Positions 1-64,000 of a DNA stretch of 64,000 bases are shown piece by piece. A program made the translations under genes and the position numbers. A model generated the notes under the pieces. It did no database searches, had not been told where the DNA came from, and saw nothing but the letters and a program-made list of their open reading frames with translations. This stretch comes from Thermoanaerobaculia bacterium (GTDB lineage Bacteria > Acidobacteriota > Thermoanaerobaculia > Multivoradales > JAIOJS01): contig CAWDWV010000002.1 in NCBI GenBank assembly GCA_963806095.1, positions 1,781,424 through 1,845,423 of the forward strand, given 5' to 3'. Each line of letters starts with the position of its first letter. Position 1 is the stretch's first letter.

Positions 1-917
1 CGGTCGCTCTGCGCGGTGAGCGCCAGGGTGCCGCCGTCGGAGAGCAGGATGCCGTACTTCTGCATCGCCCGCGCGATGGTGCGCTCGGCCTCGCTGTCGA
101 GGCTCGCCAGCGGGTAGTCGGCACGCAGCCGCAGGCGGGCGCCGTAGGGCGGCGCCTGCGGCGGTCCGCTGGTGGGGCCGGTGGAGTGGGTGGCGGGGTG
201 GACGTAGACGTTGTCGCGGATGCGGCTGTTGGGGAGGATGAAGCGGATGGCGTGGTCGATCTGCCCCGCCGCCACCTCGTCGGCGTTGAACAGCAGCGGC
301 GCGATGGGGAAGCCGGCGGCGTCGGCGCTGGTGCAGTCCTGGCCGCGGCCGGTCGGCCGGTAGGTGTTGCGCAGGTCCCACACCGCCAGGCAGCCGCCGG
401 GGAAGTCGTTCGGCGAAGGTCCGGGGCCGATGACGTCGGCGCGCCACATCTCGAACAGCAGGCTGCTCGGACGGTGGACGACGATGAGGTGGCAGTCGCC
501 GTCGCTGAGGCACGCGTAGCCGCTCTCGCCTTCGAGCGCGCCGCCGGGCGGCAGCGGCACCAAGGCCTCGTCGCAGTCGGGGTCGTAGAACTCGTCCTCG
601 TCGCGCTTGGGGGCGAAGGCGCGGAAGGGCGTCGCGGCGTTGGCCTCCAGCACCTCGATGGAGAAGTCGATGCGCATGACGCCGCTGCCCCAGCCGCCGC
701 CCTGGCTCGCCAGCCAGTTGATGACCGTCGACGACTGCGGATCGAGGGGCTCGTTGCTGACGTCGCGCGTCCACTCGGAGTCGGCGGGGAAGTAGGGGTA
801 GTGGCCGGCCGGCGGCTGCGCCGCGACGCCGGCGGCGACCAGCGCGGCGGCGAGCCATCCGGAGAACACTGCGAGCGATCGCCCCAGCGCCTCCAGGCCC
901 TCAGTGTGCCGTGCCAT
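1..917 (-). CDS. Secreted hypothetical protein, 3' end outside the window
   Basis: Manual translation from ATG at 917: MARHTEGLEALGRSLAVFSGWLAAALVAAG...CTSADAAGFPIAPLLF...DHAIRFILPN...ARAMQKYGILLSDGG, open to the window edge. Hydrophobic N-terminus. Confidence 0.8.
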   Translation of the reverse strand, partial: MARHTEGLEALGRSLAVFSGWLAAALVAAGVAAQPPAGHYPYFPADSEWTRDVSNEPLDPQSSTVINWLASQGGGWGSGVMRIDFSIEVLEANAATPFRAFAPKRDEDEFYDPDCDEALVPLPPGGALEGESGYACLSDGDCHLIVVHRPSSLLFEMWRADVIGPGPSPNDFPGGCLAVWDLRNTYRPTGRGQDCTSADAAGFPIAPLLFNADEVAAGQIDHAIRFILPNSRIRDNVYVHPATHSTGPTSGPPQAPPYGARLRLRADYPLASLDSEAERTIARAMQKYGILLSDGGTLALTAQSD

Positions 918-1462
918 CGCGGCGAATGTAGTCGACCGCCTGTCGGCGAGCTGCGACCGATTGCACACGGCGCCGGACCAGCCGCTCCGCCATGCGGTGG
1001 CGCAGGAAGCGCACCCACGGCGACCAGCGCGCCGGGTGCGCGACGCGGCCGGTGAGCGCCTCCTCGGCGTTGTCGAGCAGGTCCTCGATGCAGGCGTCGT
1101 GCAGCCAGCGGATGACCAGCGGCCAGGTGAGCCGCGTGCGCGCCGCGCAGCCGGACGGCGAGCTCGTGGGTGACGGTGCAGCCGCCGTCGCCGTCGTCGT
1201 CGACGCGCAGCGCGTGCGTTCCCAGCAGCCGCATCGCCGGCGTGAAGGTGAATTCGACGCGCCGCCCCCGCTCGTAGGCGCTGACCTCGTAGCGGATCGG
1301 CCCGTGGCCGCCGGCGCTCCCCACCTGCAACCCGCGGTCGAGGCGCAGCGCCGGCCAAGCGCGGTCCGGCCACAACGCGTCGTCGGGCGACGCCAGCTGG
1401 TCGAGCAGGACTCCCGCGGCGGCGGCGGAGCGGGCGATGCGGCGTGCGTGCACGTTCCTCAT
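901..1462 (-). CDS. SRPBCC/polyketide cyclase-like protein (one frameshift near 1135)
   Basis: Manual translation MRNVHARRI...LASPDDALWP...GGHGPIRYEV...; second frame WPLVIRWLHDACIEDLLDNAE. AGGAGG upstream; divergent from tetR. Confidence 0.7.
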
Positions 1463-1484
1463 TTCGGGGCCTCCTTCGGTCGGC

Positions 1485-1535
1485 CCATACGGTAGCGTAT
1501 GGACCAGACCGGATCGTAACATACGCCTGCGTATG
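1485..1535. promoter_or_regulatory. Two TetR operator palindromes, CATACG-N4-CGTATG
   Basis: CCATACG-GTAG-CGTATGG (1485-1502) and CATACG-CCTG-CGTATG (1520-1535, overlapping the tetR ATG) between divergent genes. Confidence 0.8.
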
Positions 1536-2198
1536 GCAAGCCCGTCGCGCACCCCGCTCGACCGCGACGCCTGGGCCGCGGCGGCGCTCGATGCCCTCGC
1601 CAGCGGCGGGCTGCGCGCCGTCGCCGTCGAGCCGCTCGCCGCCGCCCTCGGCGCCACCAAGGGCAGCTTCTACTGGCACTTCAGAAATCGCGCGGCACTG
1701 CTCGCCGCCGCCCTCGAGCGCTGGGAGCGCCAGCACACCGACGCCGTCGTCGCCCGCGTCGAGCAGGAGCCCACCGTCGAACGCCGCCTGCGCTACCTCT
1801 TCAGCGCCGTCGTCGCCGCCGCCGGCAGCGACCGCGTCGAGCTCGCCCTGCTCGGCAGCAGCGACCACCCGGTGATCGGGCCTGCCCTGCGCCGCGTCAC
1901 CGAGCGCCGCATCGCCTACGTCGCCCACCTCTTCGAGCAGCTCGGCTTTGCTGCGGCCGAAGCGAGGCGCCGCAGCCTGATCGCCTACACCACCTACCTC
2001 GGCCACGCTCAGCTCGCCCACACCGTCCCCGAGCTCCTACCGGCCAGCAAGCCCCAGCGCCGCGCTCACCTCGACGAGGTGATGGCCGCCCTCACCCAGC
2101 GCCGACCCCGGCGCGGAACAGCTCTTGCTGCGGCGAGCCGCGCACGCCGCCAGGGCCCGCCCGCGGTCCGCGGCGCACGGGAGGGGCGGGGACGATGA
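1533..2198 (+). CDS. TetR/AcrR family transcriptional regulator
   Basis: HTH AVAVEPLAAALGATKGSFYWHFRNR. The C-terminal tail may be extended by an indel. Confidence 0.92.
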   Translation: MASPSRTPLDRDAWAAAALDALASGGLRAVAVEPLAAALGATKGSFYWHFRNRAALLAAALERWERQHTDAVVARVEQEPTVERRLRYLFSAVVAAAGSDRVELALLGSSDHPVIGPALRRVTERRIAYVAHLFEQLGFAAAEARRRSLIAYTTYLGHAQLAHTVPELLPASKPQRRAHLDEVMAALTQRRPRRGTALAAASRARRQGPPAVRGAREGRGR

Positions 2199-2286
2199 TC
2201 GACGGCCTCATTCCGCGCCGGCGCGCTGTACCAAGAGGCGGGCCGTAGCGCGGGCTCCGCGCCCGCCGTTTAGCGACTTCGGCGCC

Positions 2287-2973
2287 CTACGGCAGCAGGC
2301 GCACGTGGGCTTCGCCGACGCCGACGTCGACGACGATGCGCGCTGAGCCGCTGCCGTCGCGCCAGTCGACCTCGTTGCCGAGGAAGAGGAAACCGCTGTG
2401 GCGCGACTCGTCCTGGCGCGGCGAGAGCTGCGCCTCGCCGACGCCGACGTCGAGCGCCACGCTGCGCACGGCGCGCTCCGGCATCCGCACGCGCGCCTCG
2501 CCGACGCCGAGGTCGATGGTGACGTCTCCTTCGACACCGTCGACGTCGAGCTCGCCGACGCCCATGTCGACGGACAAGGCGAGCGAGGCCGGGACGACGA
2601 GCTCCAGGTCGACCTCGGGGTGGTTCATGCCGCGCTTGTCGTCGCCGTCGTAGCCGCGCAGGCGCAGGGAGAGGTCGTCGCCGCTGTGCGTGGGGTTGAG
2701 GTGGAGCTCGGCCGCGCGCTCGCGGCAGCGGCGGGAGCTCGCGGAGCAGCGCAGCTCGAGCTTGGCCTCGATACGGTCGCCGCCGCCGGTCTGGACGCGG
2801 ACGTCGCCGACGGGTACGTCGAGCTTCAGCCGCCGGGCGCCGTCGAGCGGGAAGGCCTTGGACTCGCTGCCTACCACGACCTCGCGTCCGGCGAAGGCGG
2901 GGGCGGCGATGGCGGCGAAGCCGGCAAGGAGTAGGAGGGTGGGGAGCAGCGTGTTCGGGCGCGGTTGCCGCAT
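2287..2973 (-). CDS. Secreted beta-repeat (adhesin/DUF4097-like) protein
   Basis: Signal peptide plus repeated D(M/L/V)GVGE motifs; GGAGG upstream. Confidence 0.7.
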   Translation of the reverse strand: MRQPRPNTLLPTLLLLAGFAAIAAPAFAGREVVVGSESKAFPLDGARRLKLDVPVGDVRVQTGGGDRIEAKLELRCSASSRRCRERAAELHLNPTHSGDDLSLRLRGYDGDDKRGMNHPEVDLELVVPASLALSVDMGVGELDVDGVEGDVTIDLGVGEARVRMPERAVRSVALDVGVGEAQLSPRQDESRHSGFLFLGNEVDWRDGSGSARIVVDVGVGEAHVRLLP

Positions 2974-3112
2974 CGGGTGGTCCTCCGGTGGTGACGGTGC
3001 AAGTGGACGGTGCAAGTGCCGTCTCGTGCGGTCGTGGCGTTCTCCTCACTCTACGTCCGCGCGCCCGGAGGAGTTTCGCATTCGGCGACGGCCGGGTAGT
3101 CTCGCGCCCGCG

Positions 3113-4345
3113 ATGCCCAGCCAAAGCCCCTTTGCCGGCGAGTGGACGATCGACCCCGCGGTGGACTTCCTCAACCACGGCTGTTACGGGGCCTGCCCGC
3201 GCGCGGTGCTCGCGGTGCAGGCGGAGCTGCGCGACGAGATGGAGCGGCAGCCGCTGGAGTTCCTGTCGCGCCGACTGCCCGCGCTGTTCGACGCGGCGCG
3301 GGAGGCGCTCGCCGCCTTCGTCGGCGCGGATGCCGACGGGTTGGTGGCGGTGCCCAATGCCACCACCGGCGTGAGCACGGTGCTGCGGGCGTTGGAGAGC
3401 GAGCTCCGTCCCGGCGACGAGCTGCTGACGACGGACCACGCCTACAACGCCTGCAAGAACGCCGTCGACTTCGTGGCGGCGCGCAGCGGCGCGCGGGTGG
3501 TGGTGGTGCGGGTGCCGTTCCCCGTGCGCGACGAGGCGGAAGTGGTCGAGGTGGTGCTCGGCGGCGTGACGCCGCGCACGCGGGTGGCGTTGATCGACCA
3601 CATCACCAGCCCGACCGCGCTGGTGTTGCCGCTCGCCGAGATCGTGGCGGCTCTCACCGAGCACGGCGTCGACACTCTGGTGGACGGCGCGCACGCGCCG
3701 GGGCAGCTGGCGCTCGACGTGCGCGGCTTGGGAGCGGCGTGGTACACGGGCAACTGCCACAAGTGGATCTGCTCGCCGAAGGTGGCGGCATTCCTCTGGG
3801 CGCGCGAGGACAAGCGCGAAGCGCTGCGCCCGCTGGTGGTGAGCCACGGCCACAACGTGCGCCGGCCCGGGCGCTCGCGACTGCACGACGAGTTCGACTG
3901 GCAGGGCACCGGCGACCCGACGCCATTCCTGTGCGTGCCGGTGGCGCTGCGGGTGATCGGCGCGATGGTGCCCGGCGGGTGGGACGAAGTGCGGTCGCGG
4001 AACCACGAGCTCGCGCTGGCCGGACGGCGCCTGGTCGCGGAGGCGCTGGGAGTCGAGCTGCCGTGCCCCGACTCGATGATCGGCAGCATGGCCGCGCTGC
4101 CTTTGGCGCCGGGCCCGCGGCCGGCAGCCGATCGTGAGGATCCGCTGCACGATGCCCTGTTGGAGCGCTACAGGATCGAAGTCCCCGTACAGTCATGGCC
4201 GGGGTCGCCGGGGAGAGCGCTGCGGATCTCGGCACAGTTGCACAACGAGCTCGCGCAGTACGAACGGCTGGCTGCGGCGCTGCAGGAGCTCGCGGCGCGA
4301 CGGGCAGGGCGCAGCTCTAAGCCGTACAGGGACTACGCGGGGTAG
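3113..4345 (+). CDS. Class V PLP aminotransferase (isopenicillin N epimerase / cysteine lyase-like)
   Basis: FLNHGCYGACP, DHITSPTAL, VDGAHAPG, GNCHKW (PLP lysine). Confidence 0.9.
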   Translation: MPSQSPFAGEWTIDPAVDFLNHGCYGACPRAVLAVQAELRDEMERQPLEFLSRRLPALFDAAREALAAFVGADADGLVAVPNATTGVSTVLRALESELRPGDELLTTDHAYNACKNAVDFVAARSGARVVVVRVPFPVRDEAEVVEVVLGGVTPRTRVALIDHITSPTALVLPLAEIVAALTEHGVDTLVDGAHAPGQLALDVRGLGAAWYTGNCHKWICSPKVAAFLWAREDKREALRPLVVSHGHNVRRPGRSRLHDEFDWQGTGDPTPFLCVPVALRVIGAMVPGGWDEVRSRNHELALAGRRLVAEALGVELPCPDSMIGSMAALPLAPGPRPAADREDPLHDALLERYRIEVPVQSWPGSPGRALRISAQLHNELAQYERLAAALQELAARRAGRSSKPYRDYAG

Positions 4346-4391
4346 GGCAGAGACGTGGTGGTGGTCGCTCGGCGGCCGCTGGTCGTCGGCC

Positions 4392-4569
4392 GGCGTTCGC
4401 TACGGGATCGGGAGGCGTCGCTCCAGGGGACGCTCGCTACCGAGGTGTTCGGGCGGAGAGCGCTCGCTTGCCTCCGGGCGCGCGCGACGTCCGCTGCCTG
4501 CGAATGCCCACCAATGCGCCCTCCGGAACCCCTTCCGCGACGCCTCCCGATCCCGTAGACGCGAACGCC
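4392..4569. repeat. Long inverted repeat (REPIN/MITE-like)
   Basis: GGCGTTCGCTACGGGATCGGGAGGCGTCGC pairs with GCGACGCCTCCCGATCCCGTAGACGCGAACGCC in intergenic DNA. Confidence 0.7.
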
Positions 4570-4787
4570 TCCACGAGTGGTAGTCGGGCGCCCGGGTGGC
4601 GAGCTCAAGCGTCGCCGTGGCCACTGCGCCGGCTTGCCTTACGCTCTCTGCCGCTGTTGCGGCGAGCCCGTCGTGCCGCTCGGGTGCTGGGATGCGCTCC
4701 GTCGCTCTTCCCGTCACAACTCGCGCTCCACTGTGGTCGCTGGAGCCAGCCCCGCCGATCGTCGCGTATCGAGGGGCAGGGCGTAGA

Positions 4788-5171
4788 TCAGGGGCGGGAA
4801 AGATGGAGGATGAGCCAGCGGACCAGTTGATCGCGTGTGAGGGCACCTGCCGCTAGGCCGAGCATGAGTTCCTCTTGCTCATCGATGTTGGCGTCGATCC
4901 CGCTGCCGTTGAGTTGGAGAAAGACCTCCATCGCGGCGTGCGCGACGCGCTTGTTGCCGTCAACGAAGGGATGATTGCGCACCAAGGAGAAGCCGAGGCT
5001 GGCGGCCTTCTCGGCGAGCGTGGGATACAAGTCTTGGCTACCGAATGTGAGTTGAGGCTGCGCGGCGGCTGATTCGAGGGCTCCGAGGTCGCGAAGACCA
5101 GTAGCACCGCCGGTTGCAGCGAGGATGAGGTGGTGCAGTTCGAGGAGCTCGCCGAGCGCGAGGTGGCGCAT
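4788..5171 (-). CDS. doc: Type II TA toxin, death-on-curing (Fic/Doc) family
   Basis: Motifs HPFVDGNKRVA and GLRDLGALESA. Confidence 0.92.
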   Translation of the reverse strand: MRHLALGELLELHHLILAATGGATGLRDLGALESAAAQPQLTFGSQDLYPTLAEKAASLGFSLVRNHPFVDGNKRVAHAAMEVFLQLNGSGIDANIDEQEELMLGLAAGALTRDQLVRWLILHLSRP

Positions 5172-5365
5172 CAGCCGAGGCGGCGATACAGCTCGACGTT
5201 CTTGGCTAGGACACGCTCGGCAACTTCGCGAAAGTCGGTTGCCGGTTTGGTGACGAGATCGACAACGGCTGCTCTGACAAGATCCTCGGCGCGTACACCG
5301 AGTGCAGCGGCGTGATTGTTCAGTTGTGCGACTTGCTCGTCGGTCAAGTCGATGGCGACTCTCAT
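5171..5365 (-). CDS. Putative antitoxin (RHH-like) of Doc
   Basis: 64 aa MRVAIDLTDEQ...KNVELYRRLG; its stop overlaps the doc start; LYRRL tail typical of Doc partners. Confidence 0.85.
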   Translation of the reverse strand: MRVAIDLTDEQVAQLNNHAAALGVRAEDLVRAAVVDLVTKPATDFREVAERVLAKNVELYRRLG

Positions 5366-5492
5366 GCGGGCATTATCCCACCTGGGGCGTTGCGATGGGC
5401 GGTGCTTCCGCCACCTGACGGCGAGTGAGTTCAGCGGCCGCCGCACTGGAAGTCAGATACCTCGCGCAGTCCTGGCTCGGCCGAGACGGCGA

Positions 5493-5690
5493 TCAGATTG
5501 GCTCACCCCGGGCCGCAGTTGGGTCGCAGACCGGACACCGGCGGATATGGGCATCGCAGCTGTTGCTGCCGTACTGATGGCCCGCTCTGCACTGCAAGAC
5601 CCAGATCTTCGCGAACCGGTGTGTGGTGCTTGACTGGTTCGTCTTGTGAATCAGCTGTTGGCCCTTGCGAGTGATCTCACCGACATTCAT
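5493..5690 (-). CDS. Small putative zinc-ribbon protein
   Basis: C-x3-H and CPVC motifs, GAGG upstream, lower GC than flanks. Confidence 0.7.
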   Translation of the reverse strand: MNVGEITRKGQQLIHKTNQSSTTHRFAKIWVLQCRAGHQYGSNSCDAHIRRCPVCDPTAARGEPI

Positions 5691-5758
5691 GGTGCCTCAC
5701 TTAGGGGCAGTTTGGAGTTGTCGACGCGCCGGCGTAATCACGGGCCGGCCGTACGAGC

Positions 5759-6004
5759 CTAGAGTTGCTCCGAGGATCGCTCGCCGCGAAGGAGGCCGGC
5801 GACACTGATGTCTTCGTCGAGGTCGGGCCAGTGAATGCCGTCTCCGTCGCCGATGAGTTCCCATCGATTGCGGGCTCTGGGATTCGCCTTGAGCAGCCTT
5901 GGAAACCAGACGAGTGGGACCGATATTGATCGGCCGTCGACTAGTTCGACAGTGAGGCAATCGGCTGTGATCTCGACGGCAGCTGCCAGGGGCGTCACCT
6001 GCAT
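5759..6004 (-). CDS. DUF2442 domain protein (putative antitoxin)
   Basis: LTVELVDGRSISVPLVWFPRLL...GIHWPDLDEDISV. Confidence 0.9.
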   Translation of the reverse strand: MQVTPLAAAVEITADCLTVELVDGRSISVPLVWFPRLLKANPRARNRWELIGDGDGIHWPDLDEDISVAGLLRGERSSEQL

Positions 6005-6268
6005 GGGGAGAGACCATACCAAGCGCAGCGCAGGGCAGGTCGTGTTGATCGGCGCCATCGCCAGTGGTGTCGCGAAACGCTCGGTTCGTCGAACAGGCGA
6101 CCACGGACGGGCCGCGAGTGGGCCACTCACTCCCATCGTGGCGCCACGGTGAGAATAGCGGCACGACAGACTTGCCGTCTCAACGACAAGGGAGCGTGAG
6201 GTACTGAGCGGCAATCACCACGGCGACGGTCGAGCTCGCCACCTGGTCGCTCGACGACCACTCATGTA

Positions 6269-6451
6269 GGCGGGTGCTCAGCGGATCCGGAGGCCGCCGC
6301 GGCGGGACCTCTCGGAGGGCGATCCGCGGCTGGTTCATCATCGTGGTCGTAGTGGCGCCCGGAGAGCGGAGGCGCGCCTTCTTGCTCCCATTGACCACTG
6401 TAGGCGCGCCGGTCCTGCCGCGGCGGCCTCCGGATCCGCTCCGCACCCGCC
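6269..6451. repeat. About 40-bp-arm inverted repeat (REPIN-like)
   Basis: GGCGGGTGCTCAGCGGATCCGGAGGCCGCCGCGGCGGGACC versus GGTCCTGCCGCGGCGGCCTCCGGATCCGCTCCGCACCCGCC; each arm lies shortly after TGTAGGCG. Confidence 0.75.
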
Positions 6452-6482
6452 GGCCGGTTGGTCACCGCCGCTCGCAGGCCCG

Positions 6483-9020
6483 CTACAACGCGATCCCCTG
6501 CTCCCGCGCCAGTTCTTCCAGCGCTGCCGATCGCCCACCCGCCGCGTGGAACCGCGCCAGAGCCGCTCGTGCCTGCTCGGGCCGCTCCAGATACAAGAGC
6601 AGCCTCGCCCGCAACGCCATGCTCCGGTGGTCGGTCTTCTCGTCGAGCGGTGGCAGCGTCCTCAACGCCTGCTCCCACGCCGCCTCGGCAGCCGCGCGGT
6701 TGCCCGCCCGCGCTTCGAGCTCGCCCAGCCCTTGTTCGACCTCGGCCACCCTCAACGCCACCGTCCCGCTCGGGTTCGCTGCCAGGAGCGGCGCCAGCAG
6801 TGATCGCGCTCGCTCCAGGTCCCGCCGCGCCTCCCCCAGCCGGCCCAGCGCCGTCAGGATCCGCCCCCGCCGCCCGTACGCCGCCGCGAGCGAGCGCTTC
6901 CAGTCGAGGTTGTCCTCCTTGCTCGCCGCCAGCGCCGCCAGGGTCGATACCGCGCCGTCGACGAACGGCAGCGCCTCCGCCGGCCGGCCCTCTTCGTTGA
7001 GGACCATCGCCAGGTTGCCGCGCGTGATGGCGAGGCTCTGCTTCCAGGTCGAGTTGCCGGGGTCCGCCTGGATCAGCGCGCTGCCGATGGCGAGGCATTC
7101 GCGATGCAGCGCCTCGGCGCCGGCGAGGTCGCCGCGCGCGATCAGCAGGCTCGCGAGGTAGCTCTTGGCGACGCCGAGGTCGTTGCGGGTGAGCACGTTC
7201 TTCGGGTCGCGCGCCGCCAGCCCCGCGAGCAGCTCCATGTTCTCCTGCCGCGCGCGCACCGCACCCGCGAGGTCCCCCGACTTCTCCAGGCTCGTGCTGT
7301 GCCAGGCGAGCACGTTGGCGAGCTCGTCCTGGCGTTTCCAGTCGGCGGGGTCGCGGGCGAGCAGCTGCCGCCACAGCGCGATGCTCGCCCGCTGCGCCGC
7401 GATCGCCGCCGGCAGGTCGCCGATCGCCTCGCAGACGGCGCTGACGCTCTGCTGGTGGCTGGCGAGAGCCTGCTGCCACCTCACCTCCTGCGGATAGCGC
7501 GCGACGAGGCGCTGGTAGAGGTCGCGGCTGCCCTCCGTCAGCGCACGCGCCTCTGGCAGCGAGACCAGCTGGCTGAGGAGGACGAGGCCGACCTGCGCGC
7601 GCGCCTCGGCAAGCTGCGCCTGCCACGCCGGCCGCTGCGGGTCGCGGGCGGCGAGCGCGCCGGCGAGCTGCAGCGCCTGGCGCGCCGCGGCCAGCGCCGC
7701 GTCGGGCTTGCCCTCGTTCATGCGCAGCTCGGCGAGCTGGCGCACGGTGTCGACGCGGCGCTCGAGCTCCTGGTCGGTGAGGAGCTTTTCGGGGACGGCG
7801 GCGAAGTAGGCGAGGGCGCGGTCGCCCACCGCGTCGAGCAGGTCGAGGCGGCCGACGCCTTCGAGCTTCGGGCGCAGGTCGTCGAGCATGAAGCCGATCA
7901 GCCCCTCGGCCTGCTGGCGACGGCGCTCCGCCTCGTCGCGGGCGCGGCGGGCGTCGAGCGCCAGCCAGCTCACCACCGCGAGGCCGACGGCGAGCACCGC
8001 CACCGCGGCGGCCGCGGCGAGCAGCTGCAGCCGCTGGCGGCGGAGGCGTTGCGGCTTGTCGCGGATCCAGCGCAGGCGGCTCGCGACCTGCTCCGCCGAC
8101 GGCCGCTCCGCCGACGCGAGGCGCGTCATCGTCCCGAGCAGCCGCGCGAGGTCGGGGTCGAGCCCTTCGACCGGCAGCGTCTCGGCGTTGGCGACGCGGG
8201 CGAGCAGCACCCCCTGCGGTCCGTCCTCGTAGACCGGCCGGCGGGTGAACAGCTCCTGCAGCATGACGCCGAGGGCGTAGACGTCGCTGGCGGTGGTGGC
8301 CTCCTCGCCGCGCGCCTGCTCGGGGCTCATGTAGAGCACGGTGCCGATGAGCGAGCCGACCTCGGTGAGGCGCGCTTCCTCCGACGAGCTCGGCGAGGCG
8401 GCGGCGCCGGGCGGCGTGTCGCCGGGGCTTCCGGCCACCACCGTCCGGCGGTCCTCGAGGCGTCGGCCGAGCGTGCGTTCCGGCACCCCACCGTCCACCT
8501 GCAGCTTGCCGCTGTCGAAGTCGCCGGGCCGCGCGACCGCGGTGCGCGCGAGCGGCCGCGCCAGGCCGAAGTCGAGCATCTTCACCGCGCCGCTCTTCGT
8601 CACCATCACGTTCTCGGGCTTGACGTCGCGGTGCACGATCTGCTGCTCGTGGGCGACGGCGAGCGCGGCGGCGATCTCTTCGGCGATCCGCAGCTTCTCT
8701 TCGTAGTCGGGCGGCACCGCGAGCAGCTCGGCGAGCGTCTTGCCTTCGATCAGCTCGAGGACGAGGAAATCGGCCTCGGGCGTCTCCACCAGGTCGTAGA
8801 CCTGGCAGATCCCGGGGTGGCCGAGGCGCGACAGCACGCGCGCTTCGCGCAGCAGGCGCGCCTTGGCCGCGGCCGACAGCCGGCGCTCGCGGCGGATGGT
8901 CTTCACCGCCACGCGGCGCTCGAGCTTGAGGTGGAAGCCGAGGTAGACCTCGCCCATGCCGCCCATGCCGAGCGGCGCCTCGATGCGGATGTTGCCGAGG
9001 GTGGTGCCGACGAGCGACAT
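6483..9020 (-). CDS. Ser/Thr protein kinase with TM helix and TPR region
   Basis: LGMGGMGEVY, VAVK, HRDVKPEN, DFGLA, GTVLYMSPEQ; start MSLVGTTLG. Confidence 0.93.
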   Translation of the reverse strand: MSLVGTTLGNIRIEAPLGMGGMGEVYLGFHLKLERRVAVKTIRRERRLSAAAKARLLREARVLSRLGHPGICQVYDLVETPEADFLVLELIEGKTLAELLAVPPDYEEKLRIAEEIAAALAVAHEQQIVHRDVKPENVMVTKSGAVKMLDFGLARPLARTAVARPGDFDSGKLQVDGGVPERTLGRRLEDRRTVVAGSPGDTPPGAAASPSSSEEARLTEVGSLIGTVLYMSPEQARGEEATTASDVYALGVMLQELFTRRPVYEDGPQGVLLARVANAETLPVEGLDPDLARLLGTMTRLASAERPSAEQVASRLRWIRDKPQRLRRQRLQLLAAAAAVAVLAVGLAVVSWLALDARRARDEAERRRQQAEGLIGFMLDDLRPKLEGVGRLDLLDAVGDRALAYFAAVPEKLLTDQELERRVDTVRQLAELRMNEGKPDAALAAARQALQLAGALAARDPQRPAWQAQLAEARAQVGLVLLSQLVSLPEARALTEGSRDLYQRLVARYPQEVRWQQALASHQQSVSAVCEAIGDLPAAIAAQRASIALWRQLLARDPADWKRQDELANVLAWHSTSLEKSGDLAGAVRARQENMELLAGLAARDPKNVLTRNDLGVAKSYLASLLIARGDLAGAEALHRECLAIGSALIQADPGNSTWKQSLAITRGNLAMVLNEEGRPAEALPFVDGAVSTLAALAASKEDNLDWKRSLAAAYGRRGRILTALGRLGEARRDLERARSLLAPLLAANPSGTVALRVAEVEQGLGELEARAGNRAAAEAAWEQALRTLPPLDEKTDHRSMALRARLLLYLERPEQARAALARFHAAGGRSAALEELAREQGIAL

Positions 9021-9043
9021 GGGCGGCGGCGCGGGCGACGACC

Positions 9044-10390
9044 TCAACCGGCGGCGGGCTGCGGTCCGGCGTTGCCGGCCGCGGCCGCGACGGCGCCGCC
9101 GGCGAGTCGCTCCGCCAGCCGCGCCGCCTTCGCCTGCAGTCCCGGCGGCAGACCGGCAAGGCCGCGCGCCGTCGCCAGCAGACGCGCCGCAGCCGCGGCG
9201 TCGTGCGCCAGCACGCCGTCGGCGGCGCGCAGCAGCAGCGCCGGCAAGTCGGGATCGGCGGCGAGCCGCGGCAGGAGCTGCTCGAGCAGCGCCGCGCCTT
9301 CCAGCCACTCGCCGTCGCGCAGGCGGTGGCGCACCAGCTGGCGCGCGGCGAGGAGCGCCTCGTCCTCGCGCCCGAGGTGTACGGCGAGATCCCAGAACGT
9401 CGCGAGCGCCTCGGCGTCGGGGTTGGGCCGCTCGACGGCCTCGGCGAGCAGCGTCCAGGCGCCGGGGTAGAGGCCGCGGTCGAGCAGCTTGCGCGCCTTG
9501 TCGAGGCGCGGGTCGCGCCGCCTCGGCACCGCCAACAGCTCGGGCTCCACCGGCCAGCGGCGCTGCACGTAGAAGGCGCCGGCGAGCCCGAAGAGGAACC
9601 CCCAGACGTGGGCCCAGTAGGCGACGCCGCCGGCGCCCGCCGCCGCCACGTCGCCGGCGAGCGCGTCGAGCAGCTCGCCGAGGAACCACAACGGCAGCAT
9701 GACCCAGGCCGGCGCGGTGAAGGTGCCGACGAAGCCGAGGACGACGGCGAAGCGGATGCGGCTCTTGCCGCGCAGCAACAGGAAGGCGCCGAGCACGCCG
9801 GCCACCGCTCCCGAGGCGCCCACCATCGGCACGTGCACGTGACGTTCGAGCAGCGCATACATGACGCCGGCGACGAGGCCGGCGGCGACGTAGAAGCCGG
9901 CGTAGAGGCGACGCCCCCAGGCGTCCTCGAGGAACGGCCCGGCGAGGTAGAGCATCAGCATGTTGCCGATCAGGTGCAGCCAGCCGCCATGCAGGAACAT
10001 GTGGGTGAGAAGCGCGAGCAGCCGCGGCTCGGCGGGCACCAGGCCGCCGCGCCACAGCGGGTGGCGGCGGAGGTCGGCGCGCCAGGCGGCGGTGAGCTGG
10101 TCGAGGTGCGCCTGCTCGGCGGCAGCGTCGCCACGGTCGCCGCCGACGAGGCCCGAGCGCTCGAGCTGCGCCAGCTCGCCGGCGGGGATGAGCTCGGCGT
10201 CGACCTTCAGATACGGGTGCGCGAGGGCGTACTCGAAGGCGGCGCTGAAGCTGTCGTCGAGGCGGCGCTCGAGGTCGCGGCCGCCGAAGCGCACTCCCAC
10301 GTGCACGACGAAGCAGACGGCGATGAGGCCGAGGGTGACCCACGGCGCGCGGCGGACGGTGCCGTCCTCGTGGCCGATGGGGATGATCAC
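9044..10390 (-). CDS. Rhomboid intramembrane serine protease with helical C-terminal extension
   Basis: HMFLHGGWLHLIGNM, VGASGAV, AYWAHVWGF. Confidence 0.93.
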   Translation of the reverse strand: MIIPIGHEDGTVRRAPWVTLGLIAVCFVVHVGVRFGGRDLERRLDDSFSAAFEYALAHPYLKVDAELIPAGELAQLERSGLVGGDRGDAAAEQAHLDQLTAAWRADLRRHPLWRGGLVPAEPRLLALLTHMFLHGGWLHLIGNMLMLYLAGPFLEDAWGRRLYAGFYVAAGLVAGVMYALLERHVHVPMVGASGAVAGVLGAFLLLRGKSRIRFAVVLGFVGTFTAPAWVMLPLWFLGELLDALAGDVAAAGAGGVAYWAHVWGFLFGLAGAFYVQRRWPVEPELLAVPRRRDPRLDKARKLLDRGLYPGAWTLLAEAVERPNPDAEALATFWDLAVHLGREDEALLAARQLVRHRLRDGEWLEGAALLEQLLPRLAADPDLPALLLRAADGVLAHDAAAAARLLATARGLAGLPPGLQAKAARLAERLAGGAVAAAAGNAGPQPAAG

Positions 10391-10475
10391 GGGGCGATCA
10401 CGGCTGTCTGGGCTACGATGCCGGCGACGTTAGCATGCGCCGCGGCGCTGCCGCCGGCCACACGGAGGAGCGACG

Positions 10476-10853
10476 GTGAACGACGAGACGGCGGTGGTGA
10501 AGCGGGCGACCGCGGTGCCGGGCAAGGTCGTGGCGGCCGGCCGCGCCACCGAGGTGCAGGTGTTGCTCGGCCCCGACGACGGCGCGCCGCACTTCGCCAT
10601 GCGCCGCTTCGTCATGGGCGAGGGCGGCGGCATGCCCCGCCACACCAACACCGTCGAGCACGAGCAGTACGTGCTGCGCGGGCGGGCGCGCGTTTCGGCG
10701 GGCGACCGCGTGCACGAGGTGAGCAGCGGCGACGTGCTCTACATCCCGGCCGGGATGCCGCACTCCTACGAGGTGGTGGAGGCGCCCTTCGAGTTCCTCT
10801 GCCTGGTGCCCAACCTGCCCGACAAGCTCGAGGTCCTGGGCGAAGGCTGCTAG
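10476..10853 (+). CDS. Cupin domain protein
   Basis: PRHTN...EHEQYVLRG...GDVLYIPAGMPHSY; GGAG upstream. Confidence 0.9.
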   Translation: MNDETAVVKRATAVPGKVVAAGRATEVQVLLGPDDGAPHFAMRRFVMGEGGGMPRHTNTVEHEQYVLRGRARVSAGDRVHEVSSGDVLYIPAGMPHSYEVVEAPFEFLCLVPNLPDKLEVLGEGC

Positions 10854-10869
10854 CGCGGCCGAACGTTCG

Positions 10870-11214
10870 GTGATGCCGATGATCGTCGCGCAGGCCCTTC
10901 CGCCGCTGTGGACGATGGGCGTCGCCGCCTGGCTCCTCGTCGCCATCCCGCTGGCCTTCTCGGTTTCCTTGATGGCGATCGTCTTCACGGTGACTCCGCA
11001 ACGCGGCCACAGATTCGTGCGGGTGCTCGCGCTCCTCGGTCTGGTCGTCGGTCTGTTCCACGCCGCGTTGATCGCCTGGTTCGCATCGTTCGCCGAGCTG
11101 GAACGTCCCGGCCTCGAAGAATGGCTCTGGATCGCCATGATGGCCGCGACGGTCGCCCTGTCGGCGGCGGCCTGGGTGCGCTCTCGGGCCGGCCGCCGAG
11201 TCGCTGCAGCCTAG
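10870..11214 (+). CDS. Small membrane protein
   Basis: Three hydrophobic segments; fills the gap between genes. Confidence 0.6.
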   Translation: MMPMIVAQALPPLWTMGVAAWLLVAIPLAFSVSLMAIVFTVTPQRGHRFVRVLALLGLVVGLFHAALIAWFASFAELERPGLEEWLWIAMMAATVALSAAAWVRSRAGRRVAAA

Positions 11215-11924
11215 TCGCGTAGCGAAATGCCCAGCGACAGCTGCGGCACCAGCAGCTGCGTCTCGACGCGGCCGCCGTCGACGAGGTCGGCACGCACGTC
11301 GGCCCACGAGAGGATCGCTTCGCCGACCAGCGAGATGTGCTCGTCGAGGGGCACGTCGAGCCCGATGACGCCACGGAGTGCCGGCCCGGCGAGCTGGTAC
11401 TCGTCGGTGCGGATGCCGTCGATCTGCGCCTCGACGTGCGGCACGACGACGCCGGCGCCGAGGCCGAGGTAGAGCGCCACGCCGATCAACTGGTCGCCGC
11501 GCCTCGGCGTCGTCCACCAGCGGCGGTAGGCGTTGACCGTCGCCATGTTGAGGCCGTGCGAGAACTGCAGTCCCGGAACGACGTCGCCCACCAGCACCGG
11601 CCCTGCGACGGGCACGCCGTCGAGCCTGCCCTCGGCGAGCACCGAGTCGCCGGTCTCGAGGATCGCCTTGGGGTGGGTGAAGTCGACGCCGAGGCCCCAC
11701 TCGCGGTGCTTGGGCAGCCACCAGGTGAGGCCCAGGCCGTAGTAGATCGGCGAGCGGTAGGACGCGTCGTCCCAGGCGACGTCGCGCAGCGTGACGTCGG
11801 TGCCGCCGGGGCGGCTCAGGTGCAGGTCGCTGCTATTCACCCAGGCCCCGCCCGAGCGGAGGGTGAGCACCAGCTGCGCCGCGGCGGCCGCGGGCACCAG
11901 CAGGGCGAAGGCGAAGCCGAGCAT
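11211..11924 (-). CDS. Outer-membrane beta-barrel, lipid A oxidase (LpxQ)-like
   Basis: Signal peptide; PIYYG..TWW, DFTHPK, FSHGLN, VPHVE, YQLAGPA resemble LpxQ-family motifs. Confidence 0.7.
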   Translation of the reverse strand: MLGFAFALLVPAAAAAQLVLTLRSGGAWVNSSDLHLSRPGGTDVTLRDVAWDDASYRSPIYYGLGLTWWLPKHREWGLGVDFTHPKAILETGDSVLAEGRLDGVPVAGPVLVGDVVPGLQFSHGLNMATVNAYRRWWTTPRRGDQLIGVALYLGLGAGVVVPHVEAQIDGIRTDEYQLAGPALRGVIGLDVPLDEHISLVGEAILSWADVRADLVDGGRVETQLLVPQLSLGISLRD

Positions 11925-12002
11925 GACAGCGCGCGTCGCGGCTCGCCGGGCCTTGCAACCCGCGGGCGGCGGCACCGTACCAGGCTTGGTGACCGGGCCC
12001 TC

Positions 12003-12047
12003 TTGACGACAGCTGTCGTTACCGATTATCCTGACGACAGTTGTAGT
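12003..12047 (+). promoter_or_regulatory. BlaI-type operator pair overlapping a sigma70-like promoter
   Basis: ACGACAGCTGTCGT (12006-12019, perfect palindrome) and ACGACAGTTGTAGT (12034-12047); TTGACG-N18-TATCCT. Confidence 0.75.
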
Positions 12048-12078
12048 GACTCAAGATCACGCAGGGATCGGAGGTCAG

Positions 12079-12474
12079 ATGGCGCGCACGCGAGCGAGTG
12101 GAGTGGGCGAGCGGGAGCTGGCGCTGCTGCGCTGGGTGGCGGCGCAGGGCGGCGCCACCGTCGGCGAGGCGGCCGACGGCTTCGGGGCGGCGGACGGTCT
12201 CGCCCGTAGCACGGTGCAGACGATGCTCGAACGGTTGCACGAGAAGGGCTTCCTGCGCCGGCGCCGGCAGGGGGGAGTCTACCGCTATGCGGCGGCGCAG
12301 CCGGCGGGCGAGCTGCTGCGCGGGCTGGTGCACTCCTTCGTCGAGGGCACGCTCGGCGGCTCGCTGTCGCCCTTCGTCGCCTACCTGGTCGAGGAGGGCG
12401 CCGCGAGCGCCGAGGAGCGCGCCGCGCTGGCGCAGCTCGTGGAACGGCTGGAGGAGAGGAAGGGGGAGCCGTGA
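12079..12474 (+). CDS. BlaI/MecI/CopY family repressor
   Basis: GERELALLRWV, LARSTVQTMLERLHEKGFL, GGSLSPFVAYL; GGAGG upstream. Confidence 0.93.
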   Translation: MARTRASGVGERELALLRWVAAQGGATVGEAADGFGAADGLARSTVQTMLERLHEKGFLRRRRQGGVYRYAAAQPAGELLRGLVHSFVEGTLGGSLSPFVAYLVEEGAASAEERAALAQLVERLEERKGEP

Positions 12475-14414
12475 ACGCCGTCGACGCGCTGGCGGGAATC
12501 ACCTCGCGACTGATCGAGACCTCGCTCGTCGGCGGCCTGCTGGCGCTGCTGGTGTGGGCGCTCTGCCGCGCTCGTGCCCGCGCTGCCGCCGGCGGTGCGC
12601 TGCTGGCTGTGGTGGGGCGTGGCGCTCAAGATGCTGCTCGGGCTGCTGCCGTTGCCCGCGCTGTCGCTGCCGTTGCTGCCCGCAGGTCGTGGCAACGAAA
12701 CAGCGGTGATGCGTCTCGCGCCGATGCCGGCCGCCGTCGAGCAGCACGCGGCCGTCGCGCACCGCTGCCCAGCCGTCGGCTGAGCTCCGCGCCGCGCGAC
12801 GCCGCCACCGCACCGGCGCCAAGCTCTCCGTCGCCCAGCCCTCCGCCCTGGCGCGCGCTGCTCGCGGCCCTCTGGCTCGCCGGCGTCGCGGTCGCGCTCG
12901 CCCGCGCCGTCGTAGATCTGCTGCGGGCGCGACGAGTGGTGCGCGCGGCCGAGCCGGTCCGCGACGCGGCGCTGCTCGCCGCCTTCGACGACCTGCGTCG
13001 CCGCCTCGACGTCCCCGCCGCCGAGCTGCGCATCTCGCTCGACGCGGCGACGCCGCAGGTGGTCGGAGTGCGCCGGCCGGTCGTGCTGCTGCCGCGCGGC
13101 ATTTGCGAACGGCTCGCACGACGAGGAGCTGGCGATGGCGCTCGGCCACGAGCTGCTGCACGTGCGGCGCGCCGACCTGCTGCTCGGCTTGGTGCCGGCG
13201 CTCGCGGCGCGCTGCTTCTTCTTCCACCCGCTCGCGCGCCTGGTCGAGCGCGAGCACGCGCTCGCCCGCGAGGCGGCTTGCGACGCGGCGGTGGTGGCGC
13301 GCCTCGCACCTTCGCCGCGTGCCTACGGCCGGCTGCTGCTCGAGCTCGCACTGGGCTGCGGAGCGCCGCTGCGCACCGCCGCCGCCGCCGTCACCCACCC
13401 GACGCTGCAGAGGAGGCTCCAGATGCTGCTCCGCCCCGCCCGCCCGTTCCGTCCCGTGCTCGCCGCGCCGCTGCTGCTCCTCGGCCTCGGCGCTCCTCTT
13501 GCCGTTGCGGGTCACGGCCCGCGAAGAGGTAGCCGCCGCCATCCCGGTCGCGCCCGTCGCCGTCCCGGCCACTCGCGCAGCCGAGCCGGCCATTCCCGCA
13601 ACTCCGACTGAGCCAGCCACCGCGGCGCTCGTGACGCTGGCGCAGGCCGCACCGCCCGCCGAGCCCGCCCGGGCGCGCGCCGAACGGGACGACGACGAGG
13701 CCTGGATCCTCTTCCGCGACGACGAGCGCAGGATGGCGGACGGCAGCATCGGCGACATCGAGCGCGGCCGCGCGCCACCAGCGCGATGGCGAGCCGCTCT
13801 TCTGGGTGCGGCGCGGCGACGAGGAGTGGGTGGTCCGCGACCCCGCCTTCCTCGCCCGCGTCGACGCGCTGTTCGAGGGTGTGCGCGAGCTCGGCGCCAG
13901 ACAGGCAGAGCTCGGCAGCAAGCAGGCGGAGCTCGGCGGCAGGCAGGCCGAGCTCGGTTCGAAGCAGGCGGAGCTCGGCACCCACCAGGCCGAGCTGGGC
14001 TCGCAGATGGCGGCGCTCGGCAGCCAGCAGGGGACGCTCGGAGCGCAGATGGCGCAGCTCAACGCGAAACACGCGTCGCTCGCCGCGCGGCAGCACGGTG
14101 CCGATGAGGCGGAGCGAGCCGCCATCGAGCGCCAGGCGCACGAGCTCGAGCGCGCGATCGGCGACCTCGAGCGCCAGATGGAGCAGCTCGGCGAGCGGCA
14201 GAACGACCTCGGGCGCCGGCAGAGCGAGCTCGGCGAGCGCCAGAGCGAGCTGGGCGGCAAGCAGGGCGAGCTCGGCGGCAAACAGGGCGAGCTCGGCGAG
14301 CGGCAGAGCGATCTGGGGCGGCAGCAGCAGCAGGCCTCGGAGGAGGCGAAGCGCGCGGTGGCCACGATCGTCGACGAGGCGATCCGCAGCGGCCTCGCGA
14401 CCCGCGTCGAGTAG
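12471..14414 (+). CDS. M56 (BlaR1/MecR1-like) metallopeptidase with heptad-repeat C-terminus (several frameshifts)
   Basis: TPQVVGVRRPVVLLP, HELLH, FFHPL, REAACD spread across frames; directly follows blaI. Confidence 0.85.
13901..14330 (+). repeat. 21-bp / 7-aa tandem repeats (QAELGSK-like) in two blocks
   Basis: QAELGSK QAELGGR QAELGSK QAELGTH QAELGSQ...; QSELGER QSELGGK QGELGGK QGELGER. Confidence 0.85.
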
Positions 14415-14643
14415 CGCTCGCACCGAGCCGCCTGCAGGCCGCCCTCGGCCCGAGGACGGACCGCGCCGTCGGCGCCCATCGGGGGGCATCGCAAATCGCT
14501 GCAAATAGCGTCGTTTGACAAGCGACTTGCTGGCCAGCCGGCTCGGTGGTATGCGCCTTGCTGACTGCTGCCTGGGCCGCGCACCCGGCCCTATCGAGGC
14601 CACAACCCTTGAAAACCCGGCGCGGCCGCCGAGGAGGTGCACC

Positions 14644-16306
14644 ATGAAACGCCAGTACCGAGCGTTTCTGTTGAGCTTCGTGCTGCTCGCCGCGCCGGCC
14701 GCCGCCGGCCAGGGTGGGCAGGGGCAGGGTCGCGGCGACGGCGCCAAGGCGCGAGTCGAGCGACAGGCTGCCCGCCAGAACGTCCAGAACGCCAAGCAGA
14801 ACCGTGCGGCCCACCGCCAGGCGGCCGCGCAACGTCAACAAAAGGTCCGCGCCGACCGGCAGCAAGGCCGCGCGACGCGCCAGCAGGTCCGCGCCGAGCG
14901 TCAAGTGCGAGCCGAGCGTCGTCAGGTGAGCGGCGAACGCAAGGGCGCGCGCGTCGAGCGCAAGGCCGCGCAGGTCGAGCGGCGCGCCGCCGCCGTGGAG
15001 CGTCGCCAGGCCCGCGTCGAGCGCCGCCAGACGGCGGTGATGGACAACGAGACGCGGCGCGAGGTCAGCCGCGGCAACAACGCCGCGCAGCAGCGCGTCG
15101 TCCGCCAGCAGCGGGAGGCGCAGCAACTGCGCACGGCGGAGCGCGATCATCGGGCGGCGTTCGAACGCCAGCAACAGCGCAACCTCCGCCAGGAGCGGGC
15201 GACCGCCCGCGCCGAGCAACGACGGGCACTGGTGGAGCAGGGCCGACTGGCCCGCGAGGAGCGCCGGGCCGTCCGCGTCGACCGTGCCCAGCGCGGCGAC
15301 CGACTCGTCGCGCGCCAGGCCTTCCTCGTCGACGACGCGCGTTGGGCGCGGCAGCAGCGCGTGCTGCGCCGCCAGCAGCCAGCCGCGGGTCCGATGCGGT
15401 TCCGCGGCATCGACCGCGACGGCAACGGCGTGGTCTCCCGCCTCGAGTGGCGGGGCAACGACCGCTCGTTCTCCAACCACGACTGGAACGGCGACGGCGT
15501 CCTCTCGGGCGCCGAGGTCGTGCCGGGCGGTCAGCCGTCTGGCGGCGCGCCGAGCGCTTCTCCTTCGTCGAGCGCTTCGTACCGCTGCCTCGACGTTTCG
15601 TGGCGCCGGTGCCGCTGGTAGCGATGCCGCTCGGGCCGGTGCCGGTGGCCTTCGTGCCGCTGCCGCCGCTCTCGACGGCGTTGCCGTTCTCGTTCGACGA
15701 GACGCGGTGGGAGACGGTCTTCCGCACGCAGGGCTTCGGCCCCGTCGACCTGGTGGTGAGCCGCGTCGACTTCGCGCCGGTCGACCGCGTGCTGGTCGCC
15801 GACCGCTTCGTCTAGCGCTCGACGCCGACCGCGACCGCTTCGTCAGCTACGACGAGTGGACGGGGCCGCGGCCGATCTTCCGCCGGCTCGACCTCGACGA
15901 CGACCGCTTCCTGGTGCCGAGCGAGCTGGTGGTGAGCCGTCCGCTGGTGCGTCGGTGACGCTGGTCGACCGCGATCGCTACGTCGCCTTCGCAGCTGATC
16001 GACGTCGACGACGACGACGTCGTCGCGCCGTGGGAGTGGACCGGAGACATGGACGTCTTCTTCCTGCTCGACGTCGACGACAACGGCGTGCTCGACCAGT
16101 CCGAGTACCTCGGCCTGGTGCGCTCGGAGCCGGTGCCGGTGCGGCTGATCGCCGGTGGGGCGCTCGACCTCGACGGCAACGGCTACGTCACCCGCTACGA
16201 GTGGGTGGGCGATCCCTACCGCTTCGTCAGCCTCGACCTCAACGCCGACGGCCGGGTGAAGCCGGCGGAGGCCGTGGCCGGGGCCCTGCTGGCGACGCAG
16301 ATCTGA
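14644..16306 (+). CDS. Secreted multi-EF-hand protein with Arg/Gln-rich N-terminal half (frameshifted)
   Basis: Signal peptide, AGGAGG upstream; DxDxxG loops DRDGNG, DWNGDG, DADRD, DLDDD, DVDDD, DVDDNG, DLDGNG, DLNADG in successive frames. Confidence 0.75.
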
Positions 16307-16370
16307 GCCGGGCCTGGCCGGGTGGGTCATCGACGCCCCGTCGCGAGCGACTCGCGGCGGGGCGTTGGCA

Positions 16371-16444
16371 TCGAGATCGCTTCGCTGCGCTCGCGATGAC
16401 AGTGCCACGTCATCGCGAGGAGCGCAGCGACGAAGCGATCTCGA
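16371..16444. repeat. REP pair, CGTC-type family (copy 1)
   Basis: TCGAGATCGCTTCGCTGCGCTCGCGATGAC...GTCATCGCGAGGAGCGCAGCGACGAAGCGATCTCGA; recurs at 18457 and 51931. Confidence 0.85.
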
Positions 16445-16473
16445 CGTTGCCGGCAGCCAAGGTCGCCGGGTGC

Positions 16474-16515
16474 TTGCGTCGAATCCATGGTTCGAGTATA
16501 GTTGGCACGTGCAAC
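16474..16515 (+). promoter_or_regulatory. marR promoter with TAGTTG-N7-CAAC operator
   Basis: TTGCGT-N17-TATAGT; TAGTTG-GCACGTG-CAAC at 16499-16515. Confidence 0.7.
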
Positions 16516-17180
16516 GAACTCCGGCGAGCCCGAAACCCGCCGACGGCCTCCGCGCCGCACGTCCGCCGCGACGGTCGCGGGCCGAGGCTGCCGGCCGCGT
16601 CACGGGCCACGCATCTGGCGGTCCCGGCGATCCCGGCCTCGACGCCGACGCGCTGGCGATGCACCGCGTGCTCTCCGATCTCGTGCGGATGCTGCAGTTC
16701 CGCGACCGCGACCGCATCTGTTGCCACGACGTCTCGGTGACCCAGTGCTATGCCCTCGAGGCGCTGGTGGTGCGCGGCGAGCTGACGCTCAACGAGCTGG
16801 CGCGCGAGCTCTACCTCGACAAGAGCACCGCCAGCCGCGTCGTCGATGCGTTGGTGGCGAAGAGCTACGCCGAGCGGCGGCCACACCCCGAGGATGGCCG
16901 GGCGGTGCTGCTCACCCCGACACGCTCGGGGCGGCAGCTCTACGCCACCATCGACGCCGAGCTGCTCGGCGAGGTGCGCGGCGTGGTGGCGGGGTTTTCG
17001 CCGGCGGTGCGGCAGTCGATGTCGGAAGTGCTGCGGCGGCTGGTGCGCGCCGCGGGGCCGCGGCTCACGACGGGTCTCGCGGCCTGCTGCGGGGATGCCG
17101 CGGGCGAGGGTTGCGCTCCCGTCGTCGAGCCGGTGGCTGAGTCCCGGCCGAGCGTTCGGCCGGCGCGTCGTCGGAGCTGA
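16509..17180 (+). CDS. Cys-rich MarR family regulator (probably arsenic-responsive)
   Basis: DRICCHDVSVTQCYALE, LYLDKSTASRVVD, HPEDGR, C-terminal ACCG; upstream of arsM. Start uncertain. Confidence 0.88.
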   Translation: MQRTPASPKPADGLRAARPPRRSRAEAAGRVTGHASGGPGDPGLDADALAMHRVLSDLVRMLQFRDRDRICCHDVSVTQCYALEALVVRGELTLNELARELYLDKSTASRVVDALVAKSYAERRPHPEDGRAVLLTPTRSGRQLYATIDAELLGEVRGVVAGFSPAVRQSMSEVLRRLVRAAGPRLTTGLAACCGDAAGEGCAPVVEPVAESRPSVRPARRRS

Positions 17181-17219
17181 TGGCTGGATTCGGAGTCGGA
17201 CGTTTCACTTTCGGTAAGG

Positions 17220-17236
17220 TAGTTGTCACTAACAAC
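17220..17236 (+). promoter_or_regulatory. Second TAGTTG-N7-CAAC operator before arsM
   Basis: TAGTTG-TCACTAA-CAAC immediately before the AGGAGA ribosome-binding site. Confidence 0.7.
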
Positions 17237-17248
17237 AGGAGACGAGAC

Positions 17249-18172
17249 ATGGGCGGCAACGAGCAACAGGTGACGGGTAGCGCGGTGGCGGTCGAGCCGG
17301 CGAAGGCGGTGGTGTCGGCGGGGTGCGGCTGCGGCGTGCCGGCGGCGACGCCGCCGGGCGGCGACGAGGCGATCCGCGAGGCGGTGCGGCGCCGCTACGC
17401 GGCGGCGGCGAAGCAGGTGGAGACCGGCGAGGAGGGCTGTCCGTGCGGGTGCGCCGACCCGATCACCTCCGACCTCTACGGCGCGGGCGAGACCAGCGGG
17501 CTGCCGGGCACCGCCGTGCAGGCGTCGCTCGGCTGCGGCAACCCGGTGGCGCTCGCCGAGCTGCGCGAGGGCGAGGTGGTGCTCGACCTCGGCTCGGGCG
17601 GCGGCCTCGACGTGCTGCTGTCGGCGCGCCGCGTCGGGCCCACGGGCAAGGCGTACGGGCTCGACATGACGGACGAGATGCTGGCTCTGGCGCGCCGGCA
17701 CCAGGCCGAATCGGGCGTCGCCAACGCCGAGTTCCTCAAGGGGCAGTTGGAGGCGGTGCCGCTGCCCGACGCGAGCGTCGACGTGGTGCTCTCGAACTGC
17801 GTCGTGAACCTGTCGACGGACAAGGACCGCGTCTTCGCCGAGGCCTTCCGCGTGCTGCGGCCGGGCGGGCGGCTGGCGATCGCCGACATCGTCGTCGAGG
17901 GGGAGGTGCCGGCGGCGTTGCGGCGCGCGATCGAGCTGTGGAGCGGGTGCCTGGCGGGGGCGCTCGAGGTGGAGGAGGCGCGGGGGAAGCTCGTCGCGGC
18001 CGGGTTCGCGGAGGTGGACATCGAGATCACGCGGACTTACGGGCCGGAGGCGCTGGGCGAGGCGGGGCTGAAGCTGTTGGCGGAGTTGGGAGTGGACCCG
18101 GCGACGGTGCCGGGGCGGTTTGCTTCGGCCTTCGTGAGGGGGAAGAAGCCGGCGGCGGCTGCGGCGGCCTGA
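17249..18172 (+). CDS. arsM: Arsenite S-adenosylmethionine methyltransferase
   Basis: SLGCGNP, VLDLGSGGGLD, YGLDMTDEM, SNCVVNLS, WSGCLAGA. Confidence 0.93.
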   Translation: MGGNEQQVTGSAVAVEPAKAVVSAGCGCGVPAATPPGGDEAIREAVRRRYAAAAKQVETGEEGCPCGCADPITSDLYGAGETSGLPGTAVQASLGCGNPVALAELREGEVVLDLGSGGGLDVLLSARRVGPTGKAYGLDMTDEMLALARRHQAESGVANAEFLKGQLEAVPLPDASVDVVLSNCVVNLSTDKDRVFAEAFRVLRPGGRLAIADIVVEGEVPAALRRAIELWSGCLAGALEVEEARGKLVAAGFAEVDIEITRTYGPEALGEAGLKLLAELGVDPATVPGRFASAFVRGKKPAAAAAA

Positions 18173-18456
18173 GCTGAGCGAGTCGCGGAGCGGACTCGGA
18201 CTCGGACTCCGAATCGGAGCGGCTCGGTCGGTACGTTTGTGCGTCGGCGAAGGGGGCCCGACGTGGGGCCCCGCCTGCCGGTCGGTATCCCACCGTGCTC
18301 GGCGCGCAGACGCGCCTCCGCGCGGTGGGAGCCCTCCGCCCGGCGCGCCCCACGTCGTGGCTTCTCTTCGCGAACGCTGGCAGAGCGAGCCGAAGTTGAT
18401 CGTCGCTGGGCCGCGAACGAAGTGACGACCGGGAGTCGCGAAGGGTTGTAGCATCC

Positions 18457-18494
18457 CGTCATCGCGAGGAGCGTAGCGACGAAGCGATCTCGAT
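18457..18494 (+). repeat. CGTC-type REP (copy 2, single unit)
   Basis: CGTCATCGCGAGGAGCGTAGCGACGAAGCGATCTCGA. Confidence 0.85.
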
Positions 18495-18554
18495 GCGGAG
18501 CGCTTCACGGTTGCAAGTAGGTTGCGCCGCGGCTGAGGGAGGGAGGAGTTCAGA

Positions 18555-19637
18555 GTGCAGTCGAGCTTTCTTCTCTACGGCGCCTACGGTTACACCGGCG
18601 AGCTGATCGCGCGAGAGGCAAAGGCGCGGGGGCTGCGGCCGTTGCTGGCGGGGCGGGATGCGGGGCGGCTCGCTTCGCTGGCCGCGGAGCTCGGGTTGTC
18701 GTCGCGGGCGTTCGATCTTGGGGACCGCGCGGCGTTGGAGGCGGCGTTGGCGACGGTGCCTGCCGTGTTGCATTGCGCGGGGCCGTTCGTGCACACGTAT
18801 CGGCCGATGGTGGAGGCCTGCCTCGAGCGGCGGGTGTCGTACCTCGACATCACCGGCGAGGCCGACGTCTATCTTGGGCTCGCGGCGCTGGGCGATCGGG
18901 CGGCGGGGTTGGGGATCACGCTGCTGCCGGGAGTTGGTTTCGACGTGGCGCCTTCGGATTGCTTGGCGGCGCATCTCAAGAGAAGGCTGCCGACCGCCAC
19001 ACACCTGACGCTGGCATTTCGGCCCGACGCCGGGCCGTCGCGTGGCACGGCGCAGACGATGGCGGAGCACGCGCACGAGGGCGGGCTGGTGCGGCGCGAC
19101 GGCAAGCTCGCGCGCGTGCCGGTGGCGTGGAAGACGCGTGAGGTCGACTTCGGCGCCTCCGGTGCTTCGGCAGGATCTGGTCCACAGCCGGCAGTGACGA
19201 TCCCGTGGGGCGACGTGGTGACGGCGTGGTACAGCACCGGCATTCCCAACATCGAGGTCTACATGGCGATGCCGGAGGCGACCATCCGGCAGCTGCGGCG
19301 CGGGCGTGCGCTCGTCGGTCTGATGAAGTTGCCGTTCGTGCGGAAGATGGCGGCGGCGCGGGCGCGGCGGCGGCCGGCGGGGCCGTCGGCCGACAAGCTG
19401 GCGCGCGGCGAGACGCGGCTGTGGGGCGAGGCGCGCGACGCCGCGGGCGCCGTCGTCGCTTCGCGGCTGCGTGGGCCGCAGGCCTATCGCTGGACCGTGC
19501 TCACCGCCCTCGCCGCCGTCGAGCGGGTGTGCGCCGGCGAGGCGCCGCACGGCTTCACCACGCCCGCGGCGGCATTCGGCCCCGACTTCGTCCTCGGACC
19601 CGGCGTCGAGCGCGAGGACCTGCCGGCCGGCAGCTAA
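18555..19637 (+). CDS. Saccharopine dehydrogenase NADP-binding domain protein
   Basis: LYGAYGYTG, HCAGPF, YLDITGE, GFDVAPSD. Confidence 0.9.
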   Translation: MQSSFLLYGAYGYTGELIAREAKARGLRPLLAGRDAGRLASLAAELGLSSRAFDLGDRAALEAALATVPAVLHCAGPFVHTYRPMVEACLERRVSYLDITGEADVYLGLAALGDRAAGLGITLLPGVGFDVAPSDCLAAHLKRRLPTATHLTLAFRPDAGPSRGTAQTMAEHAHEGGLVRRDGKLARVPVAWKTREVDFGASGASAGSGPQPAVTIPWGDVVTAWYSTGIPNIEVYMAMPEATIRQLRRGRALVGLMKLPFVRKMAAARARRRPAGPSADKLARGETRLWGEARDAAGAVVASRLRGPQAYRWTVLTALAAVERVCAGEAPHGFTTPAAAFGPDFVLGPGVEREDLPAGS

Positions 19638-20258
19638 TCCTCGCCGATCGCGTAGTCGACCTGGGCGCGGAAGCGCGCGCGGTCGGCGTCGAAGGCGCCT
19701 GCGGGCGATCACCGCGTCGACGGATCCGGCGGTGGGCTCGGCGCGGTCGAGGGCGAGGACGCCGTCGAGGTGGTCGAGCTCGTGCTGGAGCAGCTCGGCG
19801 AGCGCGCGCGGCACGCGGTCCCAGTGACGCGCGACGCCGCCGCCGTCGCGGAAGCGCAGCGACACCGAGGCGTGACGGCGGACGCGCACCAGCAGCCAGG
19901 GGAAGCTCATGCAGTCGTCCCACAGCGTGAAGGTCTCGGCGCTGCGCCAGGTGAGCTCGGGGTCGAGCAACAGCAGCGGGCCTGGTTTGCCGAATCCGGA
20001 CGGGCCGCCGTCGGGGTAGCCGCCGTCGCCGAGGTCCATCGCCACCATTCGGCGCAGCACGCCGATCTGCGGCGCCGCGATGGCGCGGCCGAAGCCGCGG
20101 GCGACGCGGAAGGCGGCGAGCGTCGCATGCAATCGCGCCGCGTCGGCGTCGAGCTGCGCGCGGTCGTTAGCCGCCAGATCGCCGAGCGGGCCCACCGGCG
20201 CGCAAATCGCGCGCAGTGCTGGGTGCCCGAGCTCGAGCACGGACGCGGCCGACGTCAT
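19634..20258 (-). CDS. def: Peptide deformylase-like protein (frameshift near C-terminus)
   Basis: GRAIAAPQIG, WDDCMS, QHELDHLDG. Confidence 0.85.
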
Positions 20259-20315
20259 GGCCGGCATTGTAGGACCGGCGCGCTGCGGCCGGCCGCGCGG
20301 TAGGCTCGCGCGTCG

Positions 20316-21871
20316 ATGAACTTCTGGGACCTGCTGCTCGTCGCCCGTCAACGCGACCCCACGGCGCCGGCGCTACAGCTCGCCGACGGACGCACCTACT
20401 CGCACGCCGAGCTGCACGCCGCCGCCGAGCGCTGGGCCGCCGTCCTCCTGGCGCACGGCGTCGAGCCCGGCGAGCGGGTCGCACTCTGGCTCGGCAACCG
20501 CGAGGAGACGGTGCTCGCCTACCTCGCGGCGCTGCGCCTCGGCGCCGTCGCGGTGCCGCTCAACCTCGCTTACCGCCGCGGCGAGCTCGCGCACGTCCTC
20601 GCCGACGCCTCGCCACGCCTCCTTCTCACCGACCGCGAGCAGCTCGCCGTCCTCGACGAAGTAGGCCGCGACGTCCTCGGCGTAGTGCCGCTCGCGTTGG
20701 TCGAGGAGCTGGCTGAAGGGCTGGCCGACGAGTTGGGCAAAGAGCTGGACGCAGGTTCGGGGCTGGCTGGCGAAAGCCACGAGGTGGGGCGCGCCGGGGG
20801 GAGGGCTCCTGGCGGCGACGACCTCGCCATGCTGCTCTACACCTCCGGCACCACCGGCCGCAGCAAGGGCGCCATGCTCACCCACAACAACGTCCTCGCC
20901 ACCGTCACCGGCCTGCTGGCAGCGTGGGCCTGGGAGCCGCGCGACCGCCTGCTGCTGACGCTGCCGATCTTCCACACCCACGGTCTGGTGGTCGGCCTCT
21001 TCACCGCCCTCGCGGCCGGCGCGTCGGTGCGGCTGCGCCGGCGCTTCGATGCCGCGGCCGTGATCGCCGAGCTTGCCGCCAACGAGGCGACGCTCTTCTT
21101 CGGCGTGCCGACGATGTACGTCCGGCTCGTGGAAGCGCTGCAGGCCGAGAGCGCCGGCGATCGCCTGCGCAACCTCCGCCTCTTCTGCTGCGGCAGCGCG
21201 CCCCTCGCGCCCGAGACTTTCCACGCCTTCGCCGCCGCCACCGGCCATCAGATCCTCGAGCGCTACGGCATGACCGAGACCGGGATGCTGCTCTCCAACC
21301 CATACGCCGGCGAGCGCCTGCCCGGCACCGTCGGCACGCCCCTGCCCGGCGTCTCGCTACGCATCGTCGACCGCGACGACAACGAGCTGCCGGCGGGCGA
21401 GGAGGGCGAGCTCCACGTGCGCGGCAGCAACGTCTTCGCCGGCTACTGGCGCGACGCGGCAAAGACGGCCGAGAGCTTCGCCGTCGACGACGGTCGGCCA
21501 ACCGCTGGTTCCGCACCGGCGACCTCGGCCGCGTCGACCCCGCGACCGGCCACGTGACGCTGCTCGGCCGCGGCCGCGAGCTCATCCTGCGCGGCGGCTT
21601 CAACGTCTACCCGCGCGAGGTCGAGGAGGTGCTCGAGCTCTTCCCCGCCGTGCGCGAGGCGGCGGTCGTCGGCCGCCCGCACCCGGAGTGGGGCGAGGTG
21701 CCCGTCGCCTTCCTCGTCGTCGAAGTCGAGCTCGAGCTCGACGAAGCGGCACTGCTCGCTCACTGCGCAGCCGAGCTGGCGCGCTTCAAGCTGCCCGTGG
21801 CGTTCCGCTACGTCGAGGCGCTGCCGCGCAACGCGCTGGGCAAGGTGCAGAAGCACCTCCTCCCGCCGTAG
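20316..21871 (+). CDS. Acyl-CoA synthetase, malonyl-CoA synthetase (MatB)-like (frameshift near 21495)
   Basis: YTSGTTGRSKG, LPIFHTHGL, ERYGMTE, WFRTGD, LPRNALGKVQK. Confidence 0.88.
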
Positions 21872-21874
21872 GCG

Positions 21875-22489
21875 CTACCGTCGCCGGTCTGCGAGCACCC
21901 CCAGCAAAGCGCCGAGCGAGACGCCGGATGCGGCCGTCGCGACCAGCAAGTGGTAGAGCAAGTCCGCCCCTTCCTCGGCCACCCGATTGGGGTCGCCGGC
22001 GGCGCAGGAGAGGGCGAGCTCGGTGGCCTCCTCGCCGAGCTTCTTGAGCCGGAGGTTGGAGTCCTCCAGCAGCCGGCGCGTGTAGCTCGGCGGCGTGCTG
22101 GTTGCTTCGCGCGCGGTCGCGCGGTCGGCGATGACGTCGGCGAGCTCCGCGAGCACCGGCGGCGCGTCAAAGCAGCTCCGCGCCCCGGTGTGGCAAGTGG
22201 GGCCCTGCGGCTCGACGCGCGCCAGCACGGTGTCGCCGTCGCAGTCGGCGTGCAGGGAGACGACCCGCAGGTGGTTGCCGCTCGTCTCCCCTTTGCGCCA
22301 AAGACAGCTGCGCGTCCGTGACCAGAACCACAGCTCGCCGTCGCGCCGCGTGGCGGCGAGCGCGGCGCGGTTCGCGAAGCCCAGCATGAGCACCTCGCCG
22401 CTGCGCGCGTCCTGGGCGATCACCGGCACCAGGCCGCCGAGCTTCGCGAAGTCGAGCCCGTCGAGGTCCGCCTCGGTGGCGAGGATCAC
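21875..22489 (-). CDS. hisIE: Bifunctional PR-AMP cyclohydrolase / PR-ATP pyrophosphatase
   Basis: KGETSG, DCDGD, CHTG, KKLGEEA, DLLYH. Confidence 0.95.
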   Translation of the reverse strand: MILATEADLDGLDFAKLGGLVPVIAQDARSGEVLMLGFANRAALAATRRDGELWFWSRTRSCLWRKGETSGNHLRVVSLHADCDGDTVLARVEPQGPTCHTGARSCFDAPPVLAELADVIADRATAREATSTPPSYTRRLLEDSNLRLKKLGEEATELALSCAAGDPNRVAEEGADLLYHLLVATAASGVSLGALLGVLADRRR

Positions 22490-23289
22490 GGTCCCACCTC
22501 CAGCAGGGCACGCACCTCGGCGGCCAGCGCGGCGTTGGTGGCGACAGCCGAGCCGGTGGGGTAGGCGCGCTCACCGTGCCAGCTGGTGAACACCCCGCCG
22601 GCTTCCTCGATGATCGGCGCCAGCGGTGCCACGTCCCAGGGGGCCATCACCGGGTCGAGCATCACCTCCGCCCGGCCGGTGGCGACGAGGGCATAGCCGT
22701 AGCAGTCTCCCCAGGTGCGCACCGAGCCGGCGGCGCGGCGCAAGCGTTCCCACCCGGCGGCGCCGTGGCGGCGCTCGCTCCCTTCGACGTCGGTCGTGAG
22801 CACCAGGGCGCGGTCGAGGCGGGCCTCCGTCGAGACGCGGGCGCGGGCGCCCTTGTGCCAGCAGCCTTCGCCGCGCGCGGCCGCCACCGTCTCGCCGAGG
22901 GCGGGGAGGTGGATGACGCCGAGCACCGGCGTGCCCGTCTCCACAAGTGCCAGCAGCACTCCAAAGAGAGGCACGCCGCGCACGAAGGAGCGGGTGCCGT
23001 CGATGGGGTCGATGACCCAGCAACGCCGCGCCGCCGGGGACGATGCGGCCGCCGGTTCGCGCGGGCTCTCGCCGAGCTCCTCGCCCAGGAGATCGTCCGC
23101 CGGAAAGCGGCTGGCGATCGCCTCGCGGATGAGCCGCTCGGCCTCGCGATCCGCCGCGGTGACCGGCGAGCCGTCGGCCTTGGTCTCGACGGCGAGATCG
23201 CGGCGAAACCAGCGGAGGGTGACCTGCCCGGCCTGCGTGGCAACGTCCACGGCGAAGTCGAGCAGGTCCCCATAGCTCTCGTTACTCAT
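22486..23289 (-). CDS. hisN: Histidinol-phosphatase (inositol monophosphatase family)
   Basis: [28 protein letters not shown]; within the his operon. Confidence 0.88.
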
Positions 23290-24059
23290 GCGGCCTCCGC
23301 GGGCGCTTGCCGCACGGGGATTCCCGTCTCCGCCAGCGCGCGCTTGAGCGCTCCCACGGTGGTCTGGCCGTCGTGAAGGATTCCCGCCACCAGCGCGGCG
23401 TCGGCGCCGGCGACCAAGAAGGCGTCACGAAGGTGGTCGGCGCAGCCGGCCCCGCCGGAGGCGACGACCGGCACGCTGACCGCTCGCACCACCGCGCCGG
23501 TGAGCTCGAGGTCGTAGCCTTCGCGGCGGCCGTCTTCGTCGACGCTGGTGATCAGCACCTCTCCGGCGCCGAGCTCGGCGCAGCGGCGAGCCCAGTCGAC
23601 GGCGTCGAGGCCGGTGGCCTGGCGGCCGCCGTGGGTGAAGACGCGATAGCGCCCCGCCTCGCGGCGAGCGTCGATGCTCGCCACCACGCACTGGCTGCCG
23701 AAGCGGTCGGCGGCCTCGCCGAGCAGCGCCGGCCGGCGCACGGCGGCGCTGTTGACGCTCACCTTGTCGGCGCCGGCCAGCAGCGCCGCCTCGACGTCGG
23801 CGAGCTCGCGAATGCCGCCGCCGACGGTGAGCGGCACGAAGAGGGTCTCGGCCGTACGTCGCACGACGTCGAGCAGCGTCGCCCGACCGGCCGCGGCGGC
23901 GGCGACGTCGAGGATGACCACCTCGTCGGCGCCCGCGGCCTCGTAACGGGCGGCCAGCTCTGCCGGGTCGCCGACGGCGCGCAGGCCGGCGAAACGCACG
24001 CCCTTGACCACCTGGTCGCCCCGCACGTCGAGACAGACGATCACTCGGCGGCGCAGCAC
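23286..24059 (-). CDS. hisF: Imidazole glycerol phosphate synthase cyclase subunit
   Basis: [31 protein letters not shown]. Confidence 0.95.
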
Positions 24060-24060
24060 G

Positions 24061-24630
24061 TCACACCTCCTCCTCGTCGAGGGCCGCCGGTTCCCAGGCG
24101 ACCTCGACGGCTCCCTTGGTCGAGAACGGGTTCGCGGTCTCCACCAACGCCTGGCGCAGGGCGAGGCCGAGCGCCTTCATCGTCGCCTCCACCACGTGAT
24201 GGCGGTCGCGGCCGCGCAGCACCTGCACGTGCAAGGTGAGCGCGGCGTTCTCCGCCAGCGAGCGGAGGGCGTGGTCCCACAGCGGCACCGGCAGCGGGCC
24301 TTCGTAGTAGGCGCGGCCGCCGAGGTCGACTGCCACCTGCACCAGCGCGTCGTCCATGGGGACGATGGCCTGGCCGTATCGCGCGCAGGCCGCCGGCACC
24401 TCGGCGCGCAGGGCGAGACCGAGGGTGATGGCGACGTCCTCGACGAGGTGGTGGCGGAGGTCGCCCTGTGCCGCCACGGCGAGGTGGAGGTCGGCGTAGC
24501 GCGCCAACGTCGCGAGCATGTGATCGAGAAAGGCGTCGCCGGTGACGATCGACTCGGAGTCGTCACCGCGGTTGCGGGCGAGGGTCAGGTGCACGCGCGT
24601 CTCGCGCGTTTCGCGTCGCAGGCTCTTCAT
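24061..24630 (-). CDS. hisB: Imidazoleglycerol-phosphate dehydratase
   Basis: RETRET, FLDHML, HHLVED, PMDDAL, HHVVEA, STKG. Confidence 0.93.
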
Positions 24631-25382
24631 GCTGGGCGCTCCTCGGGGCGTGAGTGCCGATACCGGCTGGCGATCCGATACCGACTGGCAACGTGCGGTG
24701 CGTCGAGCGCGCCGGTGTAGAGGGCCATCCCGAGGACGGCACCGGCCACGCCGGCGCTCTCCAGCGCCGCGAGATCTGCGGCGTCGCGAATGCCGCCGGC
24801 GGCGATCAACGGGTGGGTGGAGGTTTCGACCAGCGCGCGGAAGAGGGCAGCGTCGACGCCCTCCATCCGCCCCTCGCGGCCGACGTCGGTCACCAGGACG
24901 GCGGCGAGCGGCAGCTCGCCGAGGGCGGCAACCAGCGCGTGCACGCTGCCGCCGGCGCCCTGACGCCAGCCGTGGGTGACCACCTCGCCGCCGCGGCAAT
25001 CCGCAGCGACCACCAACCGGCCCGGATGCGCCGCGGCAACCTCGGCTAGCCATCGCCGGTCGCGCACGGCGCGTGTGCCGACGATCGCGCGCGCGGCGCC
25101 GATCCCCAGCGCCCACTCCACGTCGGCGGTCCCGCGCAGCCCGCCGCCCACCTGCACCGGTACCGCGGCGGCGGTGACGAGCGCGGCGATCGCGGCACGG
25201 TTGTCGCCCTGTCCGAGCGCGGCGTCGAGATCGACGACGTGCAGGGCAGGGAAGCCGGCCTCGACCCATCGACGTGCAACGGCCGGCGGATCGGGCAGCG
25301 ACACCGCCCGGCGCTCGGGGCGGCCGCCCACGAGCTGCACCACCTCGCCGCCGAGGAGGTCGAGCGCCGGGTAGGCGATCAC
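24627..25382 (-). CDS. hisA: ProFAR isomerase
   Basis: YPALDLLGGEVVQL, HVVDLDAA, VQVGGGLR, TDVGREG. Confidence 0.93.
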   Translation of the reverse strand: MIAYPALDLLGGEVVQLVGGRPERRAVSLPDPPAVARRWVEAGFPALHVVDLDAALGQGDNRAAIAALVTAAAVPVQVGGGLRGTADVEWALGIGAARAIVGTRAVRDRRWLAEVAAAHPGRLVVAADCRGGEVVTHGWRQGAGGSVHALVAALGELPLAAVLVTDVGREGRMEGVDAALFRALVETSTHPLIAAGGIRDAADLAALESAGVAGAVLGMALYTGALDAPHVASRYRIASRYRHSRPEERPA

Positions 25383-25972
25383 GCGGCGGCCTCCAGGAAG
25401 TTGTGCAGCAACCGCAGCCCTGCCGCGCCGCTCTTCTCGGGGTGGAACTGCACGCCCCAGGTGCGCCGGCGACGGACGACGGCAGCGAAGCGCTCGTCGC
25501 CGTGACGGCTCCACGCCAGCTCGCCGGTGGGCTCGGCCAGCGGCGCGTAGCTGTGGGCGAAGTAGGCGAGCAGAAGATCGACTCCGCCGAAGAGCGGATC
25601 GGGCTGCGCGACGACGACGTCGTTCCAGCCCATGTGCGGCAGGGGCCGCGCGGTGAGGCGGCGGACGCGGCCGGGGAAGAGACCGAGCCCCGCCCCTTCC
25701 CCCTCGTCGCTTGCCGTGAAGAGGAGTTGCATGCCGAGGCAGATGCCCAGGCACGGGTGGCCGCCGGCGAGCGCGTCACCCACGCGCTGCCGGGCCTCCG
25801 CGAGGCGGGCGGCGGCGGCACCGAAGGCGCCCACGCCGGGCAGCACCAGAGCGTCGGCGGCGAGGGCGGCGTCGGCGCTCGTCTCGACGCGCACCGCCGC
25901 CCCTTGGCGTTGCAGCGCTTTGCCCAGCGAGTGCAGGTTGCCGACGCCGAGGTCGAGGATGGCGACGTTCAC
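25379..25972 (-). CDS. hisH: IGP synthase glutamine amidotransferase subunit
   Basis: GNLHS, LPGVGAF, GICLGMQ, PHMGWN, QFHPEKS. Confidence 0.95.
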   Translation of the reverse strand: MNVAILDLGVGNLHSLGKALQRQGAAVRVETSADAALAADALVLPGVGAFGAAAARLAEARQRVGDALAGGHPCLGICLGMQLLFTASDEGEGAGLGLFPGRVRRLTARPLPHMGWNDVVVAQPDPLFGGVDLLLAYFAHSYAPLAEPTGELAWSRHGDERFAAVVRRRRTWGVQFHPEKSGAAGLRLLHNFLEAAA

Positions 25973-28416
25973 GAGGCCCTTCCTTGTTGCGGAGTGCCGA
26001 GCACCACGGCATCGAGGGCGGCGAGGAAACGCTCCATCAACGGCCACGGGCCGAGGCCGACGCGGAACCCGTCGCCGAGGCGCGGCAGACCGGGGAAGGC
26101 TCGCACGGCCACGCCTCGTGCGCGCAGGGCGGCGGCGAGCCCGGACGCGCCGCCTACGGCGAGCGCGACCGAGGACGGCAGCGACACGAAGAGGAAGTTC
26201 GCCGCCGAGGGGAGTGGCGGCAGCCCGCGCTCGCGCAGCGCGGCCGCCAGGCGTTCCCGGCTGGTCACCACTTGTCGCACTCCCTCCTCGACCCAGCCGT
26301 CGTCGGCGCCGAGCGCGGCGAGCGCCGCCGCCTCGGCCACCGCTCCGACCTTGTACGGCCCGCGCGCTTTGTCGATGGCGACGATGAGGGGAGCAGGGCC
26401 GACCGCGTAACCCACGCGCAGCCCGGCGAGCCCCCACGCCTTCGACAGCGTGCGCAGCACGACGACGTTGCGTCGTCGTTGCCGCCCAGGCGCGCAGGTC
26501 CTCGCCGGCGAAGTCGGCGTAGGCCTCGTCGACGACGACGAGCGGCGAGCGGTCCCCGTCGCGCCGCCGGCCGCGACGCGCTCCACCGCCGCGCGCGCCC
26601 ACAGCGTGCCGGTGGGGTTGTTGGGCCGGCAGAGGTAGATCACCGCGGGATCGCACGCCAGCAGGGCCTCGGGATCGAGGGCCAGCTCATCCGCCAGCGG
26701 CACCGGTACCGGCAGCGCGCCGTTGGCTCGCGCGAAGGAGGGGACGATGCCGAAGGTGGGCGCCGGGAAGGCAACCCTGGCCCCGGGCTCGCAGAAGGCG
26801 CGGAGGGCGGCGTCGATGAGGTCGTCGGAGCCGCAGCCGGTGGTGACGTTGTCGACCTCGACCCCGGCGAGCTCGGCGAGGCGGGCACGCAAGGCCGTCG
26901 CGTAGGGAGTGGGGTAGCGCGTCACCGCCGAGGACGAGACGCCGGCGAGTAGAGATCGCACGGCCGGGGGCGGTCCTGCGAGGTTGGTGTTGTCGCTCAG
27001 GTCGATCTCGCACGGCTCGCGCCCCGGGTCGTAGCGCGCCAGCTCCTCGTATCCCCGCCGTGGCTGCGGCCCTGCTTTGCAATCCGCTCGCAGAGGCCTC
27101 GGGATCGGCGCGTCTGCGGCCGCCGGCGCGGCGCGCAGCGAGGCGGCGAGCGCGTGTGCCGGCAGCCCCTCGGCGTTGGCCAGAGCGGCGGTGACGCCGG
27201 CGAGCTCGGCCGCCGCGCCGGCGGTCACCTCCTGGTAGGTGGTGGCACGCAGGAAGTCGGTGGTGGAGAGCCCCGACCAGCCCCGCGCCAGGCCGGCGGT
27301 CGGCAGCACGTGGTTGGCGCCGGTCAGGTAGTCGCCGAAGACGACCGAGCTCGCAGCGCCGAGGACGACGGTGCCGGCGCAGCGCACGCGAGCGAGCGCG
27401 GCGCGCGGGTCGGCCACCAGCAGCGCCAGGTGCTCGGGTGCGTAGCGGCTCGCGAAGTCGAGCGCCGCGCCGAGCGACGACGCCACCAGCAGCGCGCCGC
27501 GAGCCGCCAGCGCGGCGGCGATGACCTCGCGGCGCAGTTGTCCCGGCAGCAGCGCGGCGAGCTCGGCGAGGACTCTCGCCGGCAGGCCGGGATCGGTGCT
27601 CACCAGCACGGCGGCGGCGTCGGGGTCGTGCTCGGCCTGCGCCATCAGCTCGGCCGCCACCAACACGGGGATGCCGTCTCGTCGGCCACCACGAGCATCT
27701 CCGAGGGCCCGGCCGGGGCGTCGAAGGCGACGACGCCGGCGAGCTGCCGCTTGGCCTCGGTGACGTAGGCGTTGCCAGGCCCGACGACCTTGTCCACCGG
27801 CGGCACGCTCTCGGTGCCGAAGGCCATGGCCGCCACCGCGCCGGCGCCGCCGAGCGCGAACAGGCGGTCGGCGCCCGCGAGCGCGCAGGCGGCGAGCACC
27901 GCGGCGGGCGGCTCGCCTGGCTCGCCGGAAGGCCCCGGCGGCGAGCAGACGATGACCTCGCCGACGCCGGCGACGCGCGCCGGCACGACGCCCATCAGCA
28001 CGCTGCTGGGGTAGGCGGCGCGCCCGCCGGGCGCGTAGACGCCGACGCGGCGCAGGGGCTCGAAGAGCCGGCCGACGCGCACGCCCGGGGCTCACCTCGA
28101 CCTCGAGCGGCGCCGGAAGCTGCGCCCGGTGGAAGCGCGCGATCGCGGCCGCCGCCTGCCGCAGCCCGTCCCGCACCGCCGCCGGAAGCTCGGCGAGGGC
28201 CGCCTGCCAGCGCTCGCGCGGCACCTCCAGCACCGCCAGCTCGACGCCGTCGAAGCGGCGGGCGAGGTCGCGCAACGCCGCGTCGCCGCCCGCCCGCACG
28301 GCTGCCACGACGACGGCTACGGCGTCGGCAACGCCAGGGTCGGTGGCGCGGCCACGGTCGAACAGGCGCCGCTCCTGCTCGCTGTTCAGCGTCTCCAGCC
28401 TTCCCGTCACCGCCAT
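25969..28416 (-). CDS. hisD/hisC: Histidinol dehydrogenase apparently fused to histidinol-phosphate aminotransferase (internal frameshifts)
   Basis: HisD motifs [34 protein letters not shown] run in frame into HisC motifs [36 protein letters not shown]. Confidence 0.85.
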
Positions 28417-28468
28417 CGCCGGCGGCGCCGGCGCGACAGACGCGATCGGGGGCTCAGCGCGGTGTCGC

Positions 28469-29337
28469 TCACGGCATCAACCTCTCGATGCGGGTGACCA
28501 GGATCCCCTCGGCGCCGATGCTCTTGAGCTCGGCGATCAGCCGGTAGACGTCGCCGCGGTCGACGACCGCGTGCGCCGCCACCAGGGCGCCGCCGTCGAG
28601 CACGTCGACGATGGTGGGCCCCGAGATGCCGGGCAGGATCTTGCGGATGGCCGACAAGCGCGGCGCGCGGCACGTTGGCCATCAGGTAGCGCTTGTCCTT
28701 GGCCGCCAGCACCGAGGAGAGGGCGGTGGTCAGCTCGCGCACCGGCCGCGCGTGGGCCTCCTCGCCTGCGAAGCCGGGGCGCGTCGACCAGCACGGCGGT
28801 GGACTCGAGCACGGTGTCCACCTCGCGCAGCCCGTTGACCTTGAGCGTCGAGCCGGTGGAGACGAGGTCGACGATGACGTCGGCGACCCCGAGGTGGGGC
28901 GCCAGCTCGGCGGCGCCGGAGATCGGCACCAGCACGACCTCGTTGCCGTGGGCGCGGAAGTAGCGGCCGGCGAGGTTGGGGAAGGAGGTCGCCACGCGCG
29001 CGCCGGCCGGGACGTCGGCGGCGCTGTGGATGGCGGCGTCCTCGCGGGCCGCCACCGCCAGCCGGCAGCGCCCGAAGCCGAGGTCGAGCGCCACCTCGAG
29101 CTCGCGGCCCGATTCCGCCACCAGGTCGCGGCCGGTGATGCCGAGGTCGGCGGCGCCGTCGGCCACCAGCTCGGGGATGTCGTTGGCGCGCACGAAGAGG
29201 CCCAGCAGCCCGCCTCCCAGCGGCGCCTGCAGGGCGCGCTCGCTGCGCTGCGGATCCGGCTCGAGCCCCGCCTGCTCGAGCAGGCTGCGCGTGCCTTCTG
29301 CCAACCTTCCCTTGTTCGGTAGTGCGATGCGGATCAT
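28469..29337 (-). CDS. hisG: ATP phosphoribosyltransferase, long form (frameshifts near 28780 and 28660)
   Basis: IALPNKGRL, DLGITGRD, DVIVDLVSTGSTL; C-terminal regulatory domain LPGISGPT...GAEGILV. Confidence 0.93.
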
Positions 29338-29367
29338 CGTCGTCGTTCCTCGCCGTTCTGCGGGCAT

Positions 29368-29404
29368 AAAAAAACCGCGGCCCGTGGAGTACACGGGCCG
29401 CGGT
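29368..29404 (-). terminator. Attenuator terminator upstream of hisG
   Basis: Minus strand ACCGCGGCCCGTG-TACTC-CACGGGCCGCGGT followed by a T run. Confidence 0.9.
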
Positions 29405-29442
29405 GGAGGTTCCGGACTGGGCGCTGTGCTGTTACTTAGGCG

Positions 29443-29517
29443 CTAGCCGTCCCCCGCGCGACCCACGCAGGCATGGTGGTGCAGATGGTGACGGTGGGCG
29501 CGGGAGGAGACGATCAC
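29443..29517 (-). CDS. hisL: His operon leader peptide (24 aa)
   Basis: GTG start, MIVSSRAHRHHLHHHACVGRAGDG; six His codons in eight positions, upstream of the terminator. Confidence 0.8.
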   Translation of the reverse strand: MIVSSRAHRHHLHHHACVGRAGDG

Positions 29518-29523
29518 GGTGAC

Positions 29524-29553
29524 AACGTACTCCCCAGGCAAGCAGGTTGTCAA
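29524..29553 (-). promoter_or_regulatory. his operon promoter
   Basis: TTGACA (29553-29548), 18-nt spacer, TACGTT (29529-29524); leader GTG follows after 6 nt. Confidence 0.75.
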
Positions 29554-29625
29554 CGGGGGGCGACCGGCGCGGATGGGACGAAGGTCCCATTCGCGTTCGC
29601 GGTCCGATTGCCTAACGTGGCCTCC

Positions 29626-30144
29626 ATGAGAGCCCGCGCCTTCGCCCTGCTCGCCCTCTTCGTCGTCTTCGGCGCCAGCGTCTCCGACGCCGCCAAGATC
29701 CGCTCCAAGCACGACCCGGCGTTCGACTTCTCGAAGGTGAAGACCTACCGGTTCAGGCTCGAAACGGGGCCCGCTCCCGAGGGCCTCGACCACCGGATTC
29801 GCGCCGAGATTCGCGTCCAACTGACCAAGAAGGGCCTGCGCGAGCTGCCGCCCGGAGAGGAGACCCCCGACATACTCTTGGCCTACGCCGCCGGCTCGGT
29901 CGACCATCTCGGGCCCGGCTTCCAGGTGGTGGCGGGTTGGTATGGCGACCTGCTGGCGGTCCCCGGGAACCAATCGACGATCACCGGCGGGGTGCTGATC
30001 GAGATGGGAGACCCGAAGAGCGGCAAGGCCGTCTGGGCGGCCACCTACATCATGAAAGGCACGACTCCGAATGCGCTGCAAGTGATGATCGAGCGCGTCG
30101 AGAAGGCCGTGCGGGGAGCGCTCTCGAAGTACCCGCCGCGCTGA
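29626..30144 (+). CDS. DUF4136 domain exported protein
   Basis: Signal peptide; DPAFDFSKVKTY, LTKKGL, GGVLIEMGDPKSGKAVW, ALSKYPP. Confidence 0.8.
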   Translation: MRARAFALLALFVVFGASVSDAAKIRSKHDPAFDFSKVKTYRFRLETGPAPEGLDHRIRAEIRVQLTKKGLRELPPGEETPDILLAYAAGSVDHLGPGFQVVAGWYGDLLAVPGNQSTITGGVLIEMGDPKSGKAVWAATYIMKGTTPNALQVMIERVEKAVRGALSKYPPR

Positions 30145-30177
30145 GCGGCCCGCCGACTCGGATAGTCTCAGCGGCCG

Positions 30178-31090
30178 ATGAAGCCGGCCCCCTTCGCGTA
30201 CGTCGCGCCGCGCTCGCTCGACGAGGCGCTGGCGCTGCTGGCGCGCCACGGCGACGAGGGCAAGGCCCTCGCCGGCGGGCAGAGCCTGCTGCCGGTGCTC
30301 AACTTCCGCCTCGCGCAGCCGACGGTGCTGGTCGACCTCAACGGCGTCGGCGAGCTCGAGCTGCTCGCTGCCGGCCGACGACGGCGGGCTGCGCATGGGC
30401 GCGCTGACGCGCCATCGCCAGCTCGAGCGCGAGCCGCTCGTCGCTGAGCGCGCGCCGTTGCTCAAGGAGGCGGTGCACCACATCGCGCACCCGCAGATCC
30501 GTAACCGCGGCACCGTCGGCGGCAGCCTCGCCCACGCCGATCCCAAGGCCGAGCTGCCGGCGCTGGCCGTGGCGCTGCAGGCGCGGTTCAAGTTGCAGCG
30601 CGAAGGTAGCGAGCGCTGGATCGACGCCGCCGACTTCTACACCGGCCTCTTCAGCACCGACCTCGCGACCGACGAGCTGCTCACCGAGATGGTGTGGCCG
30701 GCGCTGCCGGCGGGGAGCGGCTGGGCGTTCGAGGAGGCGGCGCGGCGCCACGGCGACTACGCGCAGGTGGGCGTGGCGGCGATCGTGCGACTCGACGACG
30801 GTGGGCGATGCGCGGCGGCGCGGCTGGTGTTCCTCGCCGTCGGCGACGGGCCGCTGGTGGCGAGCGCGGCGGCTGCGGCGCTCGTGGGCGAGACGCCCGG
30901 CGAGGGGCCGATCGCCGCCGCCGCCGAGGCCGCTGCGGGCGAGATCGAGCCGCGCGGCGACGTCCACGCGAGCGCCGGAGTTCAAGCGCCACCTGGCGCG
31001 CGTGCTGACGGCGCGCGCGCTGCGCCGCGCCTTCGCGCGCGCCGCTGGTGGCTCGCGCACGGCTGGCGCGGAGGTGCGACCCATGGCTGA
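30178..31090 (+). CDS. coxM: Xanthine/CO dehydrogenase family FAD-binding subunit (frameshifted)
   Basis: MKPAPFAY, AGGQSLLP, IRNRGTVGGS, RRHGDYA. Confidence 0.88.
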
Positions 31091-31641
31091 GCCGCTGCGC
31101 GAGCCGGCCACGACGCTCGCGGTGACGACGCGCGTCAACGGCGTCGAGCACACGCGCACCGTCGAGGCGCGCCTCCTGCTCTCCGACTTCATCCGCCACG
31201 AGCTGCGGTCTCACCGGCACCCACGTCGGCTGCGAGCACGGCGTCTGCGGCGCCTGCACGGTGCTGCTCGACGGCGAGCCGGTGCGCTCGTGCCTCATCC
31301 TCGCGGCGCAGGTCGACGGCCGCGAGGTGACGACGGTCGAGGCGCTGGCGCCCGGCCCCGAGCAGCTCCACCCGCTGCAGGAAGCGTTCTGGGACTCGCA
31401 CGGGCTGCAGTGCGGCTTCTGCACGCCGGGGATCCTGATGACGCTGATCCCCTTCCTGCGCGACAACCCGCACCCCGACGAGCAGACGGTGCGCCTGGCG
31501 CTCTCCGGCAACCTCTGCCGCTGCACCGGCTACCAGCACATCGTCGATGCGGTGCTGCTGGCGGCGCAGCGCGCGGCCGCGGTCGCGGCCGACCGCGAAG
31601 CCGCGCCGGTAGTCGAACGCCCAGACACGTCGAGCTCTTGA
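31083..31641 (+). CDS. coxS: Xanthine/CO dehydrogenase family 2Fe-2S subunit (frameshift near 31210)
   Basis: [27 protein letters not shown]. Confidence 0.9.
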
Positions 31642-32921
31642 GCGCCCTCCCGGCCGCCGTCGCTCCCCAAGACTTGACTCGCCCCGGCGCGGTGAGGACG
31701 CTCCGCCGCGCCTTCGACGAGCGCGATGCGGAAGTGCTCGCCTTCCTTCCCGAGCCCGACCGCTGGGATCGGCTCGAGCGCGAGACGGCGGCGCTTCGGG
31801 ACGGCCCGCTGGCCGCACTGGCGCAGGAGCAGCCCAACCTCTTCGGGCTGCCGATCGGCGTCAAGGACATCTTTCGCGTCGACGGCTTCGACGACCCGCG
31901 CCGGCAGCCGCCTGCCGCCCGAGGCGCTCGCGGGAGCGGAATCGGTAGCCGTCGCGCGGCTGCGCGCGGCGGGAGCGGTGGTGGTGGGCAAGACGGTGAC
32001 GACCGAGTTCGCGTACTTCGCGCCCGGGCCGACGCGGAATCCCGCTGCACCGGGGCGCACGCCCGGGGGGCTCGAGCAGCGGCTCGGCGGCGGCGGTAGC
32101 GGCGCGCCTCGTGCCGGTGGCACTCGGCACCCAGACCATCGGCTCCATCTGCCGGCCGGCGGCGTACTGCGGCGTCGTCGGCTTCAAGCCCACCTATCGA
32201 GCGCGTGCCGCGCGACGGCGTGATCCCGCTCTCGCCTTCGCTCGATCACGTCGGCTGGCTCGCCGCCGACGAGATGCTCGCCGCGCTCGTCGCCGCCGCT
32301 GCTCTGCGATGGGTGGCGCGGCACGCCCGTGGTGACCGCGCCCCGGCTGGCGGTGCCCGAGGGCCCCTACCTCGAGCGCTGCTCGCCGGGTGGGCTCGCC
32401 ATCTTTCGCGCGGTGTGCGATGGGCTCGTCGCGAGGGGCTTCGAGGTGCGGGCGGTGCCGGCGATTCCGGACTTCGCCGACGATCGATGCGCGGCATCGC
32501 CTGCTCGTCGCCGCCGACGCCTGGCAGGTCCACGAGCGCTGGTTCTCGCTCTACGGCGACCTGCTACCACGGCGAGACGCGCGCGCTGCTCGAGCGCGGG
32601 CGGGCGGCAGATGCCGAGACGGTGCGTCGCGCCGGCGAGGGCCGCTTCGAGCTGCGGGCCCAGCTCGAAGCGTTGATGGACGCGCAGGGTATCGATCTCT
32701 GGCTCTCGCCTCCGGCGCCGGGACCGCCGCCGCTCGGCCTGGGCTCGACCGGCGACCCGGTGATGAACTTGCCGTGGACTTACGCCGGGCTCCCCGCGCT
32801 TACGCTTCCCGCCGGGCGCGACGGCGAAGGGCTGCCGCACGGGATCCAGCTCTGCGCGCGCGGGGGCGCCGACGAGGAGCTCCTCGCCTGGGGCCACTTC
32901 GTGGCGGACTGTCTGCAGTGA
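31638..32921 (+). CDS. Amidase signature family protein (frameshifted)
   Basis: [19 protein letters not shown](SSSG), [16 protein letters not shown]. Confidence 0.85.
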
Positions 32922-34752
32922 GCGCGCGCCGCCAGCTCATCCGCGCCGGCGCCTACCTCGACTCCGTCGTGCTGCTCGAGCTGCAGCGTCGCTTGAGCGC
33001 CGAGCCCGGCGTGCTGCGCGTCGCTGCGGTGATGGCGACGCCGGCGAACCAGGAGGTGCTGGCGGAGGCCGGCCTCGCCGGCGAGGAGACGAGCGCCGCG
33101 CGTCCCGACGACCTCGTCGTCGTCGTCGAGGCGGATCGACGAAGCCGCGGCGGCGACGGCGCTCTCGCGCGTCGACGAGCTGCTCACGCAGCGCCGCCAA
33201 GTGGCGGCGACCGCCGCGCGCCCGCGCAGCCTCGACTCGGCGCTGCGCGTGCTGCCGGCCGCCCACTGGGTGCTGGTCTCGGTGCCCGGCGCCTACGCGG
33301 CCGAGGTGGCGTGGAGCGCGCTCGGCGCCGGCCGCCACGTCTTCCTCTTCAGCGACCACGTGCCGCTGGCGGAAGAAGTCGCGCTCAAGCGGGCGGCGCG
33401 GCAACGCGGCCTGCTCGTGCTCGGGCCCGACTGCGGTACCGCGGTGGTCGCCGGCACCGGCCTCGGCTTCGCCAACCGCGTGCGACCGGGGCCGATCGGC
33501 GTCGTCGCCGCTTCCGGCACCGGCCTGCAGGCGGTCCTCGCACACCTCGACGCGCTCGGCACCGGCGTCACGCAGGCGCTCGGCACCGGCGGCCGCGACC
33601 TCTCCGCGGAGGTCGGTGGAATCGCCGCGACGCAGGCCCTGCAGCTGCTCGCCGCCGATCCCGCGACGCGCGTCATCGTGCTGGTGAGCAAGCCGCCGGC
33701 GCCGGCGGTGGCGGGGCGGCTGCTCGCCGAAGCGCGCGCGCTCGGCAAGCCGCTGGTGGCGTGGCTGCTCGGCGTGCCGATGCCGGCGCGTCGCGTCGGC
33801 AACGTCTGGTTCGCCGCCTCGCCGGCCGACGCGGCCGAGCTCGCGCACTCGCTGGCGCGGCACGAGGAGGCGAGCTCGCCCGACTTCGGCAACGGCACGG
33901 CGGAAGAGCGCGAGCCGTCGACGCCTGGCACCGCGGCTTCGCGATCCGCCGCGGCCCGCTCGCTCGAGGGAGGCTCGACCGACTCACTCCCCGTCATGGA
34001 GCGCCCGGCCGCGCCGCCGGCCCCGACGGCGCGCCGGCGCCGGGCCGCTACGTGCGCGCGCTGTGCGGCGGCGGCACGCTGGCGATGCAGCTCGTCGCCG
34101 GGCTGCAACTGCTCTGCGACCCGCTCTACAGCAACGTCGCGCTGCGCCCCGAGCAGCATCTCGAGGATCCACTCAGCAGCCGCGCCCATTGCGTTGTCGA
34201 CATGGGTGCCGACGAGCTCACCGCCGGCAAGCCGCACCCGATGCTCGACGCGCAGCCGCTCGCCGAGCGCCTCGCAGTGGAGGCGGCCGATCCCGAGGTC
34301 GGCCTGCTGCTGTTCGACGTCGTGCTCGGCGACGGCACCAACGCCGATCCTGCCGCCGTGCTCGGCCCGGCCGTGGAGGCGGCGCGCGAGCGCGCTGCTG
34401 GCGAGGGGCGCCCGCTCACCGTGGTGGCGCTGCTGCAGGGCACGAGCGGCGACCCGCAGGACGTCGAGGCTGCAGGCGGCGCGGCTCACCGATGCGGGCG
34501 CGCTCGTCTGCCGCTCGCTGGAAGAGGCGCTCGCCGCGGCGTGGGAGCACGTCGCGCAGTGGCTTCCCGAGGAGCCCGCCGCGGCGGTGCCGCCGGCGCC
34601 GTCGCGCCGCCGTTCGCGGCGGTCACCGTCGGCGTCGAGGCGTTCCACGACAGCCTGCTCGCCCAGGGCGCCGACGGCGGTGCAGGTCGATTGGCGGCCG
34701 CCCGCGGGCGGCGACCCGGACCTCATGGACCTGCTTGCGGAGGATGCGATGA
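32918..34752 (+). CDS. fdrA: Acyl-CoA synthetase-like FdrA (frameshifted)
   Basis: YLDSV, SVPGAYAA, GPDCGT, ASGTG, GTGGRDLS, SKPP, GGTL, PHPM, DWRPPAGG. Confidence 0.87.
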
Positions 34753-36099
34753 GCGTGCGACCGACGCCCCGCGTTGCAGCGATGCGAGCGAGCGGTCGAC
34801 GCCGGCGGCGGCGGCGTACGCCACGTCGGCGCGCCGAGCCCCACCGGCGCCGCCATCGACGAAGCCAATCGCGTCGCCGTCGATCGCATGGCAGCGGTGC
34901 GCCCGCTGCTCACCGGCGTCGCGCGCGCCGGCGACGTCATCCCCGGCCTGCGCCCGGGCGTGCTGCTCCACGCCGGGCCGCCCATCGAGTGGGCACGCGC
35001 TTCGGGCCCGCTGCGCGGCGCGGTGATCGGCGCGCTGCTCTACGAAGGCATGGCCGCCGACGAGGCGGAAGCGGAAGCGCTCGTCGCGCGCGGCGAAGTG
35101 ACGCTCGAGCCCTGCCATCACCACAGCGCCGTCGGCCCGATGGCCGGCGTCACCTCGCCCTCGATGACGGTGTGGGTGGTCGAGGACGCGGCCGGCGGCC
35201 GCCGCGCCTACTCCAACGTCAACGAGGGCTACGGCACGCGTGCTGCGCTACGGCGCCTACGCTCCCGAGGTGCTCGACCGCCTGCGCCGCCTCAACGAAG
35301 AAGTCGCGCCGCTGCTCGGCAAAGCGATCGCCGCCGGCGAGCCCGTCGACCTGCGCGCGCTCGTCGGCGAAGCGCTGCACATGGGCGACGAGGGGCACAA
35401 CCGCAACCGCGCCGGCTCGCTGCTGCTGCTGCGCGCGCTCGGCCCGCGGGTCGCGCGGGTGGCGAGCGACGGCGAAGCCGCGGCGGCGGCGCTCGACTAC
35501 CTGGGCGGCAACGCGCTCGCCGTGCTCAACCCGCTGATGGCGGCGTGCAAGCTGATCGCCGACGCCGGGCACGGCGTCGCCGGCTCGACGCTGGTGTCGA
35601 CGATGGCGCGCAACGGCACCGACTTCGGCATCCGCGTCTCCGGCCTCGGCGACCGCTGGCTGACGGCGCCCTCGCCCGTGCCCGACGGCCTCTACTTCGC
35701 GGGCTACGGCCCGGCCGACGCCAACCCCGACATCGGCGACAGCACCATCACCGAGACCGTGGGCCTCGGCGCCTTCGCCATGGCGGCGGCGCCCGCCATC
35801 GTCACCTTCGTCGGCGGCTCGCCCGAGGAGGCGATCGGCGCCACCCTCGAGATGTACGAGATCACCGTCGCCGAGAGCCCGCACTTCACCATCCCGCAGC
35901 TCGGCTTCCGCGGCACGCCGACCGGCATCGACGTGCGCAAGGTCGTCGAGCTCGGCATCACCCCGCGCATCAACACCGGCATCGCCCACCGCGAAGCCGG
36001 GAGTGGGCCAGATCGGCGCTGGGCTCGGTGCGGCCGCCGATGGCGCCGTTCGTGGAGGCGTTGAAGGCTTCGGCGCTGGCGCTGGGCATCGCCGGATAG
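34749..36099 (+). CDS. ylbE: DUF1116 (YlbE) protein (frameshifted)
   Basis: LLHAGPP, PCHHHSAVGPMAG, MGDEGHNRN, MARNGTDFG, DIGDS, INTGIAH. Confidence 0.87.
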
Positions 36100-36144
36100 G
36101 TACCGCGCACCTCCCGCGGGCCGAGTCGATGCTCATGTGGCCGG

Positions 36145-37455
36145 CTATCTAGCGGGCGTGAGGATCCAGGCCGCGACGGACTCGATGATGCCGGGCGCCG
36201 CGTGCCACCAGAAGAAGGGTTCGCCTGGCTGCGGGCGGACGGTGAGGTTGTGCTCCGCCCGGGGAGCGATCCAGGCGGCATAGTTTGCGCCGCTGCCGTC
36301 GAGAGCCGCCTCGATCTGCGCGATGCTCTCGTCGACCGGCACCAGGCGGTCGCGCTGCCCGTAGACGAGCAGCACGGGGCATTTCACCTGGCGCCAGAAG
36401 TCCAGAGAGTCGACCGCGCCGGTCCTCGGGTACCAGGCCCAGAGCCAGGAGTCGCGGGGAGGAATGCCGAGCCACTGGAACCAGCGCTCGCCGGCGACCG
36501 GTGCGCTCGCCGCCTCGAGCTCGGAGTGAGGCCGCCGGCCGAGGGCGACCTCGACGAAGATCGCGTAGAGCGCCATGGCGCGCTCGGCTTCGTCGGGCGG
36601 GAACTCGCTCGCCAGGGCGTTGCGGACCCTGTAGATGTCCTGCTTCCAGGTCGGGCCCGCCGTGGTGTCCTCCGCCACGAGAAAGGCCACGTCGGCACCC
36701 GGCAACGACGCAGCCATCGGCGCGATGATGCCGCCCTGGCTGTGGCCGTGGAGACCGATCCGCCGCATGTCGACCTCGGGGAGGGAGCGCAGCAGGGCGA
36801 CACCCGCGAGCGCGTCGCGGGCCAGCTCCTGGAAGTCCGCCGTTCGCCAGTCGCCCGTCGAGGCGCCGGTGCCGCGCTTGTCGAAGACCAGCGTCACGAT
36901 GCCGGCCCTCGCGAAGCGATCGGCGATGAAGCGGTTGGTCCCCCAGCGCGTCTCGGGTCCGCTCCCGTGGAGCAGGACGACGGCGGGATGGCGCCCGGGC
37001 GTTGTCGGCGAGGCCAGCATGCCCGCGAGGGTCGCGTCGCCATTCCGGAAGGTGACCTCGCGGGTCTTGTAGGGTAGGACAGGCTTCGGCCCGCGGCGTA
37101 GCGCGACGTCGCCCGCCACCTCCTCCCCTTTGAAGGTGCCGCTCAACGTGTCGCCGGCGAGGCGCGCATCGAAGGCGAGGTCGCCGCCGAGGACGAAGTG
37201 CACCGCGCCCTCCTCTCGCGTCACCGAGTCGAGTGGATAGTCCATCGCCCGCTGCGTCGTCGAACTGAAGCGCCCCTCGAGCCCGCGGGCGCCGCTCTCG
37301 AACTCGCAGCTCACCTCCAGCGAGGCGCCGTGCGCGGTCATCGTTCCGCTCCAGTACCCCGCCAGCGGGTCGGTTGCCGCGTCGAGCGCTGTGGTGGAGG
37401 CAAGCAGCGCGACGATCCCGAGGACCAGCGTTCCGGCCGAGCGCATGAAGTCCAT
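36145..37455 (-). CDS. Secreted alpha/beta hydrolase (peptidase S9-like)
   Basis: Signal peptide; HGSG, DKRG, GHSQGG, DRLVP, AEH. Confidence 0.88.
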   Translation of the reverse strand: MDFMRSAGTLVLGIVALLASTTALDAATDPLAGYWSGTMTAHGASLEVSCEFESGARGLEGRFSSTTQRAMDYPLDSVTREEGAVHFVLGGDLAFDARLAGDTLSGTFKGEEVAGDVALRRGPKPVLPYKTREVTFRNGDATLAGMLASPTTPGRHPAVVLLHGSGPETRWGTNRFIADRFARAGIVTLVFDKRGTGASTGDWRTADFQELARDALAGVALLRSLPEVDMRRIGLHGHSQGGIIAPMAASLPGADVAFLVAEDTTAGPTWKQDIYRVRNALASEFPPDEAERAMALYAIFVEVALGRRPHSELEAASAPVAGERWFQWLGIPPRDSWLWAWYPRTGAVDSLDFWRQVKCPVLLVYGQRDRLVPVDESIAQIEAALDGSGANYAAWIAPRAEHNLTVRPQPGEPFFWWHAAPGIIESVAAWILTPAR

Positions 37456-37475
37456 CGTAGCCGGCGGGGAAGCCG

Positions 37476-38156
37476 CTAGTCCTTGACCTTGCTCCCAAGC
37501 GCCTCGGCCGCCCACAGCACGAACGAGCAGCCGATGGGGAAGAGCAGCTCGTTGATCCCCTTGGCGACGAGGTCGATCGCGGTGGGCGCCTGCGGCGCGG
37601 CGCGCACGAGCACGGCGATGATGGCGCTGCCGAAGACGACGCCGACGGCGGCGCCGGTCAGCAGGTGGACGCGCAGGTTCGGCGTGCCGCCGCGGTTGCC
37701 CAGCCCGCCGACGGTGGCGCCGAGGATGCCGTACTCGAGCGCCTTCAGTGCCACGACCACGAAGGTCGATCCAACCGCGGCGCCCGAGATGAGCCCCAAC
37801 GCCTGGCCGACGCCTTTGTGCGCGGCGCGCGCGACGTGGAAGCCGAGCGGCGCCGAGATCAGCCCCAGCAGCCCCATGCGATCGGATTGCCGCCTGCCGG
37901 CGGTGTTGCCGATGGCGAGGCCGACGCAGACGATGGTCGCCCAAGAGACCTTCTGCGCCAGGTCGGCGACCACCGGCGCGAGCTTCGGAAAGCCGCGGGT
38001 GGCGGCGACGGCCACCAGCAGCAGCTCGATGGTCAAGCCGAGGAGGACCGACATCCAGCCCACGCGCAGCACCCGGCGCCAGACGGGAGCGCTGGTTGTC
38101 GTGGCACCATCCGCCGGCAGGAGCGGGGAAGGGGAGGCGAGGCTGACTTGGGTCAT
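37476..38156 (-). CDS. Multi-pass membrane protein of unknown function
   Basis: About six hydrophobic segments. Confidence 0.75.
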   Translation of the reverse strand: MTQVSLASPSPLLPADGATTTSAPVWRRVLRVGWMSVLLGLTIELLLVAVAATRGFPKLAPVVADLAQKVSWATIVCVGLAIGNTAGRRQSDRMGLLGLISAPLGFHVARAAHKGVGQALGLISGAAVGSTFVVVALKALEYGILGATVGGLGNRGGTPNLRVHLLTGAAVGVVFGSAIIAVLVRAAPQAPTAIDLVAKGINELLFPIGCSFVLWAAEALGSKVKD

Positions 38157-38438
38157 CGATGTTCGCGGCTCGTGACTCGGCGGATTCTACGCAGCGCCCG
38201 CCTCGCAGGAGTGCTCGTCACGGCCGCCTCCTCTACCTCCTCTAGCGGAAACGAGCCGAGAACCTGCTCACCCGGTGGCGAACCAGCCACCACGGTCGGA
38301 TGCGGGGCAGTAGTAGGGTCCGCTCTGCGCACAATTCCCAAGCGAGCCGTAGCCCGCCGCGATGAAGGCGTGAGTTTGCGTGCCATGGCTTCGCGCATCT
38401 CATCGGGCGGGCACCGCCAGAAAATGCTACAGTGGAGT

Positions 38439-39968
38439 ATGAAATCTTTATTTTTGGCCGCGCTGGCGATACTGGCCACGACTGCCACGGTCGCCGCGGC
38501 GAGCACGGTGAGTCCCCAACCGACGCTCGACGGTCGCCTGGTGACAGCCGCCAGCCTCATGGAGCGGCTCGGCGAGCGCGCCGGTGGCGAGGTGGTCCTC
38601 GAGAACCTCCCGTTCGCGACCGGCGAGCTGAGCCTGAGACTTCACAGGCTCGACCTCTTCGAGCCAGGCTTTCGGCTGGTCGTCGGCGGCGAGCTCCGGA
38701 CATCACACGACCCCGCCCGCTACCTGGTGCTTGCCGGCGAGGCGGCGCAACACCCGGGCTCGCTCGCCGTCCTGGTGCTCGATCGACGACTCGGCGCCGG
38801 CAGCGGCGTCGTGCGGTGGGAGGATGAGGCGTGGGCCGTCGAGGTGGCCGGTGGGCAGGACGACCTACCCCTCGCGGCGATCTGGCAGGCCCGCCGCGTC
38901 GCCGCCGAGAGCGCGCTGTCGCTCGAATCCGACATGGTCTTCGCCTCGGCGGCGGAGCCTGTGGCGAAGGCAGCAAAGCCGCGGATCGTCCCGGCGCCCG
39001 GCAGCGAGTACGCCGCCTCCTTCGTCGTCGACAGCGACCACGAGTTCTTCCAGCGGATGGGCTCGGAGGACCGGGCCCTCGCCTTCGTGGCCGAGGTGAT
39101 TGGTGCCGCCTCGGAGCTCTTCCACCGCCAGGTCGGGGCGAGCTTGACCATCCAGGAGCTCGTCCTCAATCCCACCGCTGACGACCGCTGGGAGGCACCG
39201 AACCCCCACCAGTGCGGGTCGCTGCAAGTGCTGAGGGAGTTCGGCGAGTGGTACCAGTCGCATCGGCCGGTCGCGAGCTTCCCGCGCGCCGCCGCGATCC
39301 TCTTCACCGGCAAGCAGGCGGATTGCGGCGGCCAAGCCGTCATCGGCGGCATCTGCGGACAGGTTCGTCGCCAGGACCTTGGCTACGGGACGATCGTCGT
39401 CTCGTCGAACAACGCCGCCCCGCACTTGCAGTCGGCGGCCCACGAGGTGGGACACCTGTTCGGCTCGGTGCACACCCACTGCTACCAACCGCCGATCGAC
39501 GTCTGCAGTGCCGTCGAGGCCGATCGCGGATGCTACGACGGCCCTACCGAGTCCCCCTCCGACGGTGGGTCGCTGATGAGCTACTGCACCAACCGCGCCT
39601 TCTCGCTCGGCGAGGCCGGCCGCTACGGGGACCGCAGCGAGCGCGTGCTGCAGGCGATCGGCGCGCAGCTCGTGCAGGTGGCGCCCTCCTGTCTGCAGCG
39701 CACCAACGACCCTTACGCGCTTCGCCTGGAGGTGGCCGGTCGCACCGTCACTCTCGCGTGGGAAGACCGCTTCCAAAACGAGAAACGCTGGGAAGTCGAG
39801 CAGCTGCAGCGCAACGGCAAGTACAAGCGCGTCCGCCTGCTGCCAGCCAACGCCACCGGTGTTGCCATCCCCGGCCAGAAGCCCGGAACCACGGCGTTCC
39901 GGGTGCGCGCGCAGGTCGGCCGGGACTTCGCCGAGTACTCGGCGGTGGTCGAGATCACGGTTCCCTGA
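38439..39968 (+). CDS. Secreted M12 (reprolysin-like) metallopeptidase with C-terminal FN3-like domain
   Basis: Signal peptide; HEVGHLFGSVH zinc motif; Met-turn SLMSYC; TLAWEDR...FRVRA...YS. Confidence 0.9.
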   Translation: MKSLFLAALAILATTATVAAASTVSPQPTLDGRLVTAASLMERLGERAGGEVVLENLPFATGELSLRLHRLDLFEPGFRLVVGGELRTSHDPARYLVLAGEAAQHPGSLAVLVLDRRLGAGSGVVRWEDEAWAVEVAGGQDDLPLAAIWQARRVAAESALSLESDMVFASAAEPVAKAAKPRIVPAPGSEYAASFVVDSDHEFFQRMGSEDRALAFVAEVIGAASELFHRQVGASLTIQELVLNPTADDRWEAPNPHQCGSLQVLREFGEWYQSHRPVASFPRAAAILFTGKQADCGGQAVIGGICGQVRRQDLGYGTIVVSSNNAAPHLQSAAHEVGHLFGSVHTHCYQPPIDVCSAVEADRGCYDGPTESPSDGGSLMSYCTNRAFSLGEAGRYGDRSERVLQAIGAQLVQVAPSCLQRTNDPYALRLEVAGRTVTLAWEDRFQNEKRWEVEQLQRNGKYKRVRLLPANATGVAIPGQKPGTTAFRVRAQVGRDFAEYSAVVEITVP

Positions 39969-40004
39969 GCGGACCCGCGGGCGGCTCCAAGCGGGCCGGC
40001 GAGG

Positions 40005-41120
40005 TCACCCGGATGGCCTCCGCCTTTCCCTCTCGACTTTGAGCCAGTCTTGGGCCCGGTGCAACCCGACCCGAGCGTCTGGTAGGAAGAGGCTCTTCGG
40101 GAAGCGAGCCATGAAATCGGCGTACCCTCGAATCAGCTCCTCGTAGTCGACCTCGCCACAGCGGGGTCCGTTGGGCAGTCGCGACATCCACCATGCTTCG
40201 TCCGTCTCGGGACCGCCGGGGAAGAGCCGCAGGTACTCTTCATATCCCTCGGTCCCAGCGACCCACGTCCCACCGAAAACCTCACACGAGTAGAGGGCGA
40301 CGCCAAGCGATCCAGCCTTCTCGATTAGGGCTCCCGCCGCCCGATCTCTAAACAAGAGATCGGCCACGCGATCAGCCCCGCGGTTCAGCTTCAACCAGGC
40401 CAGCGCCCTCTCGGCATCGCTCGATGAGCTACTGATCTCGTCGCGGTGAGCACGCATCTTGGCGATCTCCATCTCGACGAGAACGTGCCGGAAGGCTCGA
40501 TTACGTTTCCGGATGGCGTCGGGATCCTCAGCAGCCTGGCGCGTCAGGTCGACGTCCACCGGCGGCGTCACCTCAGACAGAGTCGATCCGGCGGGGGCTG
40601 GACCGAGGATTTGGATCTCGCCAACGCCGCCTGTGCTTGCGAACGTGATGATGACCTCACGAACACCCGGCGTCGCGGCGGGCAGCGCATAGACCATCGG
40701 CACCTCTTCCCGGATCACCAGCGTCGACATCACCAGCGACAATGGCCCCTCCCCTCGCAATTGGACCCAGAAGCTCTCCGGCGAGCCATAGAAGTCATAG
40801 AGGTCGCCACTGGACTCGATCACCACGGCTCTCACCGTGACGGCTTCCGAGAACCGCACCACCACGAAGGCCGCCGCACTCGGCAGCCACGTGGAGTAGT
40901 TGATGCCATTCACGACGTTCCTGCCGCCGTCGAAGGCGTTCCGTACGCCGTAGAAGGCGTCGTCCTGTAGCCGCGCTTCGCTGCTCCGACTGGCGTACAC
41001 GCGGGCGATGGGGAGCCGGGCGAGGTTGACCAGATCAATCTCTGAGCTCCCCGCCAGGCAGGGCACCGCACCGATTAGGGCGACTGTCAGTCCCTGAACC
41101 CACGCTCTGTAGCTACGCAC
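40005..41120 (-). CDS. Secreted hypothetical protein (beta-sandwich N-terminus, helical TPR-like C-terminus)
   Basis: Long ORF with lower GC; signal-like start; YEEYLRLFPGGP and YADFMARFPKS repeats. Start uncertain. Confidence 0.7.
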   Translation of the reverse strand: MRSYRAWVQGLTVALIGAVPCLAGSSEIDLVNLARLPIARVYASRSSEARLQDDAFYGVRNAFDGGRNVVNGINYSTWLPSAAAFVVVRFSEAVTVRAVVIESSGDLYDFYGSPESFWVQLRGEGPLSLVMSTLVIREEVPMVYALPAATPGVREVIITFASTGGVGEIQILGPAPAGSTLSEVTPPVDVDLTRQAAEDPDAIRKRNRAFRHVLVEMEIAKMRAHRDEISSSSSDAERALAWLKLNRGADRVADLLFRDRAAGALIEKAGSLGVALYSCEVFGGTWVAGTEGYEEYLRLFPGGPETDEAWWMSRLPNGPRCGEVDYEELIRGYADFMARFPKSLFLPDARVGLHRAQDWLKVERERRRPSG

Positions 41121-41266
41121 AAGCCCTCCTGGCTCTGATATCGCGAGTGGCGCGACTCCGCCTCGCCGACTCCTCGTCCACTGACTTAGCCTGCGGGTCG
41201 GGCGTGGCGCCGCCGTGGCCCTAATCGGGCAGCGTCGTGGCGGGCGCAGCGAGCAGCGAGCAGCGC

Positions 41267-41292
41267 CACGTGACCGGTGCATGGCACCGGTT
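41267..41292 (+). repeat. RAYT-associated REP copy A
   Basis: CACGTGACCGGTGC-ATG-GCACCGGTT. Confidence 0.8.
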
Positions 41293-41358
41293 CGCCGCCG
41301 GCCGATCGATACGGCCCCCGGTTTGCGCGTCGGTCAGTGCGGCAAACGGGAGGGAGCC

Positions 41359-41490
41359 ATGACCAATTCGCGCGCTCGCCACGCCTACCGGGCGTTCTTC
41401 GCCCTGACCGCGCTCCTCGCCGCCGCCCCGGCTGCCGCGGGCTGCGGCGAGGCGGGCGCGGCGAAGTGGCGCGCTCGCGTTCTACCGGCT
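41359..41490 (+). pseudogene. 5' fragment of a secreted protein gene
   Basis: GGAGGGAG upstream plus signal peptide MTNSRARHAYRAFFALTALLAAAPAAAG; coding character is lost after about 41490. Confidence 0.5.
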
Positions 41491-41594
41491 AGACCGACGC
41501 AACTCGTGCCGGAGACCAACGTACTAGCATCAGCCAGCGGAACCCGCCGCCGATGTCAGTGCTCGACCCCGACTCGGATGCGACCCCGACGACT

Positions 41595-41613
41595 CGGATG
41601 CCATGCACCAGTC
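41595..41613 (-). repeat. RAYT-associated REP copy B (inverted)
   Basis: Reverse complement GACTGGTGC-ATG-GCATCCG. Confidence 0.7.
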
Positions 41614-41843
41614 GTCAGAAGATGAGGGCCGAAGAGCCGCTGAGAGGCATCAAGAGCCCGCGCTGGAGTAGGTGCTAGGTCGTCGGCGGTGAAGGGGCCG
41701 CTTTCGGCGGGAGGCGATGGCGGTTTGGAGCCGCGCCGGGAGCCAGTGGCCGCTCCATTTGACCTCGCCAAGCAGAGGAGGCCGTCGAGCTGCAACAGCC
41801 CGGGGGTTAGTTCGATTCTGGAGGCGAGGTCGGGAGCGTCTGC

Positions 41844-42764
41844 TCAGCCGCTTCTGCAGAACGGCAGCGGAGGTGGGAAGCAGCCAGCCGGGAAGACGAC
41901 CTCTCGGCAGCCACTTCTCAGCCGGTGGGCGGCAATGCGGAAAGCAGCGAGGAACGAGAAGTAGGCGGCGCGGATCTCGATGCGCGCCCGTTTACTAGCG
42001 GCATGCACGAGCGGAGCGGGCGAGCGATCGCTCTTCGAGGGACGATCGTGCGGGTCTTGGCGCAGGATGCCGGCCTTGCCGAGGGGCCTGCCACCCTCGC
42101 CGCGGTGACGCGCCGCGGCCTGCTGTTCGATGTCAGCGATCAGGTCGGTGACGCGCTTCTGTATGGCCTGCGGCGCAAGGCGCTTCCAGCAAGGTAACGG
42201 TGCGAGGACGAGCTGGTGGAAGGTAGCGAAGCCGTCGCGCGGAGATTCATCGCCGCTTAGTTTCGCGAGCCACTCCTGGTGGCGATCGAACCAGATGCCG
42301 TCGCAGACCTTCCCAGTGGACAGGGCCTCGGCGCAGTGAGCGCCGGGCCAGTCGCTGAGTCTCGCCACCAGCCCTTCCTTGCAGCCGTGGGCGAGCAGAT
42401 AGCGCAGCCGGCTGACCTGAGCCTCCTCCTCGGTGCTCACGGCAATGGCCTGGTAGCGGCGCTGCAGCAGCGGGCCATGCCAGCGGTGGAGGCGCCCGGC
42501 CTCCTTCGAGAGGTTGGTGTTGACGTAGCAGCAGAAGCGGGCGAGCTCGCGAGCGTCTTTGGGTGTCACCAGGGCGTGCCAGTGATTGGAGAGGCAGACG
42601 AAGGCGTGGACCTCAACTTCGCACAGCGCGGCGGCCCGCGCCAGGATACCGACGAAGATCTCCCGCAAGCCCGCCGAGGGCTTGAGCAGGAATCGTCCCT
42701 GGAGGGTCCTGGTGGTGACCTCGACCAGTTGCCGGTCGGGGAAGAAGCGAAGACGGCGGCCCAC
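41844..42764 (-). mobile_element. REP-associated tyrosine (HUH/Y1) transposase, RAYT-like
   Basis: VEVTTRT, FVCLSNHWHALV (HUH), LLQRRY, LRYLLAHGCKEGLV (catalytic Tyr), WPG; flanked by REPs. Confidence 0.88.
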
Positions 42765-42843
42765 ACGGCTACAAACGGAATTCACGCGGTGAACCTAGCG
42801 CTGCCACTCACGCCTCCGTCACAGTTCCGGACGTTGCACCGCT

Positions 42844-42870
42844 ACTCGTGACTGGTGCGTGGCACCGGGT
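42844..42870 (+). repeat. RAYT-associated REP copy C
   Basis: ACTCGTGACTGGTGC-GTG-GCACCGGGT. Confidence 0.85.
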
Positions 42871-42915
42871 CCCGGGTCCTGGTTCTCTTCCCGTTAAGAT
42901 CCCGTCGGTTCTGCC

Positions 42916-43608
42916 ATGAAACCGTTCGAGACCCTGGCCCGCGAGCGGACTCCCGATGGTGAGGAGTTGACGCTCACCAGCCGCGACGGCGACTACTTCC
43001 TCAATCTCGGGGGTTCGACCCTGATGACGAGCCGCGCCCACGGCTCCGAGCTCGCCCTGGCGAGCCTGGCCTGCCGGGACCTCGCCGCCCAGACGGGGCG
43101 CTCCCGCCCGCGCGTGCTGATCGGCGGCCTGGGCTTCGGCTACACGGTGCGCGCGGCGCTCGACAGCCTACCGCCGCGAGCCGAGGTCTCGGTGTGGGAA
43201 CTTTCCGCCATGGTGCTGGCGGCCAACCAAGGCGAGTTGGTCGCCCTGGCCGGCCGACCGCTCGCGGACACGCGGGTGAATGTGACCCAGGGTGACGTGC
43301 GGCAGGCGCTCGGCAAGGAGCGCTTCGATGCCATCCTGCTCGACGTCGACGACGGGCCCGCATCCTTCAGCCTTCAACGCAACAAGGGGCTCTACTCGGA
43401 CGCGGGCCTGGCTCTGCTGGCGCGTAGCCTTGTACAGGCGGGAGTCTTGGCGGTGTGGTCGATGGCGCCGGACGAGGCCTTCGGGCGTCGACTCACCGCC
43501 GCCGGTTTCGATCTCCAGGTGCACACCGTACGCGGCGGCGCCAGCGGCCGCGGCGTCCGGCACACGATCTTTCTCGCCCGGCAGCCAGCTCACGGTCGCG
43601 ATCGGTGA
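42916..43608 (+). CDS. Spermidine synthase-like SAM-dependent methyltransferase
   Basis: LMTSRAHGSE, VLIGGLGFGYT, DAILLDVDDGP, GVLAVWS. Confidence 0.88.
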   Translation: MKPFETLARERTPDGEELTLTSRDGDYFLNLGGSTLMTSRAHGSELALASLACRDLAAQTGRSRPRVLIGGLGFGYTVRAALDSLPPRAEVSVWELSAMVLAANQGELVALAGRPLADTRVNVTQGDVRQALGKERFDAILLDVDDGPASFSLQRNKGLYSDAGLALLARSLVQAGVLAVWSMAPDEAFGRRLTAAGFDLQVHTVRGGASGRGVRHTIFLARQPAHGRDR

Positions 43609-43720
43609 CGACGAGCGGCGGCTTCCGAAGTGGCTGGCACCAGCGATTCGGCGATTCGGCCGTGCCCTCAACGAGCGCCATGGCGGCGCCGCCTGGGTCA
43701 CGGTTTCGGGGATGCCCGTC

Positions 43721-43762
43721 ACTCGTGACTGGTGCACTCGTGACTGGTGCATGGCACCGGGG
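43721..43762 (+). repeat. RAYT-associated REP copy D with duplicated 15-nt 5' half
   Basis: ACTCGTGACTGGTGC ACTCGTGACTGGTGC-ATG-GCACCGGGG. Confidence 0.85.
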
Positions 43763-43778
43763 TTGAGTGGGTTGAGTG

Positions 43779-44101
43779 GTGCTGCAGTCGATCGGCGCCC
43801 AGCTCGTGCAGGTGGCGCCCTCTGTCTGCAGCGCACCAACGACCCCTACGCGCTTCGCCTCGAGCTCGCCGGGCGGACCGTCACCCTCGCGTGGGACGAT
43901 CGCTTCCAGGGCGAGAAACGCTGGGAAGTCGAGCAGCTGCAGCGCAGCGGCAAGTACAAGCGCGTCCGCGTGCTGCCGGCCAACGCCACCGGCGTTGCCA
44001 TCCCCGGCCAGAAGCCCGGGACCACGGCTTTCCGAGTGCGCGCGCAGATCGGCAGGGACTTCGCCGAGTACTCGGCGGTGGTCGAGATCGCGATTCCCTG
44101 A
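43779..44101 (+). pseudogene. Diverged duplicate of the M12 protease 3' end (39645-39968)
   Basis: By-eye alignment gives about 25 substitutions plus one indel in about 324 nt; no 5' part or ribosome-binding site. Confidence 0.92.
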
Positions 44102-44136
44102 GGCGACCCGGGCGCCTCCAAGGGAGCCGGCGAGCC

Positions 44137-44163
44137 ACTCGTGACTGGTGCGTAGCACCGGGT
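44137..44163 (+). repeat. RAYT-associated REP copy E
   Basis: ACTCGTGACTGGTGC-GTA-GCACCGGGT. Confidence 0.85.
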
Positions 44164-44169
44164 GCTGGT

Positions 44170-44440
44170 GCTGGTGGACCGGCGACGGCAAGCCCACCAT
44201 CGTGCGTCATAGTTACGGGAAAGGGACGGTGATTCTCTTCGCCTACCACCCGGCGGTGCTCATCGGCAGCGACGCCGACGGGGTGGTGATGAGCTACTCC
44301 TACGACGAAGGGACGATCGCCTGGGACGTCGGCGACTGACGCTGGAGCGCATCGCGCTCGACAGCTGGAACGTGGTGCACGCCGCGCCGCGGACCGCTTG
44401 CGGGCGGCCGGTGACGCCGGTCACCGAGCTGCCGGAGTAG
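44170..44440 (+). pseudogene. 3' gene fragment, class I glutamine amidotransferase-like / BPL-N-like
   Basis: GDGKPTIVRHSYGKGTVILFAYHP with host-like codon use, no start, begins right after REP E. Confidence 0.5.
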
Positions 44441-44468
44441 GGCGCCGCTCCGGTCCGCCGGTTGCGGC

Positions 44469-45497
44469 TCAAGTGCCGACGAATCGCACTAGCGAGTCGG
44501 AGATGCGCCGGAACACGCGCGTTGACGCGCTTCGCCGTGCCGGCCGGGGTCGCGTCCAATCGCGCAGCGATCGGCGGTGCTCGCGCAGCGGGTCGAACGC
44601 GACCGCTGCCGGCTCGACGAAAAAGCCGTAACCGCGGCTCGAGGTCCTCGCCAGGAGCGGGACCATCGGCACGCGCGAGGCGAGGAGAGCCGCTGCCTCG
44701 GCACCGAGAGCGCCGTGCTCCTGGACGTGCATCGCGATGCCGTGACGCACCCAGCCCGCCAGGCGGTCATCGGTGGTTGCCAGCAGACGATCGAAGCCGC
44801 GCAGCCAGCGCTGCTCGTCGGGGGGGTCGCGCCGAAAGCGGTACCAGGCAAGGCCCAGCCGCCGTCGCACGTCGGGGGCTCGAAGATCGGCGTGGCCGGA
44901 GACGTAAAGCCCGTAAGCGCGTTGGCGAGCGGCTCGCGTCGGGCTCAGGTCTCGGAAATCCCAGATCTGGCTACAGGACTGTGATCGCCGCACGTCCAGC
45001 ACGGCAATCCTGCCCCAGGGCCCCGTTGTTGATCGGTGAGGAGTCGCGGCCGCGAACCCGGCGGCGACGTGGAGACTGGACGTAAAGTCGATCAGCGCGG
45101 TGGGAAGGCCGTAGTGCTGGCAGAAGGCGAGTCCCTCGTAGGTCGCCGCCACACCCAGCCACTGCAGGCTGGTGATCGTCTCGACCTCAGTGAGGTACGG
45201 CAGAACCAGGCGGTGGACGACTTGGCGGTGGACGAAGTCGGCCACCGCCTCGACTTCGGCCGAGCACGCTGGCGACCCGGCTCGCAACCGCACCAATCCG
45301 CTGGTGGAACGCGGAAAGCACTCGGGCTCGCCGCGGAAAAGCCAGCGCGGGAAGCGGGCGCGGGGCTCCAACTCGCCGGTGTCGATGTCGCGGCTTCCGA
45401 CCAGATACCTCCGCGGGTAGCGAGTCCGCAGGTGCTCGACGCAAGCGGACAGCGACGGGAACTGGCGTTCGTACTCAGGTCGTGTAGCGGCGGCCAT
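44469..45497 (-). CDS. FRG domain protein
   Basis: WLFRGE, QHYGLPTALIDFTSSLHVAAGFA, RAARQRA. Confidence 0.9.
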   Translation of the reverse strand: MAAATRPEYERQFPSLSACVEHLRTRYPRRYLVGSRDIDTGELEPRARFPRWLFRGEPECFPRSTSGLVRLRAGSPACSAEVEAVADFVHRQVVHRLVLPYLTEVETITSLQWLGVAATYEGLAFCQHYGLPTALIDFTSSLHVAAGFAAATPHRSTTGPWGRIAVLDVRRSQSCSQIWDFRDLSPTRAARQRAYGLYVSGHADLRAPDVRRRLGLAWYRFRRDPPDEQRWLRGFDRLLATTDDRLAGWVRHGIAMHVQEHGALGAEAAALLASRVPMVPLLARTSSRGYGFFVEPAAVAFDPLREHRRSLRDWTRPRPARRSASTRVFRRISDSLVRFVGT

Positions 45498-45532
45498 GCG
45501 TCCGGCCTCATGGGCCGTTCTTCAGCAGCCTC

Positions 45533-46057
45533 CTAGCTGTTGTCCCGGACCGTCAACGTTAGCTCGAGCTTCGGCTCGCCCTCGGTGAACGCTTCGTCGA
45601 GCAGGGCGTCTGTGAGTGGGATGAGAATCCTGAACGGCGTAGCCCTCTCCTCCTCGGCGCTGATCGAGCGGGCCGTGCCGCTCGCATACGCTTTCTCACC
45701 CCTGATCAGCCGCAATCCGATGTCGACCCACCGATCGTAGGAGTCGCCGACGAAGACCGCGCCCGTCACCGCCAGGGCGATCCCCCGCTGCTTGCGCGGC
45801 CCAGTCACTACCTTCTCGACCGCGAGCGAGATGAGCGACACGTCCCCGTCGCAGACGTACTTGCGTAAGTTTGGAAGCCTGCGCTCGGTGCCCGGTTCGA
45901 GCTGGCGAACGTCCTTCAACGGGACCTCCAGCACCATCGGGGAGTCGAAGCGGACGAGGTCGGGCTCGGGCGCCGTGCCTTGTCGCGCGGTGACCTGGGC
46001 CAGGACGGGTACGGTGCTGAGGAGAAGTGAAACCATCGTCATCGCGGTACGCATCAT
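45533..46057 (-). CDS. Secreted hypothetical protein
   Basis: Signal peptide MMRTAMTMVSLLLSTVPVLA; ATGA overlap with the upstream ORF stop. Confidence 0.7.
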   Translation of the reverse strand: MMRTAMTMVSLLLSTVPVLAQVTARQGTAPEPDLVRFDSPMVLEVPLKDVRQLEPGTERRLPNLRKYVCDGDVSLISLAVEKVVTGPRKQRGIALAVTGAVFVGDSYDRWVDIGLRLIRGEKAYASGTARSISAEEERATPFRILIPLTDALLDEAFTEGEPKLELTLTVRDNS

Positions 46058-46839
46058 TCCCGGTCTCGCTCCTGCTTCGTTGGTAATTCGATCAAGGCAG
46101 CTTCGCCATCCGCGAGGCCGCCGATAGCGTCCGCCACTTGAGTCGACATCTCGTCGCGAGCCGTGCTCCCGCGATTGTCGAAGATTTCGACCCACAGGTC
46201 GTCGGCGGCTCGCAGGACCCCGAGCTCAACGAACGACGGCTTCGACGTGTCGTCGGCGTAGAACGGCCGAGAGAAGCAGAACGTTCCGGGGTGGAACCGG
46301 CAGTAACGCTCCATGGCGCGGTAGACCTTGCCTTCGGGCGACCAGCCGCGGTTCAACGCCCGCCGTTGTATGAAGACGTTGACCTCTGTTCCGTCGACGC
46401 TGCCGCCCACCTCGTGCCCGATGTAATGACCCTTGTCCCAGGCGGGACCGAACTGGGCGTTGGTCCTGCCGATGAAGCCGCGCAGCCGCGCGTCGTCCCG
46501 CGAGCGCTTACGCGGCCGTGGCGCCGACGTGCCCAGAACACCCACGAGCCGCGCCTCGGCCGTCGAGCTCAGCGGCACGTCGGCACGAGCCTCGAGACTG
46601 GCGAGGTCGTCGTAGATGTACTCAAACGCTCCGAGGCGAATGCGGTCGATTCGCGTCGGGCGTGGAGTCATCGAGAGGTACGCATCGCCCCAGGAGTAGG
46701 GAAGCTCCTCGGACAGATAGGCGATCAATGAAGCGAGTTCGTTGATACCGGCGTGCTTGAGAATCGCGCGATAGTCGATCAACGCTTCGACGCAGGGCGA
46801 TACAGGTGGTCCTGCGATCGGCCCTAACCAGGCTGGCAT
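46054..46839 (-). CDS. DNA/RNA non-specific (His-Me finger) endonuclease
   Basis: DKGHYIGHEVGG...NVFIQRRALNRG. Start uncertain. Confidence 0.8.
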   Translation of the reverse strand: MPAWLGPIAGPPVSPCVEALIDYRAILKHAGINELASLIAYLSEELPYSWGDAYLSMTPRPTRIDRIRLGAFEYIYDDLASLEARADVPLSSTAEARLVGVLGTSAPRPRKRSRDDARLRGFIGRTNAQFGPAWDKGHYIGHEVGGSVDGTEVNVFIQRRALNRGWSPEGKVYRAMERYCRFHPGTFCFSRPFYADDTSKPSFVELGVLRAADDLWVEIFDNRGSTARDEMSTQVADAIGGLADGEAALIELPTKQERDRE

Positions 46840-46871
46840 AGCGTCAGCTTACTGGCTCACGCCCCTTGAAT

Positions 46872-47858
46872 TCACCCGAGCTTCTTCAGCGCATCCCTCG
46901 CGTCGTCGAGCTTCGGATCGAGCCTGATCGCGGCCTGGTACTCCGCCCGCGCCCCTGCCTTGTTGCCCTGCTTCTCGAGGATCATCCCCAGCCGGTAGTG
47001 GGCGTTGGCGAGCGGCGGCGATTCGGAATCGGGCGTGTGGCCGAGGTAGCGCTTCAGGGCGGCGGCGCCGCGGTCGAGGCGTTTGCCGGAAAGCGCGGCG
47101 GTGCGGCCGATTTGGTAGAGGGCGTTCCAGGCGTCGGGGTCGGCGGCGAGCATCGCTTCGTAGACGTCGAAGGCGGCGTCCCAGCGCTCCTGGCTTTGGT
47201 AGAAGAGGCCGAGGGCGTTGCGCAGACGAGGCTCGCCCGGTTGCTTCGCCAGCGCCTCTTGCAGGATGCGCTCGGCGGCCGCGGGGTCTTTCTGGTCGAG
47301 CGCGATGCTGGCGCGGGCGGTGGCGCCGCGCACGGCGTCGCGCTTGGCGATCTCGCCGGCCTGCTCGCGGGCCTTGTCGACGCTGCCGCCCATGAAGCCC
47401 GGGGCGATGAGGTAGAAGGTGATGAGATCCGACCGCGCGTCGAGGTTTCCGGGGTCGAGCTCGACGGCCTTGAGCCATGCGGCGTGCGCGTTCTTCGCCA
47501 GCCCCGACTTGCGCAGCAGGCTCGCCTCCTGGGCGGCGGTGCCGTAGGCACGCGCCAACCACAGTTGGACGTCGCTGCGGCGAGGCGCCAGCTTGGCGGC
47601 CTTCTCCAGCCATTCGACGGCGTCGTCCGTCTGGCGCAGGGCGGCCAGTGTGCGGCCCAGGTAGTACGCCGCATCGGCGTCTTTGGGGTGGGCGGCGGCG
47701 TAGGGCGCGAAGAGCTTCCGGGCCTCCTCGTAGCGGCGGGCCTCGAAGGCCTGGATGCCGGGAGCGAGCGGGCCGGTCGCGGGGGTGGCGGCGCTCGCAG
47801 CCGACGCAAGGAGCATGAGCAGCAGGGCGGCCAGGGCCGACGAGCGGATTCGTTTCAT
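46872..47858 (-). CDS. Secreted tetratricopeptide repeat protein
   Basis: Signal peptide, GGAGG upstream, TPRs, APGFMGGS. Confidence 0.88.
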   Translation of the reverse strand: MKRIRSSALAALLLMLLASAASAATPATGPLAPGIQAFEARRYEEARKLFAPYAAAHPKDADAAYYLGRTLAALRQTDDAVEWLEKAAKLAPRRSDVQLWLARAYGTAAQEASLLRKSGLAKNAHAAWLKAVELDPGNLDARSDLITFYLIAPGFMGGSVDKAREQAGEIAKRDAVRGATARASIALDQKDPAAAERILQEALAKQPGEPRLRNALGLFYQSQERWDAAFDVYEAMLAADPDAWNALYQIGRTAALSGKRLDRGAAALKRYLGHTPDSESPPLANAHYRLGMILEKQGNKAGARAEYQAAIRLDPKLDDARDALKKLG

Positions 47859-47973
47859 GGCGCCTCCTCGGTGACGGCAGAGAGTCGACACCAGAGATAC
47901 GAACGGCGGGGGCGCCAGGTTCCAGCGGGATCCGGCGACGGGTGCCGGTCCGCCCGCGCGAGCGGAACACCCG

Positions 47974-48192
47974 TCAGCGGCCGAACCGACCCAACACCCA
48001 CAACACCACCGTCAACAGGATGCTCAGCAGCAGCGAAGTGCCGCACGGCAGGAACACCCGCACGTTGCCCTTGTCCCACGCGAAGTCGCCGGGCAGCCTT
48101 CCCGGGCGCCAAGGCAGGAACTGCCAGGCGAGGGCGAGCAGCACGAGCACGATGCCCAACGCCAGCAGCAGTCGCGCGCCGGGGTTCGACAC
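47974..48192 (-). CDS. DUF2905 small membrane protein
   Basis: GRLPGDF between two TM helices. Confidence 0.88.
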   Translation of the reverse strand: MSNPGARLLLALGIVLVLLALAWQFLPWRPGRLPGDFAWDKGNVRVFLPCGTSLLLSILLTVVLWVLGRFGR

Positions 48193-48211
48193 TCGCTCCT
48201 CTCGCCCCCGC

Positions 48212-49072
48212 CTAGCCGCTCTTCCAAGCCGCCGCCGTCTCGGCGACGAAGTCCTCGAACCGCCGCGGCGGGTGGCCGATGAGCCGCTCGACGCGCGCCA
48301 ACGCTTCGCCGGTTGCCTTCAGGCCATGCTCCTGGAAGAACTGGTACATCATGCGGAAGTCGTAGGCGAGCGCCGGCGGCATATAGCGCAGGTTCTGCTC
48401 CTCCCAGGCGTCGAGGTCGTCGCCGCCGTAACGCACCTCGCGGCCCATGGCGTCGCCCCACGCATTCGCGGTGCTCTCGCCGGTCCACACGTCGGGGCCG
48501 ACGAGGTCGTAGATCTCGCCCGAGTGGCCGTCGCCCGTCAACGCCGCCACCGCTCCATCGGCGATGTCGCGCACGTCGACGCGCGAGAGGCCGGCGTTAC
48601 CGAGCGGCTGCGGGTAGACGCCGTACTGGAGCATCGCGTCCTTGAACCAGTAGTCGTTCTGGTAGAAGTTGTTGGGTCTCAGCACCGTGTATTCGAGCCC
48701 GGACTTGGCGAGCGCCAGCTCGATCGGCAGCTTGCCGCCGAAGTGGGGGAGGTGCGGAGCCTGGTCGGCGTCCTGCACCGAGAGGTAGACGATGCGGCGC
48801 ACGCCGCAGTCGCGGGCGCCGTTGAAGCCCATCAAGCCCTCGTGCGTCTCGCTGGGGCTGACGACGTTGATCAGGAACAGCGCGTCGTAGCCCTTGAACG
48901 CGTTACGCACCGTCGCCGGCTCGCCGAGGTTGCCGACCACCGCCTGCGCCCCCGCCGGCACCGGCTTGTCGGCGCTGCGCGTCAGCACCGCCACCTCGTC
49001 GCCGCGCGCGACCAGCCGCTGCACCACCTGCGAGCCCACCGTCCCGGTTCCGCCCGTCACCATCACTCGCAT
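48212..49072 (-). CDS. NmrA-like NAD(P)-binding protein
   Basis: VTGGTGTVG, PHFGGK, LRPNNFYQN, VDVRDIA. Confidence 0.9.
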   Translation of the reverse strand: MRVMVTGGTGTVGSQVVQRLVARGDEVAVLTRSADKPVPAGAQAVVGNLGEPATVRNAFKGYDALFLINVVSPSETHEGLMGFNGARDCGVRRIVYLSVQDADQAPHLPHFGGKLPIELALAKSGLEYTVLRPNNFYQNDYWFKDAMLQYGVYPQPLGNAGLSRVDVRDIADGAVAALTGDGHSGEIYDLVGPDVWTGESTANAWGDAMGREVRYGGDDLDAWEEQNLRYMPPALAYDFRMMYQFFQEHGLKATGEALARVERLIGHPPRRFEDFVAETAAAWKSG

Positions 49073-49158
49073 CGCCCGGCCCTCCCGTTCGGTCGGCAGC
49101 ACGCCCGCTCGGCGCGCCACAGCCGCATCGTACCGTCCGTCTATACAATCCCTGCCGC

Positions 49159-49977
49159 ATGGCGACCAGCTCCGCCCCCTCCTCGCGCCGGGAGATCCCG
49201 GTGGTCATCCTCTGCGGCGGCCAGGGTACGCGCCTGCGCGAGGAGACCGAGCACCGCCCCAAGCCGATGGTGGAGGTGGGGCCGCGGCCGATCCTCTGGC
49301 ACATCATGAAGCTCTACGGCGCGCACGGGCTCGACCGCTTCGTGCTCTGTCTCGGCTACAAGGGGTGGGAGATCAAGCAGTACTTCCTGCGCTACAAGGA
49401 GATGCTCGGCGACTTCACCGTCTCGATGGACGGCAGCCGGCCGCCGGAGTTCCACAACGAGGACGGCCACGAGAGCTGGCGCGTCACCTGCGCCGAGACC
49501 GGCGCCGACACCGCTACCGGCGCGCGGCTCCAGCTCGTGCGGCGCTACCTCGCCGATTCGCCGACGTTCTGTCTGACCTACGGCGACGCCGTCTCCGACG
49601 TCGACATCGGCGCACTGCTCGACTTCCACCACGCGCAGGGGAGGCTCGCCACCGTCACCGGCGTGCACCCGACGTCGCGCTACGGCGAGATCGAGGTGGA
49701 TGGCTCCGGTTCGCGGGTCGTCGAGTTCGCCGAGAAGCCGGTGGCGCAGGGGCTCGTCTCGGGCGGCTTCTTCGTCTTCCAGCGCGAGGCGCTCGACTAC
49801 CTCGACGACGACCCGCAGCTGTTCCTCGAGCAGAAACCTCTTCGCGGCCTGGCGCGCGACGGGCAGCTCTCGGTCTACGTGCACGAGGGGTTCTGGCACC
49901 CGATGGACACCTACCGCGACTATCTGCACCTCAACGCGCTGTGGCGGCAGGAGCGGCCGCCGTGGAAGGTGTGGTGA
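49159..49977 (+). CDS. rfbF: Glucose-1-phosphate cytidylyltransferase
   Basis: ILCGGQGTRLREET, PKPMVEVG, TYGD, FWHPMDT, PPWKVW. Confidence 0.92.
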   Translation: MATSSAPSSRREIPVVILCGGQGTRLREETEHRPKPMVEVGPRPILWHIMKLYGAHGLDRFVLCLGYKGWEIKQYFLRYKEMLGDFTVSMDGSRPPEFHNEDGHESWRVTCAETGADTATGARLQLVRRYLADSPTFCLTYGDAVSDVDIGALLDFHHAQGRLATVTGVHPTSRYGEIEVDGSGSRVVEFAEKPVAQGLVSGGFFVFQREALDYLDDDPQLFLEQKPLRGLARDGQLSVYVHEGFWHPMDTYRDYLHLNALWRQERPPWKVW

Positions 49978-50040
49978 GGCCAGCCGGCGAGGCGCGGGCG
50001 CGGTGAGCTTCGCTCAGCGGCGCGCGGCGGGATCGGCGCC

Positions 50041-50580
50041 GTGATCTTCAAGGCCACCGCGCTGCTCGGTGTCTTCGTGCTCGAGCCCGAGCGCCACGCG
50101 GACGAGCGCGGCTTCTTCGCCCGCACCTACGATCCGCGAGGAGTTGCGGGCCGCACGGGCTCGACCCGACTGTCGCGCAGGCGAGCGTCTCGTTCAACCA
50201 CCGCCGCGGCACGCTGCGCGGCCTGCACTACCAGGCGGCGCCCTTCGCGGAGGCGAAGCTGGTGCGGGTGACGCGCGGCGCCATCTTCGACGTCGTCGTC
50301 GACGCGCGCAGCGGCTCGCCGACGCGCGGGCAGCACGTGGCGGTGACGCTCAGCGCCGAGGAAGGCAACCAGCTCTACGTGCCGCCCGGCTGTCGCCCAC
50401 GGCTTCCAGACCCTCGCCGACGCCACCGAGGTCTGCCTACCTGATCTCGGCGCCCTACTCGCCGGCGCACGCGCGCGGCTACCGCTACGACGATCCCACC
50501 CTCGCCATCCCGTGGCCCGAGCCGGTGACGGTGATCTCGGCGCGGGACCGCGCGCTGCCGCGCGTTCCGAGTGGAGCTAG
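50041..50580 (+). CDS. rfbC: NDP-4-keto-sugar 3,5-epimerase (frameshifted)
   Basis: DERGFFAR, GTLRGLHYQ, KLVRVTRG, AHGFQTL, ISARD. Confidence 0.87.
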
Positions 50581-50587
50581 GCAAGCG

Positions 50588-51929
50588 ATGCCGTCGCCTC
50601 TCGACGCGCTCGCGCGCGGCCTCGACCTCGACGCGACCGGCGCCGCGATGCACGCCTTCGCCGCCGCGCTGCAGCCGATCCCGCGCAGCCTCACCGGCGA
50701 CGGCGTGCGCGCGACGCTCGCCGCCGTCGCCGAGCGCATCCCGCTCGCCGTGCACGAGGTGCCGACCGGCACGCCGGTGCTCGACTGGACGGTGCCGCGC
50801 GAGTGGAACCTGCGCGCGGCGTGGGTGAAGGGGCCCGACGGCGAGACGGTGGTCGACGCGGCCGACTCGCCGCTCCACGTCGTCGGCTACAGCGTGCCGG
50901 TGCGCGCGCGGCTGCCGCTCGCCGAGCTGCAGGAGCACCTGCACTCGCTGCCCGAGCAGCCGGACTGGATGCCCTACCGCACCTCGTACTGGCGCGAGAC
51001 CTGGGGCTTCTGCCTGCCGCACCGCCAGCGCGAGGCGCTGCCCGAGGGCGAGTACGAGGTGTGCATCGACGCCACGCTCGAGGACGGCGCGCTCACCTAC
51101 GGCGAGTGCTTCCTCCCCGGCGAGACGGCGCGCGAGGTGCTGATCTCCACCCACGTCTGCCACCCGTCGCTCGCCAACGACAACCTCTCCGGCATCGCGC
51201 TGGCGACCTTCCTCGCCGAGCGGCTGGCGGCGGTGCCGCGGCATCACGGCTACCGCTTCCTCTTCGTGCCGGGGACGATCGGCGCGATCACCTGGCTGGC
51301 GCGCAACGAGGAGCGCCGCGGCGCGCATCGACCACGGTCTCGTCGTCGCCAACGTCGGCGACCCGGGCGGCTTCCACTACAAGCGCAGCCGGCGCGGCGA
51401 CGCCGCGATCGACCGCGCCGTGCCGCGCGGCGCTCGCCGAGGTCGGCGAGCAGCGTCGTGGATGCGAGGACTTCGTGCCCTACGGCTACGACGAGCGGCA
51501 GTACTGCTCGCCCGGCTTCGACCTGCCGGTGGGCTCGCTCACGCGCACGCCGTGGGGGCGCTACCCCGAGTACCACACCTCCGCCGACGACCTGACGCTG
51601 GTGCAGCCGCAGGCGCTCGCGGGCTCGCTGCGCGCCTACCTCGCGGTGGCGGCGCTGCTCGAGAGCAACGGCCGGCTCGAGGCCTACCGCCGCTACCGCA
51701 ACCTGTCGCCGAAGGGCGAGCCGCAGCTCGGCCGCCGCGGCCTCTACGGCAGCCTCGGCGGCACCACCGCCGGCCGCGAGCGCGAGCTGGCGCTGCTCTG
51801 GGTGCTCAACCAGTCCGACGGCAGCCGCGACCTGCTCGTCGATCGCCGAGCGCGCCGGGCATCCCGTTCGCCGCGATCGCCGAGGCGGCCGAGGCGCTGG
51901 TCGCCGCCGGCCTCCTCGCGCCGGTCTAG
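50588..51929 (+). CDS. DUF4910 aminopeptidase-like protein (frameshifted)
   Basis: RSLTGDGVR, DWTVPREW, PYRTSY, CHPSLANDNLSG, DERQYCSPG, YHTSAD, GEPQLG. Confidence 0.88.
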
Positions 51930-51930
51930 T

Positions 51931-52004
51931 TCGAGATCGCTTCGCTTCGCTCGCGAGGACGCTGCAACGTCATCGCGAGGAGCGTAGCGACGAAGCGATC
52001 TCGA
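51931..52004. repeat. REP pair, CGTC-type family (copy 3), between convergent genes
   Basis: TCGAGATCGCTTCGCTTCGCTCGCGAGGAC...GTCATCGCGAGGAGCGTAGCGACGAAGCGATCTCGA. Confidence 0.85.
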
Positions 52005-52022
52005 TGGCGCGATGGGCAGGGC

Positions 52023-52603
52023 TCACGGCGCCGCGTTTCCTTCGTCCCGCGGCGCCGGTGGCGCGCGGAGGCGGCGAGGTCCCGCCGCGGCGTCACCTCG
52101 ACGCCGCCGCGCACCACCACGCGGCTGCCCGGCGGCACGTCCTGCGCCACCACCGCGTTGACGCCGATGAAGCTGCCGTCGCCGACCGTGATGGCGCCGA
52201 TCACCTTGGCGCCGGCGCCGATGAAGACGTCGTCGCCGATCGCCGGCATGCGCTCGCGGTGGTCGGGGCTGGGCGAGCCGATCGTCACCTGCTGCAGCAG
52301 CGTGGCGTTGCGGCCGATGCGCGCGTAGCCGCCGACGACGATCCCCTGGCCGTGCACGATCATCAGGCCGGGCCCGATCGTCGCCGCCGGGCCGATCTCG
52401 ACGCCGGTGAGGAACTGGTTGAGCCGCGCGATGGCCGGGCCGAGCGCCGGCACGCCTTGGCTCTTGAACCAGTGCGCGAGGCGGTGGAGCACGACGGCCT
52501 GGTAGCCGGTCTCGAAGAGCAGCGACTCGACGACGTACCAGGGGAACGGCTTGCGCTTGATGGCGCGCAGGCGGCGGGTGTCGTCGCGCAGGTTGTCGAA
52601 CAT
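52023..52603 (-). CDS. Serine acetyltransferase-like hexapeptide O-acetyltransferase
   Basis: HRLAHW, GVEIGPAATIGPG, HGQG, IGAGAKVIG. 3' end uncertain (52023 or 51926). Confidence 0.85.
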
Positions 52604-55062
52604 CAGCGGGGCTCCGCGCGCGGCGAGGCGGCTGGCGCCGGCAGCACGCGGATCGGCACGCGGAGAGGCTTGCCGCCGTCGCGTTCGGAGAACCAGGCCA
52701 CGGTCTCGAAGACCGGATCGAGCTCGAGCAGGTAATCGCCGGGCTGCTCGGGCGCGCGGACCCGCAGCTCGACGCGGGCCTCGCCGCCCGCCGGCACGGG
52801 AGCCGGCAGCTCCGTGCGCTCGCCCTCGCGCTGGACGGTTGCGCCACGCGTGTCGAGCCAGTGGTAGGCGAGCCGCACGCGGGCGCCGCCGGTGCGGCCC
52901 CACTCGCTGGCGCTGGTGTTCACCACCGTCGCGGGCACCACGAAGAGCTCGCCGGCACGCACGGCGGTGGGCGCGCGCGACGTCGCGCCACTGGACGCCG
53001 AAGACCTTGGCCTCGAGGCCGGCGGGCGAGCCGAGGTAGAGCAGCTCGGCGCCGACGAAGAAGGTGTCCGGCTCCTTGGGTTGCCACGGCCAGCCGGGGC
53101 AGGAGTCGGGGGGCAGCTCGCGCTCCCAGGTCCGCGGCACGCCGGCGCTGGTCTCGATTCGCATGCGATACGCGTAGAGCGTACCGGTCTTGATCGTCCA
53201 GCGCGCGCTGGCGTGCCGCGGCGCGAAGTCGACGCGCTGCCCCTCGCCCGCGCCGAGGTCGAGCTCGTGGCGCTCGCCGCCGAGCTCCACCGTGACGCGG
53301 TTGTGCGGCGCCGGGCTGCGCACCTCGAAGGCGAGCGGAGGCAGCGGACGGTCGGCGACGAGGTAGAGCTCCACCGGCGCGGCGCCGAAGAGCCACATCG
53401 GCTCGCCGAGCGGCAGGAAGAGCTCGCGGCGGCCGATCATGCGGAAGTCGCCCAGCGGCACGCGGTGGTAGCCCGGCACGTTGCGCAGCGTCAGCTCGAG
53501 CGGCAGCCAGCGGAAGGGCGCGCCGCGCACGTGCATCTGCAGCGTCGGCTCGGGCCCCGGCAGACCGAAGGGCGCCAGCACGATCGGCGTGAGGAAGAGT
53601 CCCGCGAGCGCGTACCCCGCGGGCAGCAGCGCGCGCGGCCGGATGCGTGTCACCAGGAAGAGGAAGGCCGGGTAGACGTTGACGAAGTAACGGTTGCCCA
53701 CGAAGCCGCCGCCGCCCTGCCAGTTCCACGAGATCTGCAACAGGAAGAAGAGCGCCACGGCGGCGGTGGAGGCGAGCAGCAGCCAGCGCGGCCGCGATCG
53801 CCGGCCGTGGAGGAGGAAGAGCAGCACCGAGACCGCCGCGAACGGCATGTAAGGCAGGAGGCCGGCGTGGCGCCCGAAGAGGAAGTAGACGACGTTGAGG
53901 GCGAATTCGCTCGGCGAGGTGTCGGGGAGACGGAAGAGCCAGCGGTAGCTGTTGCCGGTGGGGGACTCGGCGATGGCGGCGGCGGCGCCGGTCGCGGGAG
54001 CGGAGTCGTCCCGGGAGTCGCGAGACCAGTTGCCGTCGCGGCGGCGGCAGGCGTCGCCGGAGCTGGAGCTGGAGCGGAAGCGGCGGCTGGCACGGCCGTG
54101 GCCGCGACGGCGAGCGCCGCGCCGCTCGTCGCCACGCCGTCGGTTGGCGTCGTCGCGCCCGACGATGCCGCGCGCTCGAGGCGTGCGCCGTCGTGCCGCT
54201 CGCGCACTCGCCGTCGTCGGGCTCGGGAAGACCGGCATCTGCCCCGGGCCGCACAGCGTGAAGCCGCCGCGCTGCTGCGGCGAGGTAAGGCGTGGGCGTG
54301 CCGGTCAGCCCGCACGAGACGCCGGCCGAGCAACACGAGGCACCCCGCCGCGCCGCCGAGCCACGCCGCGAGCTGCCGCCAGCGCCGTTCGCGCCAGCAG
54401 CACCACAGCGGCGCGATGCCGACCGCCGCGAGCATCGGCTTGTTGTAGACCGCGAGCGCCAGCGCCGCGCCGGAGAGCGCCGCGAGCAGCACCTCGCGCC
54501 GCGGCCGCGGCAGCCCTTCCTCCTCGCCGTCGCGCGGCAGGCCGAGGAACAGGCAGGCGCACACCGCCGCCATGCTGAAGACTTCGGGCTGCAGCCAGTA
54601 CACGTAGGCGAAGCCCACCGACAGCACGAAGAACCCACTGGCGTAGAGCGCGGCGATCCCCGCCTCGTTGTGCCGCCGCAGGTAGGCGGCGCCCATCCAC
54701 ACCATCGCCACCAGCAGCAGGCTGTTGAAGAACAGCATGCCGCGCGCGCCGCCGAGCCGCGCGAACGGCGCCGCGAACAGCGAGTAGACGAACGGCTTGG
54801 CGTACGACACCGTGCGCCAGCCGTCGGCGCTCATCAGGATGAGGTTGTTGACCGGCCGGAACGGGAACTCGACGAAGAAGCGATCGACGTCCTCGCCGGT
54901 GAAGGCGAGGTCGCCGTCGTGCGCCAGCGACAGCGCCATGCCGAAGTAGGCGCCCTCGTCGGCTTTGAGGTGCGTCGGCGCGCCCGGCTTGCCGAGCGCG
55001 AGCGGGAACACCAACAGCAACGCGGACAAGCCGAGCAGACCGAGCCGCGCTGTCGAGGTCAC
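52603..55062 (-). CDS. Large polytopic membrane protein, GT-C-like glycosyltransferase (frameshifted)
   Basis: N-terminal TM plus KADEGAY, many TM helices, WQGGGGFVGNRYF, periplasmic Ig-like tail. Confidence 0.7.
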
Positions 55063-55118
55063 GGCGCGGCAGCATAGCAGCGGGCCTCTGAGCGCCCCCG
55101 CCGGCCCGCCAGTCCCGT

Positions 55119-56125
55119 TCAGCTGCGCGAGGCGCTCGCGGGTGCAACGCCGCTGACGGTCTCGAGATCAGCGGGCGGCGGGCCGAGCGGCGGCGCGGGC
55201 GGTAGCGGCTCGCGCCAGCCGGCGAGGGCGCCGCGCAGCTTCGCGACGGCTGCGGCTTGGTTGCCGCGTGGCAGCTCGCGCAGGAAGCCCACCGGCAGCG
55301 CGGCGAGGGCGAACGCCCAGAAGCGCGCTTTCTGCAGCGCGTTACCGTAGCGGCGCACGTAGATGGCGCTGCTCCGGCCGAACTGGAAGTTGCGGCCCGG
55401 CGTGTAGCCGCCGGTGGTCCAGGCGACGCGGTGGTAGAGCACGGCTCGCTGCGCGTAGAGGCAGCGCAAGCCGGCGCGGGCGAGGCGGGTGCAGAAGTCG
55501 GCGTCGTCGACGCAGATGAAGAAGAGGGGGTCCCAGACGCCGGCGGCCTCGGCGGCGGCGCGCCGGATCAGGATGGCGCAGCCGTTGACGTAGTCGACCG
55601 CCGTCGTCCTCGTCGAACTGGCCGCGGTCGATCTCGCCGTAGCCGCGCTCGCGGGTCACCGACTCGCGAAAGCGCAGCACGCCGCCCGCCGACCACAAGC
55701 GACGCCGCGCTCGCCGTGGAAGTAGCACTTCGGCCCGACGGCGCCGACGCGCGGGTCGCGCTCGGCGGCGGCGACCAGCTCGTCGAGCAGGTCGGCGCTC
55801 GACCTCGATGTCGTTGTTGAGCAGCAGCACGTAGTCGTAGCCGTTCTCGAAGGCCCAGCGGAAGCCGGCCGCGTAGCCGCTGGCGCTGCCGCGGTTCTCC
55901 GCCAGGCGCAGCTGCCGGAGGTCGGGGAAGGCGGCGGCGAGCGCCTCGCACCGAGCCGTCGCGCGAGCCGTTGTCGAGCACGATGAGGTCGAAGCGCGGA
56001 TAGCGCATCCGCCGCAGGCTCGCCACCGCGTCGAGGGTGACCTCCTTGCCGTCGTAGTTGACGACGATGGCGGCGACGCGCGGCGGCGCGCCTGATGCGC
56101 TGGGTGCGCTCGCGGCTCGGTCCAT
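55119..56125 (-). CDS. Glycosyltransferase family 2 (frameshifted)
   Basis: IVVNY, VLDNGSRDGS, LLLNND, YVNGCAIL, VDDADFC. Confidence 0.87.
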
Positions 56126-56207
56126 GGCGGGAGCAATTGAAGCACAAGGGCGGCGTGCGACGGCGCTTCGCCGGTGCTCACGCACCACCACGCTACGATC
56201 CGCGCCG

Positions 56208-57377
56208 ATGCCCGCACCGGATCCCATGCCGGCGCCGCTGCCGCCACGCCGCCGGCTGCTCGCGCGGCTGCTGCTGCTCGGCGCGAGCTTGATGCTGTCG
56301 CTGCTCTTCGCCGAGGTGGCGGTGCGGCTGGCGCGGCCGCAGGAGGTGATGACGGTGACGCGCGGGCTCTACGAGCCCGATCCGCCGCGTCGCTACCGCC
56401 TTCGCCCCGGCTATCGCGGGCGGATCACCAACCACGTCGAGTTCGACCACGCGGTGTTCGTCAACAGCCACGGGATGCGCGGGCCGGAGCCGAGCCCCGC
56501 GTCAGCCGGGCCGCGCGATGCGCCGAGCCACGCTCCGCTCCGTGTCCTGGTCCTCGGCGACTCCTTCACCTTCGGCGTTGGCGCGGCCGAGGACGAGACC
56601 TTCCCGGCGCGGCTGCAGGCGCACCTGCGCACCGCAGGCGCACCGGCCGAGGTGTGGAACGCCGGCGCGCCGGGATACGGCGTCCCCGACGAAGTCGCCT
56701 GGTTCGAGCGTTGGGGCGTGCCGCTGCGTCCCGACGTGGTGGTGATCGCGCCCTTCCTCGCCAACGACCTGCAGGACGCCTCGCCCGGGTCGCAGACGCG
56801 CGTCGTCGACGGCGAGCTGGTGGCGGCTGACGGGGAGGGCCGGAGCGTGCGCCGCTGGCTCTATTACCACTCGCACCTCTTCCGCCTGCTCAAGTCGTCG
56901 CTGCTGGAGGGGCCTCTGCGCGGCAAGCTGGGGCTCGCCGAGCCCTGGGCGCGCCGCGAGCGCCGTGCCGAGCTCGGGCTCTACGGGCCGACGCTACCGC
57001 CTGGATTGGCTGCCGGCGCGGCGGCCACCGACCGTGCCGCAGCGCGCCTCGCACAGCTCGCCGCCGAGCAACGAACGCGCCTGCTCGCCGTGCTGGTGCC
57101 GTCGCTGCCGCAGGTAGATGAGGAACGGTGGCACGCGCTGCATCGTGAGCTCGGCATCGACCGGCGAGGCCACGACCCACGTCGGCCGAACCGGCTCTTC
57201 ACGGCGACCTTCGCGCGCCACGGCGTCCATGTCCTCGATCCCACCGATGCGCTGTCGGCGGCGGTCATGCGTGGCGAGCGCCTCTACTACCCGCGCGACC
57301 AGCACCTCACGCCTGCCGGCTACGACCTTCTCGCGCGCGAGGTGGCGCGGGGGGTCATGACGACCGGACAGCATTAG
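56208..57377 (+). CDS. Membrane-anchored SGNH/GDSL hydrolase (AlgX/AlgJ-like)
   Basis: NSHGMR, LGDSFTFG, NAGAPGY, ND, DQHLT. Confidence 0.88.
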   Translation: MPAPDPMPAPLPPRRRLLARLLLLGASLMLSLLFAEVAVRLARPQEVMTVTRGLYEPDPPRRYRLRPGYRGRITNHVEFDHAVFVNSHGMRGPEPSPASAGPRDAPSHAPLRVLVLGDSFTFGVGAAEDETFPARLQAHLRTAGAPAEVWNAGAPGYGVPDEVAWFERWGVPLRPDVVVIAPFLANDLQDASPGSQTRVVDGELVAADGEGRSVRRWLYYHSHLFRLLKSSLLEGPLRGKLGLAEPWARRERRAELGLYGPTLPPGLAAGAAATDRAAARLAQLAAEQRTRLLAVLVPSLPQVDEERWHALHRELGIDRRGHDPRRPNRLFTATFARHGVHVLDPTDALSAAVMRGERLYYPRDQHLTPAGYDLLAREVARGVMTTGQH

Positions 57378-58683
57378 CGTCCGCGGTTGCCACACTCGTC
57401 GCGGCTCGCAGCACCAGGGCCGCGTCGCCCTTCCACGGCGCAGCGACCCGCACGGCGCTGCCGCCGGCGACCGCGGCCGGCGCCGTGGCGCCGCTCACCG
57501 GGTGCACCCACTCGCCGGTGAACGCAGCCGGCACTGCCCGCAGGTCGAGCCGCAGGCGCCCGCGCGGCGCCCACGCCACGATCGCCTCGCAGCGCTCGCC
57601 GATCGAGGCCAGGCAGCAGCCGCTGCTCGCCAGCTCGGGCCGCGGCGCCAACGTCTCGAGGCCGGTTCCGACGACGGTCGGGAGGCGATCGACGAGCCGC
57701 CGTGCCACCCCCATCGCCTTGCGCGCCGCGGCGCGCTCGCCGTGCTCGTCGAGGGGGTCCATGTAGAGCGGCTGGTGGCCGCTCGTGAAGGCGCGCCAGA
57801 TCCACGCCGCGTCGCCGCCGATGCCCCACAGGTGGTCGCTGTCGAGCAGCACCACCTTCTCGCCGTCGTTGGCCGGCGGTGTTCCCATCCAGCCGCCGTG
57901 GCGATTGGGCGAGGCCCAGTCGGCCGGGCTGCTGAAGAGGTCGCGGTTGTCGCCGCCCGGGAAGCAGGAGGTGAGCCCCACCGGGTGCGCCGGCCGGCCC
58001 GCCGCCGCGCCGCGCGCCGCGTCGCAGGCGCGCAGGTGACGCAGCAGGTGGCGCTGCCAGTCGCGCGAGCAGCCGGGGCTCTCGTTCGAGATCTCCCACA
58101 GCACGCAGTCGAGGTCGCCGACCGCCTCGACGACGCGCTCGACGTAGAGGCGCTGCAGGGGGGCGATCGCCGGCACCCGCAGGCTGTGCACGTCGTCGCC
58201 GTCGCCGCGGTCGTCGGGGTCGCCGTCGATGCCGTTGCGGTTGTTGTCGGGGTGGAAGGGGTGGCGCGGCCAGGGGTTGCCGTCGCCGTTGTCGCGCAGC
58301 GACCAGCCGTTGAAGAGCATGACGATGACGAAGAGGCCGCGCTCGCCGGCGCGCGAGACCCGTTCGCGCAGGCGCGCGAAGTACTCGTCGTCGAAGCGCT
58401 CGAGGTCGTAGCGCGGCCGGCCGTCGGCGGCGAGGCCGGGGCCGGTGCGCGCCCACGGCGAGTGCGAGAGGTCGTGCACCCACGCCTCGTGCGCCCACAT
58501 CCGCACGCAGCTGTGGCCCCACGCCGTCAGCTGGTCGAGGTACCCCGTGAAGTCGAAGGCACCCGGGCGCTCGCCGTTGTCGACCAGCACGTCCCAGTGG
58601 TGCGAGCCGGTGAGGAAGACGGCGTGGCCGTCGTGGTGCGCGAGCCAGCAGGGGTTGGTGGGGTGGACGCGCAGCGGCGGCAT
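57355..58683 (-). CDS. Glycoside hydrolase-like TIM barrel protein (DUF4038-like)
   Basis: FLTGSH, RYDLERFDDEYFARLR, WEISNE, LDSDHLWG. Confidence 0.7.
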   Translation of the reverse strand: MPPLRVHPTNPCWLAHHDGHAVFLTGSHHWDVLVDNGERPGAFDFTGYLDQLTAWGHSCVRMWAHEAWVHDLSHSPWARTGPGLAADGRPRYDLERFDDEYFARLRERVSRAGERGLFVIVMLFNGWSLRDNGDGNPWPRHPFHPDNNRNGIDGDPDDRGDGDDVHSLRVPAIAPLQRLYVERVVEAVGDLDCVLWEISNESPGCSRDWQRHLLRHLRACDAARGAAAGRPAHPVGLTSCFPGGDNRDLFSSPADWASPNRHGGWMGTPPANDGEKVVLLDSDHLWGIGGDAAWIWRAFTSGHQPLYMDPLDEHGERAAARKAMGVARRLVDRLPTVVGTGLETLAPRPELASSGCCLASIGERCEAIVAWAPRGRLRLDLRAVPAAFTGEWVHPVSGATAPAAVAGGSAVRVAAPWKGDAALVLRAATSVATADANAVRSS

Positions 58684-58782
58684 TGGCGGGTGTGCGCGTG
58701 CCGGCTCGCTTCGGCCGGCGCCGCGCCAAGCGTAGTGTAGGATTTCCTGCCCCGCCCGGCTGCCCTCGTCCCACCGCCGTCG

Positions 58783-60230
58783 ATGCGATTCCCAGCCCGC
58801 GCGCTGCTCCTCGCCGCCGTGCCCGTCGCGGCTGCCGTCGCCGGCGCCCTCGCCGGCTGCCGCCCCGACGCCGCCGCCGACGCGCGGGCGCCGCGCCGCA
58901 TCTTCCTCGTCACCGTCGACACCCTGCGCGCCGACCACACCAGCCTCTACGGCTACGGGCGCGAGACGACGCCGCGGCTCGACGCTCTCGCGCCCTCAGG
59001 CGTGCTGTTCGCCGACGCCGTCGCGCAGTGGCCGAAAACGGGCGCCTCGTTCGCCTCCATGTTCACCGGCCGCTACCCGCAGACGACCGGCATGATGCAG
59101 AAGGCGGCACTGCGCATCCCCGAGACCTACCTGACGCTGCCCGAGATGCTGCACGAGGCGGGCTATAGCACCGCGGCCGTCGTCTCCAACGCCGTGCTGG
59201 GAGCGAAGCTCGGCTGGGACAGCGGCTTCGACGAGTACCTGCAGACGTGGGGCGAGGGCGACTTCCCGACCGAAGCCCACCTCTTCCGCGACCTCGTGCA
59301 CGCGCCGCGGGTCAACGGGCTGGCGCTGCCGCTGCTCGACCGCCACGCGGGCGACGAGCGGCTGTTCGTGTGGGTCCACTACACCGACCCGCATGCGCCC
59401 TACGTGCTGCCGCCGGGCGAGACGAACCCGTTCCTCGACGACGCCCACTCCGGCGGCGGCGAGCACGTGCGCGAGCAGGTGCCGCGCCACGTGGCGCGGG
59501 CCTACCGGCTCGGCGTGCAGCGCGAGCGCCGCTACTACGTGGCGCAGTACGACGCCAACGTGCGGCTCGCCGACCGCGCCATCGGCGACCTGCTCGACCA
59601 CGCGCGGCGGCTCGGGCTGCTCGACGACGCGCTGGTGATCTTCACCGCCGACCACGGCGAGAGCCTGGGCGAGCACGGCTCGTGGTTCGAGCACGGGCCG
59701 CTGCCGTACAACACGACGGCGCGGGTGCCGCTGCTGGTCTTCGGCAAGGGCGTGGCCTCGGGGCGTCGCGTCGAGCGGCCGGTGGAGCTCGTCGACCTCT
59801 ACCCGACGCTGCGCGAGCTGGTGGCGCCGCGGCGCGAGGTGCGCGGGCTCGAGGGGAACAGCCTGGCTCCCTGGCTCTCGCCGCGCGAGCCGCGCGAGGC
59901 GGTGGCGAGCTCGTTCCGCTACTCGTACTCGGAGGCGGGGAGCGGCCGCACTACTTCCGCAGCGTCCAGGACGGCGCCTGGAAGCTGGTGCAGGGCTTCG
60001 GCCGCCGCGGCAAGCGGTCGGCGGTGCCCGGCGGCTGGGAGCTCTACGACCTCGGCGCCGACCCGGCGGAGACCGTCAACCTCGCCGAGGCGCGGAGCGA
60101 CGAGCTGCGCCGCCTGCGCGCCGCCTTGCTGCGCTGGGCTCGCACCGGCGCCGAGCGCGGCCCGGCGCGGGAGAGCGGCGCCGACGAAGACGCCGAGAAG
60201 GCGTTGCACGCGCTGGGTTACGCGAACTAG
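58783..60230 (+). CDS. Sulfatase-like lipoprotein (frameshift near 59940)
   Basis: Lipobox LAGC; VDTLRADH, DPHAPY, TADHGE, ELYDL, LHALGY. Confidence 0.88.
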
Positions 60231-60267
60231 CGCGCTCAGCGCGCCGGCTACGCAAACTGACGCGCGG

Positions 60268-61464
60268 TCAGCTGAAAGTTGACCGACCGAAGTTCGACGC
60301 CAGCACAGCCAGGTCGCTGCCGTCGATGACGCTGTCGCCGTTCATGTCGGCGAGGTCGAGGTAGCGGTTCTCGCCGCGGCGGGCGCCGAAGCGGCGCGCC
60401 AGCTGCACCAGGTCGCCGCCGTCGACGCGGCCGTCGCGGTTGAGGTCCCCGCCCAGGATGGTGGTGCCCGCGACGATGAAGCGCGCCACGTTCTTGTCGG
60501 TAGCGTTGGGCGTCGGCAAGTTGAGGTCGCGCGAGCGCAGGCCCACGAGCACGGCACCGGTGAGCGGCGTCGTCGGCGTGAAGGTGAGCTGCGCGTGTTT
60601 CGACGTGCCCGTCGCGGCGACGCCGGTGTCGGTGCCGTTTACGAGGAGCCGCGTCGCGGTGAGGTCGATGCCGGCGCCGAAGTCCCACACGTCGACCGTG
60701 ATGGGAGCCGCGGCGGCCACTCCTTCGGCGCCGTGCAGCGGCGAGGTAATCCCCGGTACCGGCCCCACGGTGTCGCGGTCGCGGATGACGTCGAAGAAGA
60801 TCTGCGCCAGTTGGTCGTAGCCCGCCGAGTTGGGGTGGCCGACGGGGTCCGGCGCCTCGGCGGTCACCGGCACGTAGTAGGTGGAGAAGAGGTTGGGGAG
60901 GTTGGAGAACACCTCGAAGGGGTCGGCGAGGTCGCGGTTGCGCGTGCCGGCGGTGTCGCGGAGGTTCTCGGCCAGCCGCAGGGTGAGGACGTTGCGGTCG
61001 TCGACCCAGGCGCTGTTGATGCGCGGGATGGTGGTGGCGTGCACGACCGAGAGCCCCTTGATCTCCGCCTTGCGCGCCATCTCGCGCAGGTCGAACATCG
61101 TGGTCTCGAAGCTCAGCCCGTTGCTGAGGTCGTTGGTGCCCTCCATCAGCAGCATCACCTCGGTGGAGGTGGGGATGGCGTTGAGCACGCCGTCGATGCG
61201 CGTCAGCCCTTCCTGGGTGTTCTCGCCGCCCTTGCCGGCGTTCTGCACCGTCGCCTGCACACCGGCGGCGGCGAGCAGGGCCTGCAGCCGCGGCGGATAG
61301 CCCTTCTGCGTGCGCGCCGGATCGTCGCCGCGCCCCTCGGTGATGCTGTCGCCAAAGGCGAGGAAGCCCACCTGGGCGAGGGCCGCACCCGGGAAGGCGA
61401 GCGAGAACAGGGCGCCGGCCAGCGAGAGCGCGGCCGCGCCGCCGAGGGAAGGGATGCGACGCAC
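60268..61464 (-). CDS. Secreted GDSL esterase with Ig-like and dockerin-like domains
   Basis: FGDSIT, EGTND, GHPN; GDLNRDGRVDGGDL and DMNGDSVIDGSDL. Confidence 0.88.
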   Translation of the reverse strand: MRRIPSLGGAAALSLAGALFSLAFPGAALAQVGFLAFGDSITEGRGDDPARTQKGYPPRLQALLAAAGVQATVQNAGKGGENTQEGLTRIDGVLNAIPTSTEVMLLMEGTNDLSNGLSFETTMFDLREMARKAEIKGLSVVHATTIPRINSAWVDDRNVLTLRLAENLRDTAGTRNRDLADPFEVFSNLPNLFSTYYVPVTAEAPDPVGHPNSAGYDQLAQIFFDVIRDRDTVGPVPGITSPLHGAEGVAAAAPITVDVWDFGAGIDLTATRLLVNGTDTGVAATGTSKHAQLTFTPTTPLTGAVLVGLRSRDLNLPTPNATDKNVARFIVAGTTILGGDLNRDGRVDGGDLVQLARRFGARRGENRYLDLADMNGDSVIDGSDLAVLASNFGRSTFS

Positions 61465-61547
61465 GGGCGGTTATGGTACCTCACCCTGTGGGGTATCCTC
61501 TGCGCCGCCCTCCCCGGCGGCCCGCGCCGCGACGCCGAACTCCTGCG

Positions 61548-63113
61548 ATGCCCAACGCTTACCGCCGACGTCTCGCCGGCCACACGCTCGGCCTCGCCGC
61601 GTTGGTGCTGCTGTCGGCCTGCGGCGCTGGCCGTCGGGACGATAGCGGGCACCGCGGCCCCATCGTCCTCATCACCGTCGACACGCTGCGTGCCGACGCC
61701 CTCGGCGCCTTCGGGGGCCCCCCGCGGCTGACGCCCGCCCTCGACGCCCTGGCGCGCGAGGCCACCTGGGCGGGCCCGGCCGTGGCGCCCTCGAGCTGGA
61801 CGGTGCCGTCGATGGCATCCCTGTTCACCGGCCTGCAGCCGTGGCGCAACCAGAACTGGCACGGCGAGGCGGCGATGCTGCGCCCCGAGCTGGTGACGAT
61901 CCCCGAGGCGCTCAAGGCGCGCGGCTATGCGACGACCGGCTTCTTCACCAACGCCTGGCTGCGCCCGCCGTTCGGCTACGGCGCCGGCTTCGACACCTTC
62001 CGCTACCTCGGCGAGGGCAAGCGCGCCGAGACGATGCTGGCGCAGCTCGGCACCGCCGGCGAGGGCAAGGCCGACCCGGACAAGGTCCAGCCGCCGCCCT
62101 TCGTCTGGGCGCACGTGCTGCCGCCGCACGCGCCCTACGTGCGCCGCGAGGCGCTGCTCGACCGGCTGCCGCAACCGGCGCCGCCGCTGCCTCGCCGCGT
62201 CAGGGTGCTCGACCTCGAGCCCTGGTTCGACCCCGCGGTGCCGCTGCCGCCGGAGCAGGAGCGCACCTTTCGCGCCGCCTACCAGCTCAACGTCGCGTGG
62301 GCCGACCAGGTGGTCGGGCGCCTGCTCGCGGCGCTGCGGCGCAGCGGCAAGTGGGACGAGACGCTGCTGGTGGTCACCTCCGACCACGGCGAGGAGTTCA
62401 AGGAGTGCGCGCAGATCGAGCACGGCGGCAACCTCTGCCGGCCGCTGCTCGAGGTGCCGCTGCTGATCAAGCTGCCGAAGGGTTGGACAGGGCCGCCGCT
62501 TGCCCTGCGGCGAGGCGACCGACCGGGCACCGTGCGGGTGCGCGCGACGCTCGTCGAGGCCGCCGGCGGCAAGGCCGAGCCGGGCACCGCGCCGAGCCTC
62601 TTCCGCGACGATCCAGGTGGAGTGCTCTCCGAGCTCTACCTCGGCAACGGCGTCAACCGCGTCTCCTACGTCGAGGACGACCGCCAGCTGCTGTGGGAGA
62701 GCCACTTCGCGACGCCCGATCCCGACTACTACCGCGTCCACACGCTCGACCTCGGCGGCAAGCCGGCGACGCCGCCGCAAACGACTCCCGAGGCGCTGCA
62801 CGCGCGCTTGGAGGAGGCGTTCGGCGGCACGCTGCCGCTCTCGGGCCTCCCCGACCGGCCGCCGACGCTGTCGCTTTGGCAGTGGACGGCGCCGCCGCCG
62901 GGCTCGCCGCCGATGACGAGCGTCGCCGTGCGGGTGACCGATCCGGCGGCCACCGAGGCGATGGCGCGCCGCCTCAAGAACGCCTGGGTGGCGGCCAACG
63001 GCGAGGAGGCGCCGCCGGGGCGGCGCGAGGGCGGGCAGCCGCAGCTCACCCCCGAGGAGGAGGCGGAGATGAAGGCGCTGGGCTACGCGGCAGGGCGGCG
63101 GAAGAAGCCGTAG
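61548..63113 (+). CDS. Sulfatase-like lipoprotein
   Basis: Lipobox LSAC; VDTLRAD, WTVPSMASLFTG, PPHAPY, TSDHGE, MKALGY. Confidence 0.88.
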   Translation: MPNAYRRRLAGHTLGLAALVLLSACGAGRRDDSGHRGPIVLITVDTLRADALGAFGGPPRLTPALDALAREATWAGPAVAPSSWTVPSMASLFTGLQPWRNQNWHGEAAMLRPELVTIPEALKARGYATTGFFTNAWLRPPFGYGAGFDTFRYLGEGKRAETMLAQLGTAGEGKADPDKVQPPPFVWAHVLPPHAPYVRREALLDRLPQPAPPLPRRVRVLDLEPWFDPAVPLPPEQERTFRAAYQLNVAWADQVVGRLLAALRRSGKWDETLLVVTSDHGEEFKECAQIEHGGNLCRPLLEVPLLIKLPKGWTGPPLALRRGDRPGTVRVRATLVEAAGGKAEPGTAPSLFRDDPGGVLSELYLGNGVNRVSYVEDDRQLLWESHFATPDPDYYRVHTLDLGGKPATPPQTTPEALHARLEEAFGGTLPLSGLPDRPPTLSLWQWTAPPPGSPPMTSVAVRVTDPAATEAMARRLKNAWVAANGEEAPPGRREGGQPQLTPEEEAEMKALGYAAGRRKKP

Positions 63114-64000
63114 CGGCGTCGCCGGTTCCCGCTCGCGCCGGCTGCAGCACCAGCGCCGCCGAGGCGAGCAGGAAGCCGGCGTTGGCGATCAGCACCGCGA
63201 GCGCGAAGCTGCCCAGCGAGCCGCGGCTCGCCCACAGCAGCGCCGCCTCGAGCAGCAGCAGCACCGGCAGGGCAGCCCAGCCGCGCGGCACGCTCTCGGA
63301 GAGGCGGAAGAGCAGCAGCGTGTTGCTGAACGACATCAGCCCCATGGCGGCCGCCACCGGCAGCGCGATCGCCGCCGCGCCGGCGTACTCGGGACCGCCG
63401 GCGAGACGCACGAGCTGGGCGGGGAAGATCGCCACCAGCAGCAACGCGGGCACGACGCAGGCCGCGAGCATGCCCAGAGTGGCGGCGAGCACGCGGCGGC
63501 GCACGGCGCTGCCGGCCGCGGCGCCGCTCGCGAGCGGGAACATCACTCGCGTGATGGGCACGACCCCGAGCAGGATGCCCTTGGCGAGCAGCGCCGCCAC
63601 CGCGTACTGCCCCGCGACAGCGGCGGGGAACAGCGCGCGCGCCAGCAGCACGTCGATGCTGTAGAACGCCATCACCGTGGCGGTCACCGCCAGCACCGGC
63701 ACGCCGTAGGCGAAGGCGCCGCCGGTGACCGCGGGGGCAGGCGCCACCTCGCGCAGGCCGCGCAGCGGCACGAAGCCGCTGGCGAAGGCGACGACCAGCG
63801 AGAGCCCCACCGCGGCGGCCGCGCCGAGCTCGTTCCAGCCGATCCACACGGCGAAGGCGCCGAGGCCGACCTTGACCGCCACCTCGGCGAGCATGCTGGC
63901 GCCGAAGCCGCCGAAGAGGTTGAGGCCGAGCAGCGTGCCGCGCGTCACCGGGATCAGCGGCAGGGTGGCGAAGGCGAGCGCGAAGAGCGCCAGCAGCGCG
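63046..64000 (-). CDS. Oligosaccharide flippase (Wzx-like), 5' end outside the window
   Basis: Many TM helices; DVLLARALF...AGQYA...VMFP. Confidence 0.8.
   Translation of the reverse strand, partial: ALLALFALAFATLPLIPVTRGTLLGLNLFGGFGASMLAEVAVKVGLGAFAVWIGWNELGAAAAVGLSLVVAFASGFVPLRGLREVAPAPAVTGGAFAYGVPVLAVTATVMAFYSIDVLLARALFPAAVAGQYAVAALLAKGILLGVVPITRVMFPLASGAAAGSAVRRRVLAATLGMLAACVVPALLLVAIFPAQLVRLAGGPEYAGAAAIALPVAAAMGLMSFSNTLLLFRLSESVPRGWAALPVLLLLEAALLWASRGSLGSFALAVLIANAGFLLASAALVLQPARAGTGDAATASSAALPRSPAPSSPPPPRG

Follow-up and report, generated by a model that had tools for sequence, protein, structure and literature searches.

Introduction

The REPtron of E. coli, in which the gene for TnpA-REP (RAYT) is flanked by REPs, was reportedly described by Ton-Hoang in 2012. 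The elements IS91/ISCR and Helitron, likewise HUH-driven, have one precise and one variable end, occur as truncated copies and carry neighbouring DNA along, and their enzymes are Rep-like rolling-circle proteins from another HUH branch. Canonical TnpA-REP, as presented in the sections of Corneloup 2021 (PMC8266576) that deal with it, nicks 5' and 3' of its hairpin and performs strand transfer. Class 3 TnpA-Y1, reported in Acidobacteria and Planctomycetes, is placed between IS and REPtron in the class descriptions of Quentin et al. 2018 (PMC6006769), which give it a median length of 178 aa, NHVH and Y----Q motifs, atypical flanking hairpins whose foot is CnGA, and repeats in up to about 600 copies.

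Here we analyse a Y1 transposase locus with associated hairpins from the genome of a soil acidobacterium of the Thermoanaerobaculia; the window is the whole 64,000-nucleotide stretch of DNA that was studied. A preliminary description had proposed a RAYT that captures genes in the manner of an integron. We favour, with a probability of roughly 0.55, a REPtron-like mobile unit: its hairpin ends would give rise to rearrangements, probably through nicking and joining by the transposase.

Results and discussion

A hairpin repeat within a mosaic island

Searching the window with the pattern GACYGGTGCNNNGCAYC, at most one mismatch being tolerated, recovers five copies of the hairpin GACYGGTGC-NNN-GCAYC between 41272 and 44159 (chance expectation 0.33, largest 3); the first copy (41272-41288), being palindromic, is matched a second time in reverse, which makes six matches, a number reached by 0/100 shuffles. 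The repeat cores lie at 41272-41288(+), 41597-41613(-), 42850-42866(+), 43742-43758(+) and 44143-44159(+), and the pattern search found no further copy in the window. This bears out the preliminary description, which had reported five copies, none elsewhere in the window, all within about 1.4 kb of the transposase frame at 41844..42785(-) and two of them, B and C, on either side of it; its starts (41267, 41595, 42844, 43721 and 44137) count in the 5' foot and are right to a few bases. A scan of the 5.74 Mb genome, the check named beforehand, found the repeat not scattered genome-wide: its 11 exact copies form four clusters. The hairpin is short, with a 7-bp stem and a 3-nt loop, and only copy B folds better than 200/200 shuffles (z -3.7), the other four being equalled by 22, 105, 41 and 75 of 200, so that the evidence for the repeat is its recurrence and not its stability. 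Hairpin feet in the genome read CGTGAC, CTGAC or CAGAC, the CAGA and CTGA feet belonging to downstream-type repeats. The features of the locus are as follows.

38157 to 44178: mosaic accessory island, from synteny with genus relatives
38424 to 39968, + strand: intact, secreted M12/reprolysin-like metalloprotease (Reprolysin_5, E 2.7e-20)
40005 to 41120, - strand: lower-GC (63.9%) gene, an open frame without a match in family searches
41267 to 41292, + strand: REP A, upstream-type hairpin with foot CACGTGAC, 21 nt past the point where a module shared with relative G001 ends
41293 to 41591: orphan spacer with an 88-codon ORF at about 41359-41625
41592 to 41618, - strand: REP B, downstream-type hairpin with foot CTGACGAC, on the transposase sense strand
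41844 to 42785, - strand: Y1 HUH transposase, 313 aa, with SNHWH motif, Y129 and a conserved C-terminal domain
42845 to 42872, + strand: REP C, upstream-type hairpin, inverted relative to REP B
42916 to 43608, + strand: intact SAM-dependent methyltransferase, spermidine-synthase-like (Methyltransf_30, E 6.9e-5)
43721 to 43778, + strand: REP D, adjoining the start of DR2
43779 to 44134, + strand: DR2, 3'-only frameshifted protease remnant, 90.8% identical to 39645-40003 over 359 nt
44135 to 44178, + strand: REP E, exactly between DR2 and a truncated conserved gene
44179 to 44452, + strand: 3' remnant of a secreted gene, of which relatives G002 and G003 have the intact form
44469 to 46839, - strand: variable module with an FRG-domain gene, a 220-aa ORF and a 261-aa ORF, without bounding repeats

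The spot is hypervariable, and a mosaic island of 6 kb occupies it at present. The island stands in place of about 800 bp present in G002 and G003, namely an intergenic region and the 5' 234 codons of the conserved secreted gene, and its flanks (37472-38157 and 44181-44452) are 6024 bp apart here as against 800 bp (L011) and 759 bp (L012) in the relatives. Module 40000-41246, with homology over 40000-41130 and 41184-41246, is common to contig C11 of G001 at 80% nucleotide identity in another context, and the methyltransferase has a paralogue elsewhere in the genome (49% aa). Several assignments of the preliminary description hold: the methyltransferase and the low-GC gene are both long open frames, the FRG domain is recovered by domain search, and two 3'-only fragments are present, the protease remnant and residues 235-321 of the 321/325-aa secreted gene (44178-44437, with an internal stop). 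The supposed 5'-only gene fragment was not confirmed, as the spacer ORF (41359-41622), which has a lipoprotein-like signal peptide, has only weak matches (best E 5.8e-6, over residues 1-49), and neither was the supposed nuclease gene, whose Endonuclea_NS_2 match is sub-threshold (E 0.034). The variable module at 44469..46839 is neighbouring context, outside the repeat system.

The transposase and its unit

The 313-aa protein is an HUH/Y1 transposase by fold and catalytic residues. Its best Foldseek match is E. coli TnpA-REP (4ER8, E 7.2e-7, TM 0.73), ISDra2 and IS608 TnpA are also among the best matches, and H68, H70 and Y129 are unchanged in 15/15 aligned homologues. The C-terminal domain of ~160 aa is conserved and has no known family match. 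REP B, 231 nt past the stop codon, and REP C bracket a 1.2-kb transposase unit; homology to a paralogous unit begins at 41592, in REP B, and the unit (41592-42804) recurs at C2:3793087-3794298 with 87% nucleotide identity and the same inverted hairpins.

The identification as a RAYT is sustained in part. The Y1 HUH fold and residues, the bracketing of the gene by inverted short hairpins and the solo copies nearby are REPtron-like. However, several canonical RAYT features are missing: the tyrosine motif is Y-x3-[H/Q]-G and not Y---NP, the protein scores under the NCBIfam and Pfam cut-offs and has the extra C-terminal domain, the gene is not single-copy (three copies and one remnant here, at least ten matches in many relatives), and in place of a high-copy REP family of tens to hundreds with a GTAG foot there are 11 exact repeats with the feet given above. 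Catalytic fold and residues, subterminal hairpins, precise termini, partial copies and a multi-copy, patchy distribution recall IS200/IS605 elements such as IS608 and ISDra2, whereas the window protein is twice as long, the 1.2-1.3-kb unit is without tnpB, its two ends are mutually inverted like terminal inverted repeats, and the copies in a single genome are in many cases 79-94% alike, not near-identical. The CAGA/CTGA feet of downstream-type repeats resemble those in the class 3 TnpA-Y1 descriptions, from which the locus is set apart, as far as class descriptions go and with an earlier listing of the family possible, by its 313 aa, SNHWH, Y-x3-[H/Q] and 11 repeats.

The transposase is a member of a large and distinct Thermoanaerobaculia family, which is multi-copy and whose proteins are about 306 aa long. 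The family was found in 107/151 genomes of the order, with at least ten matches in many, and is patchy within the genus (13 matches in G005, one in G004, none in G001, G002 or G003). Of 67 related loci, 36 have a TGGCACC core 226-272 nt downstream of the gene, as against 5 in the control orientation, and units in G028 have terminal inverted repeats made of this core. The copies in G018 are mutually only 79-86% alike, a divergence that is not IS-like.

Hairpins and breakpoints

Each of the five window repeats has a homology breakpoint, defined independently, no more than 46 nt away, and 6/12 breakpoints between 36095 and 46812 are within 46 nt of a repeat core, compared with about 0.6 expected; leaving out the two breakpoints of the paralogous unit, the count is 4/10. 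REP E marks the break at which the conserved secreted gene was truncated, and REPs D and E bracket the 356-bp DR2. In REP D the 5' arm is doubled, a 15-nt unit occurring two times, and the hairpin is followed by a 9-nt tandem repeat; after that of REP E comes a GTGCTG tandem repeat. The remaining genomic clusters are also in accessory DNA or adjoin a transposase remnant.

It is very improbable that the recurring hairpins and the doubled protease end come from mis-joined contigs. The short contigs of sequencing runs X1 and X2 do not span the whole array, no single read or contig covers it, and X1 contigs break at REP C. However, the window sits inside a 4.36-Mb contig with flanking synteny that is clean in three relatives, the 90.8% likeness of DR1 and DR2 and the 17-27 nt of the repeats are too diverged and too short to confuse an assembler, independent X1 contigs match 41591-43071 with about 99% identity, and an X2 metagenome contig (about 91% identity) bridges 39863-40202, which indicates that the protease/low-GC junction is common to a relative.

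Recent events at such ends are seen in genus relative G005, where partial duplications of 99-100% identity and a deletion have their endpoints on hairpin termini. Four different sequences are attached to one and the same terminus (...CTGGTGGGTG), which is also where a 604-nt deletion begins; a tandem duplication spans 518 nt (99.4% identity), and solo end fragments, 240 and 386 nt long, are arranged in tandem. This is the pattern of IS91/ISCR and Helitron, with which DR2 and REP E are compatible, although the fold of the window protein matches Y1 TnpA enzymes. G005 also has a 7.3-kb duplicated segment that includes a phage-type integrase and a primase, a duplication that may be integrase-driven.

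These events bear on the possibility, which we consider rather unlikely, that the hairpins are passive, the ends or decayed remnants of units landing repeatedly in an insertion-tolerant accessory region, with the joints made by the host (homology-facilitated illegitimate recombination after DNA uptake, or hairpin slippage) and the enzyme uninvolved. Solo ends do arise through decay, as the transposase remnant with its hairpin at C2:2343558-2343757 demonstrates, and over 79 related loci the hairpin core occurs beyond the immediate gene flanks at chance density only (0.28 per kb). The locus also varies among relatives at repeat-free sites, in a hydrolase gene (36095-37472) and the FRG module (44452-46812). 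DR1 (39645-40003) comprises the last 324 nt of the metalloprotease and 35 nt downstream, and its 25 coding differences from DR2, which carries a 1-nt deletion, fall 8/2/15 at codon positions 1/2/3; this 9% difference, mostly in third positions, means that at least one step was an exchange with a diverged allele and not a local duplication, and DR2 is what is left of a second protease allele that was once functional. Six nucleotides, GTGCTG, are common to the DR2 junction and the REP E tail, a microhomology that fits host illegitimate recombination as well as transposase action, and no common cleavage motif was found among the junction sequences. Passive hairpins are, however, hard to reconcile with a G005 terminus reused to the nucleotide with four partners, with near-identical duplicates ending on hairpin termini, with the coincidence of 5/5 window repeats with breakpoints and with a common orientation in 4/5.

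A dedicated, integron-like platform, in which an HUH enzyme captures, exchanges and deletes hairpin-bounded cassettes, is improbable. Folded single-strand hairpins at segment ends and head-to-tail units in one orientation do recall the IntI, attI and attC system: the four same-orientation hairpins close segments at their 3' side (low-GC gene with A, transposase unit with C, methyltransferase with D, protease piece with E), hairpins on contig C5 edge lower-GC (55-63%) segments absent from genus relatives, and G005 has nested units of fragment plus hairpin. Unlike integron cassettes, these segments are genes on both strands and pseudogene pieces, without a common promoter or attachment site, and no tyrosine recombinase is found among nine ORFs scanned. 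Nor is there a repeat at the protease/low-GC junction bridged by the X2 contig, an array at the second, 91%-identical paralogue in the source genome or, generally, at the 79 related loci, or a set of close strains with varying segment content, a search for strain-level relatives of the source genome having found none. The integron-like working is therefore not upheld, repeats being missing at 6/12 breakpoints and family-wide arrays absent; those six breakpoints also count against rearrangement at hairpin ends.

Rearrangement seeded by the hairpin ends of a REPtron-like unit is nevertheless our preferred reading, and we infer that the enzyme, and not host recombination at hairpins, made the joints. 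The transposase would nick single-stranded DNA on the 3' side of the hairpin, a few bases away, and would rejoin the nicked end to non-cognate DNA, giving adjacent deletions, partial duplications and head-to-tail units of segment plus hairpin. The same process would have cut the conserved secreted gene short at REP E and would account for the piece of an older protease allele that lies between REPs D and E. On this reading the solo hairpins A, D and E are ends left behind by earlier events. The placing of hairpins at genes that are cut or partly duplicated points to hairpin-end rearrangement, rather than to a proven gene-cassette system.

The transposase and its hairpins

The central gene of the array encodes a 313-residue protein whose AlphaFold model (15 homologues as input, mean pLDDT 81.8) shows the fold and catalytic residues of a Y1 HUH transposase. 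The HUH motif is H68-W-H70 (SNHWH) and the predicted catalytic tyrosine Y129, within helix 120-131 of the model; both histidines and the tyrosine are present in 15/15 aligned homologues. The best Foldseek match is 4ER8, the E. coli TnpA-REP (E 7.2e-7, TMt 0.73), followed by 2XMA/2XM3 and 2VJV, the ISDra2 and IS608 TnpA proteins. A sequence-only search of PDB chains gave nothing relevant, leaving the fold search alone informative. Profile matches fall below their thresholds: PF01797 (Y1_Tnp), precomputed on some homologues, scores 15.3 bits (E 0.022; gathering score 23), and NCBIfam NF047646 (REP_Tyr_transpos) 44.6 bits (E 1.3e-11; cut-off 80). Residues 150-313 are well conserved family-wide as a domain that has no match in Pfam. 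Searching 5.8 billion proteins identified 3019 relatives at E <=0.001, the best 120 of which are mostly 297-314 aa long; some of those listed carry the label 'REP element-mobilizing transposase RayT', from one source, and the nearest named ones are from soil MAGs labelled Thermoanaerobaculia or Acidobacteriota.

Features of the array
39645-40003, DR1, 3' end of an intact M12/reprolysin-like metalloprotease gene plus 35 nt
40005-41120, minus, low-GC gene
41267-41292, plus, hairpin REP A
41592-41618, minus, hairpin REP B
41844-42785, minus, Y1 HUH transposase, 313 aa
42845-42872, plus, hairpin REP C
42916-43608, plus, methyltransferase gene
43721-43778, plus, hairpin REP D
43779-44134, DR2, diverged 3' protease fragment similar to DR1
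44135-44178, plus, hairpin REP E

The five hairpins that the preliminary description had placed near the transposase are clearly not fortuitous, as the motif GACYGGTGC-NNN-GCAYC occurs at 41272(+), 41597(-), 42850(+), 43742(+) and 44143(+) against 0.33 copies expected by chance, a count reached in 0/100 shuffles. Each copy can fold into a 7-bp stem with a 3-nt loop (-5.8 to -10.9 kcal/mol), but only copy B out-folds shuffled controls, so the signal lies in recurrence and not in stability. The four plus-strand copies (A, C, D and E) are of an upstream type with the 5' foot (A/T)CGTGAC, while copy B, on the sense strand of the transposase, is of a downstream type with the foot CTGACGAC. The transposase gene lies between REP B(-) and REP C(+), which are inverted relative to each other.

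Across the 5.74-Mb genome there are 11 exact copies and four near copies, which lie in four clusters.

Hairpin clusters in the source genome
Cluster 1, window: five copies
Cluster 2, locus of the 91% paralogue: one inverted copy downstream, two tandem copies upstream
Cluster 3, near a transposase remnant on contig C2: solo copy
Cluster 4, accessory island of ~11 kb on contig C5 (L020 = G000:C5:735000-752000, ~4100-15400): six hairpins, without transposase

The hairpins of the C5 island, three of them clustered at 12284-12384 of L020, border segments of 55-63% GC. Its lower-GC genes encode ParB_N, DUF2130 and DAC-like proteins, and there is also a DUF4411 and M78 peptidase pair; the island holds no transposase and its segments have no match in genus relatives. 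A looser hairpin pattern run over 151 genomes returned 0-4 copies in most, near the control, and only the source genome (11) and its genus relative G005 (13) clearly exceed this.

Directly 3' of many hairpins lies a short tandem duplication (6-20 nt) private to each copy, and some hairpins carry extra copies of the 5' arm (a 15-nt unit at 43721-43750; GACTGGTGC repeats in the retrieved locus L019). Such stutter is seen in the window at 43760-43778, 44163-44178 and 42866-42880, in L019 at 6320-6470 and in locus L021, and similar stutter stands beside hairpins in the units of genome G028. With gapless scoring, 5/15 repeats have a tandem duplication on their 3' side against 11% of 20,000 random sites, an excess that is suggestive only, this count, like the junction and family core-motif counts below, coming from a motif scan chosen after the data were seen.

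Copy number and family architecture

The source genome carries three intact copies of the transposase, that of the window and two paralogues with 91% and 70% amino acid identity to it, and a decayed 3' remnant (C2:2343558-2343757, equivalent to 5559-5758 of L022, G000:C2:2338000-2348000). The 91% paralogue is flanked by inverted hairpins like the window gene, and the unit 41592-42804 recurs at its paralogous locus with 87% identity. The remnant has a degenerate downstream hairpin beside it and a well-preserved solo hairpin ~650 nt beyond (features at 4905 and 5559-5758 of L022). Comparison within the genus gave no empty site corresponding to the second paralogous unit, since the DNA to its right is unmatched there.

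Within the order, 107/151 genomes (a tally that takes in the unpublished genome G144) have at least one transposase match at E <=1e-20, many of them at least 10; among the matches listed, the genus relatives G005 and G004 have 13 and 1, and G001, G002 and G003 none. We compared 79 related loci, 67 of them with enough flanking DNA. A TGGCACC core lies 226-272 nt 3' of the stop codon in 36/67 (5/67 in the control orientation), a GGTGCCA core upstream of the gene in 25/67, and both in 16/67. Genome G028 has units of 1.33 kb that share 90-94% identity and are bounded by terminal inverted repeats AGGTGCCACCCGATTT; unit identity is 79-86% in genome G018, and partial copies in G005 are 99-100% identical. 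The inverted repeats and the core positions indicate that a REPtron or terminal-inverted-repeat layout characterises the family as a whole. Hairpin arrays do not, as the density of the core falls to 0.28 per kb at distances above ~600 nt from the gene, close to the value expected from composition.

Relation to known systems

Canonical RAYTs are regarded as domesticated enzymes, present in single copy, whose activity disperses tiny repeats, and IS200/IS605 elements as moving only themselves. The window locus works most like a REPtron, judged by analogy of layout and fold, with its gene flanked by inverted cognate hairpins. The preliminary description called the enzyme a RAYT, and this holds for the Y1 HUH fold and the inverted flanking hairpins, but five features set it apart from canonical RAYTs. 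The tyrosine motif is R-Y-L-L-A-H-G-C-K-E, with H or Q at +4 among homologues and no NP, whereas Table 1 of Quentin et al. gives Y---NP as common to every class 2 TnpA-REP (PMC6006769). RAYTs typically have one copy per genome, against three intact copies and a remnant here, and their cognate REPs are high-copy and dispersed extragenically, against 11 exact copies in four clusters. The hairpin feet of the genome are C(A/T)CGTGAC, CTGACGAC, CCTCAGAC and CCTGAC, none bearing the GTAG (or CGTC) tag that PMC3733652 gives as a RAYT criterion, and the family models are matched only below their cut-offs. The window family partly resembles IS200/IS605 in being multi-copy and patchy with precise termini. 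Insertion sequences of that kind have several near-identical copies with defined ends in one genome, whereas unit identities here range from 79-86% in G018 to the 99-100% of partial copies in G005. A minimal TnpA has ~150 aa and no extra domains, so that the window protein is twice as large, and the ends of its unit are inverted. The locus resembles the class 3 intermediates that Quentin et al. report in Acidobacteria (PMC6006769), although length and motifs differ. No paper retrieved in our literature search links Thermoanaerobaculia with RAYT or IS200, although the supplementary tables of PMC6006769 may list the family.

An integron-like function had also been proposed for the array. The integron arrangement of a recombinase at the head with an att site and promoter is absent here, the sole candidate, the Y1 enzyme, lying mid-array, and no integrase domain is present in the nine ORFs scanned (38400-46839); arrays are in addition not a general feature of the family, and the integron analogy is not supported as a function. 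An integron platform would also be expected to stay in place while its cassettes differ between close strains; the nearest genomes compared lack the island altogether.

Breakpoints in the window island

The window sits on a 4.36-Mb contig of an assembly of 72% GC that is 69.75% complete by marker genes. When its DNA was aligned with that of genus relatives, four flanking stretches proved conserved: 34002-36095, 37472-38157, 44181-44452 and everything after 46812. The nearest genomes compared are 79-90% identical in these flanks and lack the island. In G002 and G003 a secreted gene is intact (321/325 aa) after a conserved membrane-protein gene, while the window keeps only its residues 235-321, at 44178-44437 with an internal stop, and no other copy exists in the source genome. 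This bears out the second 3'-only fragment of the preliminary description and, with the flank comparison, indicates that 38157-44178 is a 6-kb island replacing ~800 bp. REP E takes up exactly the stretch that separates the island from the secreted-gene remnant.

The island is itself a mosaic. The low-GC module 40000-41246 is also found in G001 at 80% identity in a different context, with homology stopping 21 nt before REP A. In G001 the homologue of this low-GC gene is preceded upstream by a degenerate hairpin-like sequence, GACCGGTGG...GCTGGTGGCACC (L014, on contig G001:C11, 6300-6420), where REP A would correspond; G001 is unmatched by the transposase. The junction of protease and low-GC gene appears old and shared, because a contig of an unrelated run bridges 39863-40202 at ~91% identity. 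A candidate for the 5'-only gene fragment is unmatched in the genome and the loci compared, and gave only weak matches across the 151 genomes.

Between 36095 and 46812 there are 12 homology breakpoints, six of which lie <=46 nt from a repeat core where we calculate ~0.6 expected, and all 5/5 window repeats have one beside them. The earlier view that hairpins mark the boundaries of the pieces therefore holds for half of the breakpoints, the other six (36095, 37472, 38157, ~40003, 44452 and 46812) having no hairpin. The latter are what would be anticipated if host recombination in an insertion-tolerant spot had made the joints and the hairpins were mere debris, a passive account that we consider less likely than joints made by the enzyme, with the breakpoint beside every one of the five hairpins to set against it.

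The duplicated protease end bears on the same question. DR2, which lies between REP D and REP E, is 90.8% identical to DR1 and frameshifted by a 1-nt deletion, confirming that it is a 3'-only protease fragment. The two differ at 25 coding sites, 8 in first, 2 in second and 15 in third codon positions (p ~0.006 against an even spread, our chi-square), an unevenness which argues that the divergence dates mostly from a time of two functional genes. DR2 is thus the stump of a second protease allele and did not arise by local duplication followed by decay. Its junction reads ...GGTTGAGTG GGTTGAGTG|GTGCTGCAG and the tail of REP E GTGCTG GTGCTG GTGG, a 6-nt microhomology that could reflect illegitimate recombination by the host or equally an enzyme picking similar cleavage sites.

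Two further variable stretches lie near the island. A 1.4-kb stretch at 36095-37472, with a secreted alpha/beta-hydrolase-like ORF (within 36145-37944, minus), is replaced in G003 by 36 bp between the same two conserved genes, and is a second indel at the locus, with no hairpin repeat. The 44452-46812 module holds an FRG-domain gene and ORFs of 220 and 261 aa that overlap by 142 nt as listed; G002, G001 and G003 have 385-1461 bp instead. The FRG protein gives weak PDC-S15 matches in PADLOC, which matched no other island protein. The nuclease gene reported beside FRG could not be upheld, the Endonuclea_NS_2 match of the 261-aa ORF being sub-threshold (E 0.034). Scanning this region for Rfam families and tRNA genes returned two sub-threshold chance matches and no tRNA, and so no RNA-family or tRNA-linked explanation of the island.

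Rearrangements in a genus relative

The best indications, from sequence comparison, that hairpin termini may be active breakpoints come from G005, in which they are reused to the nucleotide. A 34-kb stretch (L015/L016, G005:C1:58000-92000) contains four full transposase copies and three 3' fragments; the cluster lies amid mobile-element genes for a phage-type integrase, a Toprim/CHC2 primase and an eCIS-core-domain protein. There is a 518-nt tandem duplication, 99.4% identical, whose joint is the downstream hairpin terminus. A second element type has the terminus ...CTGGTGGGTG, with four partners: two unrelated flanks and sites inside two transposase genes (residues 84 and 274). From exactly this terminus 604 nt are missing in one copy of a duplicated stretch, and two solo end pieces, one of 240 nt and one of 386 nt, stand in tandem. 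Every one of the fragments of 240, 386, 518 and ~945 nt terminates on a hairpin terminus. Two 7.3-kb stretches, 99.3% identical, also have one end on the ...CTGGTGGGTG terminus; because genes for a phage-type integrase and a primase lie within it, this duplicate may be an integrase-driven copy and carries less weight as a case of capture. A search for a common cleavage motif at the junctions found none.

Public metagenomes contribute little. Parts of the window are present in three runs (shares 0.23, 0.07 and 0.06) as short contigs, none of which spans the array. In run X1 one contig joins ~29 letters ending at 43101, plus GACT, to 41591, the REP B terminus, and in a second, 38 letters resembling 44258-44295 are found between 38286 and 38365. 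The two joints have sides of <40 letters and are unexplained by internal similarity; they are leads, not evidence. Scanning with the hairpin pattern of the preliminary description matched 113 metagenome stretches, mostly single and chance-like, and tblastn (E 1e-5) found no island protein encoded in the 80 examined. A few of the matches belong to an unrelated perfect palindrome, GTGACYGGTGCCTGGCACC, which with similar flanks is present on metagenome contigs L142, L147, L195 and L203, in the last of them twice and in inverted orientation; none of the four encodes a relative of the window transposase, and the palindrome may represent a repeat family from other bacteria.

A possible mechanism and its implications

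Inverted hairpins at unit ends, low-copy clustered repeats and the coincidence of repeats with breakpoints are established by these comparisons. TnpA-REP and IS200/IS605 enzymes, as described in PMC8266576, bind folded single-stranded hairpins, cut a few bases away and form a 5'-phosphotyrosine link from which strand transfer to another 3'-OH is possible. By extension, the window transposase would cut 3' of its own hairpin and sometimes join the hairpin end to non-cognate DNA. Such joining could produce adjacent deletions, such as that truncating the secreted gene, as well as partial duplications and units of segment plus hairpin stacked head to tail; DR2 would require in addition an exchange with a diverged allele.

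In its fullest form this proposal holds that an uncharacterised Y1 HUH branch, abundant in Thermoanaerobaculia, joins its hairpin 3' terminus to arbitrary single-stranded DNA and so builds head-to-tail segment-plus-hairpin arrays, its products being the nested arrays of G005 and, in the window, the island with its low-GC gene, methyltransferase and protease piece. Capture and shuffling of host genes by HUH enzymes would then have a third, independent route beside IS91/ISCR and Helitrons, and we give this proposal a probability of roughly 0.2. Capture of the ISCR/Helitron kind itself is a live, if minority, reading: the hallmark of IS91/ISCR-like one-ended capture, one constant end with variable partners, is seen in G005, and the window offers one compatible case, DR2 with REP E.

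The family combines a RAYT-like fold and REPtron layout with an IS-like copy number and a large extra domain, and this mixture, together with rearrangement endpoints on hairpin termini, would make it a tractable system in which to examine whether genes near a Y1 enzyme are reshaped by it. Should the joints not be made by the enzyme, the locus would be no more than an ordinary variable island littered with transposon debris. If they are, the family would represent a new hairpin-guided activity joining single-stranded DNA and would add to genome mosaicism in a major soil group of Acidobacteriota.
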